Part shown: piece after piece, positions 1 through 64,000 of the stretch | Layout: every line of letters begins with the position of its first letter | Position numbering within the stretch: the stretch's first letter is position 1 | Source of the DNA: Escherichia coli | GTDB taxonomy: Bacteria; Pseudomonadota; Gammaproteobacteria; Enterobacterales; Enterobacteriaceae | NCBI RefSeq assembly: GCF_044324875.1 | Contig: NZ_CP172185.1 | Length of the DNA: 64,000 nucleotides | Reading direction: 5' to 3' (one strand) | The notes under the pieces: model-generated | Database searches by the model: none | What the model was told of the DNA's origin: nothing | The model's input: only the letters and a program-made list of their open reading frames with translations | Made by a program: the position numbers and the translations under genes

Positions 1-1197
1 GGGCGTCTCGACAGCCTGCAACTGCTGCACTTCCACCTCGGTTCGCAGATGGCGAATATTCGCGATATCGCGACAGGCGTTCGTGAGTCCGCGCGTTTCT
101 ATGTTGAGCTGCACAAGCTGGGCGTCAATATTCAGTGCTTCGACGTCGGCGGCGGTCTGGGCGTGGACTATGAAGGCACCCGTTCGCAGTCCGACTGTTC
201 GGTGAACTACGGCCTCAATGAATACGCCAACAACATCATCTGGGCGATTGGTGATGCGTGTGAAGAAAATGGTCTGCCACATCCGACGGTAATCACCGAG
301 TCGGGTCGTGCGGTGACTGCGCATCACACCGTGCTGGTGTCGAATATCATCGGCGTGGAACGTAACGAATACACGGTGCCGACCGCGCCTGCAGAAGACG
401 CACCGCGCGCCCTGCAAAGCATGTGGGAAACCTGGCAGGAGATGCACGAACCGGGAACTCGCCGTTCTCTGCGTGAATGGTTACACGACAGCCAGATGGA
501 TCTGCACGACATTCATATCGGCTACTCTTCCGGCACCTTTAGCCTGCAAGAACGTGCATGGGCAGAACAACTCTATCTGAGCATGTGCCATGAAGTGCAG
601 AAGCAACTGGATCCGCAAAACCGTGCGCATCGTCCGATTATCGACGAACTGCAGGAACGTATGGCTGACAAAATGTACGTCAACTTCTCGCTGTTCCAGT
701 CGATGCCGGACGCATGGGGGATCGACCAGTTGTTCCCGGTTCTGCCACTGGAAGGGTTGGATCAAGTGCCGGAACGCCGCGCTGTGCTGCTGGATATTAC
801 CTGTGACTCTGACGGTGCTATTGATCACTACATCGATGGTGATGGTATTGCCACGACAATGCCAATGCCGGAGTACGATCCAGAGAATCCGCCGATGCTC
901 GGTTTCTTCATGGTCGGCGCATATCAGGAGATCCTCGGCAATATGCACAACCTGTTCGGTGATACCGAAGCGGTTGACGTGTTCGTGTTCCCTGACGGTA
1001 GCGTAGAAGTAGAACTGTCTGACGAAGGCGATACCGTGGCGGACATGCTGCAATATGTACAGCTCGATCCGAAAACGCTGTTAACCCAGTTCCGCGATCA
1101 AGTGAAGAAAACCGATCTTGATGCTGAACTGCAACAACAGTTCCTTGAAGAGTTCGAGGCAGGTTTGTACGGTTATACCTATCTTGAAGATGAATAA
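1..1197 (+). CDS. speA: Biosynthetic arginine decarboxylase, C-terminal ~399 codons (5' end outside window)
   Basis: Frame open from base 1; translation matches the SpeA C-terminus and ends ...[11 protein letters not shown]. Confidence 0.95.
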
Positions 1198-1212
1198 TTA
1201 AGATTATTCCGC

Positions 1213-1260
1213 TGGCGGGTCGATTTATTTACGTAAATCGGCCCGCTTTCTTTTTATATA
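1213..1260 (+). terminator. Putative intrinsic terminator downstream of speA
   Basis: Imperfect inverted repeat gcgggtcgattta/taaatcggcccgc followed by a T-rich tract. Confidence 0.45.
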
Positions 1261-1342
1261 TTCTTAAAAATAATTTAGCTGCTTTTCTTATTAAATAATC
1301 CCCCTACAATCGCTGCATTAATTAAATACAGAGGGAACGGTT

Positions 1343-2074
1343 ATGAAAAAAGGGAAAGTACGTAGCGCGTTGATAGCATTAGCCGTGCTGCTGGCCGGTT
1401 GTTCCAGTAATGCGCAGTATAATAGCAGTGCATCGGGCAATGTCGGCACCGCCTGGGGTGGGGATGTGCACTCATCGGTTCAGGGCGTATCTGCTGAGCG
1501 AGCCTGGCGCGATCCGGCAGAGATGATCGTTATTAGTTATTCGACTAATGTTCCTTCCGGCTATGACCGCGTTTATAGCATTCGTATTAACGAACTGGAA
1601 TATGCTATTCGCGATGGTAATTTTAATTCTCTACCTATTACGCGTTTTTATGATTCATCCAATAATGAACCACGCTATATTGTCCATGCCAGAGTCGGAA
1701 TGAATTATCAATTATATGTCCGTAATTACAGTCGTAACACCAACTACGAGATCGTTGCTACGGTTGATGGCCTGGATGTGCTGAACGGCAAGCAAGGTTC
1801 GCTGAATAACAACGGCTATATTGTGAATGCCGGAGATTCATTAGCGATTAAAGGATTCCGCAAAGATAAACATACCGAAGCGGCTTTTCAGTTCGCCAAC
1901 GTTGCTGATTCCTACGCAGCCAATTCGGCGCAAGGCGATGTGCGTAATACCGGGGTAATCGGCTTTGCCGCCTTTGAATTACAAGGTCCGACGCAAAACG
2001 CGCTGCCGCCGTGCTCTGGACAAGCCTTTCCGGCAGATAACAATGGCTATGCGCCGCCACCGTGTCGGAAATAG
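1343..2074 (+). CDS. Putative lipoprotein of unknown function (243 aa), apparently accessory
   Basis: ATG preceded by a GAGGGA ribosome-binding site; N-terminus MKKGKVRSALIALAVLLAGCSS has a lipobox (LAGC); AT-rich, N/Y-rich codon usage unlike flanking speA/speB; two Cys near the C-terminus. Confidence 0.6.
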   Translation: MKKGKVRSALIALAVLLAGCSSNAQYNSSASGNVGTAWGGDVHSSVQGVSAERAWRDPAEMIVISYSTNVPSGYDRVYSIRINELEYAIRDGNFNSLPITRFYDSSNNEPRYIVHARVGMNYQLYVRNYSRNTNYEIVATVDGLDVLNGKQGSLNNNGYIVNAGDSLAIKGFRKDKHTEAAFQFANVADSYAANSAQGDVRNTGVIGFAAFELQGPTQNALPPCSGQAFPADNNGYAPPPCRK

Positions 2075-2141
2075 CAACCTCGCTTGATGCCTCGTCCATT
2101 TAAGGCGATAATTAGCACAAACTTGTGTTTCGCAAATCCAA

Positions 2142-2181
2142 CCCTTCCTCGTCGGGCCTAACGACGCGGAAGGGTTTTTTT
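2142..2181 (+). terminator. Intrinsic terminator between the lipoprotein gene and speB
   Basis: Stem cccttcc...ggaaggg with a nested inner hairpin, followed by a 7-T run. Confidence 0.6.
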
Positions 2182-2209
2182 ATATCGACTTTGTAATAGG
2201 AGTCCATCC

Positions 2210-3130
2210 ATGAGCACCTTAGGTCATCAATACGATAACTCACTGGTTTCCAACGCCTTTGGTTTTTTACGCCTGCCGATGAACTTCCAGCCATATGACA
2301 GCGATGCTGACTGGGTGATTACTGGCGTGCCGTTCGATATGGCCACTTCTGGTCGTGCGGGGGGACGCCACGGTCCGGCAGCGATCCGTCAGGTTTCGAC
2401 GAATCTGGCCTGGGAACACAATCGCTTCCCGTGGAATTTCGACATGCGTGAACGCCTGAACGTCGTGGACTGCGGCGATCTGGTATATGCCTTCGGAGAT
2501 GCCCGTGAGATGAGCGAGAAGCTGCAGGCGCACGCCGAGAAGCTGCTGGCTGCCGGTAAGCGTATGCTCTCTTTCGGTGGTGACCACTTTGTTACGCTGC
2601 CGCTGCTGCGTGCTCATGCTAAGCATTTCGGCAAAATGGCGCTGGTACACTTTGACGCCCACACCGATACCTACGCGAACGGTTGTGAATTTGACCACGG
2701 CACCATGTTCTATACCGCGCCGAAAGAAGGTCTGATCGACCCGAATCATTCCGTGCAGATTGGTATTCGTACTGAGTTCGATAAAGACAACGGCTTTACC
2801 GTTCTGGACGCCTGCCAGGTGAACGATCGCAGCGTGGATGACGTTATCGCCCAGGTGAAACAGATTGTGGGTGATATGCCGGTTTACCTGACCTTTGATA
2901 TCGACTGCCTGGATCCTGCATTTGCGCCGGGAACCGGTACGCCGGTGATTGGCGGCCTGACCTCCGATCGCGCTATTAAACTGGTACGCGGCCTGAAAGA
3001 TCTCAACATCGTTGGGATGGACGTAGTGGAAGTGGCTCCGGCATACGATCAGTCGGAAATCACCGCTCTGGCTGCGGCGACGCTGGCGCTGGAGATGCTG
3101 TATATTCAGGCAGCGAAAAAGGGCGAGTAA
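2210..3130 (+). CDS. speB: Agmatinase (agmatine ureohydrolase)
   Basis: 306 aa; full-length match to SpeB ([22 protein letters not shown]...), arginase-family motifs, AGGAG ribosome-binding site. Confidence 0.97.
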
Positions 3131-3177
3131 GCGCCGGATAAGATGCGTTATGCGTCAAATCCGGCGTAATAAAATGC
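3131..3177. repeat. REP-like palindromic element between convergent speB and loiP
   Basis: gccggataagatgcg...atccggcg inverted repeat typical of REP units. Confidence 0.3.
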
Positions 3178-3936
3178 TTACTTAACTCCATCCGCGCTCA
3201 TACGATCGCGAATATGCTGGGCGCGTTCGGCGGATGCTGGATGGTCGTCAAACATTGAGCTTTGACGGCCTTCTTCCAGCTTCGCCAGTTTTTCAAAGCT
3301 GGTGGCAAGACCTGCCGGGCTGATGCCGCGTTGGCGCAGAAGATCGTAAGAATAATCATCGGCTTCTGCTTCCTGGCGCTGGGAGAATTGCGAATTAACT
3401 AATTTCTCGCCCAGATCACCGAGTTGTGATTGAGATAAACTGCCGACAATCCCGCCCGCAGAGGCTGCAGCTACTCGCACGGCATTTGTACCAAGTGCCA
3501 CCTGCATCCCTTTCTTCACATGGCCTAACGCCACGTGCCCCATCTCGTGACCGATCACCGCTTCGACTTCGTTATCCGTCATCATATCCATCAGCCCGCT
3601 ATAGACGCGGATACAGCCGTTAGCCATTGCAAAGGCGTTCACATCCTTCGCCATATACACTTTGTAATTCACCGGCTGACCGTTGATATTGTTGCCTAGC
3701 GCATTGGCAATAGTTGTCAGACGTTTAGCGTATTCGCTATTGGCTGGCGCAATCGTCGCCTTGCTATCCATCTCCTGACATGCCTGATCGCTCAGGGTTT
3801 TCACCTGCGCATCACTCAAACTGTAAGCCTGAAAAGCTTCCGCTCCTGATGAGAGCAGTCCGTTGGAGTCCATATTCTGGCAACCGGTCAGTACCGTTGC
3901 CACGCTCATTGCTACCAATAAGGCGCGAATTTTCAT
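3178..3936 (-). CDS. loiP: Periplasmic/outer-membrane M48 metalloprotease LoiP (YggG)
   Basis: Starts MKIRALLVAMSVATVLTGCQ (lipoprotein signal); HEMGH zinc motif; the longer ORF in the track is an upstream extension. Confidence 0.9.
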   Translation of the reverse strand: MKIRALLVAMSVATVLTGCQNMDSNGLLSSGAEAFQAYSLSDAQVKTLSDQACQEMDSKATIAPANSEYAKRLTTIANALGNNINGQPVNYKVYMAKDVNAFAMANGCIRVYSGLMDMMTDNEVEAVIGHEMGHVALGHVKKGMQVALGTNAVRVAAASAGGIVGSLSQSQLGDLGEKLVNSQFSQRQEAEADDYSYDLLRQRGISPAGLATSFEKLAKLEEGRQSSMFDDHPASAERAQHIRDRMSADGVK

Positions 3937-4213
3937 GTTTTCTCTTCCGCACAAGGTCAGGATTATTCTAAAAATGCGCCGTTTGCAGGTGAATCGACGC
4001 TCAGTCTCAGTATAAGGAAAAGCGCAGCGGACGGGCGAGCAGATTGCGCAACATGCGAGCATGATCCAGAGATTTCTGAAGCGGCAAAAGGATGTTCCAT
4101 GTACATGACGCGCGGCTTGCGGTAAATTGTTGGCAAATTTTCCGGCGTAGCCCAAAACGCGCTGTCGTCAAGTCGTTAAGGGCGTGCCCTTCATCATCCG
4201 ATCTGGAGTCAAA

Positions 4214-6205
4214 ATGTCCTCACGTAAAGAGCTTGCCAATGCTATTCGTGCGCTGAGCATGGACGCAGTACAGAAAGCCAAATCCGGTCACCCGGGTGCC
4301 CCTATGGGTATGGCTGACATTGCCGAAGTCCTGTGGCGTGATTTCCTGAAACACAACCCGCAGAATCCGTCCTGGGCTGACCGTGACCGCTTCGTGCTGT
4401 CCAACGGCCACGGCTCCATGCTGATCTACAGCCTGCTGCACCTCACCGGTTACGATCTGCCGATGGAAGAACTGAAAAACTTCCGTCAGCTGCACTCTAA
4501 AACTCCGGGTCACCCGGAAGTGGGTTACACCGCTGGTGTGGAAACCACCACTGGTCCGCTGGGTCAGGGTATTGCCAACGCAGTCGGTATGGCGATTGCA
4601 GAAAAAACGCTGGCGGCGCAGTTTAACCGTCCGGGCCACGACATTGTCGACCACTACACCTACGCCTTCATGGGTGACGGCTGCATGATGGAAGGCATCT
4701 CCCACGAAGTTTGCTCTCTGGCGGGTACGCTGAAGCTGGGTAAACTGATTGCGTTCTACGATGACAACGGTATCTCTATCGATGGTCACGTTGAAGGCTG
4801 GTTCACCGACGACACCGCAATGCGTTTCGAAGCTTACGGCTGGCACGTTATTCGCGGCATCGACGGTCATGACGCGGCATCCATCAAACGCGCAGTAGAA
4901 GAAGCGCGCGCAGTGACTGACAAACCGTCCCTGCTGATGTGCAAAACCATCATCGGTTTCGGTTCACCGAACAAAGCCGGTACGCACGACTCCCACGGTG
5001 CGCCGCTGGGCGACGCTGAAATCGCCCTGACCCGCGAACAGCTGGGCTGGAAATATGCACCGTTCGAAATCCCGTCTGAAATCTATGCTCAGTGGGATGC
5101 GAAAGAAGCAGGCCAGGCGAAAGAATCCGCATGGAACGAGAAATTCGCTGCTTACGCGAAAGCTTATCCGCAGGAAGCCGCTGAATTTACCCGCCGTATG
5201 AAAGGCGAAATGCCGTCTGACTTCGACGCCAAAGCGAAAGAGTTCATCGCTAAACTGCAGGCTAATCCAGCGAAAATCGCCAGCCGTAAAGCGTCTCAGA
5301 ATGCGATTGAAGCGTTCGGTCCGCTGTTGCCGGAATTCCTCGGCGGCTCTGCTGACCTGGCACCGTCTAACCTGACCCTGTGGTCTGGTTCTAAAGCAAT
5401 CAACGAAGATGCTGCGGGTAACTACATCCACTACGGTGTTCGCGAGTTCGGTATGACCGCGATTGCCAACGGTATCTCCCTGCACGGTGGTTTCCTGCCG
5501 TACACCTCTACCTTCCTGATGTTCGTGGAATACGCACGTAACGCCGTACGTATGGCTGCGTTGATGAAACAGCGTCAGGTTATGGTTTACACCCATGACT
5601 CCATCGGTCTGGGCGAAGATGGCCCGACTCACCAGCCGGTAGAGCAGGTTGCTTCTCTGCGCGTGACCCCGAACATGTCTACATGGCGTCCATGTGACCA
5701 GGTTGAATCTGCAGTGGCATGGAAATACGGTGTTGAGCGTCAGGACGGCCCGACCGCGCTGATCCTCTCCCGTCAGAACCTGGCGCAGCAGGAGCGTACT
5801 GAAGAGCAGCTGGCAAACATCGCGCGCGGTGGTTATGTGCTGAAAGACTGCGCCGGTCAGCCAGAACTGATTTTCATCGCGACCGGTTCGGAAGTTGAAC
5901 TGGCGGTTGCTGCCTACGAAAAACTGACTGCTGAAGGCGTGAAAGCGCGCGTGGTTTCCATGCCGTCTACCGACGCATTCGACAAGCAGGACGCGGCTTA
6001 CCGTGAATCCGTACTGCCGAAAGCGGTTACCGCTCGTGTTGCGGTAGAAGCGGGTATTGCTGACTACTGGTACAAGTATGTTGGCCTGAACGGCGCTATC
6101 GTCGGCATGACCACCTTCGGTGAATCTGCTCCGGCAGAGCAACTGTTTGAAGAGTTCGGCTTCACCGTTGACAACGTTGTTGCGAAAGCAAAAGAACTGC
6201 TGTAA
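4214..6205 (+). CDS. tktA: Transketolase 1
   Basis: 663 aa starting [19 protein letters not shown]; full-length match to TktA. Confidence 0.97.
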
Positions 6206-6218
6206 TCGGTAAGATGCA

Positions 6219-6243
6219 GGGCCGCGAAAGCGGCCCTTTTTTT
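6219..6243 (+). terminator. tktA intrinsic terminator
   Basis: gggccgcGAAAgcggccc hairpin followed by a T7 tract; the stop codon of the convergent SPFH gene lies within the T tract. Confidence 0.7.
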
Positions 6244-7150
6244 ACTTAGTAGAGATAAACGGAACTGTACTGCCGGGGATCATGGTATCGGGCAGCTTAC
6301 CGTCCCAACGCTCTGCAGTGGTTAGGGCAACAAGTCCGGGATTATCCCGCAGAGCTTCACCGCGCAGGCGGATAGCTTCTGCTTCAGCCGCACTTTTTAA
6401 ACGAATAGTTTCAGCCTCTGCCGCGCCTCTTACGCGAATAGTCTCAGCTTCTGCTTTGGCTGCCGCCAGTTTACTGTCTGCTTCTGCCTGGGCCTGAGTT
6501 ACCGCTATTTGCGCCTGGATTTTCTCTGTTTCCAGATTTTGCTTACGTGTGGCAATGGCGACTTCTGCTTTCATTCGGTCTTCAATCGACTTTTCATAAG
6601 CGTCAGAAAAATCAATATTTTCAATCTGAACACCATCAATCACCACCGGGCCAACGACGGCTTTACGCATTGCATTTTGCAGATCCTGAACGAGTTTTGT
6701 ACGATCCTGTACGGCGCTGATGGCGGTATATTGGCCGAAAACGTTCTCCAGTTGAGTTGGCAACTGACGGACAATCAGACGATCTTTTAATGCTTCAATG
6801 GTGTTGTAGGTGGTATAAACCGCGCCTGCTTCTGAAGGTTTAATGTGGAAGCTGACTGATACTGTCATTTGTGCCGGTTGCTGGTCGCGGCTGTAGGCCT
6901 GTAATCCCTGATAAACCACAGCCTGATTACGCGTGGAAATTTTCTCCACGCTTTCCATAAAAGGGATCTTAAAACCCAGCCCCGGCTCGGCAACTTTCAC
7001 GATTTTTCCGTAGCGCAGCAAAATGCCGCGTTCACCTTCATTAACGGTGTAATACGAGAGAAATGGCAGCACAACCACGGCAAGCACGCCAATGACGATA
7101 GCAATAGATTTTTGTGGGCGAAATGAGGTTATTGAAACAGGTGCTTTCAT
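6242..7150 (-). CDS. Band-7/SPFH (prohibitin/HflC-like) membrane protein, apparently accessory
   Basis: 302 aa from ATG at 7150 with an AAGGAAG ribosome-binding site; N-terminal hydrophobic anchor (IAIVIGVLAVVVLPFL); C-terminal Ala/Glu-rich coiled coil with three roughly 11-aa tandem repeats. Confidence 0.7.
   Translation of the reverse strand: MKAPVSITSFRPQKSIAIVIGVLAVVVLPFLSYYTVNEGERGILLRYGKIVKVAEPGLGFKIPFMESVEKISTRNQAVVYQGLQAYSRDQQPAQMTVSVSFHIKPSEAGAVYTTYNTIEALKDRLIVRQLPTQLENVFGQYTAISAVQDRTKLVQDLQNAMRKAVVGPVVIDGVQIENIDFSDAYEKSIEDRMKAEVAIATRKQNLETEKIQAQIAVTQAQAEADSKLAAAKAEAETIRVRGAAEAETIRLKSAAEAEAIRLRGEALRDNPGLVALTTAERWDGKLPDTMIPGSTVPFISTK
6360..6470. repeat. Three tandem ~33-bp repeats inside the SPFH gene
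   Basis: Repeated ...gcgaatagtctcagcttctgc... units encoding AEAETIRVRGA / AEAETIRLKSA / AEAEAIRLRGE. Confidence 0.45.
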
Positions 7151-7186
7151 ATGAATCTTCCTTGAGTAAAGTGGGGAATATGTCAC

Positions 7187-7526
7187 ATGAGGTGAGGAGA
7201 AAATAGCCGACAGGTGAGAATTCAGAATCTATAAAGGGGTATAGCGAAAAAACATTGCATTAAAAAAGTATGTTTTCGGACATTCAATAAATAAATGGCG
7301 ATATGCAGCACAAATACAACAACAATCAAAATGTTGATTTTGTGATAAACATAGCAAATACAAAGTTGACTTTAAAAATATCAATTTCATGTTGTTGTTA
7401 TTTAAAGTTTTATTATTTTTACTCATGGGGTTTTTCTTCTCGCGTACCCAATTGCTTTCATTAAACCGCACGAGTATTTTATTTTTACCGCCGGACGGTA
7501 CCCTAAAAATAAAATAAGGATAATTT
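7187..7526. promoter_or_regulatory. AT-rich divergent intergenic region upstream of cmtB and the SPFH gene
   Basis: About 340 bp with very high AT content and many A/T tracts; presumably carries the promoters of both flanking genes. Confidence 0.3.
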
Positions 7527-7970
7527 ATGCGGTTTATTGATTATTTTCCAGAATCATCAATCTCAGTTATACATTCAGCAAAAGATTGGCAGGAAGCTAT
7601 CGATTTCTCGATGGCATCATTGCTGGATAAAAACTATATCAACGAGAATTACATTCAGGCAATTAAAGATTCCACCATTAACAATGGCCCTTATTATATT
7701 CTCGCGTCAGGTGTGGCAATGCCTCATGCTCGACCGGAATGTGGGGCGCTTAAAACCGGGATGTCTTTAACGTTACTTAAACAAGGTGTTTATTTTCCGG
7801 GGAATGACGAACCGATAAAATTACTCATCGGCCTTTCTGCTGCCGATGCCGATTCGCACATTGGCGCTATTCAGGCGTTAAGTGAATTATTGTGTGAAGA
7901 AGAAATACTCAACCAATTATTAACAGCAGCATCAGAAAAACAATTAGCGGACATTATCAGCCGCGGATAA
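7527..7970 (+). CDS. cmtB: Cryptic mannitol-type PTS enzyme IIA component
   Basis: 147 aa; PTS EIIA(Mtl/Fru) fold with the conserved MPHAR histidine motif; matches CmtB. Confidence 0.9.
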   Translation: MRFIDYFPESSISVIHSAKDWQEAIDFSMASLLDKNYINENYIQAIKDSTINNGPYYILASGVAMPHARPECGALKTGMSLTLLKQGVYFPGNDEPIKLLIGLSAADADSHIGAIQALSELLCEEEILNQLLTAASEKQLADIISRG

Positions 7971-7997
7971 TTACTCTCTCCTCTACAGGATAATATT

Positions 7998-9386
7998 ATG
8001 GAAAACAAGTCTGCTCGTGCAAAGGTCCAGGCTTTTGGGGGTTTTTTGACGGCAATGGTCATCCCCAATATCGGTGCTTTTATTGCCTGGGGCTTTATAA
8101 CTGCGTTATTTATTCCCACCGGTTGGCTGCCGAATGAACATTTCGCCAAAATTGTCGGCCCGATGATTACCTATTTATTGCCCGTGATGATTGGTTCTAC
8201 CGGTGGTCACCTGGTCGGCGGTAAACGCGGCGCGGTCATGGGCGGAATTGGTACGATTGGTGTGATCGTCGGCGCTGAAATCCCGATGTTCCTTGGCTCG
8301 ATGATTATGGGGCCGCTCGGTGGTCTGGTGATTAAATATATCGACAAGGCGCTGGAAAAACGCATACCTGCCGGTTTTGAGATGGTTATCAATAACTTCT
8401 CATTAGGTATCGCGGGGATGCTCCTTTGTCTGCTGGGTTTTGAAGTGATCGGCCCTGCGGTGTTAATTGCCAATACTTTCGTCAAAGAGTGTATTGAGGC
8501 GCTGGTACATGCGGGTTATCTGCCTTTGCTGTCAGTCATCAATGAACCGGCGAAAGTGCTTTTCCTTAATAATGCGATCGATCAGGGCGTCTATTATCCG
8601 CTGGGAATGCAACAGGCATCAGTTAACGGCAAATCCATCTTCTTTATGGTGGCATCCAATCCAGGGCCTGGCCTGGGGCTGCTGCTGGCGTTTACCTTGT
8701 TTGGTAAAGGGATGAGTAAGCGTTCTGCGCCTGGCGCGATGATTATTCACTTCCTCGGTGGGATCCACGAACTGTATTTCCCATATGTGCTGATGAAGCC
8801 ACTGACCATTATTGCCATGATTGCGGGCGGTATGTCTGGCACCTGGATGTTTAACTTACTTGATGGCGGTTTGGTGGCTGGCCCAAGCCCTGGCTCTATT
8901 TTTGCTTACCTGGCACTGACGCCGAAAGGCTCGTTCCTGGCGACAATTGCCGGTGTTACGGTAGGTACCCTGGTGTCCTTTGCTATCACTTCGCTGATAC
9001 TGAAGATGGAAAAAACGGTGGAAACGGAGAGCGAAGATGAGTTTGCTCAGTCAGCCAATGCGGTTAAGGCGATGAAACAAGAGGGTGCATTCTCGTTAAG
9101 CAGGGTTAAGCGTATCGCCTTTGTTTGCGATGCGGGGATGGGCTCCAGCGCGATGGGCGCAACCACCTTCCGTAAACGTCTGGAAAAAGCGGGGCTGGCA
9201 ATTGAAGTAAAACATTACGCGATAGAAAACGTGCCTGCGGATGCGGATATCGTTGTTACTCATGCCAGTCTGGAAGGGCGCGTGAAACGTGTGACGGATA
9301 AACCGCTGATACTGATTAATAACTATATTGGCGATCCAAAACTCGACACTTTATTTAATCAATTAACCGCCGAACATAAAAACTGA
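7998..9386 (+). CDS. cmtA: Cryptic mannitol-type PTS enzyme IICB component
   Basis: 462 aa starting MENKSARAKVQAFGG; multi-pass membrane IIC domain plus a C-terminal IIB domain (CDAGMGSS). Confidence 0.9.
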   Translation: MENKSARAKVQAFGGFLTAMVIPNIGAFIAWGFITALFIPTGWLPNEHFAKIVGPMITYLLPVMIGSTGGHLVGGKRGAVMGGIGTIGVIVGAEIPMFLGSMIMGPLGGLVIKYIDKALEKRIPAGFEMVINNFSLGIAGMLLCLLGFEVIGPAVLIANTFVKECIEALVHAGYLPLLSVINEPAKVLFLNNAIDQGVYYPLGMQQASVNGKSIFFMVASNPGPGLGLLLAFTLFGKGMSKRSAPGAMIIHFLGGIHELYFPYVLMKPLTIIAMIAGGMSGTWMFNLLDGGLVAGPSPGSIFAYLALTPKGSFLATIAGVTVGTLVSFAITSLILKMEKTVETESEDEFAQSANAVKAMKQEGAFSLSRVKRIAFVCDAGMGSSAMGATTFRKRLEKAGLAIEVKHYAIENVPADADIVVTHASLEGRVKRVTDKPLILINNYIGDPKLDTLFNQLTAEHKN

Positions 9387-9400
9387 TTGCCGAGGTAAAA

Positions 9401-10678
9401 ATGAAAACCAAAGTTGCTGCTATTTATGGCAAGCGGGATGTCCGTCTGCGCGAATTTGAACTGCCAGAAATTACCGATAATGAACTGTTAGTGAGTGTAA
9501 TTTCTGACAGCGTCTGTTTATCGACCTGGAAAGCGGCGTTACTCGGTAGTGAACATAAACGCGTACCCGACGATTTAGAAAATCATCCGGTCATTACCGG
9601 GCATGAATGTGCCGGGGTTATTGTTGAAGTGGGTAAAAATCTCACCGGCAAATATAAAAAAGGCCAGCGTTTTGTATTGCAACCGGCGATGGGGTTACCA
9701 AGCGGATATTCAGCGGGCTACAGCTACGAATATTTTGGCGGTAACGCCACCTATATGATTATTCCCGAGATCGCCATTAACCTGGGCTGCGTATTACCGT
9801 ACCACGGCTCTTATTTTGCTGCGGCGTCGCTGGCAGAGCCTATGTGCTGCATTATTGGCGCTTATCATGCCAATTATCACACCACGCAATATGTTTATGA
9901 GCATCGCATGGGCGTTAAACCTGGCGGCAATATTGCGCTGCTGGCGTGTGCAGGTCCGATGGGCATTGGCGCTATCGATTATGCTATTAACGGCGGCATA
10001 CAACCGTCGCGGGTGGTGGTGGTCGATATCGACGACAAACGCCTGGCGCAGGTACAAAAGCTGCTGCCGGTGGAACTGGCGGCCAGTAAAGGCATTGAGC
10101 TGGTGTATGTGAATACCAAAGGGATGAGCGATCCGGTCCAGACGCTGCGGGCGCTGACGGATGATGCCGGATTTGATGACGTATTTGTCTATGCAGCGGT
10201 GCCTTCAGTCGTCGAGATGGCTGATGAATTACTGGCGGAAGATGGCTGCCTGAACTTCTTTGCCGGGCCGACGGATAAAAACTTCAAAGTGCCGTTTAAT
10301 TTCTACAACGTCCATTACAACAGCACGCATGTCGTCGGTACGTCCGGCGGTTCAACGGACGACATGAAAGAGGCGATTGCGCTTAGCGCCACGGGGCAGT
10401 TACAGCCGTCGTTTATGGTGACCCATATCGGTGGCCTGGATGCAGTGCCAGAAACCGTGCTCAATCTGCCGGATATCCCCGGAGGTAAAAAACTCATTTA
10501 TAACGGCGTGACCATGCCGCTGACTGCCATTGCCGATTTTGCCGAAAAAGGCAAAACCGATCCGCTGTTTAAAGAACTGGCGCGGCTGGTTGAGGAAACG
10601 CACGGTATCTGGAATGAACAGGCCGAGAAATATCTGCTGGCGCAATTTGGCGTTGATATTGGGGAGGCCGCGCAATGA
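9401..10678 (+). CDS. yggP: Zn-dependent alcohol/polyol dehydrogenase-like oxidoreductase
   Basis: 425 aa; MDR-family motifs (GHECAG, GxGxxG); position matches yggP. Confidence 0.85.
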   Translation: MKTKVAAIYGKRDVRLREFELPEITDNELLVSVISDSVCLSTWKAALLGSEHKRVPDDLENHPVITGHECAGVIVEVGKNLTGKYKKGQRFVLQPAMGLPSGYSAGYSYEYFGGNATYMIIPEIAINLGCVLPYHGSYFAAASLAEPMCCIIGAYHANYHTTQYVYEHRMGVKPGGNIALLACAGPMGIGAIDYAINGGIQPSRVVVVDIDDKRLAQVQKLLPVELAASKGIELVYVNTKGMSDPVQTLRALTDDAGFDDVFVYAAVPSVVEMADELLAEDGCLNFFAGPTDKNFKVPFNFYNVHYNSTHVVGTSGGSTDDMKEAIALSATGQLQPSFMVTHIGGLDAVPETVLNLPDIPGGKKLIYNGVTMPLTAIADFAEKGKTDPLFKELARLVEETHGIWNEQAEKYLLAQFGVDIGEAAQ

Positions 10679-11640
10679 TGTCCCTGGCGTGGCCATTATT
10701 TCGCGTTACGGAACAGGCAGCGTTGGCTGCCTGGCCGCAAACCGGATGTGGCGACAAAAATAAAATTGATGGCCTGGCGGTCACCGCGATGCGCCAGGCA
10801 TTAAACGACGTCGCTTTTCGTGGGCGAGTGGTTATCGGCGAGGGAGAGATTGACCATGCGCCGATGCTGTGGATTGGCGAAGAGGTGGGCAAAGGCGATG
10901 GGCCAGAAGTCGATATCGCGGTTGATCCCATTGAAGGTACGCGGATGGTGGCGATGGGGCAGAGCAATGCGCTGGCGGTCATGGCTTTCGCACCTCGGGA
11001 TAGCCTGTTACATGCGCCCGATATGTATATGAAAAAGCTGGTTGTTAATCGACAGGCTGCCGGGGCGATTGATCTGTCTTTGCCTCTGGCGGACAACTTG
11101 CGAAACGTGGCGAAAGCGTTAGGCAAACCGCTGGACAAACTGCGCATGGTTACGCTGGATAAACCGCGCCTGAGTACCGCAATTGAGGAAGCAACACAGC
11201 TGGGCGTGAAGGTTTTTGCCCTGCCGGATGGCGATGTCGCCGCCAGCGTGCTGACCTGCTGGCAGGATAATCCTTACGATGTGATGTACACCATCGGCGG
11301 TGCGCCGGAGGGCGTGATTTCTGCCTGTGCCGTTAAAGCATTAGGCGGGGATATGCAGGCCGAGCTGATTGACTTTTGTCAGGCTAAAGGGGATTACACG
11401 GAAAATCGGCAGATTGCAGAGCAGGAGCGCAAGCGTTGCAAGGAAATGGGCGTTGACGTTAACCGTGTGTACTCGCTCGATGAACTGGTGAGGGGGAACG
11501 ATATCCTCTTTAGCGCTACGGGCGTGACGGGCGGCGAGTTGGTGAACGGTATCCAACAGACGGCGAATGGGGTGCGGACGCAGACATTACTGATCGGCGG
11601 CGCGGACCAAACGTGTAATATAATAGACTCCCTGCATTGA
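10675..11640 (+). CDS. yggF: Fructose-1,6-bisphosphatase class II (GlpX paralog)
   Basis: 321 aa starting MMSLAWPLFRVTEQAALAA; GlpX-family; start overlaps the yggP stop. Confidence 0.9.
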   Translation: MMSLAWPLFRVTEQAALAAWPQTGCGDKNKIDGLAVTAMRQALNDVAFRGRVVIGEGEIDHAPMLWIGEEVGKGDGPEVDIAVDPIEGTRMVAMGQSNALAVMAFAPRDSLLHAPDMYMKKLVVNRQAAGAIDLSLPLADNLRNVAKALGKPLDKLRMVTLDKPRLSTAIEEATQLGVKVFALPDGDVAASVLTCWQDNPYDVMYTIGGAPEGVISACAVKALGGDMQAELIDFCQAKGDYTENRQIAEQERKRCKEMGVDVNRVYSLDELVRGNDILFSATGVTGGELVNGIQQTANGVRTQTLLIGGADQTCNIIDSLH

Positions 11641-11661
11641 TGGTGATCTATCGGAAGACCA

Positions 11662-12171
11662 ATGGCGACGCTGACAGAAGATGATGTGCTTGAGCAACTG
11701 GAGGCACAGGACAATTTATTTTCATTTATGAAAACGGCGCATTCTATTTTGCTCCAGGGGATACGCCAGTTTCTACCGTCGCTGTTTGTCGATAACGATG
11801 AAGAGATCGTCGAATATGCAGTGAAGCCGTTACTCGCCCAAAGCGGCCCGCTTGACGATATTGATGTTGCACTGCGTTTGATTTATGCGCTGGGGAAAAT
11901 GGATAAATGGCTGTACGCCGATATCACGCACTTTTCCCAGTTCTGGCATTACCTGAACGAACAGAATGAAATGCCCGGATTTGCCGATGATATGACCTGG
12001 GATTTTATCAGCAACGTCAATAGCATAACCCGCAATGCGACGCTCTATGACGCGTTGAAAGCGATGAAGTTCGCCGATTTCGCCGTCTGGTCAGAGGCGC
12101 GTTTTAGCGGGATGGTCAAAACGGCGCTGACGCTGGCAGTAACGACCACCTTAAAGGAATTAACGCCGTGA
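11662..12171 (+). CDS. yggD: MtlR-like transcriptional regulator
   Basis: 169 aa; matches YggD in sequence and position. Confidence 0.85.
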   Translation: MATLTEDDVLEQLEAQDNLFSFMKTAHSILLQGIRQFLPSLFVDNDEEIVEYAVKPLLAQSGPLDDIDVALRLIYALGKMDKWLYADITHFSQFWHYLNEQNEMPGFADDMTWDFISNVNSITRNATLYDALKAMKFADFAVWSEARFSGMVKTALTLAVTTTLKELTP

Positions 12172-12881
12172 AAATTGAATTAACGGTGAATGGTCTGAAG
12201 GTACAAGCACAGTACCATGTTGATGAGATAGAAAATGTACATAAACCGTTGCTGCGCATGTTGGCGGCCTTACAGACGGTAAATCCGCAGCGGCGTACGG
12301 TGGTTTTTCTTTGCGCTCCGCCGGGGACGGGTAAATCTACCCTAACCACCTTCTGGGAATATCTCGCGCAACAAGACCCGGAACTACCCGCTATACAGAC
12401 GCTGCCGATGGATGGTTTTCACCATTACAATAGCTGGCTGGATGCGCATCAATTGCGCCCCTTCAAAGGCGCACCAGAGACATTCAATGTAGCGAAACTG
12501 GCGGAAAACCTGCGCCAGGTCGTGGAAGGGGATTGTACGTGGCCACAGTACGATCGACAAAAGCATGATCCTGTTGAAGATGCGTTGCACGTTACCGCAC
12601 CACTCGTCATCGTCGAAGGAAACTGGTTGTTACTGGATGATGAAAAGTGGCAGGAGTTGGCATCTTTCTGCGATTTTTCTATTTTTATTCATGCACCTGC
12701 TCAAATTCTGCGGGAGCGCTTGATTAGTCGTAAAATTGCGGGAGGATTATCGCGGCAAGAAGCCGAAGCTTTTTATGCCCGAACCGATGGTCCCAATGTC
12801 GAGCGTGTGCTGGTGAATAGTCGTCAGGCCAATCTGATAGTAGAGATGACCGAAGAAGGCAGATATCACTTCAAAAGCTGA
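12168..12881 (+). CDS. yggC: P-loop NTPase/kinase family protein
   Basis: 237 aa; Walker A (PPGTGKST); 4-nt overlap with yggD. Confidence 0.85.
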   Translation: MKIELTVNGLKVQAQYHVDEIENVHKPLLRMLAALQTVNPQRRTVVFLCAPPGTGKSTLTTFWEYLAQQDPELPAIQTLPMDGFHHYNSWLDAHQLRPFKGAPETFNVAKLAENLRQVVEGDCTWPQYDRQKHDPVEDALHVTAPLVIVEGNWLLLDDEKWQELASFCDFSIFIHAPAQILRERLISRKIAGGLSRQEAEAFYARTDGPNVERVLVNSRQANLIVEMTEEGRYHFKS

Positions 12882-13165
12882 CAATTTATTCCAGTTATTG
12901 CAGGGGTATTATTACGCCAGCCTGGAATAAAGCCCCCTACAAAAGGGGATAAAAGTGTGATGTAAGTCAGATAAATGTCTTCTTCGGCTGGACAATCATT
13001 CCTTTTATTCCACGTTTCGCTTATCCTAGCTGAAGCGTTTCAGTCGATTAAATGTTCGACAATTAACCAATCAGTCGCAGTTTGCGACAGGTAAGGTTTC
13101 CCCGGACGATTTGCTGGATTACTCTGTCTGGCAAATTTGCTCAGGGAAAACCTTGCAGGAGATCT

Positions 13166-14185
13166 ATGACCGTACGCGTAGCGATAAATGGCTTCGGTCG
13201 CATCGGGCGTAATGTGGTTCGTGCCTTGTATGAATCCGGACGCCGGGCGGAAATTACCGTGGTGGCAATCAACGAACTGGCGGATGCTGCGGGCATGGCG
13301 CATTTGTTGAAATATGACACCAGCCATGGCCGTTTTGCATGGGAAGTACGACAGGAACGCGATCAACTTTTTGTTGGTGATGACGCCATCCGCGTATTGC
13401 ATGAACGTTCACTGCAATCGCTCCCCTGGCGTGAACTTGGCGTTGATGTAGTCCTCGACTGCACCGGCGTATATGGCTCCCGCGAGCATGGCGAAGCGCA
13501 TATTGCCGCCGGGGCCAAAAAAGTGCTCTTTTCACATCCTGGCAGTAACGATCTCGACGCGACCGTTGTTTACGGCGTCAATCAGGATCAACTTCGTGCG
13601 GAACACCGCATCGTTTCTAACGCTTCCTGTACCACGAATTGCATAATTCCCGTCATCAAATTGTTAGATGATGCGTACGGTATTGAGTCCGGCACTGTGA
13701 CCACAATTCACTCCGCCATGCACGATCAACAGGTTATTGATGCATACCATCCTGACCTGCGTCGCACTCGGGCAGCCAGCCAGTCGATCATTCCGGTCGA
13801 TACTAAACTGGCCGCCGGTATCACACGATTTTTTCCGCAATTTAACGATCGCTTTGAAGCGATTGCGGTACGTGTGCCAACCATAAATGTGACGGCAATC
13901 GATTTAAGCGTGACGGTGAAGAAACCTGTAAAAGCCAATGAAGTCAACCTGTTGCTGCAAAAAGCAGCACAAGGTGCATTTCATGGTATAGTTGACTATA
14001 CGGAATTGCCGTTGGTCTCTGTAGATTTTAACCACGATCCGCACAGTGCCATTGTCGATGGCACCCAAACCCGGGTCAGTGGCGCACACCTGATCAAAAC
14101 GTTGGTCTGGTGCGATAACGAATGGGGCTTTGCTAACCGAATGCTCGACACGACGTTAGCTATGGCTACTGTTGCTTTCAGGTAA
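13166..14185 (+). CDS. epd: D-erythrose-4-phosphate dehydrogenase
   Basis: 339 aa starting [15 protein letters not shown]; GAPDH-family with active-site SCTTNC. Confidence 0.95.
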
Positions 14186-14234
14186 GACGCAAGCAGCGTC
14201 TGCAAAACTTTTAGAATCAACGAGAGGATTCACC

Positions 14235-15398
14235 ATGTCTGTAATTAAGATGACCGATCTGGATCTTGCTGGGAAACGTGTATTTATCCGTGCGGATCTG
14301 AACGTACCAGTAAAAGACGGGAAAGTAACCAGCGACGCGCGTATCCGTGCTTCTCTGCCGACCATCGAACTGGCCCTGAAACAAGGCGCAAAAGTGATGG
14401 TAACTTCCCACCTGGGTCGTCCTACCGAAGGCGAGTACAACGAAGAATTCTCTCTGCTGCCGGTTGTTAACTATCTGAAAGACAAACTGTCTAACCCGGT
14501 TCGTCTGGTTAAAGATTACCTCGACGGCGTTGACGTTGCTGAAGGTGAACTGGTTGTTCTGGAAAACGTTCGCTTCAACAAAGGCGAGAAGAAAGACGAC
14601 GAAACCCTGTCCAAAAAATACGCTGCACTGTGTGACGTGTTCGTAATGGACGCATTCGGTACTGCTCACCGCGCGCAGGCTTCTACTCACGGTATCGGTA
14701 AATTCGCTGACGTTGCGTGCGCAGGCCCGCTGCTGGCAGCTGAACTGGACGCGCTGGGTAAAGCACTGAAAGAACCTGCTCGCCCGATGGTGGCTATCGT
14801 TGGTGGTTCTAAAGTATCTACCAAACTGACCGTTCTGGACTCCCTGTCTAAAATCGCTGACCAGCTGATTGTTGGTGGTGGTATCGCTAACACCTTTATC
14901 GCGGCACAAGGCCACGATGTGGGTAAATCCCTGTACGAAGCTGACCTGGTTGACGAAGCTAAACGTCTGCTGACCACCTGCAACATCCCGGTTCCGTCTG
15001 ATGTTCGCGTAGCAACCGAGTTCTCTGAAACTGCACCGGCTACCCTGAAATCTGTTAACGATGTGAAAGCTGACGAGCAGATCCTGGATATCGGTGATGC
15101 TTCCGCTCAGGAACTGGCTGAAATCCTGAAGAATGCGAAAACCATTCTGTGGAACGGTCCGGTTGGCGTGTTCGAATTCCCGAACTTCCGCAAAGGTACT
15201 GAAATCGTGGCTAACGCTATCGCAGACAGCGAAGCGTTCTCCATCGCTGGCGGCGGCGACACTCTGGCAGCAATCGACCTGTTCGGCATTGCTGACAAAA
15301 TCTCCTACATCTCCACTGGCGGCGGTGCATTCCTCGAATTCGTGGAAGGTAAAGTACTGCCTGCAGTAGCGATGCTCGAAGAGCGCGCTAAGAAGTAA
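14235..15398 (+). CDS. pgk: Phosphoglycerate kinase
   Basis: 387 aa starting [25 protein letters not shown]. Confidence 0.97.
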
Positions 15399-15406
15399 AA
15401 AAATCA

Positions 15407-15433
15407 CAGGGCAGGGAAACCTGCCCTTGTTGC
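15407..15433 (+). terminator. Putative pgk terminator hairpin
   Basis: cagggcagg-gaaa-cctgccctt hairpin just after the pgk stop; weak T tract. Confidence 0.4.
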
Positions 15434-15462
15434 AGCGCGCTTTTAAAGCACGCACTTTTTCA

Positions 15463-15592
15463 TACTCTAAATAATTCGAGTTGCAGGAAGGCGACAAGAG
15501 AGTGAATCCCATGAGCTTACATAAGTAAGTGACTGAGGTGAGCGAACGCAGACGCAGCACATGCAACTTGAAGTATGACGAGTATAAGGCCC
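15463..15592. repeat. ERIC (IRU) element in the pgk–fbaA intergenic region
   Basis: Contains the ERIC core gtgaatccc..gagcttacataagtaagtgactg.ggtgagcg; near-identical inverted copy at 28519–28645. Confidence 0.85.
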
Positions 15593-15612
15593 GACGATAC
15601 AGGACAAGAGAC

Positions 15613-16692
15613 ATGTCTAAGATTTTTGATTTCGTAAAACCTGGCGTAATCACTGGTGATGACGTACAGAAAGTTTTCCAGGTAGCAAAAGAAAACAACT
15701 TCGCACTGCCAGCAGTAAACTGCGTCGGTACTGACTCCATCAACGCCGTGCTGGAAACCGCTGCTAAAGTTAAAGCGCCGGTTATCGTTCAGTTCTCCAA
15801 CGGTGGTGCTTCCTTTATCGCTGGTAAAGGCGTGAAATCTGACGTTCCGCAGGGTGCTGCTATCCTGGGCGCGATCTCTGGTGCGCATCACGTTCACCAG
15901 ATGGCTGAACATTATGGTGTTCCGGTTATCCTGCACACCGACCACTGCGCGAAGAAACTGCTGCCGTGGATCGACGGTCTGCTGGACGCGGGTGAAAAAC
16001 ACTTCGCTGCTACCGGTAAGCCGCTGTTCTCTTCTCACATGATCGACCTGTCTGAAGAATCTCTGCAAGAGAACATCGAAATCTGCTCTAAATACCTGGA
16101 GCGCATGTCCAAAATCGGCATGACTCTGGAAATCGAACTGGGTTGCACCGGTGGTGAAGAAGACGGCGTGGACAACAGCCACATGGACGCTTCTGCACTG
16201 TACACCCAGCCGGAAGACGTTGATTATGCGTATACCGAGCTGAGCAAAATCAGCCCGCGTTTCACCATCGCTGCCTCCTTCGGTAACGTACACGGTGTTT
16301 ACAAGCCGGGTAACGTTGTTCTGACTCCGACCATCCTGCGCGACTCTCAGGAATATGTTTCTAAGAAACACAACCTGCCGCACAACAGCCTGAACTTCGT
16401 ATTCCACGGTGGTTCCGGTTCTACTGCTCAGGAAATCAAAGACTCCGTAAGCTACGGCGTAGTGAAAATGAACATCGATACCGATACCCAATGGGCAACC
16501 TGGGAAGGCGTTCTGAACTACTACAAAGCAAACGAAGCTTATCTGCAGGGTCAGCTGGGTAACCCGAAAGGCGAAGATCAGCCGAACAAGAAATATTACG
16601 ATCCGCGCGTATGGCTGCGTGCCGGTCAGACTTCGATGATCGCTCGTCTGGAAAAAGCATTCCAGGAACTGAACGCGATCGACGTTCTGTAA
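15613..16692 (+). CDS. fbaA: Fructose-bisphosphate aldolase class II
   Basis: 359 aa starting MSKIFDFVKPGV; the longer ORF in the track is an in-frame read-through of the ERIC element. Confidence 0.97.
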   Translation: MSKIFDFVKPGVITGDDVQKVFQVAKENNFALPAVNCVGTDSINAVLETAAKVKAPVIVQFSNGGASFIAGKGVKSDVPQGAAILGAISGAHHVHQMAEHYGVPVILHTDHCAKKLLPWIDGLLDAGEKHFAATGKPLFSSHMIDLSEESLQENIEICSKYLERMSKIGMTLEIELGCTGGEEDGVDNSHMDASALYTQPEDVDYAYTELSKISPRFTIAASFGNVHGVYKPGNVVLTPTILRDSQEYVSKKHNLPHNSLNFVFHGGSGSTAQEIKDSVSYGVVKMNIDTDTQWATWEGVLNYYKANEAYLQGQLGNPKGEDQPNKKYYDPRVWLRAGQTSMIARLEKAFQELNAIDVL

Positions 16693-16716
16693 GATATTCC
16701 TTTCTGCTTATCTCAA

Positions 16717-16741
16717 GGCCCGCTCTGCGGGTCTTTTTTTT
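16717..16741 (+). terminator. fbaA intrinsic terminator
   Basis: cccgctctgcggg hairpin followed by a T9 tract. Confidence 0.7.
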
Positions 16742-16758
16742 GCTAAAAGAAAAATTGC

Positions 16759-16858
16759 CTGATGCGCTACGCTTATCAGGCCTACACGTATCCTGCAATA
16801 TATTGAATTCGCAGGTTTTTGTAGGCCGGATAAGGCGTTCACGCCGCATCCGGCATGA
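16759..16858. repeat. REP/BIME cluster (two REP units in opposite orientation)
   Basis: gcctgatgcgctacgcttatcaggcctac and gtaggccggataaggcgttcacgccgcatccggca. Confidence 0.8.
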
Positions 16859-17049
16859 CAAAGCGCACATTGATATCTGTCTGAGCCCCGCTCTGCGGGG
16901 ATTTTTTCGCCAAAAGCAAGGTGATGCAGATGAGAAATCTGTGATCTATTTGGCAAAATTATGCTTTATTGTTTACCCTTGTCAGACTGCCCGTCATAAG
17001 GCGGCGGAGTGTATTTCTCCATTTTGAGTCAGTTGAAAAGGAATATTGA

Positions 17050-17925
<876 letters not shown>

Positions 17926-17966
17926 TCATGTAAAGCGCCCATGAAGTTCATGGGCGCACTACCAAT

Positions 17967-19010
17967 TTAACGCATTGTTTCATCGAGTATATTGGCAACT
18001 TTTTGCATGACTTCCCCGGCTTTCTCCACGCCTTCCTTATTTTGCTTTTCTACCCACTGTGCTTGTTCTTGCTGATAACCGATCGCTTTCTGCCAGGCGT
18101 CCAGCCCTGATTTTTTCAGATAGCGAACCTGTGCACCTTCCTGCTCAAGCGTTTTTACCATGCTGATCAGGTTGTTATCTAATGCCTTGCCCAGTGCTTT
18201 CTCGGTTGTAATGGCAGCTCGTTGAATAGCCTCACGATCTCTGTTATCAAGGTTTTCCCACGATTGTTTATTCATTACCAACAGATAAACATGACCAAGC
18301 CAGAGAGAAGGTGAGAGCAACACATTCGGCGCAGCACGTTCAGCATGGATGTCATATCCGCTATCGAGATTGACCATTAAACCATCCAGTTTTCCATCCA
18401 TGAGTGCTTTAGTTATTTGATCATTCCACGGTAAAGTTACGGTTTTTGCCCCCGTATGAGTTAAATAAGCCCGATGCCAGAAACTGGCTGTTCGCCAGGT
18501 GGTTCCCTGAAGCGCAGTCAATTTATCAATGGGCCTGGTAGAGAAAAAGCCTACCGGGTAGCCAAGGAAAAACTGTAAATTCACGATATTGTTACGCTCA
18601 AGTTCAGCGTTAAATTCGGGAATTTCCGCATATACGCGACGAAAGAATTCTACCTGACTGGCTCCATGATCCGGGCCAATAGCAAAGCTCTTGAAGATTT
18701 GATGAAGCGGCAATTGTTTCGCGGTGTATTCCGGCACCACTATACCCATATCAGCTTTGCTGCCATCGCTTATTGTCGTCAGAGCGTCATAGCTGATGGC
18801 GGTTTCACCGTTCCAGTGTGGTTCGATTTTCAAACGCCCCTGCGACTCTTTTTCAATTTCTGCAAAAAATATCTCTTTAATTATTTGTGTACGCATTCCC
18901 CCGTAGGGTTCATGGTCTGTATAACGAAGAATTTTTTCAGCAGCAAAAATCGAGGGAGATAACAGAAGAAATCCTGATAAAAGAAAGGGGAGTAATTGTC
19001 GGTAGTGCAT
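17967..19010 (-). CDS. Orphan TRAP-type (DctP-like) periplasmic solute-binding protein, apparently accessory
   Basis: 347 aa; signal peptide MHYRQLLPFLLSGFLLLSPSIFAAEK; DctP-like motifs (HVYLLVMNKQSWENL, LDGLMVNL); AAGGAA ribosome-binding site; no DctQ/DctM permease genes nearby. Confidence 0.65.
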   Translation of the reverse strand: MHYRQLLPFLLSGFLLLSPSIFAAEKILRYTDHEPYGGMRTQIIKEIFFAEIEKESQGRLKIEPHWNGETAISYDALTTISDGSKADMGIVVPEYTAKQLPLHQIFKSFAIGPDHGASQVEFFRRVYAEIPEFNAELERNNIVNLQFFLGYPVGFFSTRPIDKLTALQGTTWRTASFWHRAYLTHTGAKTVTLPWNDQITKALMDGKLDGLMVNLDSGYDIHAERAAPNVLLSPSLWLGHVYLLVMNKQSWENLDNRDREAIQRAAITTEKALGKALDNNLISMVKTLEQEGAQVRYLKKSGLDAWQKAIGYQQEQAQWVEKQNKEGVEKAGEVMQKVANILDETMR

Positions 19011-19125
19011 ATCTGTTCCTTCAGTTTATTAATTCAACTTATACTATATTAATTTTATCAATTATCCCTAATGTTATTCCTGCGCTATAGTCTGCGCATC
19101 AGATAATTAGCCCGGAATTAATTAC

Positions 19126-19760
19126 GTGATATCTTATTACTTTCAAGGTCTTGCACTTGGGGCGGCTATGATCCTACCGCTCGGTCCACAAAATGCTTTT
19201 GTGATGAATCAGGGCATACGTCGTCAGTACCACATTATGATTGCCTTACTTTGTGCTATCAGCGATTTGGTCCTGATTTGCGCCGGGATTTTTGGTGGCA
19301 GTGCGTTATTGATGCAGTCGCCGTGGTTGCTGGCGCTGGTCACCTGGGGCGGCGTAGCCTTCTTGCTGTGGTATGGTTTTGGCGCTTTTAAAACAGCATG
19401 AGCAGTAATATTGAGTTAGCCAGCGCCGAAGTCATGAAGCAAGGCAGATGGAAAATTATCGCCACCATGTTGGCAGTGACCTGGCTGAATCCGCATGTTT
19501 ACCTCGATACTTTTGTTGTTCTGGGCAGCCTTGGCGGGCAACTTGATGTGGAACCAAAACGTTGGTTTGCGCTCGGGACAATTAGCGCTTCTTTCCTGTG
19601 GTTCTTTGGTCTGGCTCTTCTCGCTGCCTGGCTGGCACCGCGTCTGCGCACGGCAAAAGCACAGCGCATTATCAATCTGGTTGTGGGATGTGTTATGTGG
19701 TTTATTGCCTTGCAGCTGGCGAGAGACGGTATTGCTCATGCACAAGCCTTGTTCAGTTAG
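19126..19760 (+). pseudogene. argO: Arginine exporter ArgO (LysE family) split by a 1-nt frameshift
   Basis: Two ORFs (91 aa and 120 aa) that concatenate to the 211-aa ArgO sequence; frame switches at the overlapping ATGA at 19398–19401. Confidence 0.7.
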
Positions 19761-19852
19761 GCGCTATCTGATGGAAAAATAAAACAGAGGCGCTAAGCTT
19801 GCCTCCAGAGGTCCTGAATTTTAGGCAAGTCAATTAACACGGAGAGACTAAC

Positions 19853-20593
19853 GTGAAGTTCAAAGTTATCGCCCTGGCGGCATTAATGGGTATTAGCGGG
19901 ATGGCAGCGCAGGCTAACGAATTGCCGGATGGACCGCATATTGTCACCTCCGGTACGGCAAGCGTGGATGCGGTGCCAGACATTGCCACTCTTGCGATTG
20001 AAGTCAACGTGGCCGCGAAGGATGCCGCTACTGCCAAGAAACAGGCGGATGAGCGCGTCGCACAATACATTTCCTTCCTTGAACTCAATCAGATCGCGAA
20101 AAAAGATATCAGCTCAGCGAACTTACGCACCCAGCCAGATTATGATTATCAGGATGGTAAAAGTATCCTGAAAGGCTACCGTGCTGTGAGAACGGTGGAA
20201 GTCACGCTCCGTCAGTTAGACAAACTGAATTCCTTGCTGGACGGCGCGCTGAAGGCGGGTCTTAACGAAATTCGTTCTGTGTCGCTGGGCGTGGCGCAGC
20301 CGGATGCCTATAAAGACAAAGCGCGTAAGGCAGCGATTGATAACGCGATTCATCAGGCGCAGGAACTGGCGAACGGCTTTCATCGTAAACTGGGGCCGGT
20401 ATATAGCGTGCGCTACCATGTTTCCAACTATCAGCCCAGCCCAATGGTGCGGATGATGAAAGCCGATGCCGCGCCGGTGTCCGCCCAGGAAACTTACGAG
20501 CAGGCCGCTATTCAGTTTGATGATCAGGTCGATGTGGTCTTCCAGTTAGAACCTGTGGATCAACAACCCGCTAAAACACCTGCCGCACAATAA
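19853..20593 (+). CDS. yggE: Periplasmic oxidative-stress defence protein (SIMPL/DUF541)
   Basis: 246 aa with signal peptide; matches YggE. Confidence 0.9.
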   Translation: MKFKVIALAALMGISGMAAQANELPDGPHIVTSGTASVDAVPDIATLAIEVNVAAKDAATAKKQADERVAQYISFLELNQIAKKDISSANLRTQPDYDYQDGKSILKGYRAVRTVEVTLRQLDKLNSLLDGALKAGLNEIRSVSLGVAQPDAYKDKARKAAIDNAIHQAQELANGFHRKLGPVYSVRYHVSNYQPSPMVRMMKADAAPVSAQETYEQAAIQFDDQVDVVFQLEPVDQQPAKTPAAQ

Positions 20594-20760
20594 TACTTGT
20601 AGCCCGACGTATTGGTCGGGCTAATGCCTTTACCCGATATTGCCTCCTTTTTCTGTAATTTTCTGTAAAACCATGACGTAATCACCTATCTTTGCTCGCG
20701 GTTTCATCAAGGATAGGCTGACTGAAACGGTTAAGCGGACAAGGATGCGGGGGAGCGGGG

Positions 20761-21657
20761 ATGGACATTTTTATTTCGAAAAAGATGCGCAATTTCATTT
20801 TATTAGCGCAAACCAATAATATTGCCCGGGCGGCAGAAAAAATCCATATGACGGCTTCGCCATTTGGCAAAAGCATTGCCGCGCTGGAAGAACAAATTGG
20901 CTATACGCTATTTACCCGCAAAGATAATAATATCAGCCTCAATAAAGCCGGGCAGGAACTGTATCAAAAACTGTTCCCGGTTTATCAACGACTTTCTGCG
21001 ATTGATAATGAAATCCATAACTCAGGACGTCGTTCACGAGAAATTGTGATAGGCATAGATAATACTTATCCGACCATTATTTTTGATCAGTTGATTAGTC
21101 TCGGAGATAAGTACGAAGGCGTGACCGCCCAGCCAGTTGAGTTCAGCGAAAACGGCGTTATCGATAATCTTTTTGACCGTCAGTTAGATTTTATTATCTC
21201 CCCACAGCATGTATCTGCACGAGTTCAGGAACTGGAAAATCTGACTATCAGTGAACTACCACCGCTGCGATTGGGCTTTCTCGTTTCTCGCCGTTATGAA
21301 GAGCGTCAAGAGCAAGAGCTGCTTCAGGAGCTGCCCTGGCTACAAATGCGCTTTCAGAACCGGGCCAACTTCGAAGCAATGATTGATGCGAATATGCGAC
21401 CTTGTGGGATCAATCCAACCATTATTTATCGTCCCTACAGTTTTATGGCCAAAATCAGCGCCGTGGAGCGCGGACATTTTCTGACGGTGATCCCGCATTT
21501 TGCCTGGCGACTGGTGAATCCGGCAACGCTGAAATATTTTGATGCACCGCACAGGCCGATGTATATGCAGGAATATCTTTATTCAATCAGAAATCATCGT
21601 TATACCGCCACGATGCTTCAGCATATTGCTGAAGATCGTGACGGGACGAGTCATTAA
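20761..21657 (+). CDS. ygfI: LysR-family transcriptional regulator
   Basis: 298 aa; N-terminal helix-turn-helix; position matches ygfI; 3' end overlaps the convergent scpC by 4 nt. Confidence 0.85.
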   Translation: MDIFISKKMRNFILLAQTNNIARAAEKIHMTASPFGKSIAALEEQIGYTLFTRKDNNISLNKAGQELYQKLFPVYQRLSAIDNEIHNSGRRSREIVIGIDNTYPTIIFDQLISLGDKYEGVTAQPVEFSENGVIDNLFDRQLDFIISPQHVSARVQELENLTISELPPLRLGFLVSRRYEERQEQELLQELPWLQMRFQNRANFEAMIDANMRPCGINPTIIYRPYSFMAKISAVERGHFLTVIPHFAWRLVNPATLKYFDAPHRPMYMQEYLYSIRNHRYTATMLQHIAEDRDGTSH

Positions 21658-23132
21658 CCCAGCATCGAGCCGGTTGCAATTAAATTACGGTGTAAATCGA
21701 AGACGTGGCTAAGATCGTGGTGAATATGTCCGCCGGGCGCATTTTCCAGATAGCGATGCAGATAATCCCGATACATAGGATGTGCACAATTATCAATGAT
21801 AGTGCGGGCGCGTTGAAGCGGGGAAAGACCACGCAGATCGGCGATCCCTTGTTCGGTGATGATCACTTTGACGCTGTGTTCGCTGTGATCAACATGGCTG
21901 CACATTGGCACGACGGTTGAGATCTTGCCTTCTTTAGCAATCGACGGGGCCATAAAGATCGACAGATACGCGTTGCGTTCAAAATCGCCGCTGCCACCGA
22001 TGCCGTTCATCAGATCGACCCCGGCTACGTGCGTTGAGTTGGCATGCCCGTAAATATCAAACTCCAGGCCGACGTTCAGAGCGATGACGCCCAGACGACG
22101 GATGATTTCCGGGTTATTGGAAATCTCCTGCGGACGCAACACAATGCGGCTGGCAAAGTAATCCATATTGTCGTAAATCTTGCGCAGGGAATCGGCCGAG
22201 ATAGTCAGGCTGGAGGCGCTGGCCCCGCTGATTTTGCCCGTTTCCAGTAAATGCACCACCGATTCCTGTAGCACTTCCGAATACATCATAAACGGAGGAA
22301 TTTCCGGATTTTCCCCCAGACGCGCCATTACCGCATTATTGATGTTGCCCACGCCACTTTGCAGCGGCAGAAATTCCGGCGGAATACGCCCATGCGCCAT
22401 TTCCTGCAACAAGAACGTGACCACGTTATCGGCAATCTGCTGGCACATGGGATTTTGCTTATCCAGCATATTACCGGCGTCGGGCAAGTTGGTTTCCACG
22501 ACGGCGACAATCTTTTTCGGATCGATTTGCACATAGCGGGTACCGACGCGATCCATTGCATGGAAGATCGACACGCTATTGCGCCGCGGTGGCGCGCCAG
22601 GAATCACAATATCTGCCAGTTCTGCAACGCGCGGATCGTGATAGTGATTGAGTTCAATGATCACTTTCTTCGCCCGCAGCAGCCAGGTCGGCGCATTACC
22701 GATCCCGCTGGTTAACCAGACTCGACCATCCGGTGCCAGTGCCGATGCTTCAATGACGGCAACATCAATTTCGCCGAAGAAACCGTAATTGACCATTTGC
22801 GCCACTTCGCTCAAATGCAGGTCAACGAAACTCACCGCGCCCTGATTGATCTTTTTACGTAAACCGGACGATGTTTGATATGGCGCACGCTAGGAAACAG
22901 CATCGGCGTCAGAAAGTACATCGTCAGCGGCGGCGCTGATTGACGCCCCCGTCAGCAGGCGAATTTGATACGGCTTTTTGGCCTCATGCTGTTCGTTAGC
23001 TCTGCGGGCAATCGCGGTGGGTAAGGCTTTCGGCGAACCCGCTGGGGTAAAGCCGCTAAATGCCACCATGTCGTTATGCTGGATAATTTCTGCCGCTTCA
23101 TCGGCGGTCATCCTTGTCCACTGAGTTTCCAT
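21654..23132 (-). pseudogene. scpC: Propionyl-CoA:succinate CoA-transferase interrupted by an in-frame amber codon
   Basis: N-terminal 80 codons (METQWTRMTADEAAEIIQ...DADAVS) end at TAG (minus strand, 22890–22892); the same frame continues with the rest of ScpC; the full span is 492 codons. Confidence 0.75.
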
Positions 23133-23155
23133 TTTAACTCCTTCGTTCGCAGGGA

Positions 23156-23941
23156 TTAATGACCAACGAAATTAGGTTTACGTTTTTCGAGGAAAGCGTT
23201 CATCCCTTCCTGGTAATCTTCGCTGTCATAAACCGCGCGGCGCATCCCCTGAATACGTTCAAATTCATCGGAGTTCATGGTGTGTGCTTCGCCCAGTACA
23301 CGCAGCTCTTCTTTGATAACGGCAATGGCTAACGGCGCTTTCTCAGAGATGTGGTGCGCCATTTGTAAGGTGAAATCTTCCAGTTCTTCCACTTCCACAA
23401 CATGGTTGAGGATGCCGACAGCCAGCGCGCGCTGGGCGGTGATTGGCGAAGCGGTAAAAATCAGCTCTTTGACAATGTGGAAGCCCGCGTCGCGGGTCAG
23501 GTTGTGAATGCCGACCAGGTTATACGGGACGCCGAGGTTTACAGGTGTCATTGAGAAGGTTGAGGTACTGGCGGCGATGATCAGATCGGAACTCATGATC
23601 ATTTCAAATGCGCCACCCCAGACACTACCTTCCACCATCGAAATGATCGGTTTCGGGAATTTTTGGATCATGCGGGTGATTTGACGCAATGGATCATCAT
23701 AGGAGAGCGGATCGCGACCGCCAGACGGCAGTTCGTGAATATCGTGACCTGCGGAGAAGACTTTGGATCCACTCGGCGCGCGCAAAATGATACAGCGAAT
23801 TTCCGGCCGGTTGAGATCGCTTAACGCCTGCATAAGATCATCAATAAAGACTTTACTTAAGGCATTAAGTTTTCGGCCATAGTTAAACTCAATGACCGCC
23901 ACTTTGTTGATAGTGACAACGTTCACATACTGATAAGACAT
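23156..23941 (-). CDS. scpB: Methylmalonyl-CoA decarboxylase
   Basis: 261 aa starting MSYQYVNVVTINKVAVIEF; enoyl-CoA hydratase family. Confidence 0.93.
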   Translation of the reverse strand: MSYQYVNVVTINKVAVIEFNYGRKLNALSKVFIDDLMQALSDLNRPEIRCIILRAPSGSKVFSAGHDIHELPSGGRDPLSYDDPLRQITRMIQKFPKPIISMVEGSVWGGAFEMIMSSDLIIAASTSTFSMTPVNLGVPYNLVGIHNLTRDAGFHIVKELIFTASPITAQRALAVGILNHVVEVEELEDFTLQMAHHISEKAPLAIAVIKEELRVLGEAHTMNSDEFERIQGMRRAVYDSEDYQEGMNAFLEKRKPNFVGH

Positions 23942-23951
23942 AAAAATTCCT

Positions 23952-24947
23952 TTAATCAAAATATTGCGTCTGGATAAATTCACTGAGCTGCCGCAGGCCG
24001 GTGCGCGGTGAGAGCGTATTGTTTTTGACCGCTAAAAGCGTCTGGCGGTAATAGCGATCGAAATCTTCATTCGCGAACAGGTGATTCAGTACTTCTTCTT
24101 CGGTTTGTTTACGCAGCCATTCCACCGATTGTTGTTGCCGCACTTGTTGTAATCGACCACTGGCAGTTAGCGCGGTTTTGAAGTCGATGATGGCGTGCCA
24201 GATCTCATCGATTCCACGTTTTTCCAGTGCGCTACAAGTCAGAACCCGTGGCTGCCATTCGTCGTATTTACGTCGCAGAATATGCAGGGCACTCTCGTAC
24301 ATATGCCGGGCAATGGCGATATTGGTATGGTTATCGCCATCGTCTTTGTTGATAACGATCAGATCTGCCACTTCCATCAGCCCCTTTTTAATGCCCTGCA
24401 GATCATCGCCGCCACCGGCAATTTGCAACGAGATAAAACAGTCCACCATGCGGGCGACTTCCGTTTCTGACTGCCCGACGCCAACCGTTTCGACAATCAC
24501 TACGTCATAACCCGCCGCTTCGCATAACAGCATTAATTCCCGCGCTCGCTGACTGGCACCGCCCAGATGGCCGGAGGAGGGTACCGGGCGAATAAACGCC
24601 GCCTCGGCACGCGCCAGGTCATTCATGCGGGTTTTATCCCCGAGGATGCTACCGCCAGTGACCGGGCTGCTAGGATCGACCGCAATAACCGCAACCTTTA
24701 ATCCATCACGAATCAACAACATGCCAAAGGCTTCAAGAAAGGTACTTTTCCCCGCGCCGGGTGTGCCGGTAACGCCCAGTCGCAGGGCGTTACCACAGAA
24801 CGGCATAATGGCATCAAGCAGCTGCGTACTTAGCGCCTGATGACGCGGGTGACGGCTTTCTACCAGCGTCATGGCCTGGGCGAGCGTGGCACGCTCACCC
24901 TGACGTAAGCGGCGAATACTTTCTGCCAGCGTGGCTTCATTAATCAT
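23952..24947 (-). CDS. argK: Methylmalonyl-CoA mutase-associated GTPase (MeaB-like)
   Basis: 331 aa; P-loop GTPGAGKST; overlaps scpA by 8 nt. Confidence 0.93.
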
Positions 24948-27084
24948 GATGCTGGCTTATCAGATTCAGTACGTCGCGCACGCTGTCGAGCATAGGTGTA
25001 CCTGGACCATAAATCGCCGCCACGCCGCGCTCTTGCAGGAAGGCGTAATCCTGCGGCGGAATGACGCCACCCGCGACCACGCAGATATCTTCGCGTCCCC
25101 ATTTTTTCAGCGCTTCGACCAGTTCCGGGATCAGCGTTTTATGACCGGCAGCCAGTGAAGATGCGCCCACTACGTGAACGTCGTTTTCTACTGCCAGGCG
25201 GGCGATCTCTTCAGGTGTAGAGAACATCGGGCTTAAATCTACGTCGAAACCGAGATCGGAATAGGCGCTGGCGATCACTTTTGCGCCGCGATCGTGCCCA
25301 TCCTGGCCCATTTTGGCGATCAGAATGCGCGGGCGACGACCATTGTCGGCAAGGAACTGCTCCGTTTGCGCAACAATGGCATCGAACTCGGTGGCCGATT
25401 TCTCAGACTGATGATAGCTTTGCGCAATCACGCCGGTAACACACTGGCTTGGCACCAGATAACGGTCAAATGCCGCTTCCAGCGCATCGGAAATTTCACC
25501 AAGCGTTGCGCGAACGCGAGCGGCATTAACAGCGGCAGCCAGCAGGTTTTCGTTATGCTGTGCGGCGTGAGTCAGGGCGTTCAACGCGGCGGTTACGGCG
25601 GCATCATCACGGGTGGCGCGAATGCGTTCCAGCGAAGCAATTTGCTCGTTACGCACCATCACGTTGTCGATCTCAAGTACATCGGTTTCGTCTTCGTGAT
25701 CCAGTTTGTACTTGTTGACACCAACGATGACACGCTTGCCCTGGTCGATCAACGACTGTTCGCGCGCGGAAGCCTCTTCGATCATTCGTTTTGGCAGACC
25801 TGCTTCGATCGCTTTCGCCATGCCACCGGCTTCGTCGATCTGTTGGATAATGGCTCTGGCTTGTTTGACGATTTGATCGGTCAGCGATTCAACGTAATAG
25901 GATCCGGCCAGTGGATCGACGGTGCGGCAGAGTTCTGATTCTTCCTGAATGATGATCTGGGTGTTGCGGGCAATGCGTGCTGAGAAATCGGTAGGCAAAC
26001 CAAGCGCTTCATCAAAGGCGTTGGTATGCAGTGACTGAGTACCGCCCAGCGTTGCAGCCAGTGCTTCAATGGTGGTGCGGATAACGTTGTTATACGGATC
26101 CTGTTCAGTCAGGCTCCAGCCTGAGGTCTGGCAGTGGGTACGCAGCGCCAGTGATTTCGGATCCTGTGCGCCAAATCCACTGACCGCTTCGCTCCATAAA
26201 TAACGTGCCGCACGCAACATGGCGACGTTCATAAACAGATCCATGCCAATGCCGAAGAAGAACGACAGGCGAGGAGCGAAGTCATCAATTTTCAGCCCGG
26301 CGGAGATTGCTGCTTTGATGTACTCAATCCCATCAGCGAGCGTAAATGCTACCTGCTGCACGCAGTTGGCACCCGCTTCACCCATATGGTAACCGCTGAT
26401 ACTGATGGTATTAAATCGCGGCATGTTGCCGGAACACCAGGCGATGATGTCTGCGATAATACGCATTGACGGTTTTGGCGGGTAAATATAGGTGTTGCGG
26501 CAAAGATACTCTTTGAGGATATCGTTTTGAATGGTGCCGGTCAGTTTATCGGGTGTAACACCTTGCTCTTCTGCGGCGACAATATAAAACGCCAGTACTG
26601 GTAGTACTGCGCCATTCATGGTCATCGAAACCGACATTTTATCCAGCGGGATCTGGTCGAACAGGACTTTCATATCTTCCACGGTGTCGATAGCAACGCC
26701 CGCTTTGCCGACGTCGCCCGCCACGCGCGGGTTATCGGAGTCGTAGCCTCGGTGGGTGGCAAGGTCAAACGCAACGGAAAGACCTTTTTGCCCGGCGGCC
26801 AGGTTACGGCGATAAAAAGCGTTGGACTCTTTTGCTGTTGAAAAACCAGCATACTGACGGATGGTCCACGGTTGGGCGGTATACATAGTGGCACGCGGGC
26901 CACGAACGTAGGGCGGCAAACCAGGAAGGGTACCTGTCACCTCCAGATTATCGAGATCGGCTTCGGTATACAGCGGCTTGATGGCGATCCCTTCCGCGGT
27001 TTGCTGAACCAGCGAGTCGACAGTTTTCTCCCGACGGCTCAATTCCTTGTTGGCAAGCTGTTGCCACTCCTGCACCTTAGACAT
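24940..27084 (-). CDS. scpA: Methylmalonyl-CoA mutase
   Basis: 714 aa from [15 protein letters not shown]; full-length match to Sbm/ScpA. Confidence 0.95.
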
Positions 27085-27286
27085 TATTTGCTCCGTAAAA
27101 CGCAATCAAAATGAGGGTATTTGCGCTTACGGTGAGCTTTTTACGTGGGTTTGTCGCCAGCAAAAAAATGCATTCAGACGTCGTTTTTTGCCGCCTGAGA
27201 TTTGTCTATTTTGTGATGTGATTCAAGGAATACAAAAAGAAGTGAGGATAACGCCTGATATGTGCTATCAGGCATTATTTGATGGA

Positions 27287-28180
27287 TTAATCCTGACGAA
27301 GGACTTTGTGACCATAATCGAGCAACGCATCAGTGACTTTACGCATCATGCGGCTTTCAGGAGCAAAGCGGTGCCAGTAGAGCATCCGGCGTTGAAATAG
27401 CCCTGGCGTTAAGTCAATCAGTTCACCGCTGGCCAGTTCTTTCTCGATTTGCAGGTGCGGGATCATACAGCAGGTGGTGCCCTGGCGAGCAAGTTGCACG
27501 AACGCTTCTGAAGAATTAACGATATGGCACGGTACGCTGCCTGGGGGCAGATCGAAGTTTTGCTGCAAAAAGGCCTGGTGCATATCGTCAAGATGGTCAA
27601 AGGCGACCACAGGTGCTTTCAGTAATGCCGAACGCGTTACGCCGTTAGGGAAATATTTTTCGGCAAACGGTTTTGAGCTGACGAACAGATAGTCGAGCGC
27701 ACCGAGCTTATCGACAAGACAGCTCGGCAGCGCCTGATGTTGAATACTCACCGCGCCGACCACTTCGCCGCGGCGCAGGCGTTCCTGAGTGCGGGTTTCA
27801 TCTTCTACCTGCAAGTTGAGGCGGATAGGCGAATCAGCCAATACAGGAGCCAGCGCCGGAAGCAACCACGTCGCCAGACTGTCGGCGTTGACCGCCAGTG
27901 AAAGCAGCAGCGGAGTCGAACCGGTTTGTTCATCGCCCAGCCACTCTTCTTCCAGCAACTCCACCTGGCGCAGCAGTGCCAGCAGTTTTTGCCCTTGTTC
28001 TGTCGGGCGCGGTGGTACGGTACGCACCAACAGCGGCTGCCCGAACATATTTTCCAGTTGCTTAATGCGTTGTGAGACGGCTGATTGTGTAATGCACAGC
28101 TTTTGTGCCGCGCGCTCAAATCCTCGTTCACGTATCACCGCATCCAGTGCCTGTAATGTTCTGTAGTCCGGGCGTTTCAT
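27287..28180 (-). CDS. argP: LysR-family regulator ArgP (IciA)
   Basis: 297 aa starting [43 protein letters not shown]. Confidence 0.95.
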
Positions 28181-28518
28181 TGCTGTTGTCTGCTCCTGGT
28201 AAATGCTTTTTCCTGCACTATGACACAATTTTGTGTCAGGTTGCATATACCGAAGCCGTCGGTGGGTAACATTTGTATCAATGGTTAAACGCGCAGCTTA
28301 AAAGATCAGGGATTTGCGCTATTGCATTTCGCTTAGCGACTTCGCGCCCTGGTTATGTTGAATGGCGTGGCGTTATTGCCTCTGATCGCACCGTGGAGCG
28401 GCATACCCAGACCGTTATATGCTTTATTTGCCGGGCGAAAGGGGATGCCTGCCATTGCGCGATATTTTATGGATGAGTTAACCACGCGGCTTGCCAACGG
28501 GGTCTGAATCGCTTTTTT

Positions 28519-28645
28519 GTATATACTCGTCATACTTCAAGTTGCATGTGCTGCGTCTGCGTTCGCTCACCCCAGTCACTTACTTCTGTAAGCTCCTGGG
28601 GATTCACTCTCTTGTCGCCTTCCTGCAACTCGAATTATTTAGAGT
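28519..28645. repeat. ERIC (IRU) element in the argP–rpiA intergenic region
   Basis: Reverse-complement copy of the element at 15463–15592, with a few mismatches. Confidence 0.85.
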
Positions 28646-28684
28646 ATAATGCGTGTGAAATTTCATACCACAGGCGAAACGATC

Positions 28685-29344
28685 ATGACGCAGGATGAAT
28701 TGAAAAAAGCAGTAGGATGGGCGGCACTTCAGTATGTTCAGCCCGGCACCATTGTTGGTGTAGGTACAGGTTCCACCGCCGCACACTTTATTGACGCGCT
28801 CGGCACGATGAAAGGCCAGATTGAAGGGGCCGTTTCCAGTTCAGATGCTTCCACTGAAAAACTGAAAAGCCTCGGCATTCACGTTTTTGATCTCAACGAA
28901 GTCGACAGCCTTGGCATCTACGTTGATGGCGCAGATGAAATCAACGGCCACATGCAAATGATTAAAGGCGGCGGCGCGGCGCTGACCCGTGAAAAAATCA
29001 TTGCTTCGGTTGCAGAAAAATTTATCTGTATTGCCGACGCCTCCAAGCAGGTTGATATTCTGGGCAAATTCCCGCTGCCAGTAGAAGTTATCCCGATGGC
29101 ACGTAGTGCAGTGGCGCGCCAGCTGGTGAAACTGGGCGGTCGTCCGGAATACCGCCAGGGCGTGGTGACCGATAACGGCAACGTGATCCTCGACGTCCAC
29201 GGCATGGAAATCCTTGACCCGATAGCGATGGAAAACGCCATAAATGCGATTCCTGGCGTGGTGACTGTTGGCTTGTTTGCTAACCGTGGCGCGGACGTTG
29301 CGCTGATTGGCACACCTGACGGTGTCAAAACCATTGTGAAATGA
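28685..29344 (+). CDS. rpiA: Ribose-5-phosphate isomerase A
   Basis: 219 aa starting [31 protein letters not shown]. Confidence 0.97.
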
Positions 29345-29599
29345 TCTGACGGGGGAACCTCCCCCGTTAAAAAAATTCTCTTCATTAAATTTGGTGACAT
29401 GTGTCACGTTTTTACCTGGCTATTGTCGATTGCTCTAAATAAATCTTCTAAACCAGCATATTCATCCAAGAAATACCTTTGCGTGATATTTCCTCAACAT
29501 CGCGACGCAAACGTTCATATTGCCGCAATATTATTTTTTGATATGTTGAAAGGCGGATGCAAATCCGCACACAACATTTCAAAAGACAGGATTGGGTAA

Positions 29600-30832
29600 A
29601 TGGCAAAGGTATCGCTGGAGAAAGACAAGATTAAGTTTCTGCTGGTTGAAGGCGTGCACCAAAAGGCGCTTGAAAGCCTTCGTGCAGCGGGTTACACCAA
29701 CATCGAATTTCACAAAGGCGCGCTGGATGATGAACAATTAAAAGAATCCATCCGCGATGCCCACTTCATCGGCCTGCGATCCCGTACCCATCTGACTGAA
29801 GACGTGATCAACGCCGCAGAAAAACTGGTCGCTATTGGCTGTTTCTGTATCGGAACAAACCAGGTTGATCTGGATGCGGCGGCAAAACGCGGGATCCCGG
29901 TATTTAACGCACCGTTCTCAAATACGCGCTCTGTTGCGGAGCTGGTGATTGGCGAACTGCTGCTGCTATTGCGCGGCGTGCCGGAAGCCAATGCTAAAGC
30001 GCACCGTGGCGTGTGGAACAAACTGGCGGCGGGTTCTTTTGAAGCGCGCGGCAAAAAGCTGGGTATCATCGGCTACGGTCATATTGGTACGCAATTGGGC
30101 ATTCTGGCTGAATCGCTGGGAATGTATGTTTACTTTTATGATATTGAAAACAAACTGCCGCTGGGCAACGCCACTCAGGTACAGCATCTTTCTGACCTGC
30201 TGAATATGAGCGATGTGGTGAGTCTGCATGTACCAGAGAATCCGTCCACCAAAAATATGATGGGCGCGAAAGAGATTTCACTAATGAAGCCCGGCTCGCT
30301 GCTGATTAATGCTTCGCGCGGTACTGTGGTGGATATTCCGGCGCTGTGTGACGCGCTGGCGAGCAAACATCTGGCGGGGGCGGCAATCGACGTATTCCCG
30401 ACGGAACCGGCGACCAACAGCGATCCATTTACCTCTCCGCTGTGTGAATTCGACAACGTCCTTCTGACGCCACACATCGGCGGTTCGACTCAGGAAGCGC
30501 AGGAGAATATCGGCCTGGAAGTTGCAGGTAAATTGATCAAGTATTCTGACAATGGCTCAACGCTCTCTGCAGTGAACTTCCCGGAAGTCTCGCTGCCACT
30601 GCACGGTGGGCGTCGTCTGATGCACATCCACGAAAACCGTCCGGGCGTGCTAACTGCGCTGAACAAAATCTTCGCCGAGCAGGGCGTCAACATCGCTGCC
30701 CAGTATCTGCAAACCTCTGCGCAAATGGGTTACGTAGTTATTGATATTGAAGCTGATGAAGACGTTGCCGAAAAGGCGCTGCAGGCAATGAAAGCTATTC
30801 CGGGTACCATTCGCGCCCGTCTGCTGTACTAA
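29600..30832 (+). CDS. serA: D-3-phosphoglycerate dehydrogenase
   Basis: 410 aa; full-length match to SerA including the C-terminal ACT domain. Confidence 0.97.
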   Translation: MAKVSLEKDKIKFLLVEGVHQKALESLRAAGYTNIEFHKGALDDEQLKESIRDAHFIGLRSRTHLTEDVINAAEKLVAIGCFCIGTNQVDLDAAAKRGIPVFNAPFSNTRSVAELVIGELLLLLRGVPEANAKAHRGVWNKLAAGSFEARGKKLGIIGYGHIGTQLGILAESLGMYVYFYDIENKLPLGNATQVQHLSDLLNMSDVVSLHVPENPSTKNMMGAKEISLMKPGSLLINASRGTVVDIPALCDALASKHLAGAAIDVFPTEPATNSDPFTSPLCEFDNVLLTPHIGGSTQEAQENIGLEVAGKLIKYSDNGSTLSAVNFPEVSLPLHGGRRLMHIHENRPGVLTALNKIFAEQGVNIAAQYLQTSAQMGYVVIDIEADEDVAEKALQAMKAIPGTIRARLLY

Positions 30833-30853
30833 TTCCCCTTCTCTGAAAATCAA

Positions 30854-30883
30854 CGGGCAGGTCACTGACTTGCCCGTTTTTTT
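30854..30883 (+). terminator. serA intrinsic terminator
   Basis: cgggcag...ctgcccg hairpin followed by a T7 tract. Confidence 0.75.
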
Positions 30884-30989
30884 ATCGCTTCTCCACACCG
30901 TTGCCGCGTTGTGCATTCGGCTTTGCGAGTCTGCTCCAGAAAATAAATCAAAGTCAGATCAATGCGTTGTGTTTATTTAATGGGGATTT

Positions 30990-31140
30990 ACGATGGCAGG
31001 GCAGCATGGTGCTGTAACGGTAAAGCCCTCACCGAAGCGAGGGCTTGAAGGAGAAGGGTTATGATGCGACTTGTCATCATACTGATTGTACTGTTACTCA
31101 TAAGTTTCCCAGCTTATTAACAGTCAGTCTCAGGGGAGGA
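30990..31140 (-). ncRNA. sibC: SibC antisense sRNA (antitoxin of ibsC); boundaries approximate
   Basis: Expected from the position between serA and ygfA and the presence of the ibsC ORF on the opposite strand; ends not determined from sequence. Confidence 0.4.
31061..31120 (+). CDS. ibsC: Type I toxin IbsC (19-aa hydrophobic peptide)
   Basis: ATGATGCGACTTGTCATC... encodes MMRLVIILIVLLLISFPAY; followed by a gggaggaGTCATcctccc hairpin. Confidence 0.8.
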   Translation: MMRLVIILIVLLLISFPAY

Positions 31141-31220
31141 GTCATCCTCCCTTACCCTTACTCACTAAATTAGGTTAAAGAATCAACGATGTCAATCAGG
31201 GCGATGCAGGTGTGTCGCCC

Positions 31221-31769
31221 TTACCACTCCCAGACTTTCGACGGTGTAACCACCGCAGGAAGTGGGATATCCCACTCTTCAACGGGGAGTTTTTCCACCA
31301 ACTGACAATCATGCGCATAACCCACCGGTTGCATTTGATAGCGCTGCCAGTTTTGTAAGGTCCGATCATAAAAACCACCGCCCATTCCCAGGCGCTGACC
31401 GTACTCATCAAAGGCGACCAGCGGTGTGATCAACACGTCTAATCGGGAAAGGGGTAGCACGTCACGCACATCCAGTTTTGGCTCATGGATCTTCAACCTG
31501 TTCATCACCAGTTCGCTTTGCGGATGGTAATTCAGGAACAGCAAATTACCGGCACTAAAGGGATGCAAAACTGGAAGATATACGCGCTTACCGGCGCGCC
31601 AGAGTTGTTCTATGAGTGGCTGGGTGTCGAGTTCGCCATCAAAAGAGAGGAATACAGCGACCGTATGTGCCATCACCACTGGGGGATAAGTCATCATCCG
31701 GGTAGCAGCTTGTTGACCCATTTCCTGCTGTTGTTCCGGCGTTAACGCACGACGACGTTGCCGAATCAT
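31221..31769 (-). CDS. fau: 5-formyltetrahydrofolate cyclo-ligase
   Basis: 182 aa from MIRQRRRALTPEQQQEMGQQAATRMMTYPP; the longer ORF in the track runs into ssrS. Confidence 0.9.
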   Translation of the reverse strand: MIRQRRRALTPEQQQEMGQQAATRMMTYPPVVMAHTVAVFLSFDGELDTQPLIEQLWRAGKRVYLPVLHPFSAGNLLFLNYHPQSELVMNRLKIHEPKLDVRDVLPLSRLDVLITPLVAFDEYGQRLGMGGGFYDRTLQNWQRYQMQPVGYAHDCQLVEKLPVEEWDIPLPAVVTPSKVWEW

Positions 31770-31843
31770 TTTGCGGATTTCTTGTCGGGATAATGTCAGT
31801 GGGAGTTCTGGTAGTTGCGTCATGGCTGGTGCCAGATAAGAAG

Positions 31844-32027
31844 GGAATCTCCGAGATGCCGCCGCAGGCTGTAACCCTTGAACCCTTGGTTCAAGGTGAA
31901 TGTGTCGTCGCAGTTTTAAGGCTTCTCGGACGGACCGAGCATGCTCACCAACCGCGGAGCGCCACATTCTTGTGGTATGAAATATCGGCTCAGGGGACTG
32001 GCCCGCTTGCGAACATCTCAGAGAAAT
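31844..32027 (-). ncRNA. ssrS: 6S RNA
   Basis: Reverse complement matches 6S RNA (5'-ATTTCTCTGAGATGTTCGCAAGCGGGCCAGTCCCCTGAGCC...GGAGATTCC-3'); immediately upstream of fau as in the ssrS-ygfA operon. Confidence 0.9.
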
Positions 32028-32068
32028 TTTGTCTTCACGGTTACTCTACCACAGTAAACCGAAAAGTG

Positions 32069-32464
<396 letters not shown>

Positions 32465-32565
32465 CTATAGCTACCCTGATGAGAAGAGACAAGCCCTTTT
32501 CTGGTCCACCAGGGCCCAAAGTGGTAGCATATCATGAATATTCCTCCCTTTGACGACGAATGCTT

Positions 32566-33144
32566 ATGTCTATACAGAACGAAATGCCTGGTTACAACGA
32601 AATGAACCAGTATCTGAACCAACAAGGGACGGGTCTGACCCCAGCTGAGATGCATGGTTTAATCAGCGGGATGATATGTGGCGGTAACGATGACAGCTCA
32701 TGGCTGCCGCTACTTCACGACCTGACGAACGAAGGCATGGCTTTCGGTCATGAGCTGGCACAGGCACTGCGTAAAATGCACTCTGCCACCAGCGATGCCC
32801 TGCAGGATGACGGTTTCCTTTTTCAGCTTTATCTGCCTGATGGCGATGATGTCAGCGTTTTTGATCGGGCTGATGCGCTGGCAGGTTGGGTTAATCACTT
32901 CCTGCTTGGTCTTGGCGTTACGCAACCGAAGCTGGACAAAGTGACCGGCGAAACCGGTGAAGCCATCGACGATCTGCGTAACATCGCGCAGCTGGGCTAC
33001 GACGAAGACGAAGATCAGGAAGAGCTTGAAATGTCGCTTGAAGAGATCATCGAATACGTTCGTGTTGCCGCGCTGTTATGCCACGACACTTTTACTCATC
33101 CGCAACCGACCGCGCCAGAAGTACAAAAACCGACTCTACACTAA
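32566..33144 (+). CDS. ygfB: UPF0149 family protein YgfB
   Basis: 192 aa from [20 protein letters not shown]. Confidence 0.9.
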
Positions 33145-33169
33145 AAACAAAAAACGTAAGGAGAGTGTT

Positions 33170-34495
33170 ATGAGTGAGATATCCCGGCAAGAGTTTCAGC
33201 GTCGCCGTCAGGCCCTGGTGGAGCAAATGCAACCCGGCAGCGCCGCGCTGATTTTTGCAGCACCAGAAGTAACACGTAGCGCCGACAGCGAATACCCCTA
33301 TCGTCAGAACAGTGACTTCTGGTACTTCACCGGCTTTAACGAACCGGAAGCGGTGCTGGTGCTGATTAAAAGTGATGACACTCATAACCACAGCGTTCTG
33401 TTTAACCGCGTGCGCGACCTGACGGCAGAGATCTGGTTTGGCCGCCGCTTAGGTCAGGATGCCGCGCCAGAGAAACTGGGCGTTGACCGCGCACTGGCAT
33501 TCAGTGAAATCAATCAGCAACTTTATCAACTGCTTAACGGTCTGGATGTGGTTTACCATGCCCAGGGCGAATATGCGTATGCTGATGAAATCGTGAACAG
33601 TGCGCTGGAAAAACTGCGTAAAGGCTCGCGACAGAATCTCACCGCCCCGGCAACGATGATCGACTGGCGTCCCATGGTACATGAAATGCGCCTGTTCAAA
33701 TCCCCAGAAGAGATTGCCGTACTTCGCCGCGCGGGGGAAATCACCGCCCTGGCGCATACCCGGGCGATGGAAAAATGCCGTCCGGGAATGTTCGAGTACC
33801 ATCTGGAAGGCGAAATTCACCACGAATTTAACCGCCACGGTGCTCGCTATCCGTCCTATAACACCATTGTCGGCAGCGGTGAAAACGGCTGTATTCTGCA
33901 CTACACCGAAAACGAGAGTGAACTGCGCGACGGTGACCTGGTGTTGATTGACGCGGGTTGTGAATACAAAGGTTACGCGGGCGATATTACCCGCACCTTC
34001 CCGGTCAACGGCAAATTCACCCAGGCCCAGCGTGAAATCTACGACATTGTGCTGGAGTCTCTTGAAACCAGCCTGCGCCTGTATCGTCCGGGAACCTCCA
34101 TTCTGGAAGTCACTGGTGAAGTGGTGCGCATCATGGTTAGCGGCCTGGTAAAACTCGGCATCCTGAAAGGTGATGTTGATGAACTGATCGCTCAGAACGC
34201 CCATCGTCCTTTCTTTATGCATGGCCTTAGCCACTGGTTAGGGCTGGATGTCCATGACGTTGGCGTTTATGGTCAGGATCGCTCGCGCATTCTGGAACCG
34301 GGCATGGTACTGACCGTAGAGCCAGGTCTGTATATCGCGCCGGATGCAGATGTGCCAGAACAATATCGCGGTATCGGCATTCGTATTGAAGACGACATCG
34401 TGATTACCGAAACCGGCAACGAAAACCTCACCGCCAGCGTGGTGAAAAAGCCGGAAGAAATCGAAGCGTTGATGGCAGCTGCGAGAAAGCAATGA
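33170..34495 (+). CDS. pepP: Xaa-Pro aminopeptidase (aminopeptidase P II)
   Basis: 441 aa starting MSEISRQEFQRRRQALVEQMQPGS; M24 peptidase motifs. Confidence 0.95.
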   Translation: MSEISRQEFQRRRQALVEQMQPGSAALIFAAPEVTRSADSEYPYRQNSDFWYFTGFNEPEAVLVLIKSDDTHNHSVLFNRVRDLTAEIWFGRRLGQDAAPEKLGVDRALAFSEINQQLYQLLNGLDVVYHAQGEYAYADEIVNSALEKLRKGSRQNLTAPATMIDWRPMVHEMRLFKSPEEIAVLRRAGEITALAHTRAMEKCRPGMFEYHLEGEIHHEFNRHGARYPSYNTIVGSGENGCILHYTENESELRDGDLVLIDAGCEYKGYAGDITRTFPVNGKFTQAQREIYDIVLESLETSLRLYRPGTSILEVTGEVVRIMVSGLVKLGILKGDVDELIAQNAHRPFFMHGLSHWLGLDVHDVGVYGQDRSRILEPGMVLTVEPGLYIAPDADVPEQYRGIGIRIEDDIVITETGNENLTASVVKKPEEIEALMAAARKQ

Positions 34496-35670
34496 GCGTA
34501 ATCATCGTCGGTGGCGGCATGGCGGGCGCGACGCTGGCGCTGGCTATTTCCCGGTTAAGTCACGGGGCGCTGCCGGTACATTTGATTGAAGCGACAGCGC
34601 CAGAGTCACATGCTCATCCGGGCTTTGATGGACGAGCTATTGCGCTGGCGGCGGGCACTTGTCAGCAACTGGCGCGCATCGGCGTCTGGCAATCTTTGGC
34701 TGATTGCGCAACCGCCATCACTACCGTGCATGTCAGCGATCGTGGTCATGCCGGATTCGTCACTCTCACCGCAGAAGATTACCAACTGGCGGCGCTGGGG
34801 CAGGTTGTCGAATTGCATAATGTCGGGCAACGGCTGTTTGCATTGCTGCGCAAAGCACCTGGCGTAACGCTGCATTGTCCTGATCGCGTGGCTAACGTTG
34901 CCCGTACTCAGAGTCACGTTGAAGTGACGCTGGAGAGTGGCGAGACGCTGACGGGCTGCGTGCTGGTAGCCGCTGATGGCACCCATTCAGCGTTAGCCAC
35001 TGCGTGCGGCGTTGACTGGCAGCAGGAGCCTTACGAACAACTGGCAGTGATTGCCAACGTTGCGACTTCCGTTGCGCATGAAGGGCGCGCTTTTGAACGC
35101 TTTACGCAACATGGCCCGCTGGCGATGTTGCCGATGTCTGACGGACGCTGTTCGCTGGTCTGGTGTCATCCACTGGAACGGCGCGAAGAGGTGCTGTCGT
35201 GGAGCGACGAGACGTTTTGCCGTGAACTCCAGTCGGCCTTTGGTTGGCGACTTGGGAAAATTACCCACGCTGGTAAACGCAGTGCTTACCCGCTGGCGTT
35301 AACCCGCGCCGCCAGACCTGTTACCCATCGTACCGTGCTGGTGGGCAATGCGGCGCAAACTCTGCACCCGATTGCCGGGCAAGGGTTCAACCTCGGTATG
35401 CGAGATGTCATGAGCCTTGCGGAAACCCTGACTCAGGCGCAGGAGCGCGGAGAAGACATGGGTGATTACGGCGTATTGTGCCGTTATCAGCAGCGTCGAC
35501 AGAGCGATCGCGAAGCAACCATCGGCGTCACGGACAGCCTTGTACATCTTTTTGCCAACCGTTGGGGGCCGCTGGTTGTCGGGCGCAACATCGGGCTGAT
35601 GGCAATGGAATTATTCACCCCGGCACGCGATGTGCTGGCGCAGCGCACCCTCGGTTGGGTGGCGCGTTGA
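34492..35670 (+). CDS. ubiH: 2-octaprenyl-6-methoxyphenol hydroxylase
   Basis: 392 aa; FAD-binding GGGMAG motif; ATGA overlap with pepP. Confidence 0.95.
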   Translation: MSVIIVGGGMAGATLALAISRLSHGALPVHLIEATAPESHAHPGFDGRAIALAAGTCQQLARIGVWQSLADCATAITTVHVSDRGHAGFVTLTAEDYQLAALGQVVELHNVGQRLFALLRKAPGVTLHCPDRVANVARTQSHVEVTLESGETLTGCVLVAADGTHSALATACGVDWQQEPYEQLAVIANVATSVAHEGRAFERFTQHGPLAMLPMSDGRCSLVWCHPLERREEVLSWSDETFCRELQSAFGWRLGKITHAGKRSAYPLALTRAARPVTHRTVLVGNAAQTLHPIAGQGFNLGMRDVMSLAETLTQAQERGEDMGDYGVLCRYQQRRQSDREATIGVTDSLVHLFANRWGPLVVGRNIGLMAMELFTPARDVLAQRTLGWVAR

Positions 35671-35692
35671 AGGCGGTTTTAAGGAATAAACA

Positions 35693-36895
35693 ATGCAAAG
35701 TGTTGATGTAGCCATTGTTGGCGGCGGCATGGTGGGGCTGGCGGTTGCCTGCGGCTTGCAGGGTAGTGGCTTACGCGTTGCCGTACTGGAGCAGCGCGTA
35801 CCGGAACCTCTGGCGGCGGATGCACCACCACAACTGCGCGTTTCGGCTATCAATGCCGCCAGCGAAAAATTACTCACCCGTCTTGGCGTCTGGCAGGACA
35901 TTCTCTCTCGTAGGGCCAGCTGTTATCACGGTATGGAAGTGTGGGACAAAGACAGCTTTGGTCACATTTCGTTTGACGATCAAAGCATGGGCTATAGCCA
36001 TCTTGGGCATATCGTTGAAAATTCAGTGATTCACTACGCGCTGTGGAACAAAGCGCATCAGTCGTCAGATATCACTCTGTTAGCCCCCGCAGAATTACAG
36101 CAGGTCGCCTGGGGAGAAAATGAAACCTTCCTGACGCTGAAAGACGGCAGTATGTTAACGGCGCGTCTGGTGATTGGCGCGGACGGCGCTAATTCCTGGT
36201 TGCGCAACAAAGCCGATATTCCGCTGACCTTCTGGGATTATCAGCATCACGCGCTGGTGGCGACCATTCGCACTGAAGAACCGCATGATGCGGTGGCGCG
36301 GCAGGTTTTCCATGGCGAAGGCATTCTGGCCTTTTTACCGCTTAGCGATCCGCATCTTTGCTCGATTGTCTGGTCACTGTCGCCAGAGGAAGCGCAGCGG
36401 ATGCAGCAGGCAGGGGAAGACGAATTTAATCGCGCGTTAAATATCGCTTTTGATAATCGCCTGGGCTTATGCAAGGTTGAGAGCGAGCGTCAGGTGTTCC
36501 CGCTGACGGGGCGTTATGCCCGCCAGTTTGCCGCACACCGTCTGGCGTTGGTGGGCGACGCCGCGCATACTATTCACCCGCTCGCGGGGCAGGGCGTTAA
36601 TCTCGGCTTTATGGATGCCGCAGAGCTGATTGCCGAACTGAAACGGTTGCATCGTCAGGGTAAAGACATCGGGCAGTACATTTACCTGCGTCGCTATGAG
36701 CGTAGCCGTAAGCACAGTGCGGCGCTGATGCTGGCTGGTATGCAGGGATTTCGCGATCTGTTTTCCGGTACCAATCCGGCGAAAAAACTGCTGCGTGATA
36801 TTGGTCTGAAACTGGCCGACACGCTTCCTGGCGTTAAACCACAACTTATCCGCCAGGCAATGGGATTAAACGATTTGCCTGAATGGCTGCGTTAA
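35693..36895 (+). CDS. ubiI: 2-octaprenylphenol hydroxylase (VisC)
   Basis: 400 aa; FAD-dependent monooxygenase, paralog of UbiH. Confidence 0.93.
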   Translation: MQSVDVAIVGGGMVGLAVACGLQGSGLRVAVLEQRVPEPLAADAPPQLRVSAINAASEKLLTRLGVWQDILSRRASCYHGMEVWDKDSFGHISFDDQSMGYSHLGHIVENSVIHYALWNKAHQSSDITLLAPAELQQVAWGENETFLTLKDGSMLTARLVIGADGANSWLRNKADIPLTFWDYQHHALVATIRTEEPHDAVARQVFHGEGILAFLPLSDPHLCSIVWSLSPEEAQRMQQAGEDEFNRALNIAFDNRLGLCKVESERQVFPLTGRYARQFAAHRLALVGDAAHTIHPLAGQGVNLGFMDAAELIAELKRLHRQGKDIGQYIYLRRYERSRKHSAALMLAGMQGFRDLFSGTNPAKKLLRDIGLKLADTLPGVKPQLIRQAMGLNDLPEWLR

Positions 36896-36989
36896 AAATT
36901 TCTCCTCTGTTGTTTATTTGATACCCATCACACTTTCATCTCCCGGTTTTTTCGCCGGGAGATTTTCCTCATTTGAAATAAACTAATTT

Positions 36990-37342
36990 CACCTCCGTTT
37001 TCGCATTATATTTTCTAATGTCACGAATTTTTGATTTAGTGTTTTTTGACATTTTTTCAGTTCTTAATATTGAATTAATCAAATTAACTTTCTCATTACA
37101 TCATCTTTGTATAGAAACTGGTAAGTTTTTTGGTTTTTTATTCTGTTGCGCTTTTTGCGTTTTTTAACCATAAGCTAATGTGATGATCAATTTTACCTTA
37201 TGGTTAACAGTCTGTTTCGGTGGTAAGTTCAGGCAAAAGAGAACGATTGCGTTGGGGACCGGGAGTGGCTCCGATGCTGGGTTTCGTGGTGATAATTTCG
37301 CCATGGAAAAGTTGTCAGCCCCGCTTATTCAATGAGGACAAG
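36990..37342 (+). promoter_or_regulatory. gcvTHP promoter/control region
   Basis: About 350 bp of AT-rich sequence upstream of gcvT; the known gcv control region carries GcvA, Lrp, CRP and PurR sites, but individual sites were not mapped here. Confidence 0.45.
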
Positions 37343-38437
37343 ATGGCACAACAGACTCCTTTGTACGAACAACACACGCTTTGCGGCGCTCGCATGGTGG
37401 ATTTCCACGGCTGGATGATGCCGCTGCATTACGGTTCGCAAATAGACGAACATCATGCGGTACGTACCGATGCCGGAATGTTTGATGTGTCACATATGAC
37501 CATCGTCGATCTTCGCGGCAGCCGCACCCGGGAGTTTCTGCGTTATCTGCTGGCGAACGATGTGGCGAAACTCACCAAAAGCGGCAAAGCCCTTTACTCG
37601 GGGATGTTGAATGCCTCTGGCGGTGTGATAGATGACCTCATCGTCTACTACTTTACTGAAGATTTCTTCCGCCTCGTTGTTAACTCCGCCACCCGCGAAA
37701 AAGACCTCTCCTGGATTACCCAACACGCTGAACCTTTCGGCATCGAAATTACCGTTCGTGATGACCTTTCCATGATCGCCGTACAAGGGCCGAATGCGCA
37801 GGCAAAAGCTGCCACACTGTTTAATGACGCCCAGCGTCAGGCAGTGGAAGGGATGAAACCGTTCTTTGGCGTGCAGGCGGGCGATCTGTTTATTGCCACC
37901 ACTGGTTATACCGGTGAAGCGGGCTACGAAATTGCGCTGCCCAATGAAAAAGCGGCCGATTTCTGGCGCGAGCTGGTGGAAGCGGGCGTTAAGCCATGCG
38001 GTCTGGGCGCGCGTGACACGCTGCGTCTGGAAGCGGGCATGAATTTGTATAGTCAGGAGATGGACGAAACCATCTCTCCGTTAGCCGCCAACATGGGCTG
38101 GACCATCGCATGGGAACCGGCTGATCGTGACTTTATCGGTCGTGAAGCTCTGGAAGCGCAGCGTGAACATGGCACAGAAAAACTGGTTGGTCTGGTGATG
38201 ACCGAAAAAGGCGTGCTGCGTAATGAACTGCCGGTACGTTTTACTGATGCGCAGGGCAACCAGCATGAAGGCATTATCACCAGCGGGACTTTCTCCCCGA
38301 CGCTGGGTTACAGCATTGCGCTGGCGCGCGTGCCGGAAGGTATTGGTGAAACAGCGATTGTGCAAATTCGCAACCGTGAAATGCCGGTTAAAGTGACGAA
38401 ACCTGTTTTTGTGCGTAACGGTAAAGCCGTCGCGTGA
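37343..38437 (+). CDS. gcvT: Glycine cleavage system T protein (aminomethyltransferase)
   Basis: 364 aa from [33 protein letters not shown]. Confidence 0.97.
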
Positions 38438-38460
38438 TTTACTTTTTTGGAGATTGATTG

Positions 38461-38850
38461 ATGAGCAACGTACCAGCAGAACTGAAATACAGCAAAGAAC
38501 ACGAATGGCTGCGTAAAGAAGCCGACGGCACTTACACCGTTGGTATAACCGAACATGCCCAGGAGCTGTTAGGCGATATGGTGTTTGTTGACCTGCCGGA
38601 AGTGGGCGCAACGGTTAGCGCGGGCGATGACTGCGCGGTTGCCGAATCAGTAAAAGCGGCGTCAGACATTTATGCGCCAGTAAGCGGTGAAATCGTGGCG
38701 GTAAACGACGCACTGAGCGATTCCCCGGAACTGGTGAACAGCGAACCGTATGCAGGCGGCTGGATCTTTAAAATCAAAGCCAGCGATGAAAGCGAACTGG
38801 AATCACTGCTGGATGCGACCTCATACGAAGCATTGTTAGAAGACGAGTAA
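38461..38850 (+). CDS. gcvH: Glycine cleavage system H protein
   Basis: 129 aa from [20 protein letters not shown]; lipoyl-lysine motif region. Confidence 0.97.
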
Positions 38851-38968
38851 CGGCTTTATTCCTCTTCTGCGGGAGAGGATCAGGGTGAGGAACTTTTACG
38901 CCTCACCTTCACTCTCTTCGCAAGGAGAGAGGTTCACAATTCACTGCACGTTTCAGGAACCATCGCTC

Positions 38969-41842
38969 ATGACACAGACGTTAAGCCAGCTTGAAAACAG
39001 CGGCGCTTTTATTGAACGCCATATCGGACCGGACGCCGCGCAACAGCAAGAAATGCTGAATGCCGTTGGCGCACAATCGTTAAACGCGCTGATCGGCCAG
39101 ATTGTGCCGAAAGATATTCAGCTTGCGACCCCGCCGCAGGTTGGCGCACCGGCGACCGAATACGCCGCGCTGGCGGAACTCAAGGCTATTGCCAGTCGCA
39201 ATAAACGCTTCACGTCTTACATCGGCATGGGTTACACCGCCGTGCAGCTACCGCCGGTTATTCTGCGTAACATGCTGGAAAATCCGGGCTGGTATACCGC
39301 GTATACTCCGTATCAACCTGAAGTCTCCCAGGGCCGCCTTGAAGCACTGCTCAACTTCCAGCAGGTAACGCTGGATTTGACCGGTCTGGATATGGCATCG
39401 GCTTCTCTTCTTGACGAAGCCACCGCTGCCGCCGAAGCAATGGCGATGGCTAAACGCGTCAGCAAACTGAAAAATGCCAACCGCTTCTTCGTTGCTTCTG
39501 ACGTCCATCCGCAAACGTTGGATGTGGTACGTACTCGTGCCGAAACCTTTGGTTTTGAAGTGATTGTCGATGACGCGCAAAAAGTGCTCGACCATCAGGA
39601 CGTCTTCGGCGTGCTGTTACAGCAGGTTGGCACAACCGGTGAAATCCACGACTACACTGCGCTCATCAGCGAACTGAAATCACGCAAAATTGTGGTCAGC
39701 GTCGCCGCCGATATTATGGCGCTGGTGCTGTTAACTGCGCCGGGTAAACAGGGCGCGGATATTGTTTTTGGTTCGGCGCAACGCTTTGGCGTACCGATGG
39801 GTTACGGTGGCCCACACGCGGCATTCTTTGCGGCGAAAGATGAATACAAACGCTCAATGCCGGGCCGTATTATCGGTGTATCGAAAGATGCAGCTGGCAA
39901 TACCGCTCTGCGCATGGCGATGCAGACTCGCGAGCAACATATTCGCCGTGAGAAAGCGAACTCCAACATTTGTACTTCCCAGGTACTGCTGGCAAACATC
40001 GCCAGCCTGTATGCCGTTTATCACGGCCCGGTGGGCCTGAAACGTATCGCTAACCGCATCCACCGTCTGACCGATATCCTGGCGGCGGGCCTGCAACAAA
40101 AAGGTCTGAAACTGCGCCATGCGCACTATTTCGACACCTTGTGTGTGGAAGTGGCCGACAAAGCGGGCGTACTGACGCGTGCCGAAGCGGCTGAAATCAA
40201 CCTGCGTAGCGATATCCTGAACGCGGTTGGGATCACCCTTGATGAAACCACCACGCGTGAAAACGTGATGCAGCTTTTCAGCGTGCTGCTGGGCGATAAC
40301 CACGGGCTGGAGATCGACACGCTGGACAAAGACGTGGCTCACGACAGCCGCTCTATTCAGCCTGCGATGCTGCGCGACGACGAAATCCTCACCCATCCGG
40401 TGTTTAATCGCTACCACAGCGAAACCGAAATGATGCGCTATATGCACTCGCTGGAGCGTAAAGATCTGGCGCTGAATCAGGCGATGATCCCGCTGGGTTC
40501 CTGCACCATGAAACTAAACGCCGCCGCCGAGATGATCCCAATCACCTGGCCGGAATTTGCCGAACTGCACCCGTTCTGCCCGCCGGAGCAGGCCGAAGGT
40601 TATCAGCAGATGATCGCGCAGCTGGCTGACTGGCTGGTGAAACTGACCGGTTACGACGCCGTTTGTATGCAGCCGAACTCTGGCGCACAGGGCGAATACG
40701 CGGGCCTGCTGGCGATTCGTCATTATCATGAAAGCCGCAACGAAGGGCATCGCGATATCTGCCTGATCCCGGCATCTGCCCACGGCACTAACCCCGCTTC
40801 CGCGCATATGGCGGGGATGCAGGTGGTGGTTGTGGCGTGTGATAAAAACGGCAATATCGATTTGACTGATCTGCGCGCGAAAGCGGAGCAGGCGGGCGAT
40901 AACCTCTCCTGCATCATGGTGACCTATCCTTCCACTCACGGCGTGTATGAAGAAACGATCCGTGAGGTTTGTGAAGTCGTGCATCAGTTCGGTGGTCAGG
41001 TTTACCTTGATGGCGCGAACATGAACGCTCAGGTTGGCATCACCTCGCCGGGCTTTATTGGTGCGGACGTCTCGCACCTCAACCTGCATAAAACTTTCTG
41101 CATTCCGCACGGCGGTGGTGGTCCGGGTATGGGACCGATCGGCGTGAAAGCGCATCTGGCACCGTTTGTGCCAGGTCATAGCGTGGTACAAATAGAAGGC
41201 ATGTTAACCCGTCAGGGCGCGGTTTCTGCGGCACCGTTCGGTAGCGCATCCATTCTGCCAATCAGCTGGATGTACATCCGCATGATGGGCGCAGAAGGGC
41301 TGAAAAAAGCAAGCCAGGTGGCAATCCTCAACGCCAACTATATTGCCAGCCGCCTGCAGGATGCCTTCCCGGTGCTGTATACCGGTCGCGACGGTCGCGT
41401 GGCGCACGAATGTATTCTCGATATTCGCCCGCTGAAAGAAGAAACCGGCATCAGCGAACTGGATATTGCCAAGCGTCTGATCGACTACGGTTTCCACGCG
41501 CCGACCATGTCGTTCCCGGTGGCGGGTACGCTGATGGTTGAACCGACTGAATCTGAAAGCAAAGTGGAACTGGATCGCTTTATCGACGCGATGCTGGCTA
41601 TCCGCGCAGAAATCGACCAGGTTAAAGCCGGTGTCTGGCCGCTGGAAGATAACCCGCTGGTGAACGCGCCGCACATTCAGAGCGAACTGGTCGCCGAGTG
41701 GGCGCATCCGTACAGCCGTGAAGTTGCGGTATTCCCGGCAGGCGTGGCAGACAAATACTGGCCGACAGTGAAACGTCTGGATGATGTTTACGGCGACCGT
41801 AACCTGTTCTGCTCCTGCGTACCGATTAGCGAATACCAGTAA
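38969..41842 (+). CDS. gcvP: Glycine dehydrogenase (decarboxylating), P protein
   Basis: 957 aa from [22 protein letters not shown]. Confidence 0.97.
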
Positions 41843-41864
41843 TTCACTGATTCGACTATCTTCT

Positions 41865-41888
41865 AAAGGCGCTTCGGCGCCTTTTTAG
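41865..41888 (+). terminator. gcvP intrinsic terminator
   Basis: aaaggcgcTTCGgcgccttttt hairpin with a T tract. Confidence 0.75.
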
Positions 41889-41959
41889 CTTGTTAATAAA
41901 GTGCGCTTTGTGTGTTTCGACTGAGGCGTAATATAAAATATTGCGAGCTCAATATATTA

Positions 41960-41998
41960 AAAGAGTGCCAGGCCTGATGAGCGTAGCGCATCAGGCAC
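41960..41998. repeat. REP element
   Basis: gccaggcctgatgagcgtagcgcatcaggc palindromic unit. Confidence 0.7.
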
Positions 41999-42007
41999 AT
42001 CGGCTAA

Positions 42008-43468
<1,461 letters not shown>

Positions 43469-43485
43469 TTACAGGAAATAGTACC

Positions 43486-43797
43486 ATGCAGCCAAACGAC
43501 ATCACTTTTTTTCAACGTTTCCAGGATGACATTCTGGCTGGGCGTAAAACCATCACCATCCGCGACGAGTCTGAATCGCACTTCAAAACGGGTGATGTGC
43601 TTCGTGTCGGGCGTTTTGAAGATGACGGTTATTTTTGCACGATTGAAGTCACCGCAACCTCAACCGTAACGCTGGATACACTGACGGAAAAACATGCAGA
43701 GCAGGAAAATATGACCTTGACTGAACTGAAAAAGGTCATTGCCGACATCTATCCCGGTCAGACACAGTTTTATGTGATTGAATTTAAATGTCTTTAA
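43486..43797 (+). CDS. yqfB: ASCH-domain protein YqfB
   Basis: 103 aa starting [30 protein letters not shown]. Confidence 0.9.
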
Positions 43798-43957
43798 ATT
43801 GAACTCACACCTGTTAGTTGAAATTTTGCATTTAATTTCATGATTTTTCGGAGATTAGTCCCAAATCAGAATTTATTTTAGCTAACAGGTGTTCACTGGA
43901 ACTATTCTCAGTTACGCTGGAGAGGTTTACACGTGCGTGTACGTTTCTCCGGAGTAA

Positions 43958-44620
<663 letters not shown>

Positions 44621-44624
44621 TGGG

Positions 44625-44800
44625 TGTGCATTAGTAGGCCTGATAAGACGCGTCAGCGTCGCATCAGGCATCGGATCGCAACTGCCGGATGCGGCGTGAA
44701 CGCCTTATCCGGCCTACGGGCCGCGTCCTTGGTGTGATAAAGGCACCAAATCCCAGGCATGATAAGACGCGTCAACGTCGCATCAGGCAATAGTCGCCGG
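44625..44800. repeat. BIME cluster (three to four REP units)
   Basis: Repeated gcctgataagacgcgtca(g/a)cgtcgcatcaggc and gccggatgcggcgtgaacgccttatccggcctac units. Confidence 0.85.
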
Positions 44801-44814
44801 AGCGATACAGAGAT

Positions 44815-45795
44815 TTATTCTTCCAGCGAATACGGCAGCGGCTCGATATGCAATGTATTCGCATCGTCACGCACGCGGAAGATGCTGTCCAGTTCCATAT
44901 CGTTATTCATGACGACCTGTACCACGACCTGACCATCTTCCAGTTTTACCGCAGCCAGCACCGTACCGGTACGACGCCAGTTCTCGCCCATTTTCAGCTC
45001 TAAGTCTTCACCAGCTTCCGGCAGTCGGCTGGCACTACCTGTCAGCAACCAGAGCGCGCGTTTGTTGGCACCACGGAATTTAGCTCGCGCCACCATCTCT
45101 TGTCCGGTATAGCAGCCTTTTTTAAAGCTAATGCCGCCCAGCGCCTGGAGGTTGGTCGCCTGTGGGATAAACTGCCCGCTGTTGGCGGCATCAATCACCG
45201 GGAAACCCGCTTCAATGTTTAATGCCAGCCACTGTTGGCTATTGTTCAGTTCCGCTTCACCGCGCAGTTTATCGGTCAGCATATTGGCAGTGGCTTCATC
45301 GGTTACGATCAGGAAACGTTCTGCAGGGTGTTCAAACCATAGCAAAGTGGTCGCGCCTTCTTTAACTACCTGTTTTTCTTTCGAAGGCAGTTCACTAAAG
45401 ATATTTGCCAGCGCGGCGCGCGCCTGAAAACCGGCAACACCAAGCAGCACACGCTCGTCGTCTGGCGCGATGGTCACTTTAGAGAATACCGCATATTTTT
45501 TCAGTTCAGTCAGCTGCGATTCACGCACGCTGCGCCGTTCAATCCATGCAAAGCCATCGCCGTCGCGGAACAGACGTAAATTGCTCCACATTTTACCTTT
45601 GGCGTCGCAATGGGCGGCGAGCAGGTGCTGATCTTCTGTCATCTGGCTGACATCTGCTGTCACCTGACCCTGCATATATTTTTCGCTGTCCGCGCCAGTA
45701 ATGGTGGCAAGCGCCCAGTCATCAAGCGTTATCAGCGTCAGCGGTAAACGGGCAGACGCCGTAGGCTGACGGGGAGGAAAAGGTGTAAAAGCCAT
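44815..45795 (-). CDS. ygfZ: tRNA-modifying folate-binding protein YgfZ
   Basis: 326 aa starting [29 protein letters not shown]. Confidence 0.93.
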
Positions 45796-46025
45796 AATAG
45801 AGTCCTGAGTTGCTTAACGGCGTATTAATCACTAATGGTAAAAGAGCTATGAGGCAATGCAAGTGCTTTCACTACGCGATCTGTGCCTTCTGCGAGGCGA
45901 CTTCCAAAAAAATGAAGCCCTTGAATTGTTGTGAATTAATTTCGCGATCGCGATGGTGTTTACTGATATTCCCGTAAAAGAAGTCGAAAAACACGTTACA
46001 ATAGCGGGGTACTGGATTTTCGTGA

Positions 46026-46692
<667 letters not shown>

Positions 46693-46731
46693 AGATGACG
46701 GCAAAGCATATGCGCTAAGCCGTCAGTGACA

Positions 46732-47253
46732 TCAGGCGTAATGCTCTGCCATTTCGTTGAGGATTTGTTCACACCAGCTCTGAATACGCTCGTCGCTAAG
46801 GTCATACTGGTTAGTTTCGTCCAGCGCCAGCCCCACGAACAGTTGCCCGTCAGCAATCACCGGTTTCGGGCTGGTAAATTCATACCCTTCCGTTGGCCAG
46901 TAGCCGACGAACTTCACGCCTTTGGTCGAGAGTTTGTCATGCAGCATACCGAGCGCATCGAGGAACCACTCGCCGTATCCCAGTTGATCGCCAAGCCCAT
47001 ACAGCGCAACAATTTTACCTTCAAGGTTCAGGTCGTCGAGCTGATCCCAGACGGCTTCCCAGTCTTCCTGGATTTCACCAAAATCCCAGGTCGGGATACC
47101 CAGAATGAGCACATCGTACTGCTCCATTAATTTCGGGGAGTCGTCCTTGAGGTTATGTAAGGTCACCAGTTCTGGGCCGATAATATCGCGGATTTTTTCT
47201 GCCGCCATTTCGGTGTAACAGGTGCTGGAACCGTAAAAAAGACCCATATTCAT
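46732..47253 (-). CDS. fldB: Flavodoxin 2
   Basis: 173 aa starting [23 protein letters not shown]. Confidence 0.95.
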
Positions 47254-47364
47254 AACGTAAGCTTCTCGATTCTGCTGTGGCTTTTGCGGCTAGTGTATCA
47301 GAATCGCTTTAGTCACGGCACAATAAGGCATAATGGATCAAATGAGTGACCATAAGGGGCGCAA

Positions 47365-48261
47365 GTGAAACAGGATCTGGCACGCATCGAGCAGTTTCTT
47401 GATGCTCTGTGGCTGGAAAAAAATCTGGCTGAAAATACGTTGAACGCATACCGTCGCGATCTGTCAATGATGGTGGAGTGGTTGCATCACCGCGGGTTGA
47501 CGCTGGCGACGGCGCAAAGTGACGATTTGCAGGCATTACTGGCAGAAAGGCTGGAGGGCGGGTATAAAGCCACCAGCTCAGCGCGTTTGCTGAGTGCAGT
47601 GCGCCGATTGTTCCAGTATCTTTATCGCGAAAAGTTTCGTGAAGACGATCCCAGTGCGCATCTCGCTTCACCGAAATTGCCCCAGCGTTTGCCAAAAGAT
47701 TTAAGCGAAGCGCAGGTCGAACGTTTATTGCAGGCACCATTAATTGATCAGCCACTGGAGCTACGCGATAAAGCCATGCTTGAAGTGTTGTATGCTACAG
47801 GGCTGCGTGTCTCTGAACTGGTCGGGCTGACAATGAGTGATATCAGCCTGCGTCAGGGCGTAGTGCGGGTCATTGGTAAAGGCAACAAAGAGCGCCTGGT
47901 ACCGTTAGGTGAAGAGGCGGTTTACTGGCTGGAAACGTATCTCGAGCATGGGCGACCGTGGTTGTTGAACGGTGTCTCTATTGATGTGTTGTTCCCCAGC
48001 CAGCGTGCGCAGCAGATGACGCGACAGACCTTCTGGCACCGCATTAAACATTATGCCGTGCTGGCGGGTATCGACAGCGAAAAGCTGTCACCGCATGTGT
48101 TGCGTCACGCTTTTGCCACTCATTTATTAAATCATGGTGCGGATTTACGCGTGGTGCAGATGCTACTGGGCCACAGCGATCTCTCCACCACGCAAATTTA
48201 TACGCATGTCGCTACCGAGCGTCTGCGGCAACTTCATCAACAGCATCACCCGCGGGCGTGA
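47365..48261 (+). CDS. xerD: Tyrosine recombinase XerD
   Basis: 298 aa; GTG start; catalytic R..HxxR..Y signature (LRHAFATHLL ... IYTHV). Confidence 0.95.
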   Translation: MKQDLARIEQFLDALWLEKNLAENTLNAYRRDLSMMVEWLHHRGLTLATAQSDDLQALLAERLEGGYKATSSARLLSAVRRLFQYLYREKFREDDPSAHLASPKLPQRLPKDLSEAQVERLLQAPLIDQPLELRDKAMLEVLYATGLRVSELVGLTMSDISLRQGVVRVIGKGNKERLVPLGEEAVYWLETYLEHGRPWLLNGVSIDVLFPSQRAQQMTRQTFWHRIKHYAVLAGIDSEKLSPHVLRHAFATHLLNHGADLRVVQMLLGHSDLSTTQIYTHVATERLRQLHQQHHPRA

Positions 48262-48285
48262 TGTCTGAAAAGAACGGGAAGATTT

Positions 48286-48996
48286 ATGAAGAAAGGTTTT
48301 ATGTTGTTTACTTTGTTAGCGGCGTTTTCAGGCTTTGCTCAGGCTGATGACGCGGCAATTCAACAAACGTTAGCCAAAATGGGCATCAAAAGCAGCGATA
48401 TTCAGCCTGCGCCCGTAGCGGGCATGAAGACAGTTCTGACTAACAGCGGTGTGTTGTACATCACCGATGATGGTAAACATATCATTCAGGGGCCAATGTA
48501 TGACGTTAGTGGCACGGCTCCGGTCAATGTCACCAATAAGATGCTGTTAAAGCAGTTGAATGCGCTTGAAAAAGAGATGATCGTTTATAAAGCGCCGCAG
48601 GAAAAACACGTCATCACCGTGTTTACTGATATTACCTGTGGTTACTGCCACAAACTGCATGAGCAAATGGCAGACTATAACGCGCTGGGGATCACCGTGC
48701 GTTATCTTGCTTTCCCGCGCCAGGGGCTGGATAGCGATGCAGAGAAAGAAATGAAAGCTATCTGGTGTGCGAAAGATAAAAACAAAGCGTTTGATGATGT
48801 GATGGCCGGTAAAAGCGTCGCACCAGCCAGCTGCGACGTGGATATTGCCGACCATTACGCACTTGGCGTCCAGCTTGGCGTTAGCGGTACTCCGGCAATT
48901 GTGCTGAGCAATGGCACACTTGTTCCGGGTTACCAGCCGCCGAAAGAGATGAAAGAATTCCTCGACGAACACCAAAAAATGACTAGCGGTAAATAA
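48286..48996 (+). CDS. dsbC: Thiol:disulfide interchange protein DsbC
   Basis: 236 aa with signal peptide; CGYC active site. Confidence 0.95.
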   Translation: MKKGFMLFTLLAAFSGFAQADDAAIQQTLAKMGIKSSDIQPAPVAGMKTVLTNSGVLYITDDGKHIIQGPMYDVSGTAPVNVTNKMLLKQLNALEKEMIVYKAPQEKHVITVFTDITCGYCHKLHEQMADYNALGITVRYLAFPRQGLDSDAEKEMKAIWCAKDKNKAFDDVMAGKSVAPASCDVDIADHYALGVQLGVSGTPAIVLSNGTLVPGYQPPKEMKEFLDEHQKMTSGK

Positions 48997-49001
48997 TTCG
49001 C

Positions 49002-50735
49002 GTGAAACAACAGATACAACTTCGTCGCCGTGAAGTCGATGAAACGGCAGACTTGCCCGCTGAATTGCCTCCCTTGCTGCGCCGTTTATACGCCAGCCGG
49101 GGAGTACGCAGTGCGCAAGAACTGGAACGCAGTGTTAAAGGTATGTTGCCCTGGCAGCAACTGAGCGGCGTCGAAAAGGCCGTTGAGATCCTTTACAACG
49201 CTTTTCGCGAAGGAACGCGGATTATTGTGGTCGGTGATTTCGACGCCGACGGCGCGACCAGCACGGCTCTAAGCGTGCTGGCGATGCGCTCGCTTGGTTG
49301 CAGCAATATCGACTACCTGGTACCAAACCGTTTCGAAGACGGTTACGGCTTAAGCCCGGAAGTGGTCGATCAGGCTCATGCCCGTGGCGCGCAGTTAATT
49401 GTCACGGTGGATAACGGTATTTCCTCCCATGCGGGGGTTGAACACGCTCGTTCGTTGGGCATTCCGGTTATTGTTACCGATCACCATTTGCCAGGCGACA
49501 CATTACCCGCAGCGGAAGCGATCATTAACCCTAACTTGCGCGACTGTAATTTCCCGTCGAAATCACTGGCAGGCGTGGGTGTGGCGTTTTATCTGATGCT
49601 GGCGCTGCGCACCTTTTTGCGCGATCAGGGCTGGTTTGATGAGCGCGGCATCGCAATTCCTAATCTGGCAGAACTGCTGGATCTGGTCGCGCTGGGGACA
49701 GTAGCGGACGTCGTGCCGCTGGACGCTAATAATCGCATTCTGACCTGGCAGGGGATGAGTCGCATCCGTGCCGGAAAGTGCCGTCCGGGGATTAAAGCGC
49801 TGCTGGAAGTGGCCAATCGCGATCCACAAAAACTCGCCGCCAGCGATTTAGGTTTTGCGCTGGGGCCACGTCTCAATGCTGCCGGGCGACTGGACGATAT
49901 GTCCGTTGGCGTGGCGCTGTTGCTGTGCGACAACATCGGCGAAGCGCGCGTGCTGGCAAATGAACTCGATGCGCTAAACCAGACGCGAAAAGAGATCGAA
50001 CAGGGAATGCAAGTTGAAGCCCTGACCTTGTGCGAGAAACTGGAGCGCAGCCGCGACACGCTACCCGGCGGGCTGGCAATGTATCACCCCGAATGGCATC
50101 AGGGCGTTGTCGGTATTCTGGCTTCGCGCATCAAAGAGCGTTTTCATCGTCCGGTTATCGCCTTTGCGCCAGCAGGTGATGGTACGCTGAAAGGTTCCGG
50201 TCGCTCCATTCAGGGGCTGCATATGCGTGATGCGCTGGAGCGATTAGACACACTCTACCCCGGCATGATGCTCAAGTTTGGCGGTCATGCGATGGCGGCG
50301 GGTTTGTCGCTGGAAGAGGATAAATTCGAACTCTTTCAACAACGGTTTGGCGAACTGGTTACTGAGTGGCTGGACCCTTCGCTATTGCAAGGCGAAGTGG
50401 TGTCGGACGGTCCGTTAAGTCCGGCCGAAATGACCATGGAAGTGGCGCAGCTGTTGCGCGATGCTGGCCCGTGGGGGCAGATGTTCCCGGAGCCGCTGTT
50501 TGACGGTCATTTCCGTCTGCTGCAACAGCGACTGGTGGGCGAACGTCATTTGAAGGTGATGGTCGAGCCGGTCGGCGGCGGTCCGCTGCTGGATGGTATT
50601 GCTTTTAATGTCGATACCGCCCTCTGGCCGGATAACGGCGTGCGCGAAGTGCAACTGGCTTACAAGCTCGATATCAACGAGTTTCGCGGCAACCGCAGCC
50701 TGCAAATTATCATCGACAATATCTGGCCAATTTAG
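49002..50735 (+). CDS. recJ: Single-stranded-DNA-specific exonuclease RecJ
   Basis: 577 aa; GTG start; DHH/DHHA1 motifs. Confidence 0.95.
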   Translation: MKQQIQLRRREVDETADLPAELPPLLRRLYASRGVRSAQELERSVKGMLPWQQLSGVEKAVEILYNAFREGTRIIVVGDFDADGATSTALSVLAMRSLGCSNIDYLVPNRFEDGYGLSPEVVDQAHARGAQLIVTVDNGISSHAGVEHARSLGIPVIVTDHHLPGDTLPAAEAIINPNLRDCNFPSKSLAGVGVAFYLMLALRTFLRDQGWFDERGIAIPNLAELLDLVALGTVADVVPLDANNRILTWQGMSRIRAGKCRPGIKALLEVANRDPQKLAASDLGFALGPRLNAAGRLDDMSVGVALLLCDNIGEARVLANELDALNQTRKEIEQGMQVEALTLCEKLERSRDTLPGGLAMYHPEWHQGVVGILASRIKERFHRPVIAFAPAGDGTLKGSGRSIQGLHMRDALERLDTLYPGMMLKFGGHAMAAGLSLEEDKFELFQQRFGELVTEWLDPSLLQGEVVSDGPLSPAEMTMEVAQLLRDAGPWGQMFPEPLFDGHFRLLQQRLVGERHLKVMVEPVGGGPLLDGIAFNVDTALWPDNGVREVQLAYKLDINEFRGNRSLQIIIDNIWPI

Positions 50736-50825
50736 CGTCATCTTCTCTATAAAAAAGAGCGTGGATTGGGTACAATCCCGCTCTTATCACCGCATTTTGA
50801 CTAGCTCAATAAAAGAAATCAGACC

Positions 50826-51924
50826 ATGTTTGAAATTAATCCGGTAAATAATCGCATTCAGGACCTCACGGAACGCTCCGACGTTCTTAGGGGGTATCTT
50901 TGACTATGACGCCAAGAAAGAGCGTCTGGAAGAAGTAAACGCCGAGCTGGAACAGCCGGATGTCTGGAACGAACCTGAACGCGCACAGGCGCTGGGTAAA
51001 GAGCGTTCCTCCCTCGAAGCCGTTGTCGACACCCTTGACCAAATGAAACAGGGGCTGGAAGATGTTTTTGGTCTGCTGGAACTGGCTGTAGAAGCTGACG
51101 ACGAAGAAACCTTTAACGAAGCCGTTGCTGAACTCGACGCTCTGGAAGAAAAACTGGCGCAGCTTGAGTTCCGCCGTATGTTCTCTGGCGAATATGACAG
51201 CGCCGACTGCTACCTCGATATTCAGGCGGGGTCTGGCGGTACGGAAGCACAGGACTGGGCGAGCATGCTTGAGCGTATGTATCTGCGCTGGGCAGAATCG
51301 CGTGGTTTCAAAACTGAAATCATCGAAGAGTCGGAAGGTGAAGTGGCGGGTATTAAATCCGTGACGATCAAAATCTCCGGCGATTACGCTTACGGCTGGC
51401 TGCGTACAGAAACTGGCGTTCACCGCCTGGTGCGTAAGAGCCCGTTTGACTCCGGCGGTCGTCGCCACACGTCGTTCAGCTCCGCGTTTGTTTACCCGGA
51501 AGTTGATGACGATATCGATATCGAAATCAATCCGGCGGATCTGCGCATCGACGTTTATCGCGCGTCCGGCGCGGGCGGTCAGCACGTTAACCGTACCGAA
51601 TCTGCGGTGCGTATTACTCACATCCCAACTGGGATCGTGACCCAGTGCCAGAACGACCGTTCCCAGCACAAGAACAAAGACCAGGCCATGAAGCAGATGA
51701 AAGCGAAGCTTTATGAACTGGAGATGCAGAAGAAAAATGCCGAGAAGCAGGCGATGGAAGATAACAAATCCGACATCGGCTGGGGCAGCCAGATTCGTTC
51801 TTATGTCCTTGATGACTCCCGCATTAAAGATCTGCGTACCGGGGTAGAAACCCGTAACACGCAGGCCGTGCTGGACGGCAGCCTGGATCAATTTATCGAA
51901 GCAAGTTTGAAAGCAGGGTTATGA
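50826..51924 (+). CDS. prfB: Peptide chain release factor 2, requiring a programmed +1 frameshift
   Basis: Frame 0 runs 50826–50900 ([25 protein letters not shown]), then CTT TGA C at 50898–50904; the +1 frame continues 50902–51924 ([12 protein letters not shown]...SPGQ motif...KAGL); AGGGGG Shine-Dalgarno-like element just upstream of the shift site. Confidence 0.95.
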
Positions 51925-51933
51925 GGAACCAAC

Positions 51934-53451
51934 ATGTCTGAACAACACGCACAGGGCGCTGACGCGGTAGTCGATCTTAACAATGAACTGAAAACGCGTC
52001 GTGAGAAGCTGGCGAACCTGCGCGAGCAGGGGATTGCCTTCCCGAACGATTTCCGTCGCGATCATACCTCTGACCAATTGCACGCAGAATTCGACGGTAA
52101 AGAGAACGAAGAACTGGAAGCGCTGAACATCGAAGTCGCCGTTGCTGGCCGCATGATGACCCGCCGTATTATGGGTAAAGCGTCTTTCGTTACCCTGCAG
52201 GATGTGGGTGGCCGCATTCAGCTGTACGTTGCCCGTGACGATCTGCCGGAAGGCGTTTACAACGAGCAGTTCAAAAAATGGGACCTCGGCGACATCCTCG
52301 GCGCGAAAGGTAAACTGTTCAAAACCAAAACCGGCGAACTGTCTATCCACTGCACCGAGCTGCGTCTGCTGACCAAAGCACTGCGTCCGCTGCCGGACAA
52401 ATTCCACGGCTTGCAGGATCAGGAAGCGCGCTATCGTCAGCGTTATCTGGATCTCATCTCTAACGATGAATCCCGCAACACCTTTAAAGTGCGCTCGCAG
52501 ATCCTCTCTGGTATTCGCCAGTTCATGGTGAACCGCGGCTTTATGGAAGTTGAAACGCCGATGATGCAGGTGATCCCAGGCGGTGCCGCTGCGCGTCCGT
52601 TTATCACCCACCATAATGCGCTGGATCTCGACATGTACCTGCGTATCGCGCCGGAACTGTACCTCAAGCGTCTGGTGGTCGGTGGCTTCGAGCGTGTATT
52701 CGAAATCAACCGTAACTTCCGTAACGAAGGTATTTCCGTACGTCATAACCCAGAGTTCACCATGATGGAACTCTATATGGCTTACGCAGATTACAAAGAT
52801 CTTATCGAGCTGACCGAATCGCTGTTCCGTACTCTGGCACAGGATATTCTCGGTAAGACGGAAGTGACCTACGGCGACGTAACGCTGGACTTCGGTAAGC
52901 CGTTCGAAAAACTGACCATGCGTGAAGCGATCAAGAAATATCGCCCGGAAACCGACATGGCAGATCTGGACAACTTCGACTCTGCGAAAGCGATTGCTGA
53001 ATCTATCGGTATCCACGTTGAGAAGAGCTGGGGTCTGGGCCGTATCGTTACCGAGATCTTCGAAGAAGTGGCAGAAGCACATCTGATTCAGCCGACCTTC
53101 ATTACTGAATATCCGGCAGAAGTTTCTCCGCTGGCGCGTCGTAACGACGTTAACCCGGAAATCACTGACCGCTTTGAGTTCTTTATCGGTGGTCGTGAAA
53201 TCGGTAACGGCTTTAGCGAGCTGAATGACGCGGAAGATCAGGCGCAGCGCTTCCTGGATCAGGTTGCCGCGAAAGACGCAGGCGACGACGAAGCGATGTT
53301 CTACGACGAAGATTACGTCACCGCACTGGAACATGGCTTACCGCCGACAGCAGGTCTGGGAATTGGTATCGACCGTATGGTAATGCTGTTCACCAACAGC
53401 CATACCATCCGCGACGTTATTCTGTTCCCGGCGATGCGTCCGGTGAAATAA
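51934..53451 (+). CDS. lysS: Lysine--tRNA ligase (constitutive)
   Basis: 505 aa starting [44 protein letters not shown]. Confidence 0.97.
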
Positions 53452-53471
53452 GCATTACGTTATGCTCACAA

Positions 53472-53495
53472 CCCCGGCAAATGTCGGGGTTTTTT
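53472..53495 (+). terminator. lysS intrinsic terminator (shared with convergent idi)
   Basis: ccccggcaaatgtcgggg hairpin followed by a T6 tract. Confidence 0.7.
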
Positions 53496-54042
53496 AATTG
53501 TGCTGCGCGAAAGCAGACAACAATTTTCTTGCTTCACTATTGGCTGCCTGCATCACCATCCACGGACTGAACGCCCACGGCGTGGCATCAATACCACGTA
53601 ATACATCTGCTAAATCACACCATTGATAATCCATCACTTCATCATCGTTGATCTGTAACGCACTGGTGGTGCGTGCGGCAAATACCGGACACACTTCATT
53701 TTCCACAATGCCATTCGGATCGGTGGCGCGGTAGCGAAAGTCAGGATAGACCGGTTCTGGTGCTGTTATTTCCACACCCAGTTCAAAGCGGCAACGGCGG
53801 ATCACCGCGTCTTCGTTGCTTTCGCCCATTTGTGGGTGCCCACAAACCGAGTTAGTCCACACGCCCGGCCACGCTTTTTTGCTAAGGGCGCGGCGGGTAA
53901 CTAATAATTGCCCTTTGGCATTAAACAGCCAACTGGAGAACGCGAGATGTAAGAGAGTGTCTGCCGTGTGTGCGGCATACTTTTCCAGCGTACCCGTGGG
54001 AACTCCCTGTGCATTCAATAAAATGACGTGTTCCGTTTGCAT
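53494..54042 (-). CDS. idi: Isopentenyl-diphosphate delta-isomerase
   Basis: 182 aa starting [25 protein letters not shown]; Nudix-like fold motifs. Confidence 0.93.
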
Positions 54043-54290
54043 AATTTCTCACATGTAATTCTAATCACTCATCATTATAGATAATTGAAGAGTGAAATGA
54101 TTAACCAAGTGAGCGTTTATCGACAACCGCCCGTTTTGAGCGGATGTCGACAGGTAAAACCATTTAAAAAAGCAGCATCATATATTTGAAGCGACTTTCA
54201 ATGGCCATTGCAACACAGTCAGAAATGACAGGAATAGAGAGAGTAAAAAGCAACAACAGACTGAATATAGCGCGCATTAAAAGATTCATA

Positions 54291-55739
54291 TTATTCTCCA
54301 TGCTCATTTTTCTTCAGCTTGCGCATCAGAAGCCACATACGTACTGTCCTGACTTTTAAATCTTTATCAGAGACGGATTCCTTCACCAGATCAGCATGAT
54401 GCTGATAGCCATTAAAGAAGACGTTCAGCACAACGGCGCTAAGGGTTGCGAGCATAATGCCGCTATGCAGCAACGATTGCAGTACGGCCGGTAACTTAGA
54501 AAAGAAATCGTGAGAGAGCGTCGGAGTCATGCCAACGCCGAGACTGATCGCCACAATATAGAGGTTGTAACGGTTGGTGGTGTAGTTACAGCGCGACAGA
54601 ATTCGAATCCCTGTCGCCAGTACCATGCCGAACATCACCAGCCCAGCGCCGCCCAGCACAAATTGCGGAATGGAGGCGACCAGCACCGCCATTTTTGGCA
54701 CCATGCCAAACAGGATTAATATAATTCCCGAAGAAATACACACCCAGCGGCTATGAACGCGCGTCACGCTAACCAGGCCAACGTTTTGTGAAAATGAAGT
54801 GTGGGGGAAGCTGTTAAACGTTCCGCCTATCATTGTCCCTACGCCATCGACACGCAGCCCGCGAATAATATCGTGTGAAGAGAGTTTACGACCAACTATT
54901 TCACCCAGTGCCAGGAACATCCCCATCGACTCGATAAACACGATGATTAACACGGCAGTCATGGTCAGAATGGAAACGGGATCGAAAATCGGCATACCAA
55001 ATGACATCGGCGTGACAATCGCAAACCATGAAGCATCATGTAGCCCGGATAAATTGACTTCATTCATCATCCACGAAAGTAAAAAGCCAAATACAATCCC
55101 CAGTAATACGGCGACGTTGGACATAAATCCTTTCGCATAGCGAGTAATGAGCAAGATAAAAATTAAGACGGCAAAGGAGATACCTAAATAAACGGGATTA
55201 CCATATTGCGGATTCCCTTTACCTCCGGCGGCCCAGTCAATACCCACCTGAATGATGCTAAGCCCGATAGAAGTAATCACCACACCGGTAACCAGTGGCG
55301 GGAATAAAGGCATCAAGCGACCGATAAGTGGCGCTAATAATGTGGTGATAAAACCCGCGGCGATAGTGGCACCGAATATCCCCAGCAGGCCGATATCCGG
55401 GTTCATGCCAATGGCTATCATTGGTGTTACAGCGGCGAAGGTCACTGACATAATCACCGGCAGGCGGATCCCCATAAAGCGGCCGATACCGATACATTGC
55501 AATAATGTGACGATCCCGCAGCAAAAGAGATCCGAGCTAATGAGCATCGCAATAGCTTCTTTTGAGAGGCCCAGTCGGTCACCAATCATAAGAGGAACAG
55601 CGACTGCACCTGCGTACATGACAAGGACGTGTTGCAGACCGAGTATGATCAGCTTTCCTGGTGATAATATGCGGTCAACCTCATCAGTTGGGCGGTCTTG
55701 CCCAGAAGATGAGGGAAGTTGGGAATCTATGGCGCTCAT
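54291..55739 (-). CDS. uacT: Uric acid/xanthine permease (NAT/NCS2 family)
   Basis: 482 aa from MSAIDSQLPSSSGQDRPTDEV; multi-pass membrane protein; the longer ORF in the track is an N-terminal extension. Confidence 0.9.
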   Translation of the reverse strand: MSAIDSQLPSSSGQDRPTDEVDRILSPGKLIILGLQHVLVMYAGAVAVPLMIGDRLGLSKEAIAMLISSDLFCCGIVTLLQCIGIGRFMGIRLPVIMSVTFAAVTPMIAIGMNPDIGLLGIFGATIAAGFITTLLAPLIGRLMPLFPPLVTGVVITSIGLSIIQVGIDWAAGGKGNPQYGNPVYLGISFAVLIFILLITRYAKGFMSNVAVLLGIVFGFLLSWMMNEVNLSGLHDASWFAIVTPMSFGMPIFDPVSILTMTAVLIIVFIESMGMFLALGEIVGRKLSSHDIIRGLRVDGVGTMIGGTFNSFPHTSFSQNVGLVSVTRVHSRWVCISSGIILILFGMVPKMAVLVASIPQFVLGGAGLVMFGMVLATGIRILSRCNYTTNRYNLYIVAISLGVGMTPTLSHDFFSKLPAVLQSLLHSGIMLATLSAVVLNVFFNGYQHHADLVKESVSDKDLKVRTVRMWLLMRKLKKNEHGE

Positions 55740-56174
55740 CAGTGTTTCTCCTTTCGCCCGCCAGAGTAAAAAGCAACCGTTTACGTTAATGAAACTGTCT
55801 AAACACATGCTCGTGGAGTGCCAGTTTTTGCGAGGAAGGGGAGTTAGAGACAGGAATTGCGGAGGCAATCACATAATCGTGGTTAAACCACGAAAATGAG
55901 AAGAGAACCTGACAATGGAATTATCTGTAATTTTCTCATATTGATATTTCATTAATCATTCTGGCATGTCGCACTCTCGCATTTAATCGTTTTTATCTGG
56001 ATAGCGCTCTTTTGGTCGGCAATGTTGAAGTAATGAAAGCGGCACAGATTGAGGGGCAATAATTTGAACTCAGTCGCAAAATTATAATTAAATCGGTCAT
56101 GCTACCTAATATATGCCCGTTTATTGCATCGCGAAATTTGAGAAGACATAACTCATTAAATGAAAGGGATGCAA

Positions 56175-58094
56175 ATGAATAAGTTTATCGCTGCTGAAGC
56201 TGCGGAATGTATAGGCTGTCATGCTTGTGAAATTGCCTGTGCGATGGCACATAATCAAGAAAACTGGCCGCTGAGTCACAGTGACTTTCGACCGCGTATC
56301 CACGTTGTAGGGAAAGGCCAGGCTGCGAATCCGGTGGCCTGCCATCACTGCAACAATGCCCCTTGCGTTACGGCTTGTCCGGTTAATGCTCTGACTTTCC
56401 AGCCCGATAGCGTACAACTGGACGAGCAAAAATGTATTGGTTGTAAAAGATGCGCAATCGCTTGCCCCTTTGGCGTCGTTGAGATGGTCGATACGATTGC
56501 GCAGAAATGCGACCTTTGTAACCAGCGTAGTTCCGGCACGCAAGCCTGTATTGAAGTCTGCCCAACACAGGCGTTACGGCTGATGGACGATAAAGGGTTA
56601 CAGCAGATAAAGGTGGCCCGCCAGCGCAAAACGGCAGCAGGAAAAGCGTCATCAGACGCTCAGCCATCTCGCAGTGCAGCGTTGCTCCCCGTTAACTCGC
56701 GTAAAGGCGCAGATAAAATTTCAGCGAGTGAACGGAAAACCCACTTTGGTGAAATCTATTGCGGGCTGGATCCACAACAAGCGACTTATGAGAGTGACCG
56801 CTGTGTTTATTGTGCCGAAAAAGCTAACTGCAACTGGCATTGCCCGCTGCATAACGCTATTCCGGATTACATCCGTCTGGTGCAGGAAGGAAAGATTATT
56901 GAAGCGGCAGAACTTTGCCACCAGACCAGTTCCTTACCAGAAATTTGCGGCAGAGTTTGCCCACAGGACCGTCTTTGTGAAGGCGCATGTACTTTGAAAG
57001 ATCACTCTGGCGCAGTCACTATCGGTAATCTGGAACGCTACATCACCGATACCGCGCTGGCGATGGGCTGGCGTCCCGATGTCAGCAAAGTTGTTCCCCG
57101 TAGCGAAAAAGTGGCGGTGATTGGCGCTGGGCCTGCAGGGTTAGGGTGTGCTGATATTCTGGCGCGCGCAGGAGTTCAGGTTGATGTCTTTGATCGCCAT
57201 CCAGAAATTGGCGGTATGCTGACTTTTGGCATACCTCCTTTCAAACTCGATAAAACGGTATTAAGCCAGCGGCGAGAGATATTCACCGCAATGGGAATCG
57301 ACTTTCATCTTAATTGTGAAATTGGCCGCGATATTACCTTTGGCGATTTAACTTCTGAATATGATGCAGTTTTCATCGGCGTGGGGACTTACGGGATGAT
57401 GCGAGCAGATCTGCCGCATGAAGATGCGCCCGGTGTCATTCAGGCTCTACCGTTCCTGACTGCCCATACCCGCCAGCTCATGGGGTTGCCGGAGTCTGCA
57501 GAGTATCCGCTGACGGATGTGGAAGGTAAGCGAGTCGTGGTATTGGGCGGTGGCGATACGACCATGGATTGTTTGAGGACCTCCATCCGCCTCAATGCCG
57601 CCAGCGTGACCTGCGCGTATCGTCGTGATGAAGTCAGTATGCCGGGCTCGCGCAAAGAGGTGGTCAATGCGCGCGAGGAAGGTGTCGAGTTTCAGTTCAA
57701 TGTTCAGCCGCAATATATCGCTTGTGACGAAGATGGGCGTTTAACTGCGGTGGGCCTGATTCGTACCGCCATGGGTGAGCCGGGGCCGGATGGTCGCCGT
57801 CGTCCTCGTCCGGTAGCGGGTTCAGAGTTTGAATTGCCCGCCGATGTTCTCATTATGGCCTTTGGTTTCCAGGCGCATGCCATGCCGTGGTTGCAGGGCA
57901 GCGGAATTAAACTCGATAAATGGGGCCTGATTCAAACCGGTGACGTTGGGTATTTACCTACCCAGACGCATCTGAAAAAAGTCTTTGCTGGTGGTGATGC
58001 AGTTCATGGCGCGGATCTGGTTGTCACTGCAATGGCCGCAGGAAGGCAGGCGGCGCGCGATATGTTAACTCTGTTTGATACGAAGGCATCGTGA
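56175..58094 (+). CDS. ygfT: Fused 4Fe-4S ferredoxin / NADPH-dependent oxidoreductase (GltD-like)
   Basis: 639 aa from [22 protein letters not shown]; multiple CxxCxxCxxxCP clusters and a GxGxxG dinucleotide-binding domain. Confidence 0.9.
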
Positions 58095-58582
58095 TGAAAT
58101 CGTTAATTATCGTTAATCCGGCTGACTGTATTGGCTGCCGTACTTGTGAAGTGGCCTGTGTGGTCGCTCACCCTTCAGAACAGGAGTTGAATGCCGATGT
58201 CTTTTTACCCCGGCTGAAGGTACAGCGACTGGACAGCATCAGTGCGCCGGTGATGTGCCATCAGTGTGAAAATGCCCCTTGTGTTAGCGCTTGCCCCGTG
58301 GGGGCGCTGACGATGGGCGAGCAGGTGGTGCAGACCAATTCTGCCCGTTGTATTGGCTGTCAGAGTTGCGTCAGTGCGTGCCCGTTTGGAATGATCACCA
58401 TTCAGTCGTTGCCGGGGGATACCCGGCAACAAATCGTGAAATGCGATCTCTGTGAACAGCGGGAAGAGGGGCCAGCCTGCGTTGAATCTTGCCCAACACA
58501 GGCGCTGCAGTTGCTTACTGAAAGAGAACTCAGGCGAGTCCGCCAGCAGCGTATTGTTGCCAGCGGTAAGAATCCTCTCTGA
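58094..58582 (+). CDS. ygfS: 4Fe-4S ferredoxin-type protein
   Basis: 162 aa from [22 protein letters not shown]; start overlaps the ygfT stop (TGATG). Confidence 0.88.
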
Positions 58583-58588
58583 AAGAAA

Positions 58589-58612
58589 TCTCCGCGCTGA
58601 AAGGCGCGGAGA
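58589..58612. terminator. Hairpin between convergent ygfS and ghxQ
   Basis: tctccgcgcTGAAAGgcgcggaga perfect inverted repeat; T-rich on the minus-strand side. Confidence 0.5.
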
Positions 58613-58617
58613 ATCTA

Positions 58618-59985
58618 TTAGATTGCCCAACCGCCCGCGTAAAATGCGACCAGTGCGGCAGTAATGATCACCGTACCAATATTCAGCTTTTGCCATTCGC
58701 GTGCAAAGACGCGGCCTACGACCAGTGTCACAAAGCCCAGCATAATACCGGTAACGATATTACAAGTCAGAACGATGAACACGGCACACACCAGGCCAGC
58801 CATTGCGTCAATAAAATCATTGAAATCCAGCTTCGAGACGTTACTTAACATCAGCAAACCTACGTACATCAGAGCGGGTGCAGTGGCGTAACCAGGGATC
58901 AAAAATGACAACGGTGATAAGAACAAAATCAGCAGGAATAACGCCCCCACTACGGTTGCGGTCAACCCTGTTTTACCCCCGGCGGCGGTTCCTGCCGCTG
59001 ATTCGATATAAACCGCTGCGGGCGCTGCGCCCACCAGGCCGGAGAATATTGAACTTACTGAGTCACTGGTCAGGGCTTTGCCGCCGTTGATGATCTGGTT
59101 GTCTTTATCCAACAAATTCGCCTGACCGGCGACGGCACGGATGGTACCAGTGGCGTCGAACACTGCGGTCATCACCAATGCTAGTACACTCGGAAGTACA
59201 GTTGGCTGGAGTGCGCCCATAATATCGAGGCTGAAAATCAGAGACTTACCATCTTCGCCAGTCAGGCTTGGCATCGCCACCAGACCGTGGTATTTCACCG
59301 CTGGATCAAAGATTAAGCCGATGATCGAGATGGCAATAATCACCAACAAGATCCCGCCGGGTACGCGGCACTTTTCCAGACCGAAGATGACCGCCAGCCC
59401 CAGCAAGCTCATCATCACCGGGAAGGAGGTAAACGCACCGAGCGCCACTGGCAAGCCTTCAATCGGGTTTTTGATAACCATTCCCACACCGTTAGCAGCA
59501 ATCAGCAGCAGAAACAGGCCGATACCGATACCTGTACCGTGAGCGATACCCATGGGCAAATTGCGTAAGATCCAGGTACGCACACCGGTTACGGAAATGG
59601 CGGTGAAGATGACGCCCATCAGAAAGACCGCGCCCAGTGCGACAGGAACGCTAATTTGTTGCCCGAGAACCAGACTGAATGCGGTAAACGCCGTCAAGGA
59701 AATCGCGCAACCAATCGCCATTGGCAAATTGGCCCATAATCCCATCAGCAACGAGCCGAAGCCCGCGACCAGACAGGTGGCAACAAACACAGCTGCGGGA
59801 GGAAAACCTGCTTTGCCCAGCATTCCCGGAACGACGATAACGGAATAAACCATGGCCAGAAAGGTCGTTAAGCCAGCCAGTACTTCCTGACGAACGGTAC
59901 TGCCACGAGCGGTAATTTTAAAATAATTATCCAGCGCGCCCTGTGGCTTTGGTGCGTCCGGTGTTTGTAGGATGTCTCCAGACAT
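58618..59985 (-). CDS. ghxQ: Guanine/hypoxanthine permease (NCS2/AzgA-like)
   Basis: 455 aa starting [34 protein letters not shown]. Confidence 0.9.
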
Positions 59986-60020
59986 AATGATGTCCTCACG
60001 AGGATGTTAAAGTTTTATTA

Positions 60021-61340
60021 TTAGTTGCGTTCGTACACCAGACGACCATCAACGTAGGTGCGGTAGATCGAACGGTCATCGCCCAACGTCATCATCACGA
60101 ACAATTTGTCGACTAAAGAAACAGAGTTGTCATAGCGCAGCTGTTGTAGCGGAGTGGCGGTGGGTTCCATCACCACGAAATCAGCCTCTTTGCCAGGTAA
60201 AAAGTTGCCAATCAAATCGTCAAGGCCCAGAGATTTCGCTCCGCCGAGCGTGGCCAGGTAAAATGCTTCATATGCCGAGAGGCGATAGCCTTGTAGTTGC
60301 AACACTTTGTAGGCTTCGTTTAGCGTTTGCAGCATGTTGAAAGTTGTTCCGGCACCGATATCCGTTCCCATGCCCACTTTGACTTTCTTCTGCCATGCTT
60401 TTTTCAAGTTGAATAAGCCGCTGCCGAGGTAAAGGTTGGAGGTCGGACAGAAAGCAATGCTGGATTTGGTTTCGCTGAGACGATCCCACTCTTTTTCTTC
60501 GAGATGGACGCAGTGAGCAAAGACACAGTTTTTACCTGTCAGGCCATACTGGTGATAAACATCCAGATAGCCATCATGTTCAGGATAAAGTTCTTTCACC
60601 CAGGCAATTTCATCTTTGTTTTCACAGAGATGGGTATGTACCCACGTATCCGGATATTCTTCTTTCAGGCGTTTCGCCATCGCCATCTGTTCAGGAGATG
60701 AGGTAGGGGCGAAGCGTGGCGTAATCGCATACAACAGACGACCATTTTTGTGCCAGCGCTCGATCAGTTCTTTGCTTTGGTGATAGCTGCTTTCGGCAGT
60801 GTCGAGCAGATAATCCGGTGCGTTGCGGTCCATCATCACCTTACCGGCAATCATACGCATATTGATATGGCTGGCGGCTTCAAACAGCGCATCAACGGAT
60901 TGCGGATGAACAGTGCCAAACACCAGAGCCGTGGTGGTTCCGTTACGTAAAAGCTGCTTGATGAAGAACGCCGACATTTCGCGGGCGTACTCTAAATCCT
61001 CATAACGACGTTCAGTAGGGAAGGTGTGTTTATTCAACCACTCCAGCAATTGTTCACCATAGGCCCCCACCATTTCACTTTGCGGATAATGGATATGTGT
61101 ATCGACAAAGCCCGGTACTATCAGTTTGCCGCGATAGTCGCGCACGCGAATAGTGTCAGGAATTTGATGCTTTCCGTCTTCCCATTCACCAAACCATTCC
61201 ACTTTTCCCTGTTTAATGAGTAATAAACCATCCTCAATAAACCGCAGCGCAGAGGCAATCTCCTCTGGGTTATCGACTGTACGGGTGACATCAATAAAAC
61301 TGCCTCGTACCGCTTTTAACGTGTGTTCTCCTGACATCAT
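60021..61340 (-). CDS. guaD: Guanine deaminase
   Basis: 439 aa from MMSGEHTLKAVRGSFIDVTR; amidohydrolase metal-binding HxH motif (DTHIHYPQ). Confidence 0.93.
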   Translation of the reverse strand: MMSGEHTLKAVRGSFIDVTRTVDNPEEIASALRFIEDGLLLIKQGKVEWFGEWEDGKHQIPDTIRVRDYRGKLIVPGFVDTHIHYPQSEMVGAYGEQLLEWLNKHTFPTERRYEDLEYAREMSAFFIKQLLRNGTTTALVFGTVHPQSVDALFEAASHINMRMIAGKVMMDRNAPDYLLDTAESSYHQSKELIERWHKNGRLLYAITPRFAPTSSPEQMAMAKRLKEEYPDTWVHTHLCENKDEIAWVKELYPEHDGYLDVYHQYGLTGKNCVFAHCVHLEEKEWDRLSETKSSIAFCPTSNLYLGSGLFNLKKAWQKKVKVGMGTDIGAGTTFNMLQTLNEAYKVLQLQGYRLSAYEAFYLATLGGAKSLGLDDLIGNFLPGKEADFVVMEPTATPLQQLRYDNSVSLVDKLFVMMTLGDDRSIYRTYVDGRLVYERN

Positions 61341-61354
61341 TGACTCCTTTACTG

Positions 61355-62755
61355 TTAATCCATCTCTTCCGCTGAGGTAATACCAGGCAGAACGTTTTCC
61401 TGTCGGTAGCCACCAGGGAGGATAATATTTAATAAAATCGCAGTTAACCCGCCAGCACAAATAGGGTTTTCAACTAGTACATAAATAGAGGCTGGCAATA
61501 TTTTAAAAATTTCGGGATCGTAGGAGACGCCAAGTCCTAAACCTAAAGAAGTGGCGACAATAAGTGTTTCTCGGCGCTTTAAACCGTTGGTGATGATGAT
61601 GCGAATCCCAGCGATAGCAATCATGGAAAACATCAACGTCATTGCGCCTCCCAGAACTGCCGAGGGTATGGTTGTGAAGAAGCCGCCAATCATCGGAAAC
61701 AAGCCGAGGATAACCAGCATTACCGCGATGGTTCGCCCGACATAACGTGAAGCGACGCCAGTCATCTGAATAACCCCATTATTTTGCGCAAACGTGGTTA
61801 AGGGTAATGAACCGACAGCGGAGGCGATAACAGAAACCAGACCATCTGCCAGCACGCCGCCTTTCAGTCGGGACTGATACTCTTCCCCCTGAATAGGGCG
61901 GCGAGAAACCATTGCCGTGGCGGTGATATCGCCGACAGCTTCCAGCACGCTAAGCAAATAAATCGTGCCAACCACCAGGAACTGATGGAAGCTGAAACTA
62001 AACCCGTATTTGAACGGATGCGGGATGGTGATTAACGGCAAATTGCGCATACTGCTGAAATCCACCATACCCAGGCATAACGACACGATATAACCGACGC
62101 AAAGGCCAATGGCGATCCCTCCCATGCGTAGCAACGGACTGCGACAGCAGTTAAAGCCGATCACCACAATCAAAACCAATAAACCAACGCCGAGATGTTC
62201 GTAATTGCCGAACGTACCGCTGCTTTTGGCCGCAAATCCTCCACCAAAATCAATAATGCCGACTTTAATCAGGCTTAAGCCGATCATCAGCACCACAATG
62301 CCGCTGACGGTAGGCGTAATAACCCGACGTAAATAGGGCAGGATAAAAGAAGAGCCGACAACCAGAAATGCGCCAACGAAGGAGACGCCGAGGAGCGACG
62401 ACATGATTAACTCTTCGTGAAAACCGTCGCTTTTCATGCTGCTGCCCAGCGCAATCATGACCGTAACAAATGAAAAATTGACTGACTGAATTGAGAGAAG
62501 ACCAGAACCGACGATGCCGTAGCGGTTTACTTGTAACCAGGTACCAATACCAGAGGCGATCATCGCCATAGAAACCAGATAAGCGGTTGTTTCAGCGGAA
62601 AGCTGTAAGGCCGCACCCACGATTAACGCGGGGGTTACCATCGGAACGAAAATTGCCAACAGATGGGTAATGGCACCAACGAGAGCCTGATGAAAGGGAG
62701 GGCGATCCTCCAGTTCAAATATAAGGTCAGAACCTGCATGGTTTATATCAGACAT
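61355..62755 (-). CDS. xanQ: Xanthine permease (NAT/NCS2 family)
   Basis: 466 aa from MSDINHAGSDLIFELEDRPPFHQALVGAITHLLAIF. Confidence 0.93.
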   Translation of the reverse strand: MSDINHAGSDLIFELEDRPPFHQALVGAITHLLAIFVPMVTPALIVGAALQLSAETTAYLVSMAMIASGIGTWLQVNRYGIVGSGLLSIQSVNFSFVTVMIALGSSMKSDGFHEELIMSSLLGVSFVGAFLVVGSSFILPYLRRVITPTVSGIVVLMIGLSLIKVGIIDFGGGFAAKSSGTFGNYEHLGVGLLVLIVVIGFNCCRSPLLRMGGIAIGLCVGYIVSLCLGMVDFSSMRNLPLITIPHPFKYGFSFSFHQFLVVGTIYLLSVLEAVGDITATAMVSRRPIQGEEYQSRLKGGVLADGLVSVIASAVGSLPLTTFAQNNGVIQMTGVASRYVGRTIAVMLVILGLFPMIGGFFTTIPSAVLGGAMTLMFSMIAIAGIRIIITNGLKRRETLIVATSLGLGLGVSYDPEIFKILPASIYVLVENPICAGGLTAILLNIILPGGYRQENVLPGITSAEEMD

Positions 62756-62919
62756 CCCTTCACTCCTTTTAAAGTAAATTTGATCATCTGAATCAGTAAA
62801 ATAAATTCCCACGAATTTGGGGCGCAGGACGCCTTGAGAACGGCTTATCTCATTTTCGCAGTCACTATTTAGTCATCGTCCAAACAGAGAAACAGGCCGC
62901 CGAAGCGGCCATTTATTAT

Positions 62920-64000
62920 TTATATTTTTTCCAGCGCGGTGAGTATTTTCTCCGGTGTGAAATGCCATTCGCGTAACCAGATGCCGCATGCATCGTGAAT
63001 TGCGGTAGCAATCGCCGGAGCTGCGCCATTTACACCGATTTCCGAGATCGATTTCGCCCCGAACGGGCCGACTTTATCGTCGCTCGGCACCAGCACAGCG
63101 CGGAAATCACGCGGAATATCGCCTATTTTCGGTGCGCCGTAACTGCGTAAATCACGCGTTAACGGGTGACCTTCGGCGTCATAAATGATTTCTTCGCTCA
63201 TACTGTGGCCGATTGCACGAAGGGTGGCACCGTAGATTTGTCCCAACGCTAACTCTGGATTGACCGGTGTACCGCAATCCAGCAAGGCGTAGAATTTATC
63301 CAGGCGGATTTCACCCGTACGCGTGTTGACGGCAACTTCAGCAAAGTTTGCGCCATACGGGAAGGCGAAATCAGGCGTGATATAACTGCCAGTTCCCACC
63401 AGTGAACCAAAGCCTGTGCCGGTTTCGCCTTTATGGGCAATATCCCCGAAACTCACTTCGCCTTTCTTGCCGCGTACGACGCCCGGCGTTGCTAGTTGGA
63501 CATCTGCCACTGGCTCACCCAACATTTGCGCACCGTGGAACAGAATTTTCTCCCGCAGATTTTCTGCTGCCAAGCGCGCCGCGTTACCCGAGAAGCAAGT
63601 ACCGGACGAGGCATATGCGCCTTTATCAAACAACGCATGATCGGTATCACCGGAGATAACATGCACGTCCTGCGGTGGGCAGTGCAGTACTTCTGCTGCC
63701 AGTTTCGTCACCACGGTATCCAGACCAGTACCAATATCCGCACCGCCAGAATGAACGATAAAGGTACCGTCTGATTCCAGTTTGATCATACAGTTAGCCT
63801 GATCGATATCCGGGATACCCGATTTCTGCATGATAATGGCGACGCCGCGACCGATGTGCCAGTCACCATTTTGCGGTTTCGGTGAAGACCATTGGATCAT
63901 CTCGCGACCCTGACGCAGGATCTCTTCCAGTGCGCAGCTGGCGGCGGAAGGAACGGAGGTCGGCGCTTTACCTTCACCGATTGCACCGAGAATTTTCAGC
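62920..64000 (-). CDS. xdhD: Molybdopterin-dependent xanthine dehydrogenase-family subunit, C-terminal part (5' end outside window)
   Basis: Frame stays open to the window edge; C-terminal region of a molybdopterin-binding dehydrogenase; position after xanQ matches xdhD (ygfN). Confidence 0.8.
   Translation of the reverse strand, partial: LKILGAIGEGKAPTSVPSAASCALEEILRQGREMIQWSSPKPQNGDWHIGRGVAIIMQKSGIPDIDQANCMIKLESDGTFIVHSGGADIGTGLDTVVTKLAAEVLHCPPQDVHVISGDTDHALFDKGAYASSGTCFSGNAARLAAENLREKILFHGAQMLGEPVADVQLATPGVVRGKKGEVSFGDIAHKGETGTGFGSLVGTGSYITPDFAFPYGANFAEVAVNTRTGEIRLDKFYALLDCGTPVNPELALGQIYGATLRAIGHSMSEEIIYDAEGHPLTRDLRSYGAPKIGDIPRDFRAVLVPSDDKVGPFGAKSISEIGVNGAAPAIATAIHDACGIWLREWHFTPEKILTALEKI

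Follow-up and report, generated by a model that had tools for sequence, protein, structure and literature searches.

The described systems closest to the locus analysed here include the class I promoters, such as lac P1, in which CRP is placed at -61.5 on a two-fold symmetric 22-bp site. A different arrangement is found at papBA, which is reportedly regulated by CAP at -215.5 together with Lrp, and a further one in the control region of the gcvTHP operon, in which CRP, Lrp, GcvA and PurR are brought together; Lrp also regulates gcvTHP. This operon belongs to the same serine, glycine and one-carbon pathway as serA, the first gene of serine synthesis, which determines how much carbon enters serine, glycine and one-carbon metabolism. 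For this reason, the control of serA by carbon (CRP), amino-acid (Lrp) and nitrogen (Nac) status makes it a small model of signal integration. The gene is reported to have two promoters, on which Lrp has opposite effects: it activates P1, whose start lies 45 bp before the ATG, and represses P2, whose start lies a further 92 bp upstream and which receives help from CRP.

Both the control of serA by CRP and the binding of CRP at the site described below are already known, on the basis of a Footprint-seq preprint, of genomic SELEX and of the literature cited by Tian 2021. In particular, genomic SELEX recovered serA among the known CRP targets (Shimada 2011, PMC3105977) and, more recently, purified CRP was found to bind ttGGTGAcatgtgTCACGctt at K-12 coordinate 3058610, assigned to the gene serA, with a Kd of ~4.8 nM (PMC12871828 Table 1; Wang, Stringer and Wade, bioRxiv 2026; Footprint-seq). 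The preprint labels the site as novel, a term used there for sites over 500 bp away from all of the 308 that had been described or predicted before, and the RegulonDB-derived lists do not carry a CRP site at the serA position (PMC12871828). The direction of this control is disputed: in Tian 2021, the activation of serA by CRP is credited to Yang 2002, Zheng 2004 and Shimada 2011, whereas serA expression is found to behave as CRP-repressed in vivo, against these earlier reports. In the supplement of a Crp ChIP-exo study, whose 'start site' column holds the end of the gene in the case of minus-strand units, serA is one of 699 promoters with signal, and most such peaks track RNA polymerase; the evidence for occupancy in living cells is weak. 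The identity of the CRP site is therefore already published and the site is no new kind of element; what is new here, compared with the literature examined, is its conservation across the order and the fixing of its distance from P1 within 2 bp, and the long-reported effect of CRP on serA is now tied to one defined 22-bp site.

The window analysed is a stretch of 64,000 nucleotides of an Escherichia coli genome (contig NZ_CP172185.1), whose features around serA are collected in Table 1. The encoded SerA protein is 100% identical to K-12 SerA, the 255-bp rpiA-serA spacer shares 99% identity with its K-12 counterpart, and a 2.3-kb stretch around the repeat matches rpiA and serA, at an identity of 95-99%, in 5,421 of the 5,426 E. 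coli genomes that are complete. The interval 28600-30900 reaches at most ~98.7% identity among the full-length matches listed from the 5,426 complete genomes, with 4 records counted at 99% or more, and the 50-bp stretch around the CRP site is 100% identical to that of O157:H7 strains; judging from these matches, the window seems to come from a lineage, or from a recombinant, poorly represented among complete genomes. Elsewhere in the window, Rfam matches were found for SIB RNA (the sibC/ibsC toxin-antitoxin locus, 31045-31195), 6S RNA (ssrS, 31844-32027), naRNA4 on both strands (44637-44714) and the ES036 sRNA (16778-16820), and no Rfam family was found at the locus of the repeat.

Table 1. 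Features of the rpiA-serA region (positions in the window)
Feature	Position	Strand	Basis
rpiA coding sequence, upstream neighbour	28685-29344	+	NCBIfam equivalog NF001924, E 3.8e-97; RefSeq annotation
GC-rich hairpin after rpiA, likely rpiA terminator or 3'-end structure, separate from the repeat	29347-29369	+	RNA fold, -17.1 kcal/mol, z -4.4
A/T flank AAATTT, directly upstream of the left half-site	29387-29392	.	~0.8-1.7 bits/column, 44-species alignment
22-bp CRP-type site tttGGTGAcatgtgTCACGttt, centred between positions 29400 and 29401	29390-29411	.	Motif, position weight matrix, K-12 match, conservation
Inverted repeat, arms GTGACA/TGTCAC, TG centre	29394-29407	.	Sequence reading
Second conserved island CAGCATATTCATCCA, Lrp-consensus-like (12/15 against YAGHAWATTWTDCTR)	29454-29468	+	Alignment, consensus match
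serA promoter P1: -35 TTGCCG (29520-29525), 16-bp spacer, TGn extended -10 TATGTT (29542-29547)	29520-29547	+	Sequence and conservation
serA coding sequence, regulated gene	29600-30832	+	NCBIfam NF008759, E 2.3e-212

The initial annotation had described a perfect 14-bp palindrome at 29393-29408, which it placed ~200 bp before the start of serA and immediately after rpiA. The placement is confirmed, since the repeat begins 50 bp past the rpiA stop codon (29344) and its centre lies 199.5 bp upstream of the serA ATG (29600). An inverted repeat is also present within the span indicated, which, however, includes one extra G on each side of it. The perfect symmetry must instead be abandoned: the central TG is not self-complementary and only the two 6-bp arms are symmetric. 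The 14-mer GTGACATGTGTCAC (reverse complement GTGACACATGTCAC) occurs only once in the window and was never matched in 100 shuffles, a result that tests one exact string and not the class of repeats to which it belongs. As for the class, 21 inverted repeats with 6+6 arms and a 2-nt spacer are found in the window, against 18.2 +/- 4.1 expected from dinucleotide shuffles (they are 210 with spacers of 0-8), so that the palindrome by itself is at chance level; the excess over chance comes from the CRP matrix score and from the conservation in other genomes, and not from palindromy.

The repeat is embedded in a 22-mer of the TGTGA-N6-TCACA type, whose half-sites read GGTGA-catgtg-TCACG and match TGTGA/TCACA at 8 of 10 positions, both outermost bases being mismatched. 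The K-12 coordinate bound by CRP corresponds to position 29400, and the 16-bp core is identical in K-12 and in the window, with a single difference in the flanks, t in the window for c at 29409. The A/T flank listed in Table 1 recalls the A/T-rich flanks carried by strong CRP sites (Footprint-seq preprint, PMC12871828). A position weight matrix was derived from the 39 other high-affinity sites in Table 1 of the same preprint (PMC12871828), the serA site being excluded. On this matrix the serA 20-mer scores 15.1 bits (training median 16.9, minimum 9.5) and ranks third among ~64,000 window positions; three matches of at least 15.1 bits were observed against 0.21 expected, and none of 100 shuffles reached three. 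The loose consensus TGTGA-N6-TCACA with two mismatches is instead at chance in the window, 28 matches being found against 26.5 expected. The second strongest match to the matrix, TATTTGATACCCATCACACT (36915-36934, 16.5 bits), lies just after ubiI, ~420 bp upstream of gcvT, and is presumably the far-upstream CRP site of the gcvTHP operon. The strongest, AGTGTGATGTAAGTCAGATA (12954-12973, 16.8 bits), is located in the gap that separates a yggC-like kinase gene from epd, ~200 bp before the start of the latter, and epd is a listed CRP target (Shimada 2011, PMC3105977).

Conservation was examined by using SerA as a probe to collect serA loci from 80 species and by aligning the 450 bp upstream of each. 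A CRP-type site was found at the same aligned position in 44 species of Enterobacterales, whose genera include Escherichia, Citrobacter, Enterobacter, Kluyvera, Pantoea, Erwinia, Yersinia, Serratia, Rahnella, Edwardsiella, Budvicia, Proteus, Xenorhabdus and Providencia. In Pectobacterium and Brenneria one half-site is degraded, in Photorhabdus the site is weakened, and in Vibrio, Pasteurellaceae, Shewanella and Pseudoalteromonas no CRP-type site is present in the aligned 450-bp regions upstream of serA. The core positions, GTGA (29394-29397) and TCAC (29404-29407), reach 1.87 bits per column (43-44 species) against a regional mean of 0.69, a value that equals in practice that of the P1 -10 (1.88) and exceeds that of the P1 -35 (1.60). 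The six central bases average 1.09 bits; four of them vary, giving hexamers such as CATGTG, CTTGTG, CTTATG, TATATA and others, and positions 29400 and 29402 keep their T, while the spacer between the half-sites is 6 bp long in every aligned species. Fixed half-sites, fixed spacer length and a largely free spacer sequence are the pattern of conservation expected for contacts with a protein. Furthermore, the outer base of the left half-site is G or A, and never the consensus T, in all 44 species, suggesting that affinity is kept below its maximum.

The site lies 194.5-227.5 bp from the ATG in 43 of the 44 species and 315.5 bp in one Pantoea, and its distance from the rpiA stop codon ranges from 55.5 to 153.5 bp. 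The interval between the site centre and the P1 -10 instead measures 141.5 bp in 20 species, 142.5 bp in a further 21 and 143.5 bp in a single one, that is, in 42 of 44 it stays within 2 bp while the flanking distances vary by tens of base pairs. The half-sites and their distance from P1 are held by selection across Enterobacterales.

In the window, the -10 of P1 lies in the context TGaTATGTT and its start falls at ~29554-29555, from which the CRP centre is at -153.5 or -154.5. If P2 starts 92 bp upstream of P1, at 29462-29463, the same centre would fall at -61.5 or -62.5, the classical class I position. The alignment of 44 species, however, shows no conserved -10-like hexamer at +49.5 from the site centre, the class I distance. 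A sigma-70 consensus scan of 29300-29650 found no promoter, P1 included, and is too strict to help since even P1 was missed. The start site of serA is also absent from the tables of Kim 2012, SMRT-Cappable-seq, Mendoza-Vargas 2009 and Cappable-seq. The hexamer CATATT (29457-29462) was considered as the -10 of P2 and judged less likely, because the conserved positions extend beyond it and fit the Lrp consensus better; a -10 there would also set CRP at -68.5, an unfavourable phase that was counted against this assignment.

Downstream of P1, in the stretch 29553-29603, the serA leader is a known GcvB target region, and a hairpin, GCGGAT-GCAA-ATCCGC, lies at the extreme 5' end of the P1 transcript. 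RNA 3' ends are listed at K-12 coordinates 3058437 (29573 in the window, 27 nt before the ATG) and 3058407 (29603) (Adams 2021), and suggest premature termination or processing in the leader.

Several elements resembling the sites of other regulators are found in the same spacer. The conserved island between the CRP site and P1 begins, in 30 of the 44 species, at 53.5 bp from the centre of the CRP site, and 12-14 of its 15 positions match the Lrp consensus YAGHAWATTWTDCTR. Matches of this kind number 66 in the window against 71 expected; five of them fall within 176 bp (29368-29543), on both sides of the CRP site, a cluster that would fit an extended Lrp-binding region. None with three or fewer mismatches overlaps 29390-29411, the nearest ones being at 29368-29382 and 29436-29450, and serA is not mentioned in the Lrp bioRxiv paper. 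Direct reading of 29390-29411 likewise shows no Nac-type motif, ATA-N9-TAT. At 29517-29531 there is a palindrome superior to that of the initial annotation, ATATTGC-C-GCAATAT, with 7+7 arms, which overlaps the P1 -35 TTGCCG; it matches the Nac/LysR-type pattern ATA-N9-TAT and occurs in Escherichia, Citrobacter and Enterobacter, but not in distant genera. It is likely to be the place of the published repression of serA by Nac. Just upstream of the P1 -35, ACGCAAACGTT (29505-29515) is conserved across Enterobacterales as GCAA(A/T)CGTT, at ~1.4-1.7 bits per column, and equals one half of the PurR operator consensus.

Taken together, these data support a genuine regulatory site. The proposal of the initial annotation, a site for a dimeric transcription factor with CRP among the named candidates, proves correct: the motif score, the published binding of CRP in K-12 and the conservation of the half-sites agree, and of the suggested regulators CRP matches the repeat while Lrp and Nac do not. 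The condition under which that proposal would have fallen, the absence of both a regulator motif and conservation, is contradicted on both points: the weight-matrix scan proposed there gives a regulator motif that ranks third in 64 kb, and the half-sites are conserved. We consider it very probable, with a probability of about 0.85, that the repeat is the core of a CRP binding site feeding carbon status into the transcription of serA. In the mechanism that we propose, a cAMP-CRP dimer would occupy the half-sites GGTGA and TCACG and bend the DNA, and would activate the upstream promoter P2 through a class I contact with the C-terminal domain of the RNA polymerase alpha subunit; Lrp, bound between the CRP site and P1, would shut P2 and drive P1, so that the contribution of CRP would be greatest at low Lrp occupancy. 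There is good support for the binding of cAMP-CRP, the action of which may be of class I at P2 or architectural at P1.

Alternative explanations concern both how CRP acts and whether the repeat is a CRP site at all. With regard to the former, the site could act mainly on P1, remotely and as an architectural partner of Lrp, the activation of P2 not being its main role: CRP bound at -153.5 or -154.5 would bend the DNA and help or hinder the Lrp-DNA complex that activates P1, depending on the helical phase. This is a real alternative, because no -10 is conserved at the class I distance and the conservation is tied to P1, whose elements are the sole strongly conserved promoter elements downstream of the site; we regard it as possible, though rather doubtful. 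The spacing from the P1 -10, fixed amid variable flanking distances, and the clustering of Lrp-like matches near the site and P1 and in the interval that separates them (5 of 66 in 176 bp) argue for it, papBA, where CAP at -215.5 reportedly acts with Lrp, offers a precedent, and contradictory reports of activation and repression could be reconciled. However, the argument proceeds from the conservation of spacing, and a fixed spacing could equally reflect an interval filled by Lrp sites and by the core of P2, with no room for indels; moreover, the Lrp consensus is degenerate and its matches in the window are at chance expectation (66 against 71). Earlier literature, as cited in Tian 2021, also credits the effect of CRP to activation. 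In a still more tentative form, which we consider unlikely, the CRP site, the Lrp-like block and P1 would make up a single rigid module of ~150 bp, without indels throughout the order Enterobacterales, in which CRP, bound at -153.5, would act on P1 in a phase-dependent manner through Lrp-wrapped DNA, much as CAP reportedly does at pap, and P2 activation would be of lesser importance or confined to Escherichia. If this were true, serA would represent a conserved non-fimbrial case of remote cooperation or antagonism between CRP and Lrp, and it could be explained why CRP has been reported as both activator and repressor of the gene.

As for the nature of the repeat, a hairpin followed by a U-run, acting as intrinsic or back-up terminator of rpiA, appears very improbable. 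A short inverted repeat followed by five T's is what the locus shares with Rho-independent terminators; in fact, GTGAC-ATGT-GTCAC with the adjoining GTTTTTACCT is picked out as terminator-like by a consensus scan, and the repeat is 50 bp downstream of the rpiA stop codon. Nevertheless, the predicted stem is weak (-6.4 kcal/mol, z -1.7, with 11 of 200 shuffles folding as well), the T-run is poorly conserved (0.57 bits per column, replaced by ATAAGC or ACAACG in other genera), and the primary 3' end of rpiA was mapped by Term-seq at K-12 3058638 (Adams et al. 2021), which is 29372 in the window, 22 nt before the repeat and not at 29410-29415, no 3' end being listed at the repeat. In the stretch 29347-29382, the much stronger GC hairpin that follows rpiA is itself followed by TTAAAAAAATT, an A-run and not a U-run, inside which the Term-seq 3' end falls; its tail is not that of a canonical intrinsic terminator. 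Least probable, in our opinion, is that the repeat arose as a palindrome by chance or serves another regulator (Lrp, Nac or an unknown dimer), its likeness to CRP sites being a coincidence. Palindromes of such geometry do occur at chance frequency, as does the loose CRP consensus with two mismatches, but a coincidence would hardly account for the deep conservation of the CRP-contact positions while four of six central bases vary, nor for the nanomolar affinity with which purified CRP binds this very coordinate; in addition, no Lrp match overlaps the repeat and the ATA-N9-TAT motif sits elsewhere, at 29517-29531.

The reading of the repeat as a CRP site, with its conservation and fixed spacing, provides a concrete handle on the conflicting reports about the sign of CRP control on serA and can be placed among the systems described so far. 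With the class I promoters exemplified by lac P1, the locus shares the symmetric 22-bp site, the TGTGA-N6-TCACA half-sites, the A/T-rich flanks and the location upstream of the core promoter, at the same class I position if P2 starts 92 bp upstream of P1. The outermost bases of its half-sites are instead non-consensus (G...G), and its main promoter, P1, lies 153.5 bp away. The K-12 serA site reported by Footprint-seq is at the same locus and has the same 16-bp core, and was described in vitro, without mechanism or conservation (PMC12871828); the window belongs to an E. coli lineage other than that of K-12. The gcvTHP control region, known here from a matrix match, belongs to a different operon and has a different CRP distance, and resembles serA in its pathway and in its strong CRP-type site located far upstream. 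Unlike papBA, serA has no Dam GATC switch and no phase variation, and the distance of CRP from the promoter differs; the likeness between them, which is suggested by the conservation of spacing, lies in the presence of CRP and Lrp on one region, with CRP far upstream of a promoter activated by Lrp and at a distance that is apparently constrained.

What the first reader, a model, noticed from the sequence alone, without database searches (positions are those of the whole stretch)
30980..31150. ibsC/sibC type I toxin–antitoxin locus between serA and fau
A 19-codon hydrophobic ORF (MMRLVIILIVLLLISFPAY) with its own downstream hairpin sits in the serA–ygfA intergenic region, which is where the SibC antisense RNA is expected. 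The sRNA ends cannot be fixed from sequence alone.
Basis: partly seen in the sequence, partly recalled or inferred. Interest (0 to 1): 0.3.

Follow-up and report, generated by a model that had tools for sequence, protein, structure and literature searches.

The report
Known E. coli ibsC/sibC toxin–antitoxin locus
This is the well-known ibsC/sibC locus of Escherichia coli: a 19-residue membrane-toxic peptide gene that is silenced by a small RNA made from the opposite strand, so it is real but ordinary.

Summary
The observation and the interpretation both hold. The ORF MMRLVIILIVLLLISFPAY* lies at 31061-31120 (+) and matches Pfam Ibs_toxin (47.3 bits, cut-off 27). The opposite strand matches Rfam SIB_RNA RF00113 (136.5 bits, gathering score 56). 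The window is E. coli. The serA–fau spacer is 100% identical to strain GN25, where ibsC is annotated, and 5425 of 5426 complete genomes carry the locus.

- SibC is 31159→31019 (-), 141 nt.
- The ibsC mRNA runs from 31001 to about 31159 (+).
- The Rfam hit (31195→31045) is shifted. It includes the sibC promoter and omits the terminator.

The finding's span clips the last 3 nt of the hairpin, the first 9 nt of SibC and the sibC promoter.

The one noteworthy detail is allelic. The window differs from K-12 at SibC +49..+51 (UGG vs GCU; Pro17 vs Ser17), the TRD1 triplet that Han et al. 2010 mutated to retarget SibC. The window allele is the commoner one (2790 vs 2165 of 5426 genomes). It is probably silent, because TRD2 is identical.

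Already known; low interest.

The parts
30967..30994 (+). Putative ibsC promoter: -35 TTGTGT at 30967-30972, 16-nt spacer, -10 TACGAT at 30989-30994
   Evidence: Read from the sequence. Its position fits the transcription start mapped by primer extension in Han et al. 2010. The -10 is invariant in six strains. It was not called by the consensus scan. Inferred.
31001..31159 (+). ibsC mRNA (159 nt). The 5' end is transferred from K-12 mapping. The 3' end is only approximate.
   Evidence: Han et al. 2010 report a 159-nt mRNA with an 18-nt 5' overhang beyond the SibC 3' end and a size of about 160 nt on northern blots. The reported pairs G50/G51/G53 with C110/C109/C107 fit window 31050/31051/31053. 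The predicted fold has MFE -63.6 kcal/mol, z -5.34.
31048..31053 (+). Shine-Dalgarno AAGGAG of ibsC, 7 nt upstream of the ATG; the target of SibC TRD2
   Evidence: Sequence. It is unpaired in the mRNA MFE structure. Han et al. 2010 place the TRD2 target in the translation initiation region.
31061..31120 (+). ibsC coding sequence: 19 codons plus stop, MMRLVIILIVLLLISFPAY*
   Evidence: Translation. Pfam PF13956 Ibs_toxin at 47.3 bits against a cut-off of 27. RefSeq annotates it as ibsC, WP_071525914.1, in identical DNA. It is 18/19 identical to K-12 IbsC.
31109..31111 (.). Allelic triplet: CCA (Pro17) here, AGC (Ser17) in K-12. This equals SibC +51..+49, UGG here and GCU in K-12, in the TRD1 loop.
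   Evidence: Alignments. Han et al. 2010 changed G49CU51 to retarget TRD1 to ibsD. The window allele's 41-mer is in 2790 genomes and the K-12 allele's in 2165, of 5426.
31132..31153 (+). Hairpin downstream of the ibsC stop codon (9-bp stem, loop GUCA). On the other strand it is the 5'-proximal stem-loop of SibC (+9..+26).
   Evidence: MFE folds of both strands. It was not called as an intrinsic terminator, and no U-run follows it.
31019..31159 (-). SibC antitoxin sRNA, 141 nt (5' end 31159, 3' end 31019). It overlaps the whole ibsC SD and ORF.
   Evidence: Ungapped alignment to K-12 sibC b4446, 3056851-3056991, with 136/141 nt identical. Rfam RF00113 at 136.5 bits. MFE -55.3 kcal/mol, z -4.93. 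10 of 44 consensus pairs show compensatory changes among paralogs.
31092..31114 (-). TRD1 of SibC (+46..+68, the hairpin loop called P5 by Han et al. 2010), complementary to ibsC codons 11-18
   Evidence: Coordinates transferred from Han et al. 2010. Positions +48..+55 form a loop in the MFE structure.
31045..31061 (-). TRD2 of SibC (+99..+115, including the single-stranded region called J1/7 by Han et al. 2010), complementary to the ibsC SD and start region
   Evidence: Coordinates transferred from Han et al. 2010. Positions +107..+113 are unpaired in the MFE structure. The sequence is identical to K-12.
31023..31046 (-). SibC terminator stem-loop (+114..+137; 10-bp stem, UUCG loop), followed by only a short U tract
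   Evidence: MFE fold. Compensatory changes occur in the paralog alignment, columns 125-128 with 135-138. Invariant in six strains. It falls outside the Rfam model.
31167..31195 (-). sibC promoter: -35 TTGACA at 31195..31190, 17-nt spacer, -10 TAATTT at 31172..31167, transcription start at 31159
   Evidence: Sequence. It is included in the Rfam model consensus, positions 1-29, and both hexamers are invariant in six strains. A sigma-S RNA polymerase ChIP peak is assigned to the sibC promoter in K-12 (Peano et al. 2015). The simple scan misses it because the -10 matches only 3 of 6 positions.

Best explanation
The locus is the E. coli ibsC/sibC type I toxin-antitoxin pair, orthologous to K-12 b4665/b4446.

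The + strand makes a mRNA of about 159 nt (31001 to about 31159). It encodes IbsC, a 19-residue hydrophobic peptide. When IbsC is made it inserts into the inner membrane, depolarises it and stops growth.

The - strand makes SibC from its own promoter. SibC is a 141-nt RNA (31159 to 31019) that is perfectly complementary to the ibsC Shine-Dalgarno sequence and the whole ORF. SibC first contacts the mRNA through two independent recognition domains. TRD1 is a hairpin loop that pairs with codons 11-18. TRD2 is a single-stranded stretch that pairs with the SD and start region. Pairing then spreads into the flanks, blocks translation and makes an RNase III substrate, so the toxin is normally never made.

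Shown here by computation: the sequence elements, family membership, orthology, predicted folds and allele frequencies. Shown by others in K-12: the RNA ends, TRD1 and TRD2, toxicity and depolarisation. Inferred for this allele: that the K-12 mechanism carries over unchanged.
For: - Rfam SIB_RNA gives 136.5 bits against a gathering score of 56, full length, on the - strand.
- Pfam Ibs_toxin gives 47.3 bits against a cut-off of 27, over profile positions 1-19 of 19.
- The spacer is 100% identical to E. coli GN25, where ibsC is annotated between serA and fau.
- K-12 annotates both sibC and ibsC at the same site. The ungapped alignment is 98% identical, with only 5 differences inside SibC.
- 5425 of 5426 complete E. 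coli genomes carry the locus.
- The paralog alignments show conserved peptide residues M1 M2 I6 I7 L11 L12 S15 F16 Y19, and compensatory changes in 10 of 44 consensus pairs.
- The SibC MFE fold (z -4.93) reproduces the closing stem (P1), the TRD1 loop (P5), the single-stranded TRD2 stretch (J1/7) and the terminator (P7) of Han et al. 2010.
- The published base-pair partners fit the transferred coordinates exactly.
- Toxin action is documented in the literature: depolarisation within minutes, an alpha-helical peptide and psp operon induction.
Against: Nothing contradicts it.
- No expression data exist for this strain.
- The peptide differs from the K-12 toxin at residue 17 (Pro for Ser), and the toxicity of this allele was not tested here.
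- NCBIfam gave no HMM hit.
- The consensus promoter scan called neither promoter.
- The ibsC 3' end is not mapped, even in K-12.
Confidence: 0.97

Rival explanations
1. The locus is a decayed, non-functional copy: the sequence is recognisable as Sib/Ibs but no longer encodes an active toxin or antitoxin.
For: The peptide carries Pro17 instead of the Ser17 of the characterised K-12 toxin. C-terminal residues 6-19 are reported as important for toxicity. The physiological role of chromosomal Ibs/Sib pairs is unknown.
Against: The ORF, SD, both promoters and the terminator are intact and identical to K-12 outside 5 positions. The allele is the most frequent one, in 2790 of 5426 genomes. Pro at the equivalent position is also found in IbsB and IbsE. 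The SibC fold is unchanged, with the same MFE of -55.3 kcal/mol.
Confidence: 0.02
2. Only the sRNA matters. The short ORF is a by-product of the repeat, and SibC acts mainly on other targets in trans.
For: A 19-codon ORF is statistically unremarkable. SibC is abundant, and its transcription is tied to sigma-S.
Against: The peptide family has its own Pfam model, matched end to end. Nine of 19 residues are invariant across the five K-12 paralogs while the DNA varies. A well-spaced SD is present. Toxicity of IbsC and its repression by SibC are published.
Confidence: 0.01

Closest known systems
E. coli K-12 MG1655 ibsC (b4665) / sibC (b4446)
   Same: Same chromosomal site (serA - ibsC/sibC - fau - ssrS - zapA), same lengths (141-nt RNA, 19-codon ORF) and same promoters, SD, TRD2 and terminator. 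SibC is 136/141 nt identical and the alignment is ungapped. This is the orthologue.
   Different: There are five nucleotide differences inside the RNA. Three form the triplet at SibC +49..+51 in TRD1 (UGG vs GCU), which changes IbsC Ser17 to Pro17. Two lie in the loop of the 5' hairpin (31142-31143). The YUNR tetranucleotide UUCA in the predicted ibsC loop of K-12 is UUCC here.
Paralogous pairs ibsA/sibA, ibsB/sibB, ibsD/sibD, ibsE/sibE (the Sib repeats of E. coli; formerly QUAD, a name recalled from memory)
   Same: Same architecture and family: mean column identity of 82% across the RNAs, peptides 68-84% identical to this one, and the same predicted fold with compensatory pairs.
   Different: They lie at other loci (mdtA-yegL and yqiK-hldE). 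Their TRD1 and TRD2 sequences differ. Contiguous Watson-Crick complementarity of the window SibC to non-cognate ibs mRNAs is at most 14 bp in TRD1 and 13 bp in TRD2. The engineered retargeted helices of Han et al. 2010 were 22 and 25 bp.
Other chromosomal type I toxin-antitoxin pairs of E. coli (ldr/rdl, hok/sok, shoB/ohsC, tisB/istR-1, symE/symR)
   Same: A small toxin whose mRNA is repressed by an antisense RNA. Most of the toxins are small hydrophobic membrane peptides that depolarise the membrane.
   Different: In Ibs/Sib the antisense RNA spans the entire functional mRNA, both the translation initiation region and the ORF. In the others the overlap is partial, or the antitoxin is encoded in trans (OhsC, IstR-1). 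There is no sequence relationship.

Membership tests
Sib RNA family (Rfam RF00113) | Covariance-model score at or above the curated gathering score, over the full length of the model | tested here: met
   136.5 bits against 56, E 5.4e-28, model positions 1-147 of 147, - strand 31195..31045.
Sib RNA family (Rfam RF00113) | An independent transcription unit of about 140 nt on the strand opposite ibs, with its own promoter and terminator | tested here: met
   -35 TTGACA, 17-nt spacer and -10 TAATTT, with the start at 31159. Terminator stem at 31046..31023. The length is 141 nt by transfer from K-12. These elements are invariant in six strains. Transcription itself was not observed here.
Sib RNA family (Rfam RF00113) | The RNA is complementary to the whole ibs translation initiation region and ORF | tested here: met
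   SibC 31019-31159 fully contains the SD (31048-31053) and the ORF (31061-31120).
Sib RNA family (Rfam RF00113) | Conserved secondary structure (closing stem, TRD1 hairpin, single-stranded TRD2, terminator) | tested here: met
   MFE -55.3 kcal/mol, z -4.93. The consensus fold of six Sib RNAs has 44 pairs, 10 of them with compensatory changes. With only six related sequences the covariation support is modest.
Ibs toxin family (Pfam PF13956) | Profile-HMM score above the curated cut-off | tested here: met
   47.3 bits against 27, E 1.8e-12, profile positions 1-19 of 19. The query was the peptide plus one upstream residue, because the tool needs at least 20 aa.
Ibs toxin family (Pfam PF13956) | An 18-19 residue, highly hydrophobic peptide with the conserved MM...SF.AY frame | tested here: met
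   19 aa. M1 M2 I6 I7 L11 L12 S15 F16 Y19 are invariant with the five K-12 Ibs peptides.
Ibs toxin family (Pfam PF13956) | Overexpression is toxic and depolarises the membrane | not testable with these tools
   Published for K-12 IbsC (review PMC8309996). Not tested for the Pro17 allele.
ibsC/sibC orthologue specifically (as opposed to A, B, D or E) | Chromosomal position between serA and fau (ygfA), and closest identity to K-12 sibC | tested here: met
   The gene order rpiA-serA-ibsC-fau-ssrS-zapA is seen in GN25 and K-12. Identity to K-12 is 136/141 nt, with much lower identity to the paralogs.
Type I toxin-antitoxin system | The cognate antisense RNA represses toxin synthesis, with discrimination against paralogs | not testable with these tools
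   Shown in K-12 by co-transformation and probing (Han et al. 2010). Here there is only an indirect check: TRD1 and TRD2 of the window SibC stay distinct from the paralogs of proxy strain GN25, with at most 10 and 13 contiguous Watson-Crick bp.

The most novel reading that the evidence does not exclude
The E. coli population carries two major sibC/ibsC alleles. They differ by a complete triplet (UGG vs GCU in SibC; Pro17 vs Ser17 in IbsC) at exactly the TRD1 positions (+49..+51) shown experimentally to set target specificity. No intermediates appeared among the six strains sampled. This dimorphism might reflect selection on toxin-antitoxin recognition. Examples would be avoiding cross-talk with whichever paralog set a strain carries, or two specificity types maintained by recombination. 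The alternative is a neutral multi-nucleotide change.
Probability: 0.1. Interest if true: 0.3.

Novelty: already known. Interest (0 to 1): 0.07.

Why it matters
It matters little beyond correct annotation, because ibsC/sibC has been described and dissected in K-12 since 2008-2010.

Practical points:
- Automated RefSeq annotation of the identical sequence lists the ibsC CDS but not the sibC RNA.
- The Rfam hit coordinates are offset by about 36 nt from the real transcript. Anyone annotating from the covariance-model hit alone would misplace both RNA ends.
- The allele here, not the K-12 one, is the commoner form in sequenced E. coli. It differs within the experimentally defined specificity triplet of TRD1. 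That is a small but testable point about how cis-antisense recognition tolerates change.

Tried and rejected
- My first translation at 31062-31121 was out of frame. The correct coordinates are 31061-31120.
- The consensus promoter/terminator scan found no promoter on either strand and only the serA terminator. I do not read this as evidence against the locus. The sibC -10 (TAATTT) matches only 3 of 6 consensus positions and fails the scan's rule despite a perfect -35. The SibC terminator has only a short U tract.
- NCBIfam gave no hit for the peptide. This is uninformative, because the query is very short and PGAP still names the identical protein IbsC.
- The primary paper, Fozo et al. 2008, is not held by PMC id or DOI. 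Its results are cited only through Han et al. 2010 and a review.
- I tested whether the TRD1 allele makes the window SibC match another paralog, which could allow cross-talk. Watson-Crick runs are at most 10 bp against the paralogs of proxy strain GN25 and 14 bp against K-12 ibsD, so I rejected the idea. The variant of this measure that allows G-U pairs gave long runs (26-37) even for pairs known not to cross-react in K-12, so I discarded it as non-discriminating.
- I considered the downstream hairpin as an intrinsic terminator of ibsC. It ends about 6 nt before the inferred mRNA 3' end but lacks a U-run, so that role is unproven. On the other strand it is certainly the 5' stem-loop of SibC.

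Full report
**Observation.**
- The ORF ATG ATG CGA ... TAT TAA lies at 31061-31120 on the + strand and translates to MMRLVIILIVLLLISFPAY* (my first attempt one base to the right was out of frame).
- A Shine-Dalgarno AAGGAG at 31048-31053 precedes the ATG by 7 nt.
- After the stop codon there is a hairpin with a 9-bp stem at 31132-31153.
- A 19-codon ORF has no statistical weight on its own, since 91 ORFs of at least 20 aa overlap the surrounding 5 kb. The family searches are what make it real.

**Family tests.**
- A scan of the whole window against Rfam found SIB_RNA (RF00113) on the - strand at 31195..31045. It scored 136.5 bits against a gathering score of 56, E 5.4e-28, over the full model.
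- The peptide, with one extra upstream residue to reach the tool's 20-aa minimum, matches Pfam PF13956 Ibs_toxin end to end. It scored 47.3 bits against a cut-off of 27, E 1.8e-12.
- NCBIfam returned nothing, which I regard as uninformative for such a short query.

**Origin and orthology.**
- The serA–fau spacer (30836-31220) matches 5425 of 5426 complete E. coli genomes. It is 100% identical to strain GN25.
- In GN25, RefSeq annotates ibsC (WP_071525914.1) in the order rpiA-serA-ibsC-fau-ssrS-zapA-ygfB-pepP. The same order is seen in the window ORFs, and the 6S RNA hit lies at 32027..31844.
- K-12 MG1655 annotates both genes here: sibC b4446 at 3056851-3056991 and ibsC b4665 at 3056890-3056949 on the opposite strand.
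- The alignment of the window spacer to K-12 is ungapped through the locus and 98% identical. This places SibC at 31159 (5') to 31019 (3') on the - strand, 141 nt, with 136 of 141 positions identical.

**Anatomy checked against published mapping.** Han et al. 2010 (PMC2943612) report the following:
- The Sib RNA ends are well defined.
- The ibsC transcription start was mapped by primer extension.
- They used a 159-nt ibsC mRNA with an 18-nt 5' overhang beyond the SibC 3' end.
- ibsC G50, G51 and G53 pair with SibC C110, C109 and C107.

With ibsC +1 at 31001 and SibC +1 at 31159, those residues fall on 31050, 31051 and 31053. These are the G residues of the GGAG of the SD, so the two coordinate systems agree exactly. 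From this:
- TRD1 (+46..+68) is 31114..31092, opposite ibsC codons 11-18.
- TRD2 (+99..+115) is 31061..31045, opposite the SD and the start codon.
- The MFE fold of the window SibC (-55.3 kcal/mol, z -4.93) reproduces the published elements. There is a closing stem (+1-6 with +101-106), a 5' hairpin (+9-26), a TRD1 hairpin with loop +48-55, a hairpin at +79-100, a single-stranded +107-113 and a terminator at +114-137.
- Across the window SibC and the five K-12 Sib RNAs, 10 of 44 consensus pairs show compensatory changes.
- The sibC promoter reads TTGACA (31195..31190), a 17-nt spacer, then TAATTT (31172..31167), with the start 7 nt further on.
- A plausible ibsC promoter is TTGTGT (30967-30972), a 16-nt spacer, then TACGAT (30989-30994).
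- The consensus scan called neither promoter, because each falls short of its thresholds.
- The sibC hexamers, the ibsC -10 and the terminator are invariant in six diverse E. coli strains.
- In K-12 a sigma-S RNA polymerase ChIP-seq peak was assigned to the sibC promoter (Peano et al. 2015, PMC4447067).

**A point about the Rfam hit.** The model's first 29 positions are the promoter (TTGACA ... TAATTT), and the model stops before the terminator. The hit coordinates 31195..31045 are therefore shifted about 36 nt upstream at the 5' end and fall 26 nt short at the 3' end of the transcript 31159..31019.

**The downstream hairpin.** On the + strand it sits at ibsC mRNA +132..+153, about 6 nt before the 3' end inferred from the transcript of about 160 nt. 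No U-run follows it and the scan does not call it a terminator. On the - strand the same sequence is the 5' stem-loop of SibC. Whether it ends or stabilises the ibsC mRNA is not established, even in K-12.

**Mechanism.** The steps below were shown in K-12 by others and are inferred here by near-identity.
1. SibC is made from its own promoter.
2. It contacts ibsC mRNA through TRD1 (loop) or TRD2 (single strand next to the closing stem). Either domain suffices.
3. Pairing spreads into the flanks. The duplex blocks the ribosome-binding site and is cut by RNase III.
4. Without SibC, IbsC is translated. IbsC is an alpha-helical membrane peptide that depolarises cells within minutes, reduces viability and induces the psp operon.

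**What differs from K-12.** Inside SibC there are five differences: 31109-31111 (CCA vs AGC) and 31142-31143 (TC vs CA, in a hairpin loop).
- The triplet changes IbsC Ser17 to Pro17, and SibC +49..+51 from GCU to UGG.
- This is precisely the triplet (G49CU51) that Han et al. replaced with UGC to redirect TRD1 to ibsD.
- The window's 41-mer around it occurs in 2790 of 5426 genomes and the K-12 41-mer in 2165. The window therefore carries the commoner allele.
- Among the sampled strains, CFT073, AR_0128 and O157:H7 have CCA, while K-12 and U13A have AGC.
- Both alleles give the same SibC fold and energy. The YUNR tetranucleotide UUCA in the predicted ibsC loop of K-12 becomes UUCC here, while the SibC loop keeps a YUNR (CUGG).
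- In GN25, used as a proxy for the window's genome, the other copies are four tandem ibs genes between mdtA and yegL and one between hldE and yqiK.
- Contiguous Watson-Crick complementarity of the window SibC to those mRNAs is at most 10 bp in TRD1 and 13 bp in TRD2. This is like K-12 SibC against its own paralogs, at most 12 and 13 bp, and well below the 22-25 bp helices of the engineered retargeting.
- TRD2 is identical in both alleles and either TRD suffices, so I expect the two alleles to cross-repress. The dimorphism is probably functionally silent.

**Comparison and verdict.** The locus is the orthologue of K-12 ibsC/sibC and a member of the Sib (RF00113) and Ibs (PF13956) families. Every defining feature that sequence can test was met. 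Toxicity and repression cannot be tested here. The feature is already known, and interest is low.

Noticed in passing
window 31109-31111 (SibC +51..+49): E. coli has two major sibC/ibsC alleles that differ by a whole triplet. CCA/Pro17 (the window's allele) has its 41-mer in 2790 of 5426 complete genomes. AGC/Ser17 (K-12) has its 41-mer in 2165. This is the TRD1 triplet that Han et al. 2010 mutated to change target specificity. The change needs three substitutions, or a -2/+2 pair of indels (TTTC[CC]AGC vs TTTCAGC[GC]). No intermediate was seen among the six strains examined.
   Followed up: partly
L007 32271-33315 and L006 8480-8539 (E. coli GN25): Ibs/Sib copy number varies between strains. 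GN25 has four tandem copies at about 328-bp spacing between mdtA and yegL (three 18-aa IbsB-like peptides plus IbsA), where K-12 has two. It has a single copy between hldE and yqiK, where K-12 has ibsD and ibsE.
   Followed up: partly
window 31045-31195 (-) versus 31019-31159 (-): The Rfam SIB_RNA model covers the sibC promoter (-35 and -10) and omits the terminator. Its hit coordinates are therefore offset from the real transcript. RefSeq/PGAP annotates only the ibsC CDS, not the sibC RNA, in GN25.
   Followed up: yes
window 31844-32027 (-) and 31221-31967 (-): 6S RNA (ssrS) lies just upstream of fau (Rfam 139.8 bits). The longest mechanical ORF for fau (248 aa) runs through ssrS. The annotated fau start also differs between records: 603 nt in GN25 and 549 nt in K-12.
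   Followed up: no
window 31196-31219 (-): On the - strand, a hairpin AGGGCGA-N10-TCGCCCT begins 1 nt after the fau stop codon and ends immediately upstream of the sibC -35. It has no U-run. It may mark the end of the ssrS-fau transcript. Its loop varies between strains.
   Followed up: no
window 44637-44714 (both strands) and 16778-16820 (-): There are two other Rfam hits above gathering score. naRNA4 (a REP-like palindromic element) scores 81.3 and 59.7 bits on the two strands. ES036 scores 42.5 bits.
   Followed up: no
E. coli genome collection: In one of the 5426 genomes, O157:H7 strain TR01, the best match to the sibC query was only the ibsE paralog (77.5% identity), so it appears to lack sibC. 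One or two matches lie on plasmids.
   Followed up: no

Follow-up and report, generated by a model that had tools for sequence, protein, structure and literature searches.

Hairpins between gcvH and gcvP of Escherichia coli: a putative decayed pair of BoxC repeats at a mapped RNA 3′ end

Within the gcvTHP operon of Escherichia coli, the short spacer between gcvH and gcvP holds three back-to-back stem-loops, and we were interested in what these structures are and whether they bear on the output of gcvP relative to gcvT and gcvH. An earlier note on this DNA, made from the sequence alone, had proposed that they act as RNase E-protective or attenuating structures that tune gcvP relative to gcvT/gcvH, and had pointed to structure prediction, RNA 3′-end mapping and conservation with compensatory pairing across Enterobacteriaceae as the evidence that matters. 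We analysed the spacer within the window, by which we mean the whole 64-kb stretch of E. coli DNA, and compared it with published data from K-12 and with the spacers of other species. All window features described here lie on the plus strand.

The gene order is gcvT (37220–38437), gcvH (38461–38850, 129 aa, with its TAA stop at 38848–38850) and gcvP (38969–41842, 957 aa); the list of open reading frames and the translations define gcvH and gcvP, and matching E. coli records annotate them under these names. Between the gcvH stop and the gcvP ATG at 38969 lies an intercistronic spacer of 118 nt (38851–38968), so that the range given in the earlier note coincides exactly with this spacer inside the gcvTHP operon. 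An in-frame GTG at 38885, which would lengthen gcvP by 28 codons, was regarded as a mechanical artefact of open-reading-frame calling. Reading of the sequence downstream of gcvP identifies an intrinsic terminator, AAAGGCGC-TTCG-GCGCCTTT followed by TT, at 41865–41886; the primary K-12 Term-seq 3′ end in the published table, 3046123(-), corresponds to the end of the T-tract of this terminator.

Three stable hairpins in the spacer

Folding of the sense RNA of the spacer gives three separate hairpins, on which the minimum-free-energy and centroid structures agree. HP1 pairs 38860–38867 with 38872–38879 (8 bp including one G·U, loop UGCG) and begins 10 nt past the gcvH stop. HP2 pairs 38883–38890 with 38901–38908 (8 bp) around a 10-nt loop (38891–38900), and HP3 pairs 38912–38919 with 38924–38931 (8 bp including one G·U, loop GCAA). 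The strings from which the earlier note had read its stem-loops are all present, cctcttctgcgggagagg at 38861–38878, ggtgaggaacttttacgcctcacc at 38884–38907 and ctctcttcgcaaggagagagg at 38912–38932. Compared with dinucleotide shuffles, HP1 (−12.6 kcal/mol, z = −3.2), HP2 (−11.9 kcal/mol, z = −4.0) and HP3 (−12.2 kcal/mol, z = −3.5) are each unusually stable, and the entire spacer (−42.1 kcal/mol, z = −3.7) is equalled by 0 of 200 shuffles. This analysis confirmed that the three hairpins are real and exceed chance, with about −12 kcal/mol and z values from −3.2 to −4.0 for the stem-loops that had been proposed. Folding of the antisense strand is weaker (−36.9 kcal/mol, z = −2.5) because the G·U pair of each stem becomes a C·A mismatch on the opposite strand.

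As read in the sequence, no U-tract or T-run follows any of the three hairpins, and a promoter and terminator scan of the spacer returned no promoter-like or terminator-like site, though the same scan also missed the real gcvP terminator. An intrinsic (Rho-independent) terminator was therefore rejected as a description of the spacer: the hairpins are present but the T-run is absent. An Rfam scan from gcvT to gcvP at a permissive E-value returned whalefall-1 as its sole match, at chance level (19.8 bits against a gathering threshold of 37, E = 0.13).

Within the species the spacer is nearly constant. Of 5426 complete E. coli genomes, 5425 contain a single match to a 119-nt query, and at this length the spacer is therefore not a dispersed repeat. 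The sampled variation falls in the HP2 loop, in the HP3 loop or in one change from G-C to G·U, and the unpaired parts outside the loops are invariant. The HP2 loop is the only hypervariable stretch, varying at 4–5 of its 10 positions. K-12 differs from the window at five positions of the spacer, four of them in loops and one a G-C to G·U change.

Relationship to the BoxC/PIT/TMECO repeats

The first clue that the spacer might be a repeat was the likeness of HP1 and HP3, which lie 52 nt apart. The second came from E. coli strain VTB96775v, whose spacer measures 170 nt and carries an extra 52-nt unit of HP2 and HP3; this extra unit represents repeat-type instability. BoxC is a repeat later named PIT and then TMECO (Petrillo 2008, PMC2267715; Holder 2015, PMC4666352), with the TMECO consensus CCCTCNCCC N3-6 GGGNGAGGG N3 GGGNGAGGG and a ‘tandem inverted’ arrangement at five K-12 loci (Holder 2015, PMC4666352); Bergler 1992 and Hoyne & Maher 2000 are named as earlier literature on BoxC. 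Our reference copies were 22 BoxC sequences (Petrillo 2008, PMC2267715) and 23 K-12 TMECO sequences (Holder 2015, PMC4666352).

Judged from sequence and orthology, we interpret the spacer as a decayed head-to-head pair of BoxC repeats and not as a dedicated gcv structure. It can be read as [CCTCTTC-tgcg-GGAGAGG-atca-GGGTGAGG]–aacttttacg–[CCTCACC-ttca-CTCTCTTC-gcaa-GGAGAGAGG], with a gap of 10 nt between the elements. The left BoxC/TMECO-like element (38860–38891), in the G-rich orientation, reads TCCTCTTC-tgcg-GGAGAGGA-tca-GGGTGAGGA and is placed by a partial profile match and by its colinearity with canonical copies in Enterobacter and Pseudocitrobacter. The right element (38901–38932), in the C-rich orientation, reads CCTCACC-ttca-CTCTCTTC-gcaa-GGAGAGAGG and is placed by alignment to Enterobacter copies. 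The left element folds on itself as HP1 and the right as HP3, and HP2 forms between the elements, where the GGGTGAGG arm of the left pairs with the CCTCACC arm of the right.

The orthologous spacers carry this assignment. A profile hidden Markov model (HMM) built from the 23 K-12 TMECO copies and run with nhmmer had its top match in the 64-kb window at 38869–38890, a partial match (model positions 13–34) with E = 0.012, and the right half scored at an E-value of about 1. On the orthologous spacers of Enterobacter cloacae, E. asburiae, Pseudocitrobacter, strain RIT691 and Pluralibacter the same model gave E-values of 1e-9 to 1e-6, and the canonical copies there begin at spacer nt 9–11, an offset like that in E. 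coli. The layout in E. cloacae, E. asburiae, Pseudocitrobacter and others is CCCTCTCCC-n-GGGAGAGGG-n-GGGGTGAGGG … CCCTCACCC-TAA-CCCTCTCCC-n-GGGAGAGGG, and the right element of the window aligns with the canonical CCCTCACCC-TAA-CCCTCTCCC-…-GGGAGAGGG of the first two. The window spacer aligns colinearly with that of E. cloacae, at 69% identity over 81 nt, and with that of L005, an intermediate Escherichia lineage, at 78%.

The window copy departs from the strict TMECO motif, by 5 substitutions in the plus-strand half (38860–38891) and by 7 in the minus-strand half (6 in K-12); the halves of the same spacer in E. cloacae need 0 and 1. Each half has thus lost 5–7 of about 25 defined consensus positions, mostly through changes from G/C to A/T. 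An exact BoxC-hairpin pattern had no match in the window because the gcv copy is degenerate, and the gcv spacer is absent from both published K-12 lists (23 TMECO, 22 BoxC). Since the motif fails and orthology holds, the pair belongs to the family by descent and not by consensus. It shares with the family the three-block layout of a pyrimidine arm, a purine arm and a second purine arm, and is likewise strictly intergenic, lying wholly inside the gcvH–gcvP spacer as an inverted pair of the kind found at the five K-12 loci. The loss of G/C triads predicts a weak triplex or none, and the triplex potential of the gcv copy has probably been lost.

A canonical K-12 BoxC pair downstream of gcvP (3045989–3046087) has the identical succession of hairpin, arm, spacer, arm and hairpin. 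K-12 carries this pair together with ygfF just past gcvP, and the segment is missing from the strain of the window.

Pairing across species was analysed in nine BoxC-type spacers, whose consensus fold contains the same three hairpins. Paired bases fill 91% of cells (97% in HP1 and 93% in HP2), against 52–73% when the partners are slid, and five of the seven aligned pairs of HP3 have changed on both sides across species. In all, seven pairs have changed on both sides, a count reached by 17 of 500 shuffles. Compensatory changes, which the earlier note had named as a check, are thus seen, but the covariation support is modest because purine and pyrimidine tracts pair promiscuously and palindromy is inherent to the repeat.

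Spacer content across gamma-proteobacteria

The comparison set comprised the gcvH–gcvP spacers of 78 other species among the matches listed, with Salmonella and other Escherichia species outside the sample. Most of these 78 spacers contain a strong hairpin straight after gcvH. Within the core Enterobacteriaceae it belongs to a REP, ERIC or BoxC element, and beyond them to an intrinsic terminator. BoxC was identified by HMM in about 9 of the 78 listed species, plus remnants recognized by eye. REP/BIME elements occur in about 19 of the 78, including Citrobacter, Leclercia, Lelliottia, Kosakonia and some Enterobacter; these calls come mainly from regular expressions and reading of the sequences, as a three-sequence profile was weak (5 matches). 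The REP consensus (a GCCGGATG…CATCCGGC palindrome) was matched by profile and regular expression in the spacers of other species and not in that of the window or K-12.

A profile built from the ERIC sequences of Petrillo detected full-length ERIC in the spacers of C. youngae, Kluyvera and Klebsiella spallanzanii (E-values of 1e-28 to 1e-25), and short forms occur in several other listed species. ERIC (IRU) resembles the gcv BoxC pair as an enterobacterial palindromic repeat that folds in mRNA and fills this same spacer elsewhere, but its sequence is unrelated, it measures about 127 bp and it is absent from the spacer of the window. Canonical intrinsic terminators are found in Pantoea, Photorhabdus, Dickeya, Providencia, Yersinia, Shewanella, Idiomarina and others, and, where the case is clear, begin 4–19 nt downstream of the gcvH stop; the terminator scan confirmed those of Dickeya and Photorhabdus and missed that of Yersinia nurmii. 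The hairpin is absent from Erwinia psidii and E. mallotivora (23-nt spacers) and from Rosenbergiella (8 nt).

BoxC, REP and ERIC replace one another among close relatives, even within Enterobacter and within Citrobacter, and among the spacers of the listed species conservation in Enterobacteriaceae is confined to the last ~36 nt before the gcvP ATG. The spacer is therefore not conserved across Enterobacteriaceae: its content varies, holding BoxC, REP/BIME, ERIC or a true terminator by lineage. That four unrelated hairpin elements occupy one operon junction is a new observation.

RNA 3′ ends and candidate roles of the hairpins

We took advantage of published Term-seq data for MG1655 (Adams et al. 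2021, eLife, supplementary file 1), in which a 3′ end at 3049097(-) was recorded in all three conditions. It lies at spacer nt 63, 5 nt past HP2 and inside the 5′ arm of HP3, in the context TCTTCTGCGGGAGAGGATCAGGGTGAGGAAAATTTATGCCTCACCCTCACT|CTCTTCGTAA, and the alignment of K-12 to the window transfers it from NC_000913.3 3049097 (minus strand) to 38913. Peak scores for two of the conditions are 412219 and 171112. The first of these belongs to LB at OD600 0.4, where the gcvP terminator scores 36065, a ratio of about 11; such scores are not calibrated abundances. The fragment comprising HP1 and HP2 scores in the same order of magnitude as 6S RNA in the same table. The published label of the end, ‘orphan’, reflects no more than its distance of over 50 nt from the gcvH stop, and Adams 2021 lists no Rho termination region near it. 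The end was mapped in K-12, whose spacer differs from that of the window's strain at five positions.

At least five other K-12 BoxC copies have 3′ ends 4–11 nt past the hairpin in the same published data (847200-, 3781065+, 3959467-, 4231270- and 632098+), and a rough estimate places such ends several-fold above chance. The BoxC family has been discussed as a DNA motif devoid of regulatory function, whereas the distinguishing feature of the gcv copy, the mapped 3′ end, is at the RNA level. The spacer thus presents the structural mark of a REP-type stabiliser, a stable stem-loop in the message between two genes, followed within a few nucleotides by an RNA 3′ end, as far as the published K-12 data extend.

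We favour a reading in which the decayed BoxC pair is an intra-operon module that forms and stabilises 3′ ends and lowers gcvP mRNA relative to gcvT/gcvH, and we consider it somewhat better than an even prospect. Upon transcription of gcvTHP, each element would fold its own hairpin (HP1 and HP3) and the facing arms would fold HP2. The dominant RNA 3′ end of the region in vivo, in K-12, is that 5 nt past HP2, and many transcripts would therefore contain gcvT and gcvH and lack gcvP. Such an end could arise by downstream cleavage or inefficient termination, after which a 3′→5′ exonuclease would stall at HP2, as at REP stabilisers; by analogy, exonuclease stalling is the most likely route and efficient intrinsic termination a less likely one. 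The outcome may have been selected for the balance of GcvT/H to GcvP. Against this reading, the 3′ end lies after HP2 and not after HP3, which is equally stable; an exonuclease arriving from downstream would meet HP3 first, so that an extra cleavage or termination event must be assumed. The turnover of spacers between and within genera is, moreover, equally expected of selfish or neutral repeats. The reported lack of promoter or terminator activity and of a general regulatory link in BoxC/PIT elements (Holder 2015, PMC4666352) and the hairpin-free spacers of Erwinia psidii, E. mallotivora and Rosenbergiella also count against it.

REP stabilisers and internal read-through terminators are both established devices for setting the relative levels of messages within an operon. 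Newbury, Stern and Higgins reportedly described REP/BIME elements in 1987–88 as intercistronic mRNA stabilisers, at malE-malF and hisJ-hisQ. Like the gcv BoxC pair, these are palindromic extragenic repeats within an operon that fold stably in the mRNA, with an RNA 3′ end a few nucleotides beyond the stem, and the excess of upstream over downstream message at REP/BIME stabilisers may have its counterpart at gcv. They differ in belonging to another sequence family, the E. coli spacer being without the REP consensus. The internal terminator of the gcvTHP operon in Dickeya dadantii is strong, follows gcvH, terminates about 71–76% of transcription as measured and agrees, according to the authors, with long-read studies in E. 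coli (Forquet 2022, PMC9239193). It shares with the E. coli site the operon, the position and probably the outcome, an excess of gcvT-gcvH over gcvTHP, but consists of a canonical hairpin and U-tract where E. coli has three hairpins without a U-tract. By these analogies, the gcv hairpins probably function either as an intercistronic stabiliser of the REP type or as an internal terminator that permits read-through.

The proposal that the hairpins tune gcvP against gcvT/gcvH hence fits both the published K-12 3′ end past HP2, which also supplies the 3′-end mapping that the earlier note had in mind, and the Dickeya terminator; it overlooked the repeat identity, and the hairpins are not a conserved gcv-specific RNA. 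Its RNase E-protective variant is disfavoured, because a 3′ end a few nucleotides past a stem indicates a 3′→5′ exonuclease barrier or termination. For E. coli, we found no ratios of gcvT/H to gcvP mRNA or protein in the literature, and a search on gcvH with Term-seq or RIL-seq, or on the gcvH/gcvP intergenic region, returned nothing; the main text and the part of the supplements of Yan 2018 that was available contain no gcv entry.

We also entertained the possibility that the pair is a neutral relic, a decaying selfish or parasitic palindromic repeat whose hairpins are a by-product of its palindromy and whose 3′ end arises incidentally during mRNA decay, with no effect on gcvP expression that selection has favoured. 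The free turnover of BoxC, REP and ERIC among close relatives is what such a relic would produce, as are the three nearly spacer-free species, the 5–7 consensus positions lost per element in E. coli, the modest covariation (sliding partners by −1 still leaves 73% of cells paired) and the lack of a BoxC/PIT regulatory role in earlier work, as relayed by Holder 2015 (PMC4666352). We nevertheless think it doubtful: all three stems have survived decay, the changes being compatible with G·U pairing and favouring the sense RNA, they are invariant in E. coli while the HP2 loop varies at 4–5 of 10 positions, some hairpin, real terminators included, directly follows gcvH in most of the 78 listed lineages, and the equivalent site in Dickeya measurably lowers gcvP expression (Forquet 2022, PMC9239193). 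True attenuation, with RNA polymerase partly terminating just past HP2 by a non-canonical intrinsic or NusA/NusG-assisted route and the remainder reading into gcvP, would account for a sharp end 5 nt past a G+C-rich 8-bp stem followed by the pyrimidine-rich UCACUCUCUU, and places an end upstream of HP3 more easily than trimming from downstream does. Relatives with bona fide intrinsic terminators here, among them Dickeya at 71–76% (Forquet 2022, PMC9239193), and the want of a listed Rho region at the site in the Adams 2021 data also agree with it. Against it stand the missing U-tract and the scan without a terminator-like site in the spacer, as well as canonical BoxC copies that likewise end 4–5 nt past the hairpin in the published table, a typical signature of exonuclease stalling. 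RNA ends at intrinsic terminators usually lie 7–9 nt past the stem, but here the distance is 5 nt. BoxC/PIT elements, moreover, lack promoter and terminator activity in reporter tests and have no general link to gene regulation according to Holder 2015 (PMC4666352), in its account of work from the Maher laboratory. We regard attenuation as rather unlikely.

An action at the level of DNA has been proposed for TMECO, in which a non-B motif (intrastrand triplex or cruciform) would destabilise the genome locally; members of the family do form stable triplexes in vitro, and the loci that carry them are prone to rearrangement (Holder 2015, PMC4666352). The 52-nt duplication in one strain and the presence past gcvP of the canonical BoxC pair and ygfF in K-12 but not in the strain of the window would suit such an action. 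The gcv copy, however, fails the triplex consensus (5 and 7 substitutions, with G/C triads lost), its stems contain T·G mismatches as DNA, and the spacer is stable: 5425 of 5426 genomes have it once and at the same length, and a single expansion was seen. A DNA-triplex role for this decayed copy is unlikely, and we judge a DNA-level element as a whole improbable. Least credible is docking of CsrA, another RNA-binding protein or an sRNA to GGA hairpins that would control gcvP translation, to which we give very little credence. Four GGA motifs do lie within 80 nt (AGGAU, AGGAA, AGGAG and CAGGAA, the last at the gcvP Shine-Dalgarno), and the adjoining leader is highly conserved, but the motifs are mostly in stems and not in loops, follow automatically from the BoxC consensus GGGAGAGGG/GGGTGAGGG and are lacking in species with REP or ERIC spacers that keep the leader; our literature search found no link to such a regulator.

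If the favoured reading of a 3′-end-forming, stabilising BoxC pair is correct, it would explain why a single promoter yields less message for the P-protein than for T and H, provide a concrete RNA-level role for the poorly understood BoxC repeats and define one operon junction where four unrelated hairpin elements substitute in evolution. It would refine operon and repeat biology and is not a new principle. The BoxC family, the functional class and the K-12 3′ end are already public; new are the identification, from sequence, of the spacer as a putative decayed BoxC pair and the connection drawn between BoxC hairpins and RNA 3′ ends in the published table. A broader reading, which we put forward tentatively and hold to be less probable than not, is that selection at the junction favours whatever strong hairpin will end or protect the gcvTH message, with an intrinsic terminator, REP/BIME, ERIC or BoxC recruited convergently in different gamma-proteobacterial lineages; BoxC elements genome-wide would then be REP-like hairpins that form and stabilise RNA 3′ ends, and HP1-HP2 might in addition be a stable 3′UTR-derived RNA. 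Until now, BoxC/PIT/TMECO repeats have been regarded as motifs of DNA triplex formation or instability, with no part in regulation. Were the broader reading true, the gcv copy, being past triplex potential with its RNA stems intact, would be the clearest RNA case for BoxC.

The remainder of the spacer is the gcvP leader (38933–38968), …TTCACTGCACGTTTCAGGAACCATCGCTC, with the Shine-Dalgarno AGGA at 38955–38958, and is near-invariant in Enterobacteriaceae whichever repeat lies upstream. Pairing of the sRNA GcvB with this leader was considered and rejected, as 320 of 500 shuffles were at least as good for the full-length RNA and 261 of 1000 random windows were at least as good for the R1 seed alone. 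The leader contains a weak, invariant hairpin of its own, which pairs 38940–38946 with 38954–38959.

Number and folding of the spacer hairpins

Three RNA hairpins (HP1, 38860-38879; HP2, 38883-38908; HP3, 38912-38931), a decayed inverted pair of BoxC repeats, occupy the gcvH–gcvP spacer (38851-38968). Polymorphism of this spacer within E. coli falls nearly entirely in the 10-nt loop of HP2 (38891-38900), where 4-5 positions vary and a 1-nt indel occurs, and at a single base of the HP3 loop (38921); the rest, unpaired parts included, was without variation among the sampled strains. One of 5425 E. coli genomes, that of VTB96775v, carries a spacer of 170 nt (1426-1595). Its additional 52-nt unit consists of an HP2-like and an HP3-like hairpin; the repeat unit thus varies in tandem copy number.

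How far three hairpins are favoured over a single long one varies among lineages. In Escherichia strain SCPM-O-B-8794 (2391-2503; GGGAGAGTTAGGGTGAGG…CCTCACCCTAACTCTCTC), perfect complementarity covers the 3′ arm of HP1, HP2 as a whole and the HP3 5′ arm. The minimum free energy fold of its spacer is therefore a single long 18-bp hairpin, whereas the spacer of the window's E. coli, a close relative, forms three.

Pairing near the gcvH stop and gcvP start codons

The final codons of gcvH (AGAAGACGAGTAA, 38838-38850) and TTATTCCTCTTCT (38856-38868), a stretch that overlaps the HP1 5′ arm, share 85% complementarity; their pairing would be an alternative competing with HP1. HP1 itself starts only 10 nt past the gcvH stop codon. 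REP hairpins (a different palindromic repeat family) near a stop codon reportedly interfere with translation termination, as described by Liang, Rudd and Deutscher in 2015, and the 10-nt distance lies within the range reported for this interference.

At the other end of the spacer, the gcvP leader of ~36 nt (38933-38968) is almost invariant across Enterobacteriaceae, regardless of the type of repeat upstream. A weak predicted hairpin can form here on the plus strand (38940-38946 paired with 38954-38959), and would occlude the gcvP Shine-Dalgarno AGGA (38955-38958, plus strand). Pairing of GcvB with the leader was no better than random. A GTG inside HP2 (38885) shares the gcvP reading frame, which no stop codon interrupts in between (38885-38968), and mechanically yields an ORF of 985 aa versus 957 aa for gcvP; this ORF is probably meaningless, because the conserved Shine-Dalgarno stands before the annotated ATG.

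BoxC copies beyond the spacer

The BoxC family has been reported elsewhere to be without terminator activity. Among the entries taken from supplementary file 1 of Adams 2021, however, Term-seq RNA 3′ ends lie 4-11 nt past the CCCTCTCCC/GGGAGAGGG hairpin at at least five other K-12 BoxC copies (847200(-), 3781065(+), 3959467(-), 4231270(-) and 632098(+)). On these entries, BoxC elements in general may resemble REP in how they behave as RNA.

K-12 has a canonical inverted BoxC/TMECO pair (3045989-3046087; nos. 10 and 11 of Holder 2015, PMC4666352) directly past the gcvP terminator, and ygfF comes next. In K-12, gcvP thus has BoxC pairs on either side, decayed upstream and canonical downstream. 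This ~1-kb segment of BoxC pair and ygfF is missing from the window's strain (41889-42007 versus NC_000913.3 3045102-3046121), where 119 unique nt replace it and bglA comes directly next. Within these 119 nt lies a REP-like palindrome, gccaggcctgatgagcgtagcgcatcaggc.

Follow-up and report, generated by a model that had tools for sequence, protein, structure and literature searches.

The 165-bp spacer that separates the convergent genes gcvP and bglA in the Escherichia coli DNA studied here (a stretch of 64 kb, hereafter the window) is very probably a widespread ygfF-negative allele that arose when an ancestral gene was lost by deletion long ago, a reading to which we assign a probability of nearly 0.9. 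At the level of the species, the presence or absence of ygfF constitutes a major biallelic polymorphism and not a peculiarity of one strain: among the 5,426 complete RefSeq E. coli genomes in which the alleles were counted, ygfF is present in 3,053 (56%), while the short allele is detected in 2,347 with a 122-bp probe or in 2,349 with an 83-bp probe (43%). An earlier note on this DNA, which had correctly remarked that ygfF is missing here, therefore overstated the case in regarding the difference as strain-specific. The ygfF-negative short allele can be recognized in the published annotations of thousands of genomes, and the features met at the locus (an accessory gene that is present or absent, REP/BIME repeats and an intrinsic terminator) are all of known kinds.

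Comparison of the gcvP-bglA interval with E. coli K-12

The spacer occupies positions 41843-42007 and measures exactly 165 bp between the stop codon of gcvP (TAA, 41840-41842, + strand) and that of bglA (42008-42010, seen as TTA on the + strand because the gene lies on the - strand). The genes gcvT, gcvH and gcvP are all located on the + strand of the window, and bglA is followed by yqfB and trhA, as in K-12. The features of the locus are collected in Table 1, where the start of gcvP has been inferred from the annotated length of 2874 bp in close relatives.

Table 1. Features of the gcvP-bglA locus in the window
Feature	Position	Strand	Basis
gcvP, glycine dehydrogenase, last gene of gcvTHP	38969-41842	+	TIGR00461, 1842.8 bits
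gcvP intrinsic terminator, hairpin AAAGGCGC-TTCG-GCGCCTTT and T-run	41865-41886	+	folding
Spacer CTTGTTAATAAAGTGCGCTTTGT	41889-41911		alignment of alleles
Interval from which ygfF and its flanks are missing	41889-41998		comparison with the K-12-type allele
REP-a, eroded half REP	41912-41931		aligns to ATGCCGGATGCGGCGTGAA of the intact BIME of RMDEC465; 3' half gone
BIME L motif with IHF-type core TCAATATATTA	41932-41958		alignment
REP-b, intact REP palindrome, 9 bp from the bglA stop	41967-41998		folding and second copy in the window
bglA, 6-phospho-beta-glucosidase A	42008-43447	-	NF011589, 1150.6 bits

In the genome of K-12 MG1655 (NC_000913.3) the order is bglA (b2901, + strand), ygfF (b2902, - strand) and gcvP (b2903, - strand), in agreement with the earlier note, and the stop codons of the outer genes are 1066 bp apart, made up, in the orientation of the window, of 266 bp, the 744 bp of ygfF and 56 bp. 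K-12 thus does not possess the short spacer. The two loci have in common the flanking genes, their convergent arrangement and the gcvP stop codon with its terminator, but the K-12 gap comprises two G-rich HPGQ palindromes, ygfF and the 56-bp spacer with a hairpin, whereas the gap of the window is devoid of the gene. The sequences are identical through the gcvP stop and the terminator as far as TTTTTAG, where they diverge, and they can be realigned only in the last ~20 bp ahead of the bglA stop, so that ~960 bp of K-12-type sequence, including both palindromes, are replaced in the window by ~110 bp of BIME-derived sequence. The HPGQ (G-rich hairpin/G-quadruplex) repeats between gcvP and ygfF of the K-12 type are those numbered 32 and 33 (PMC5100583); they are found at about 3045902-3046167 of NC_000913.3 and are missing from the window along with ygfF.

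A search for remnants of the gene, such as the earlier note had envisaged, returned none. Local DNA alignments of the 103-bp core of the spacer to K-12, to two divergent E. coli ygfF alleles and to two Citrobacter intervals stayed within the range of shuffled sequences, with the exception of the similarity of REP to REP and of a gapped match of 34 bp to Citrobacter sp. FP75 (25, against a shuffle maximum of 26). At the protein level, tblastn of YgfF against the whole 64-kb window gave no match with E <= 1, a permissive tblastn against the 250-bp slice 41801-42050 yielded only noise, and according to tblastn with K-12 YgfF no protein of the adh_short or adh_short_C2 type is encoded between gcvP and bglA in the window. 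The open reading frames of the spacer are limited to spurious ones of 21-58 aa, each of which coincides in part with the terminator, with the REP or with bglA read on its antisense strand.

Terminator, REP and BIME sequences in the spacer

The terminator reported in the earlier note is readily recognized on folding as an 8-bp stem with a free energy of -12.7 kcal/mol (z = -3.3) followed by further T's, and it is common to all E. coli alleles and to Citrobacter sp. FP75. A consensus scan of positions 41700-42150 for terminators and promoters listed nothing; as the hairpin is clear on folding, this empty result reflects the criteria of the scan, which probably missed the terminator because the maximal stem takes up three of the five T's. 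A search of positions 41600-42250 against Rfam gave no match with E <= 1. The identity to the K-12-type allele stops at the spacer CTTGTTAATAAAGTGCGCTTTGT, which is identical in a rare third allele (represented by SWHEFF_68) and similar in E. albertii.

The composition of the gap could be resolved by alignment with the third allele, with E. albertii, and with the reverse complement of the region upstream of ygfF in strain RMDEC465, in which the BIME is intact. The L motif agrees at 20 of its 27 positions with the BIME of RMDEC465, a score reached by 3 of 500 shuffles, and at 21 of 27 with an independent BIME at ~16.8 kb in the window, a score reached by none of 500. The latter element, which served as the independent reference for the L motif, spans 16757-16811 and consists of a REP (16757-16781) and an L motif (16794-16811, CGAATTCAATATATTGCA on the - strand). 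The core of the L motif in the spacer fits TCAANNNNTTR, which is part of the consensus for IHF, and may be considered a putative IHF site.

REP-b is an extragenic, GC-rich imperfect palindrome within the size range of REP elements (about 25-35 bp), and a further copy of it is present in the window. Its hairpin (41972-41996) has a predicted stability of about -20 kcal/mol on either strand, which was equalled by none of 200 shuffled sequences, and the second copy, the REP at 16757-16781, differs from it by one mismatch, with 0 such matches expected by chance. The GTAG tetranucleotide that heads REP palindromes is a feature recognized by RAYT proteins; in REP-b this conserved head is absent and CCAG stands in its place, the head reading GCCAGGCCTGATG as compared to GTAGGCC(T/G)GAT in RMDEC465 and Citrobacter, a difference that we counted as one substitution.

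The L motif is thus flanked by two REP sequences, as expected of a BIME, but these do not form a pair of complete inverse REPs, since REP-a retains only its first half. Read in this way, the interior of the gap is a degenerate BIME (half REP, L motif and intact REP) and not degraded coding sequence. The earlier note had listed "one REP element" in the interval: REP-b is real, but the interval holds more than that. The element resembles the BIME/RIP-type repeats of enterobacteria in having an L motif flanked by REPs in an extragenic location, here between convergent genes, and departs from them in that one REP is cut to about half and the other is headed by CCAG. The 165-bp spacer is probably only a 3' end region for two convergent transcripts, with the terminator of gcvTHP on one side and the REP hairpin at the 3' end of bglA on the other.

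Alleles of the locus in E. coli

The ygfF-positive genomes include K-12, ATCC 8739, E24377A, O111:H2 and O121:H19, and the short allele is carried by O157:H7 EDL933 and other O157 strains, O7:K1 CE10, Nissle 1917 and clone D i2. All matches to the short allele cover at least 80% of the probe with 80-100% identity. The counts of the two alleles are reciprocal and add up to ~99.5% of the genomes; with the third allele, found in 17-18 genomes, ~99.8% are accounted for. By the phylogroups of the named reference strains, the split presumably runs between A/B1 (with ygfF) and B2/E/F (short).

The short alleles of EDL933, Nissle 1917, CE10 and ~2,340 other genomes have the same architecture and length as that of the window and, in most carriers, are 96.7-100% identical to it; those of 118UI, SW070912 and WP8-S18-ESBL-07 are identical or nearly so across the interval. 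A subtype in ~420 genomes (e.g. the 163-bp spacer of 99-3311) differs in that its core is only ~85% identical to that of the window. The 165-bp and 163-bp subtypes are nonetheless collinear, which is in agreement with a single origin of the short allele.

In the third allele (SWHEFF_68, 2830-4224; here and below, coordinates in genomes other than that of the window refer to the extracted locus) ygfF is replaced by ~1.4 kb of AT-rich DNA with a gene for an outer-membrane protein of the Phenol_MetA_deg family (PF13557, E = 2.3e-13). An open reading frame with a signal peptide, situated upstream of this gene, closes at a stop codon, so that a split pseudogene may be present. Past the gcvP stop, the third allele agrees with the window throughout the first 69 bp and at 74 of the first 77, and the BIME starts alike in both. 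The sequence of the E. albertii type strain (NBRC 107761, 2467-2787) ends with its contig 321 bp after gcvP, and no ygfF is present within this distance; all 321 bp match the upstream part of the third allele, albeit with many mismatches and gaps, and the type strain would thus probably carry the third allele. In both of them the BIME is followed by the string CATCAGT(T/G)TGTTAG, which is also found upstream of ygfF in K-12.

A further arrangement was observed in RMDEC465 (968-1200), where the gcvP terminator occurs twice ahead of a divergent ygfF (93.7% identical to that of K-12). The two copies enclose the intact BIME and the spacer, inverted relative to the window, which looks like the outcome of an inversion, or of an insertion with duplication, between palindromic terminators. 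An apparent allele of 836 bp with a 45-bp tail of ygfF in HH97 (1766-2601) was rejected, as its sequence is ridden with homopolymers; it probably reflects a low-quality long-read assembly and not a real allele.

The slot between gcvP and bglA is therefore seen to hold ygfF, the Phenol_MetA_deg gene or no gene, in addition to HPGQ elements or an inverted BIME between duplicated terminators. It is tempting to regard it as a replaceable slot bounded by REP/BIME sequences, in which the repeats recurrently drive deletion, inversion and exchange of the cargo, and of which some alleles would be old enough to be shared with E. albertii. We consider this generalization speculative and on balance unlikely; if true, the locus would show on a small scale how repeats drive the turnover of genes in nature at a junction of the core genome.

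ygfF as the probable ancestral occupant of the locus

Related loci were collected with the C-terminus of GcvP from one genome per species, and YgfF, BglA and YqfB were then located on them by tblastn. Among the matches listed, the order gcvP-ygfF-bglA, together with yqfB, occurs in Citrobacter werkmanii, Citrobacter sp. FP75 and Enterobacteriaceae RIT691, in all of which ygfF lies 64-82 bp downstream of gcvP in the same orientation and bglA is convergent. ygfF also comes immediately after gcvP in Enterobacter cloacae, Superficieibacter and Rahnella, and in Yersinia artesiana it lies downstream of gcvP with extra sequence in between. In Citrobacter sp. FP75 a terminator of the same sequence as in E. 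coli is followed at once by the ribosome-binding site of ygfF.

Among themselves, the ygfF alleles of E. coli share 92.6-100% identity, as against only ~74% with those of Citrobacter and Enterobacter, with respect to which they form one group with three deep lineages that are 6-7% apart. For comparison, identity in the flanking genes amounts to 95-99% within E. coli and to 84-87% between E. coli and Citrobacter. A single group with three deep lineages fits a long vertical residence and, judged from these identities, ygfF is very probably an old, vertically inherited and fast-evolving resident of the locus. Its conservation in the same slot across genera, together with the depth of the E. coli lineages, indicates that the gene is ancestral and that the short allele represents a loss.

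Decay of ygfF is also evident outside Escherichia. In Enterobacter sp. Bisph1 (6747-7040) the gene has suffered an internal deletion that fuses its first ~14 codons to the C-terminal part, and in Mangrovibacter yixingensis (6747-6920) it is reduced to its first ~8 codons before bglA. Such independent decay indicates that ygfF can be dispensed with.

Origin of the short allele

The opposite polarity, i.e. that the short allele is the ancestral state of Escherichia and that lineages of the A/B1 type regained ygfF when homologous recombination brought it in from a different lineage of Escherichia or from another enterobacterium, would agree with the occurrence of the short allele in Nissle 1917, CE10 and O157, which belong to groups commonly placed among the early-branching ones. 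It would also agree with the E. albertii type strain, in which the lack of ygfF immediately after gcvP is accompanied by a spacer and REP architecture like that of the short and third alleles. However, the gene occupies the same slot in the same orientation in several enterobacterial genera, the identities given above argue for long residence in E. coli and not for recent import, and the E. albertii sequence resembles the third allele, in which the gene is replaced, and not an empty site. We therefore hold a re-introduction to be very unlikely. E. albertii is the only other Escherichia species among the matches listed, and its type strain suggests that the loss, or the polymorphism, could pre-date E. 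coli. A further explanation, namely that the gap is an artefact of sequencing or assembly caused by a collapsed repeat, might be entertained because REP/BIME repeats can confuse assemblers and the sequence of HH97 is corrupted at this very locus, but it is refuted by the fact that over 2,300 independent complete genomes contain the 165-bp junction contiguously, with identities of up to 100%, and its likelihood is negligible.

Under the preferred reading, that of an old deletion, the enterobacterial ancestor would have had ygfF directly after the gcvP terminator and co-oriented with gcvP; in Citrobacter, ygfF is in addition followed by bglA in convergent orientation, and a REP or a hairpin lies between the two. 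In one lineage of E. coli, a segment that starts just past the terminator and spacer and extends to the REP next to bglA would then have been lost, leaving the terminator, the short spacer and the decayed BIME (half REP, L motif and REP) abutting the bglA stop. The most likely mechanism would be slippage or recombination involving REP-type palindromes in direct orientation on either side of ygfF. It is suggested by the location of REP-b, which is that of the bglA-proximal REP or hairpin after ygfF in the K-12-type, RMDEC465 and GPEC1337 alleles and also that of the REP(s) of Citrobacter, whose GTAG heads have the same orientation, and by the 3' tail of REP-b (GCATCAGGCACATCGGCTAA), which resembles that of GPEC1337 (GCATCCGGCACATCAGATAA). 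A putative precursor with the arrangement terminator, spacer, BIME, CAGTTTGTTAGC, ygfF, REP and bglA would, on collapse of REP onto REP, give exactly the sequence of the window. Such a precursor, with ygfF and a BIME in this orientation, was not found among the 5,426 genomes, which leaves the step without a direct "before" state; the sole ygfF-bearing allele with a related BIME is that of RMDEC465, where the BIME is inverted and upstream of ygfF. A deletion mediated specifically by REPs is therefore proposed tentatively, as quite possible but short of probable. The missing precursor would be compatible with a deletion unrelated to REP or BIME, by illegitimate recombination or by replacement with horizontally transferred flanking DNA, followed by the insertion or expansion of the BIME, and such a course of events would also be consistent with the erosion of REP-a and with the gain and loss of BIMEs and other palindromic repeats at this locus (HPGQ in K-12, the inverted BIME in RMDEC465). 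Against it speaks the agreement of REP-b, in position and tail, with the REP or hairpin that follows ygfF in Citrobacter and in other alleles. The third allele and E. albertii, moreover, have this spacer and the start of this BIME with a gene still to the right, from which it appears that the BIME pre-dates at least one of the rearrangements. We regard a deletion independent of the repeats as possible but less likely than not.

Function of YgfF and significance of its absence

K-12 YgfF contains the SDR domains PF13561 and PF00106. Its loss is not known to produce a phenotype. The protein belongs to the SDR63C type and acts in vitro as an NAD(P)-dependent glucose 1-dehydrogenase, with an activity determined as 305.55 U/mg (PMC10645960) and also described in a further study (PMC12506659). 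Strains with the short allele lack YgfF and with it this in vitro activity. ygfF should be viewed as a dispensable accessory gene, whose absence here places this strain among the ~43% of sequenced E. coli with the short allele; the short allele can serve as a convenient lineage marker, and it reminds us that the gene content of K-12 is not the default of the species. The locus also provides a small example of repeat-rich intergenic DNA that hosts alternative gene contents.

Mosaic structure of the flanking regions

The terminal codons of bglA (42008-42016) vary between alleles, with respect both to the C-terminus of the protein (...GENL in the window, Citrobacter and GPEC1337, ...GEKL in K-12) and to the stop codon (TAA or TGA), and this variation is not correlated with the presence or absence of ygfF. 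It indicates that haplotypes have recombined right at the bglA junction; the flanks are mosaic, and the history of the locus has been blurred by recombination. On a larger scale, positions 30000-54000 of the window are at best 98.3-98.4% identical over 24 kb to any of the 5,426 complete E. coli genomes. The comparison with the best of these is itself a mosaic, with 97.8% identity at 30000-44670 and 99.3% at 44756-54000, and the window has ~118 bp of extra sequence in the trhA-ygfZ spacer, around 44670-44756.

Follow-up and report, generated by a model that had tools for sequence, protein, structure and literature searches.

The inverted repeat between yqfB and trhA in Escherichia coli is best explained as two FabR-type operator boxes in mirror orientation within the trhA regulatory region, the left of which is a putative auxiliary FabR site. 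We give this reading, which is derived from sequence comparison, a probability of about 0.6. The right box is the already known FabR operator of the trhA promoter and is backed by a published mutation. The addition made here is a modest one, and consists of a conserved second box and a conserved element in the middle of the spacer, both with the status of candidates. For the left arm of the repeat, a role as an auxiliary site of protein binding is more likely than one as half of an RNA stem.

The window (the whole stretch of DNA that was analyzed, 64 kb in length) is from E. coli. Matches to its 1,135-bp yqfB-yqfA stretch are present in 5,425 of 5,426 complete E. coli genomes, with 99.7% identity to an O158:H23 strain and 96.9% identity to K-12. 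The open reading frame list and the RefSeq annotation of matching E. coli genomes place the coding sequence of yqfB, which encodes N4-acetylcytidine amidohydrolase, at 43486-43797 on the plus strand. The downstream gene yqfA, which current annotation names trhA, occupies 43961-44620 on the same strand and encodes a FabR-regulated membrane protein of the PAQR family (PMC9017321). The gap between the two genes is 163 bp and holds the inverted repeat. A terminator scan of 43400-44100 found no intrinsic terminator of yqfB, that is, no G+C-rich short-loop hairpin with a U-run.

A repeat finder reports arms at 43807-43824 (ACACCTGTTAGTTGAAAT) and 43875-43892 (ATTTTAGCTAACAGGTGT), which are 18 nt each, are complementary at 16 of 18 positions and are 50 nt apart. 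Both mismatches of this stem are G:T and would become G:U wobbles if the plus strand were read as RNA. The arms contain a perfect core of 11 bp, with ACACCTGTTAG at 43807-43817, CTAACAGGTGT at 43882-43892 and 64 nt between them. This intervening stretch is 75% A+T, compared to 48.5% for the window. The preliminary description of this DNA had reported an inverted repeat around an AT-rich stretch in the yqfB-yqfA gap, and the sequence and the repeat finder bear out the repeat, its placement between the genes and the composition of the stretch. Its coordinates for the right arm (43882-43892) are also accurate. Its left arm, 'cacacctgttag', actually sits at 43806-43817, having been placed one base too high, and the first c of that string has no partner and does not belong to the repeat.

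The core 11-mer occurs twice in the 64-kb window, as the two arms of this repeat. The repeat alone is not compelling, because the window holds five perfect inverted repeats of at least 11 nt with loops of 3-100 nt, and dinucleotide shuffles yield 1.46 +/- 1.0. It is judged to be non-random because it is conserved in other genera. A lack of conservation in related genomes, which had been named beforehand as the observation that would count against the repeat, is not what the comparison finds.

The right box ('O1', AGCTAACAGGTGTTCACT) spans 43880-43897, with its core ACAggTGT at 43885-43892, and is overlapped by the right repeat arm. With core ACAGGTGT, it is an 18-bp pseudo-palindrome that resembles the boxes of fabA and fabB. 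FabR is a TetR-family repressor whose action is promoted by oleate, and trhA belongs to its regulon beside fabA and fabB (PMC9017321). When the 'FabR binding box' of the trhA promoter was mutated, expression rose and the response to both FabR and oleate was abolished (PMC9017321). The mutagenic primer from that study matches 43867-43902, and its sole difference from the window is a change of ACA to GTG at 43885-43887, within the right arm. The published core motif of FabR is ACAnnTGTnnnnT. In Salmonella, chromatin immunoprecipitation found FabR on the yqfA promoter and yqfA is derepressed in a fabR mutant (PMC4804515); derepression of yqfA is also seen in a Klebsiella fabR mutant (PMC11481535). 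Published results on FabR control of trhA in E. coli itself conflict (PMC4804515, PMC9017321).

The same site emerges when trhA is left out of the motif. A symmetrised weight matrix was built from just two K-12 boxes, those of fabA (AGCGTACACGTGTTAGCT) and fabB (GGCGTACAAGTGTACGCT), with trhA excluded, and the right box scores 16.1 bits, which ranks it first among the 63,983 positions in the window. Together with the adjoining promoter block, it varies hardly at all among 80 Enterobacterales species. The block itself, ttTATTTtAGCtaACAnGTGTTCACTGgAAntATTCTCAGTTA at 43872-43914 on the plus strand, contains the trhA core promoter and has a column conservation of 0.93-0.96. Among the FabR (YijC) operators of fabA, fabB and yqfA/trhA, the right arm is thus the yqfA/trhA member, an 18-bp pseudo-palindrome (AGCnnACAnnTGTnnGCT) that overlaps the promoter.

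Within the promoter block, TATTCT at 43903-43908 is the candidate -10 element of trhA, which would put the start site at about 43909-43916. A consensus promoter scan around trhA gave no match and, since it also missed the real trhA promoter, carries no information on promoter positions. The conserved TTGAAA and TGATT sequences were considered by eye as parts of a second promoter for sigma-70, sigma-32, sigma-54 or sigma-28 on either strand and were rejected for unacceptable spacing or -10 sequence. A short inverted repeat, ACTGG...TCAGT at 43895-43913, lies within the invariant block and overlaps the candidate -10. It is kept in 33 of 33 aligned species, and RNAalifold detects the same pairing; it could be an additional protein site or could merely reflect promoter constraint. 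The presumed 5' UTR of trhA is predicted to form an imperfect hairpin at 43912-43957 on the plus strand (a repeat pair whose fold is -18.1 kcal/mol, z = -2.9), and its 3' arm reaches the Shine-Dalgarno sequence GGAG at 43951-43954. K-12 and E. albertii have a similar fold, which is strong only in Escherichia; in other genera the sequences differ and mostly give weak hairpins (z of about -2 to +1). If formed, this hairpin could influence the translation or the stability of trhA mRNA in Escherichia.

The left box ('O2', AACTCACACCTGTTAGTT) is the candidate second operator. It spans 43802-43819, with its core ACAccTGT at 43807-43814, starts 4 nt after the yqfB stop codon and overlaps the left repeat arm (43807-43824). 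In the window (core ACACCTGT) it scores 10.3 bits with the fabA and fabB matrix and ranks eighth among the 63,983 positions. The preliminary description had recommended a motif search, and this matrix places the right arm first and the left arm eighth. Its alternative suggestion of a pair of regulator half-sites upstream of yqfA is right as to regulator sites and wrong as to half-sites, since each arm lies within an 18-bp FabR-type box of its own.

Like the known FabR operators of fabA, fabB and trhA, the left arm has the ACAnnTGT core, and it shares the TGTTAGCT half-site that is seen in fabA. Unlike them, the left box is about 78 bp upstream of the promoter box, outside the usual -35 region, and has a degenerate outer half-site. 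At this position beyond the -35 region it would not directly occlude polymerase. The box combines a good inner half-site (TGTTAGCT) and an ACA..TGT core with a poorly conserved outer half, in which the outer AGC/GCT triplet of FabR operators is not conserved. One good half-site with the core of the other is what would be expected of a weak site that depends on cooperation.

Conservation of the left box was surveyed in 80 species-representative genomes of Enterobacterales that were scanned for TrhA. A second ACRnnTGT core is found 30-130 bp upstream of the main box in 45 of the 80 loci, and the chance expectation is 0.04 per locus, or about three in total. The spacings fall into two classes that differ by roughly one turn of the helix: 37 loci have 75-78 bp and six have 64-66 bp. 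The left box of the window is 78 bp upstream of the right box. Carriers include Escherichia, Citrobacter, Salmonella, Klebsiella, Raoultella, Enterobacter, Kluyvera, Phytobacter, Pluralibacter and relatives. The 64-66 bp class (L035, L037, L050, L051, L055 and L056) comprises Kosakonia-like, Pseudescherichia and related genomes. In the same survey the second core is missing from Pantoea, Erwinia, Pectobacterium, Buttiauxella and Cedecea.

The consensus of the left box across its carriers is ACRnnTGTTAGyTGAAA at a fixed distance of 75-78 bp from the operator (37 species). An alignment of 33 sequences resolves the region into three conserved islands, AC...TGTtAG.TGAAa, tAA.....TGA.Ttt and the promoter block, and the remaining A+T-rich spacer is about 50% identical. 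Within the left core, AC and TGT are invariant, and variation is free at the central nn and at the base that follows TGT, which matches the pattern of the FabR motif ACAnnTGT. The third position of the core is G in 13 of the 33 species and A in the others; main boxes almost never have G there. When the left-box consensus is compared with the main-box consensus, 17 of 18 positions are identical in reverse complement and 11 of 18 in direct orientation. The inverted-repeat relation therefore holds clade-wide, beyond this strain.

The strength of the left box varies widely among its carriers. In Kluyvera and Citrobacter gillenii it scores 16-17.6 bits, equal to validated boxes. Escherichia left boxes are the weakest within the clade. 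Positions 43807-43809 are ACA in the window and ACG in K-12 (L001) and four other sampled E. coli (L084-L087), and the K-12 box scores 6.8 bits. E. albertii has lost the TGT of the left core as well. The exact 41-mer of the left arm from the window occurs in at most 140 of 5,425 E. coli genomes (at most 2.6%), and the perfect 11-bp form of the repeat is a minority allele within E. coli. ACA and ACG at 43807-43809 constitute a natural allele pair that may differ in repression of trhA.

The genes upstream of trhA also differ among species. In seven genomes of the 75-78 bp class (L004, L013, L021, L023, L026, L030 and L034) yqfB is missing upstream of trhA. In these loci the ACAnnTGT core keeps its spacing and the outer part of the stem is gone. 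All of the seven except L030, as well as L035, L050 and L056 of the 64-66 bp class, have a divergent rpiR-family gene upstream, and a Pfam check of L021 and L050 finds the domains HTH_6 and SIS in this neighbor. In the six genomes of the longer-spacing class, the divergent gene is about 260 bp from trhA, and the control region that the two genes share contains the left box. From this arrangement, the left box might also regulate the rpiR-family gene.

No second FabR-type core is present within about 240 bp of fabA. For fabB the one candidate is an FabR-like 18-mer (GGGAAACAGGTGTACCCT, 12.2 bits) that occurs 157 bp upstream of the K-12 fabB box (about 9217-9234 in L083), inside the divergent gene mnmC and within its first ~60 nt. 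A second box or an IHF-like site at trhA is mentioned in none of the papers that the literature search covered. The search on FabR ChIP-exo returned nothing specific.

A third conserved element lies between the two boxes. It is found at 43833-43845 (TAATTTCATGATT on the plus strand and AATCATGAAATTA on the minus strand) and, read on the minus strand, has one mismatch to the IHF consensus WATCARNNNNTTR. When 39 sequences are compared to WATCARNNNNTTR in this fixed register, 11 match perfectly, 25 have one mismatch and three have two. At most one mismatch is thus found in 36 of 39 sequences, compared to 2% of shuffled spacers. The element lies on the conserved island tAA.....TGA.Ttt of the 33-species alignment. 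It is present in nearly all loci with 75-78 bp spacing and in no locus with 64-66 bp spacing, and it is near the midpoint (43849.5) of the box centers at 43810.5 and 43888.5. As in IHF sites, it fits the consensus WATCARNNNNTTR and has an A-run 5' of the element on the consensus strand. In E. coli it departs from that consensus with a T at the sixth position, and the likeness is one of consensus match only.

Literature co-occurrences of IHF and yqfA are irrelevant, apart from indirect data from Salmonella. There, yqfA clusters with SPI-2 co-regulated genes that are down in himD (IHF), phoPQ, slyA, ompR and ssrAB mutants (PMC2639726, Table 2). This co-clustering suggests that trhA has regulatory inputs beyond FabR. 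The fall of yqfA in the himD mutant is indirect, and is opposite in direction to what would be expected if IHF aided repression.

These elements can be assembled into a scheme for the control of trhA. FabR binds the right box and shuts off trhA together with fabA and fabB. The left box would be a weaker, auxiliary FabR site, held by selection 75-78 bp upstream. A second FabR dimer on this box could cooperate with the dimer at the promoter and thereby tighten repression. Alternatively, the left box could serve as a roadblock to polymerases that read through from yqfB, a gene without a recognizable terminator. More speculatively, the IHF-like element could be where a protein induces a sharp bend that joins the boxes into a small repression loop.

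Published reporters limit what the left box can do. The upstream primer of the K-12 constructs (PMC9017321) maps to 43705-43728, and these constructs accordingly held the whole intergenic region. Because mutation of the right box alone abolished FabR control in them, the left box is insufficient for repression and is at most auxiliary. Other observations also run against the auxiliary-site reading. A spacing of ~77 bp is a non-integral number of helical turns, and most E. coli carry the ACG form of the left core. In addition, the third core position is A or G only, and G:U cells outnumber A:C cells by 69 to 6 across species (counts that come mainly from three columns and from related sequences), which is the bias that an RNA stem on the plus strand predicts.

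The version of this scheme in which a FabR dimer represses trhA through a loop of ~77 bp, with weak distal and promoter operators joined by an IHF-induced U-turn, is a tentative proposal that we consider doubtful. Repression loops with auxiliary operators are well known from gal OE/OI with HU, from lac O1/O3 and from NagC operators with a CAP-induced bend. The trhA region shares several features with these systems: its main operator is at the promoter, a weaker candidate operator lies at a fixed distance from it, a putative site for an architectural protein is near the midpoint, the distal site is insufficient alone, and the spacing classes differ by about one helical turn. However, the gal, lac and NagC repressors tetramerise or bridge, whereas FabR is a TetR-family dimer without reported looping. 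A 77-bp spacing is also unusually short, and the trhA layout is one known from sequence. To our knowledge, neither FabR nor any other TetR-family dimer has been demonstrated to loop or bridge DNA. We also know of no description of a dual-operator mechanism assisted by an architectural protein for FabR or related fatty-acid regulators.

Of the competing explanations, the one that survives best is that the left box and the mid-spacer element are the site of a different protein, such as IHF with an upstream activator, or a nucleoid-associated or envelope-stress regulator. The likeness of the left box to FabR sites would then derive from an old inverted duplication. The best-conserved part on the left, TGTTAGyTGAAA, outruns the FabR 18-mer, in which the outer half-site is poorly kept, and a separate conserved IHF-like element adjoins the box. 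The Salmonella co-clustering with IHF-, PhoPQ-, SlyA-, OmpR- and SsrAB-dependent genes (PMC2639726) and the loss of all FabR control in K-12 upon mutation of the right box alone (PMC9017321) would also suit a second regulator. We nevertheless regard this explanation as unlikely. The invariant positions on the left are exactly those of the FabR core ACA..TGT, the dinucleotide at its center is free, and in several genera the box scores like validated FabR boxes with a matrix that excludes trhA. Compared by eye to the consensus sequences of Cra, PhoP, CpxR, SlyA and OmpR, the left element shows no convincing fit.

The arms might instead pair in RNA that reads through from yqfB, and form a long hairpin at 43807-43892 that acts as a 3'-end stabilizer, an RNase III site or a barrier to transcription. 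We consider this distinctly unlikely, even though folding of the single sequence gives a strong result. The plus strand folds with -30.8 kcal/mol (z = -4.6), no shuffle is as good, and the minus strand is weaker at -24.4. Read-through RNA is plausible for a gene that has no intrinsic terminator after it, both mismatches of the 18-nt stem are G:U on the plus strand, and the excess of G:U over A:C cells and the A/G-only third core position noted above point in the same direction. In silico, pairing of the arms is predicted for 32 of 32 species (median z = -3.6), as is expected for any two conserved inverted boxes. The repeat resembles known intergenic RNA hairpins (intrinsic terminators, RNase III sites and 3'-UTR stabilizers) in that a stable hairpin is predicted directly behind a stop codon and the variation on the sense strand tolerates G:U pairs.

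Comparison across species mostly goes against such a stem. Pairing is found in 86.4% of cells, compared to 85.8% in column shuffles (94 of 500 of which reach the observed value), so that there is no covariation beyond the separate conservation of each arm. The covariation score is 0.096 versus 0.091 in shuffles, and the RNAalifold consensus is -4.3 kcal/mol with a covariation term of -0.09. The center of the stem is unpaired in 12-14 of the 33 species, and 75 cells are transversion mismatches. Constrained and free positions follow the FabR motif ACAnnTGT rather than a uniform stem. The RNA folding that the preliminary description had proposed as a check on its long-stem structure thus delivers a strong single-sequence fold and, across species, covariation at the level of shuffles.

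Location and gene context weigh against an RNA stem as well. Where the upstream neighbor is a divergent rpiR-like gene, the outer stem has disappeared while the ACAnnTGT core stays at its unchanged spacing. No upstream-gene transcript would cross the left box in these loci, because they have no co-directional upstream gene; the persistence of the box there speaks against the long-stem structure. The right arm lies in a box that is proposed to overlap the trhA core promoter and, being upstream of the inferred start site (about 43909-43916), would be absent from trhA mRNA. No U-tract follows the stem, where the sequence is TCACTGG, and the loop is 50 nt. A search of 43300-44300 against Rfam at permissive thresholds gave chance-level matches only, far below gathering scores. 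The repeat thus differs from known intergenic hairpins in its lack of a U-tract, its 50-nt loop, its lack of covariation and of an Rfam family, and a 3' arm that is a proven DNA operator.

That the repeat arose by chance, or is a relic in decay with no function in present E. coli, is very unlikely. In favor of this idea, 64 kb would be expected to hold about 1.5 perfect inverted repeats of 11 nt of this type and the window holds five, the perfect form is rare within E. coli, E. albertii has lost part of the left core, and the K-12 box reaches only 6.8 bits. Against this, at least six genera retain the left core and its spacing in surroundings where the spacer has diverged to ~50% identity, and a second core is present in 45 of 80 loci where about three would be expected. 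Finally, although terminal inverted repeats enclose an A+T-rich core of 64 bp, the idea that they delimit a short mobile or repetitive element, for example a miniature transposable element or a REP-like unit, has a negligible chance of being right and is rejected because the sequence is single-copy: the left-arm 41-mer occurs at a maximum of one place per genome in the 5,425 E. coli genomes, the 11-mer is found nowhere else in the window, and the position of the repeat relative to trhA is constant across genera.

Of the genes in the FabR regulon, trhA (yqfA) is the one that is least understood. If the left box is inert, what has been found is a known operator with a conserved neighbor that has no assigned role. 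If both the second box and the IHF-like element are genuine, the trhA control region would be a three-part module rather than a single operator. Such a module could explain differences in the tightness of trhA repression between strains and species, for which the weaker ACG form of K-12, the ACA form of the strain in the window and the full-strength box of Kluyvera provide a range of alleles. The trhA region would then offer a simple example of a TetR-family lipid regulator that may act cooperatively.

Follow-up and report, generated by a model that had tools for sequence, protein, structure and literature searches.

The +1 programmed frameshift site of prfB in an Escherichia coli genome: anatomy, conservation and rival explanations

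The prfB gene of Escherichia coli, which encodes release factor 2 (RF2), is broken into two reading frames in the DNA described here, and the question raised by the locus is whether ribosomes are programmed to cross that break or whether the break has another origin. Two separate ORFs, 50826–50903 and 51043–51924, were listed for the gene in the window (the whole stretch of DNA that was analysed, 64 kb, to which the motif, pairing and neighbour scans refer). The first-pass annotation had pointed out that ORF finders split the gene in this way and had read the break as the classical autoregulatory RF2 frameshift site, known and intact in this strain. That reading was upheld: positions 50826–51924 were identified as E. 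coli prfB with the classical autoregulatory +1 programmed ribosomal frameshift site, with a probability of about 98%.

Anatomy of the site and the protein read across it

The ATG at 50826 opens an ORF of 25 codons that ends at an in-frame TGA (50901–50903), and a second stop follows two codons further on in the same frame. The frame-0 segment (codons 1–25, 50826–50900, + strand) matches residues 1–25 of the solved E. coli RF2 exactly. A continuous single-frame prfB ORF, named beforehand as the finding that would speak against a frameshift site, was not present, since frame 0 stops at 50901–50903. The cassette AGGGGGTATCTTTGAC occupies 50889–50904 and reads AGGGGG-TAT-CTT-TGA-C; the motif had been quoted correctly in the first-pass annotation with a start at 50890, and the true start lies one base to the left. 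On the + strand it begins with an internal Shine-Dalgarno-like AGGGGG (50889–50894, Arg22-Gly23), placed 3 nt 5′ of the CUU shift codon, and continues with the 3-nt spacer TAT (50895–50897), which encodes Tyr24 and would be the E-site codon when the shift occurs (role of the spacing according to PMC12421855). The slippery CTT T (50898–50901) follows, made up of the Leu25 codon CUU and the U of UGA, at the L25-D26 junction. The in-frame TGA (50901–50903, + strand) is codon 26 in both the ORF list and the translation; it is an RF2-specific stop and the putative sensor of the RF2 level. The C behind it (50904, + strand) completes UGA-C, a weak termination context according to PMC12421855, and is at the same time the third base of GAC (Asp26). 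From the GAC at 50902 the frame is open for 340 codons, up to the TGA at 51922–51924, and the +1-frame segment (codons 26–365 and the stop, as established by translation and alignment) thus covers 50902–51924 of the + strand. The in-frame UGA after codon 25 in the context CUU UGA C and the Shine-Dalgarno-like element upstream of it were therefore both found as had been claimed, and every sequence-level element that defines the classical site is in place.

The 16-mer occurred only once in the 64 kb window, even when 2 mismatches were allowed, and was matched in none of 100 dinucleotide-preserving shuffles; a chance occurrence of the site was rejected on these grounds. The bare heptamer CTTTGAC was found 11 times in the window against 8.1 expected, which is chance frequency, so that the signal resides in the combination of the elements and in their position in prfB. 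For the Shine-Dalgarno-like element, pairing with the 3′ tail of 16S rRNA was predicted at −10.2 to −10.7 kcal/mol for the 9-mers over AGGGGG, about 4 sd lower than the mean 9-mer pairing energy of prfB (−1.9 kcal/mol, sd 2.1), and at −12.6 kcal/mol for a 21-mer duplex. The best 9-mer of prfB, GGAAGGUGA, lies elsewhere (51333–51341, −10.9 kcal/mol), with neither a slippery site nor a stop adjoining it, and its value was reached by 69 of the roughly 64,000 + strand 9-mers of the window. Because an equally strong anti-Shine-Dalgarno match is thus present within the same gene, the Shine-Dalgarno-like element is not diagnostic when taken alone. A scan of the whole window with Rfam models at gathering thresholds returned nothing at prfB; this says little about a site that is a short linear motif, and we know of no stimulatory RNA structure described for it. 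The Rfam matches elsewhere in the window were 6S/SsrS RNA (31844–32027, − strand), SIB RNA, an antitoxin sRNA (31045–31195, − strand), naRNA4 (44637–44714, matched on both strands) and ES036 sRNA (16778–16820, − strand). No tRNA genes were found in the window with ARAGORN.

Translation of 50826–50900 joined to 50902–51921 gave a protein of 365 amino acids. This protein matched the NCBIfam model TIGR00020 (prfB) over residues 12–362 with 524.5 bits (cutoff 370), and its scores with RF1 models stayed under the cutoffs of those models. It aligned from residue 1–365 to 1–365 with E. coli RF2 sequences in the PDB (1gqe, 1ml5 and many ribosome complexes; E ~4e-240), and the alignment to the solved RF2 across L25-D26 (…RGYL-DYDAK…) was ungapped and identical. 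The junction that had been proposed for such an alignment (50826–50900 and 50902–51924) thus proved exactly right. The stop-recognition tripeptide SPF (residues 205–207, 51439–51447) and the catalytic motif GGQ (residues 250–252, 51574–51582) were both present; each is invariant or nearly so among 100 homologs. As Leu25 is directly followed by Asp26, the reading must pass over just one base, T 50901. A shift of −2 was considered as well and was rejected, because it would add a residue (Leu-Phe-Asp), and no such residue stands between Leu25 and Asp26 in the solved protein.

The +1 frame opens at 50848, and its first ATG, GTG or TTG is that at 51043 (codon 73); none of the three was present in this frame between 50848 and 51042. 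Residues 26–72 can therefore be reached only via a frameshift. RefSeq gives prfB as a CDS in two pieces, marked 'programmed frameshift', for strain 118UI (99.9% identity to the window over 1,301 bases), K-12 MG1655 and O157:H7 PV15-279. The gene accordingly needs a joined CDS (50826..50900, 50902..51924) in any annotation; where it is left unjoined, gene callers give a 25-codon ORF and a truncated 'RF2' of 293 amino acids. On 97 public contigs, the 293-aa product of the ORF 51043–51924 is entered as a called 'peptide chain release factor 2'. These entries are gene-caller truncations, and prfB is often mis-called.

Conservation, exceptional records and rival explanations

Of 5,426 complete E. 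coli genomes, 5,425 contain prfB, each in a single copy. A 30-mer comprising the cassette and the 12 bases upstream of it was 100% identical in 5,416 of the 5,426 (counted in identity bands, not as a per-genome list), and the site is essentially invariant in complete E. coli genomes. About 7 complete genomes, besides those of strains SS17 and SS52, contain prfB and lack the exact 30-mer. Just behind the cassette, position 50907 is polymorphic for T and C, a synonymous difference at the last base of Tyr27, the second codon after the shift, and the 60-mer in its T version, as found in the window, is common to 997 genomes.

Across species, a pattern scan for the exact 16-mer with one genome per species gave matches in the genomes of at least 120 other species, which belong, among the matches listed, to the Gamma-, Beta- and Deltaproteobacteria, Bacteroidia, Nitrospirae and Rickettsiales. 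In 115 of 120 loci among these listed matches, an RF2 homolog continued in the +1 frame after the 16-mer (phmmer E 1e-12 to 1e-225), and in almost all of the 115 the frame-0 ORF before it comprised 20–27 codons from a candidate start and ended in …RGYL. The downstream sequence was too short for the test in 4 of the 120 listed loci, the 3 readable ones of which keep the same N-terminus, and 1 was a chance match (locus L044). All these loci were picked by the exact 16-mer, so that conservation of the motif holds by construction; the independent evidence consists in its position in prfB and in the RF2 continuation behind it. Prince, Lin and Feaga (mBio 2025; PMC12421855) surveyed 12,753 genomes, of which 64% carried the prfB frameshift motif, and give its consensus as AGGGGG, a 3-nt spacer, CTTT, TGA and C.

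The first-pass annotation had also proposed a comparison with strains that carry a frameshift-less prfB allele. Such an allele turned out to be essentially absent from E. coli, with 2 of 5,426 records. CTTGAC, with one T missing, and a continuous prfB CDS of 1,098 bases were found only in O157:H7 strains SS17 (NZ_CP008805.1, positions 1159–2256 of extracted locus L003) and SS52 (NZ_CP010304.1, positions 1149–2246 of extracted locus L126) among the 5,426 complete genomes. Both records come from one laboratory, and the two strains group with O157 isolates of lineage I/II (PMC5552260). SS52 was sequenced by Ion Torrent, assembled with guidance by a reference and curated manually (PMC4395050), and for this reason an artefact is the likeliest origin of the fused gene. 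The fusion in SS17 and SS52 is thus probably an assembly artefact, and a real natural loss of autoregulation was considered unlikely. 'Frameshift-less' prfB in E. coli is thereby confined to two probably erroneous records. A different kind of exception was seen in NIPH17_0036 (NZ_AP024561.1, positions 401–1470 of extracted locus L002), where prfB is annotated as a pseudogene with an internal stop and a missing C-terminus; the match is 26 bases shorter than the gene in the window, and the frameshift site is intact.

These records bear on the suspicion that the break in the reading frame arose from an error in sequencing or assembly, or that it is a genuine inactivating mutation which has left a pseudogene. 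Assemblies commonly gain or lose a single base in short homopolymers, the SS17 and SS52 records deviate at the site by just one T, and the prfB of NIPH17_0036 is called a pseudogene, all of which would suit such an origin. The two frames and the identical 30-mer recur, however, in 5,416 of 5,426 complete genomes, the same architecture is found in 115 loci of other species among the matches listed, and the break lies exactly at the canonical cassette, which RefSeq calls programmed; if anything, it is the one-frame records that are odd. As far as sequence comparison can tell, error and pseudogene are effectively refuted by the conservation data, and their probability was put close to nil. Much the same negligible weight was given to two independent genes, that is, a small ORF of 25 codons and a separately initiated, N-terminally truncated RF2. 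Such an arrangement would fit the report of 50826–50903 and 51043–51924 as separate ORFs and the 293-aa product on 97 contigs in public collections, but residues 26–72, which lie upstream of 51043 in the +1 frame and are identical to the solved RF2, are encoded without any ATG, GTG or TTG, and the TIGR00020 match (residues 12–362) spans both the junction and the start at 51043.

A frame restored in the RNA, where RNA polymerase would slip on TTT and make an mRNA with one U less, was weighed in the same manner. There are bacterial genes in which transcriptional slippage restores the frame, and a run of T is present at the break. This run consists of 3 T only, whereas the homopolymers known to support transcriptional slippage are far longer, and slippage would leave no role for a Shine-Dalgarno-like element at a fixed spacing of 3 nt, for the RF2-specific UGA or for the C next to it. 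The literature moreover assigns the event to the ribosome and describes it as responsive to release-factor status (PMC12421855, PMC5373646). Transcriptional slippage at the prfB site is implausible and was credited with hardly any probability. At the level of the sequence, nothing contradicts the reading of the locus as a programmed ribosomal frameshift site of prfB.

Residues 81 and 246 of RF2 and the transcription unit

Two residues of the encoded RF2 differ from those of K-12. Residue 246 is Ala (GCG, 51562–51564), as it is in one PDB sequence, and Thr in K-12 (chain 1ml5_Z compared). Thr246 has been linked to the weaker termination of the K-12 RF2, and residue 246 is presumably the one in which the RF2 alleles of E. 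coli B and K-12 differ; the RF2 of this strain is of the more active type, with Ala246. Termination at UGA is reported to be better with the E. coli B allele than with K-12 RF2, and frameshifting slightly lower (PMC5373646). Residue 81 is Phe (TTT, 51067–51069, with the T at 51068) and is Ser (TCT) in the closest genome and in the solved RF2. The T at 51068 was sought in 5,425 RefSeq complete E. coli genomes and was found in none; 101 public contigs nevertheless encode exactly this 365-residue protein with Phe81, and RF2 homologs are hypervariable at position 81. On account of these contigs and of the variability of the position, the change from Ser81 to Phe was not put down to an error or to engineering. 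Phe81 is a minor allele of natural origin and has no evident consequence, and it was thought improbable that it shifts RF2 activity and the set-point of frameshifting. Neither Phe81 nor the fusion in SS17 and SS52 changes the identity of the flagged site.

The gene order recJ-prfB-lysS-idi is the same as in annotated E. coli genomes. recJ (49002–50735, + strand; assigned by ORF, profile match and gene order) is the upstream neighbour, and lysS (lysine--tRNA ligase, 51934–53451, + strand; ORF and profile match) starts 9 nt after the prfB stop. A consensus scan returned no terminator-like site between prfB and lysS, which makes their co-transcription likely. The GC-rich hairpin with a T-run found 3′ of lysS (53470–53491, + strand), terminator-like by consensus match only, is the probable end of a prfB-lysS transcription unit. 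In the gap between recJ and prfB (50736–50825), a simple consensus scan gave no sigma-70 promoter; the sole sigma-70 match of the scan was situated inside prfB (51194–51222), and such matches were at or below the chance rate. Further downstream, the window and its closest relative over prfB, strain 118UI, which differ by about a dozen SNPs over the 6.4 kb before ~54160, lose register from ~54160 onward (yqfH/yqfG region, downstream of idi), which indicates an indel there.

Mechanism and comparison with known systems

According to the literature and to work on other E. coli strains, translation of prfB would take the following course. Ribosomes would start at the ATG at 50826, read 25 codons and arrive at the site with peptidyl-tRNA-Leu on CUU (50898–50900) in the P site and UGA (50901–50903) in the A site, a codon that is read by RF2 only and that the next C turns into a weak stop. 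When RF2 is abundant, termination would occur and a peptide of 25 residues would be released. When RF2 is scarce, the ribosome would pause at UGA-C, AGGGGG (50889–50894) would pair with the anti-Shine-Dalgarno tail of 16S rRNA, and tRNA-Leu would slip one base forward from CUU to UUU (50899–50901); GAC (50902–50904) would then enter the A site, and translation in the +1 frame would yield the 365-residue RF2. RF2 would in this way limit its own synthesis in a negative feedback loop. The mechanism of frameshifting in E. coli prfB is summarised in PMC12421855. At the native E. coli locus, ribosome profiling put the frameshifting efficiency at ~28% in K-12, at ~21% when the RF2 allele is that of E. 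coli B, and at ~47% in K-12 lacking RF3 (PMC5373646). As had been noted in the first-pass annotation, this is a known feature, both in RefSeq annotation and in the literature (PMC12421855, PMC5373646). It is in fact known in every respect, and the intact site found here adds nothing new to it; prfB is the standard textbook example of recoding by which a gene product controls its own synthesis.

The closest known system is the +1 programmed frameshift site of E. coli K-12 prfB, which was reportedly described together with the autoregulation of RF2 by Craigen and Caskey in 1986 (cited in PMC5373646 and PMC12421855). The first 81 nt of the K-12 gene, including the cassette, are identical to the window, and UGA as codon 26, the length of 365 amino acids and the recJ-prfB-lysS context are the same. 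The K-12 gene differs from that of the window in the synonymous T/C at 50907 (Tyr27) and encodes Thr246 and Ser81 where the window encodes Ala246 and Phe81. When compared with the consensus of the bacterial prfB motif (PMC12421855), the window matched at every element, with no difference at the level of the motif. Frameshift-less prfB, which occurs naturally in Actinomycetota and Mycoplasmatota, is the same gene for the same protein, but it has a single frame and contains neither the Shine-Dalgarno-like nor the slippery element (PMC12421855); the window is not of this kind. Nor is it of the other frameshift-less kind, which results from engineered or evolved single-base deletions; in Pseudomonas limited for RF2, experiments have selected for deletions of a single base that fuse prfB (bioRxiv 10.64898/2026.01.08.698412). 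E. coli dnaX (−1) and pheL (+1) resemble prfB in that the ribosome changes frame at a slippery sequence. In dnaX frameshifting, an internal Shine-Dalgarno-like stimulator is used as well. What sets prfB apart from dnaX and pheL, and is specific to it, is the direction of the shift, its slippery sequence, the need for a stop codon and the logic of autoregulation.
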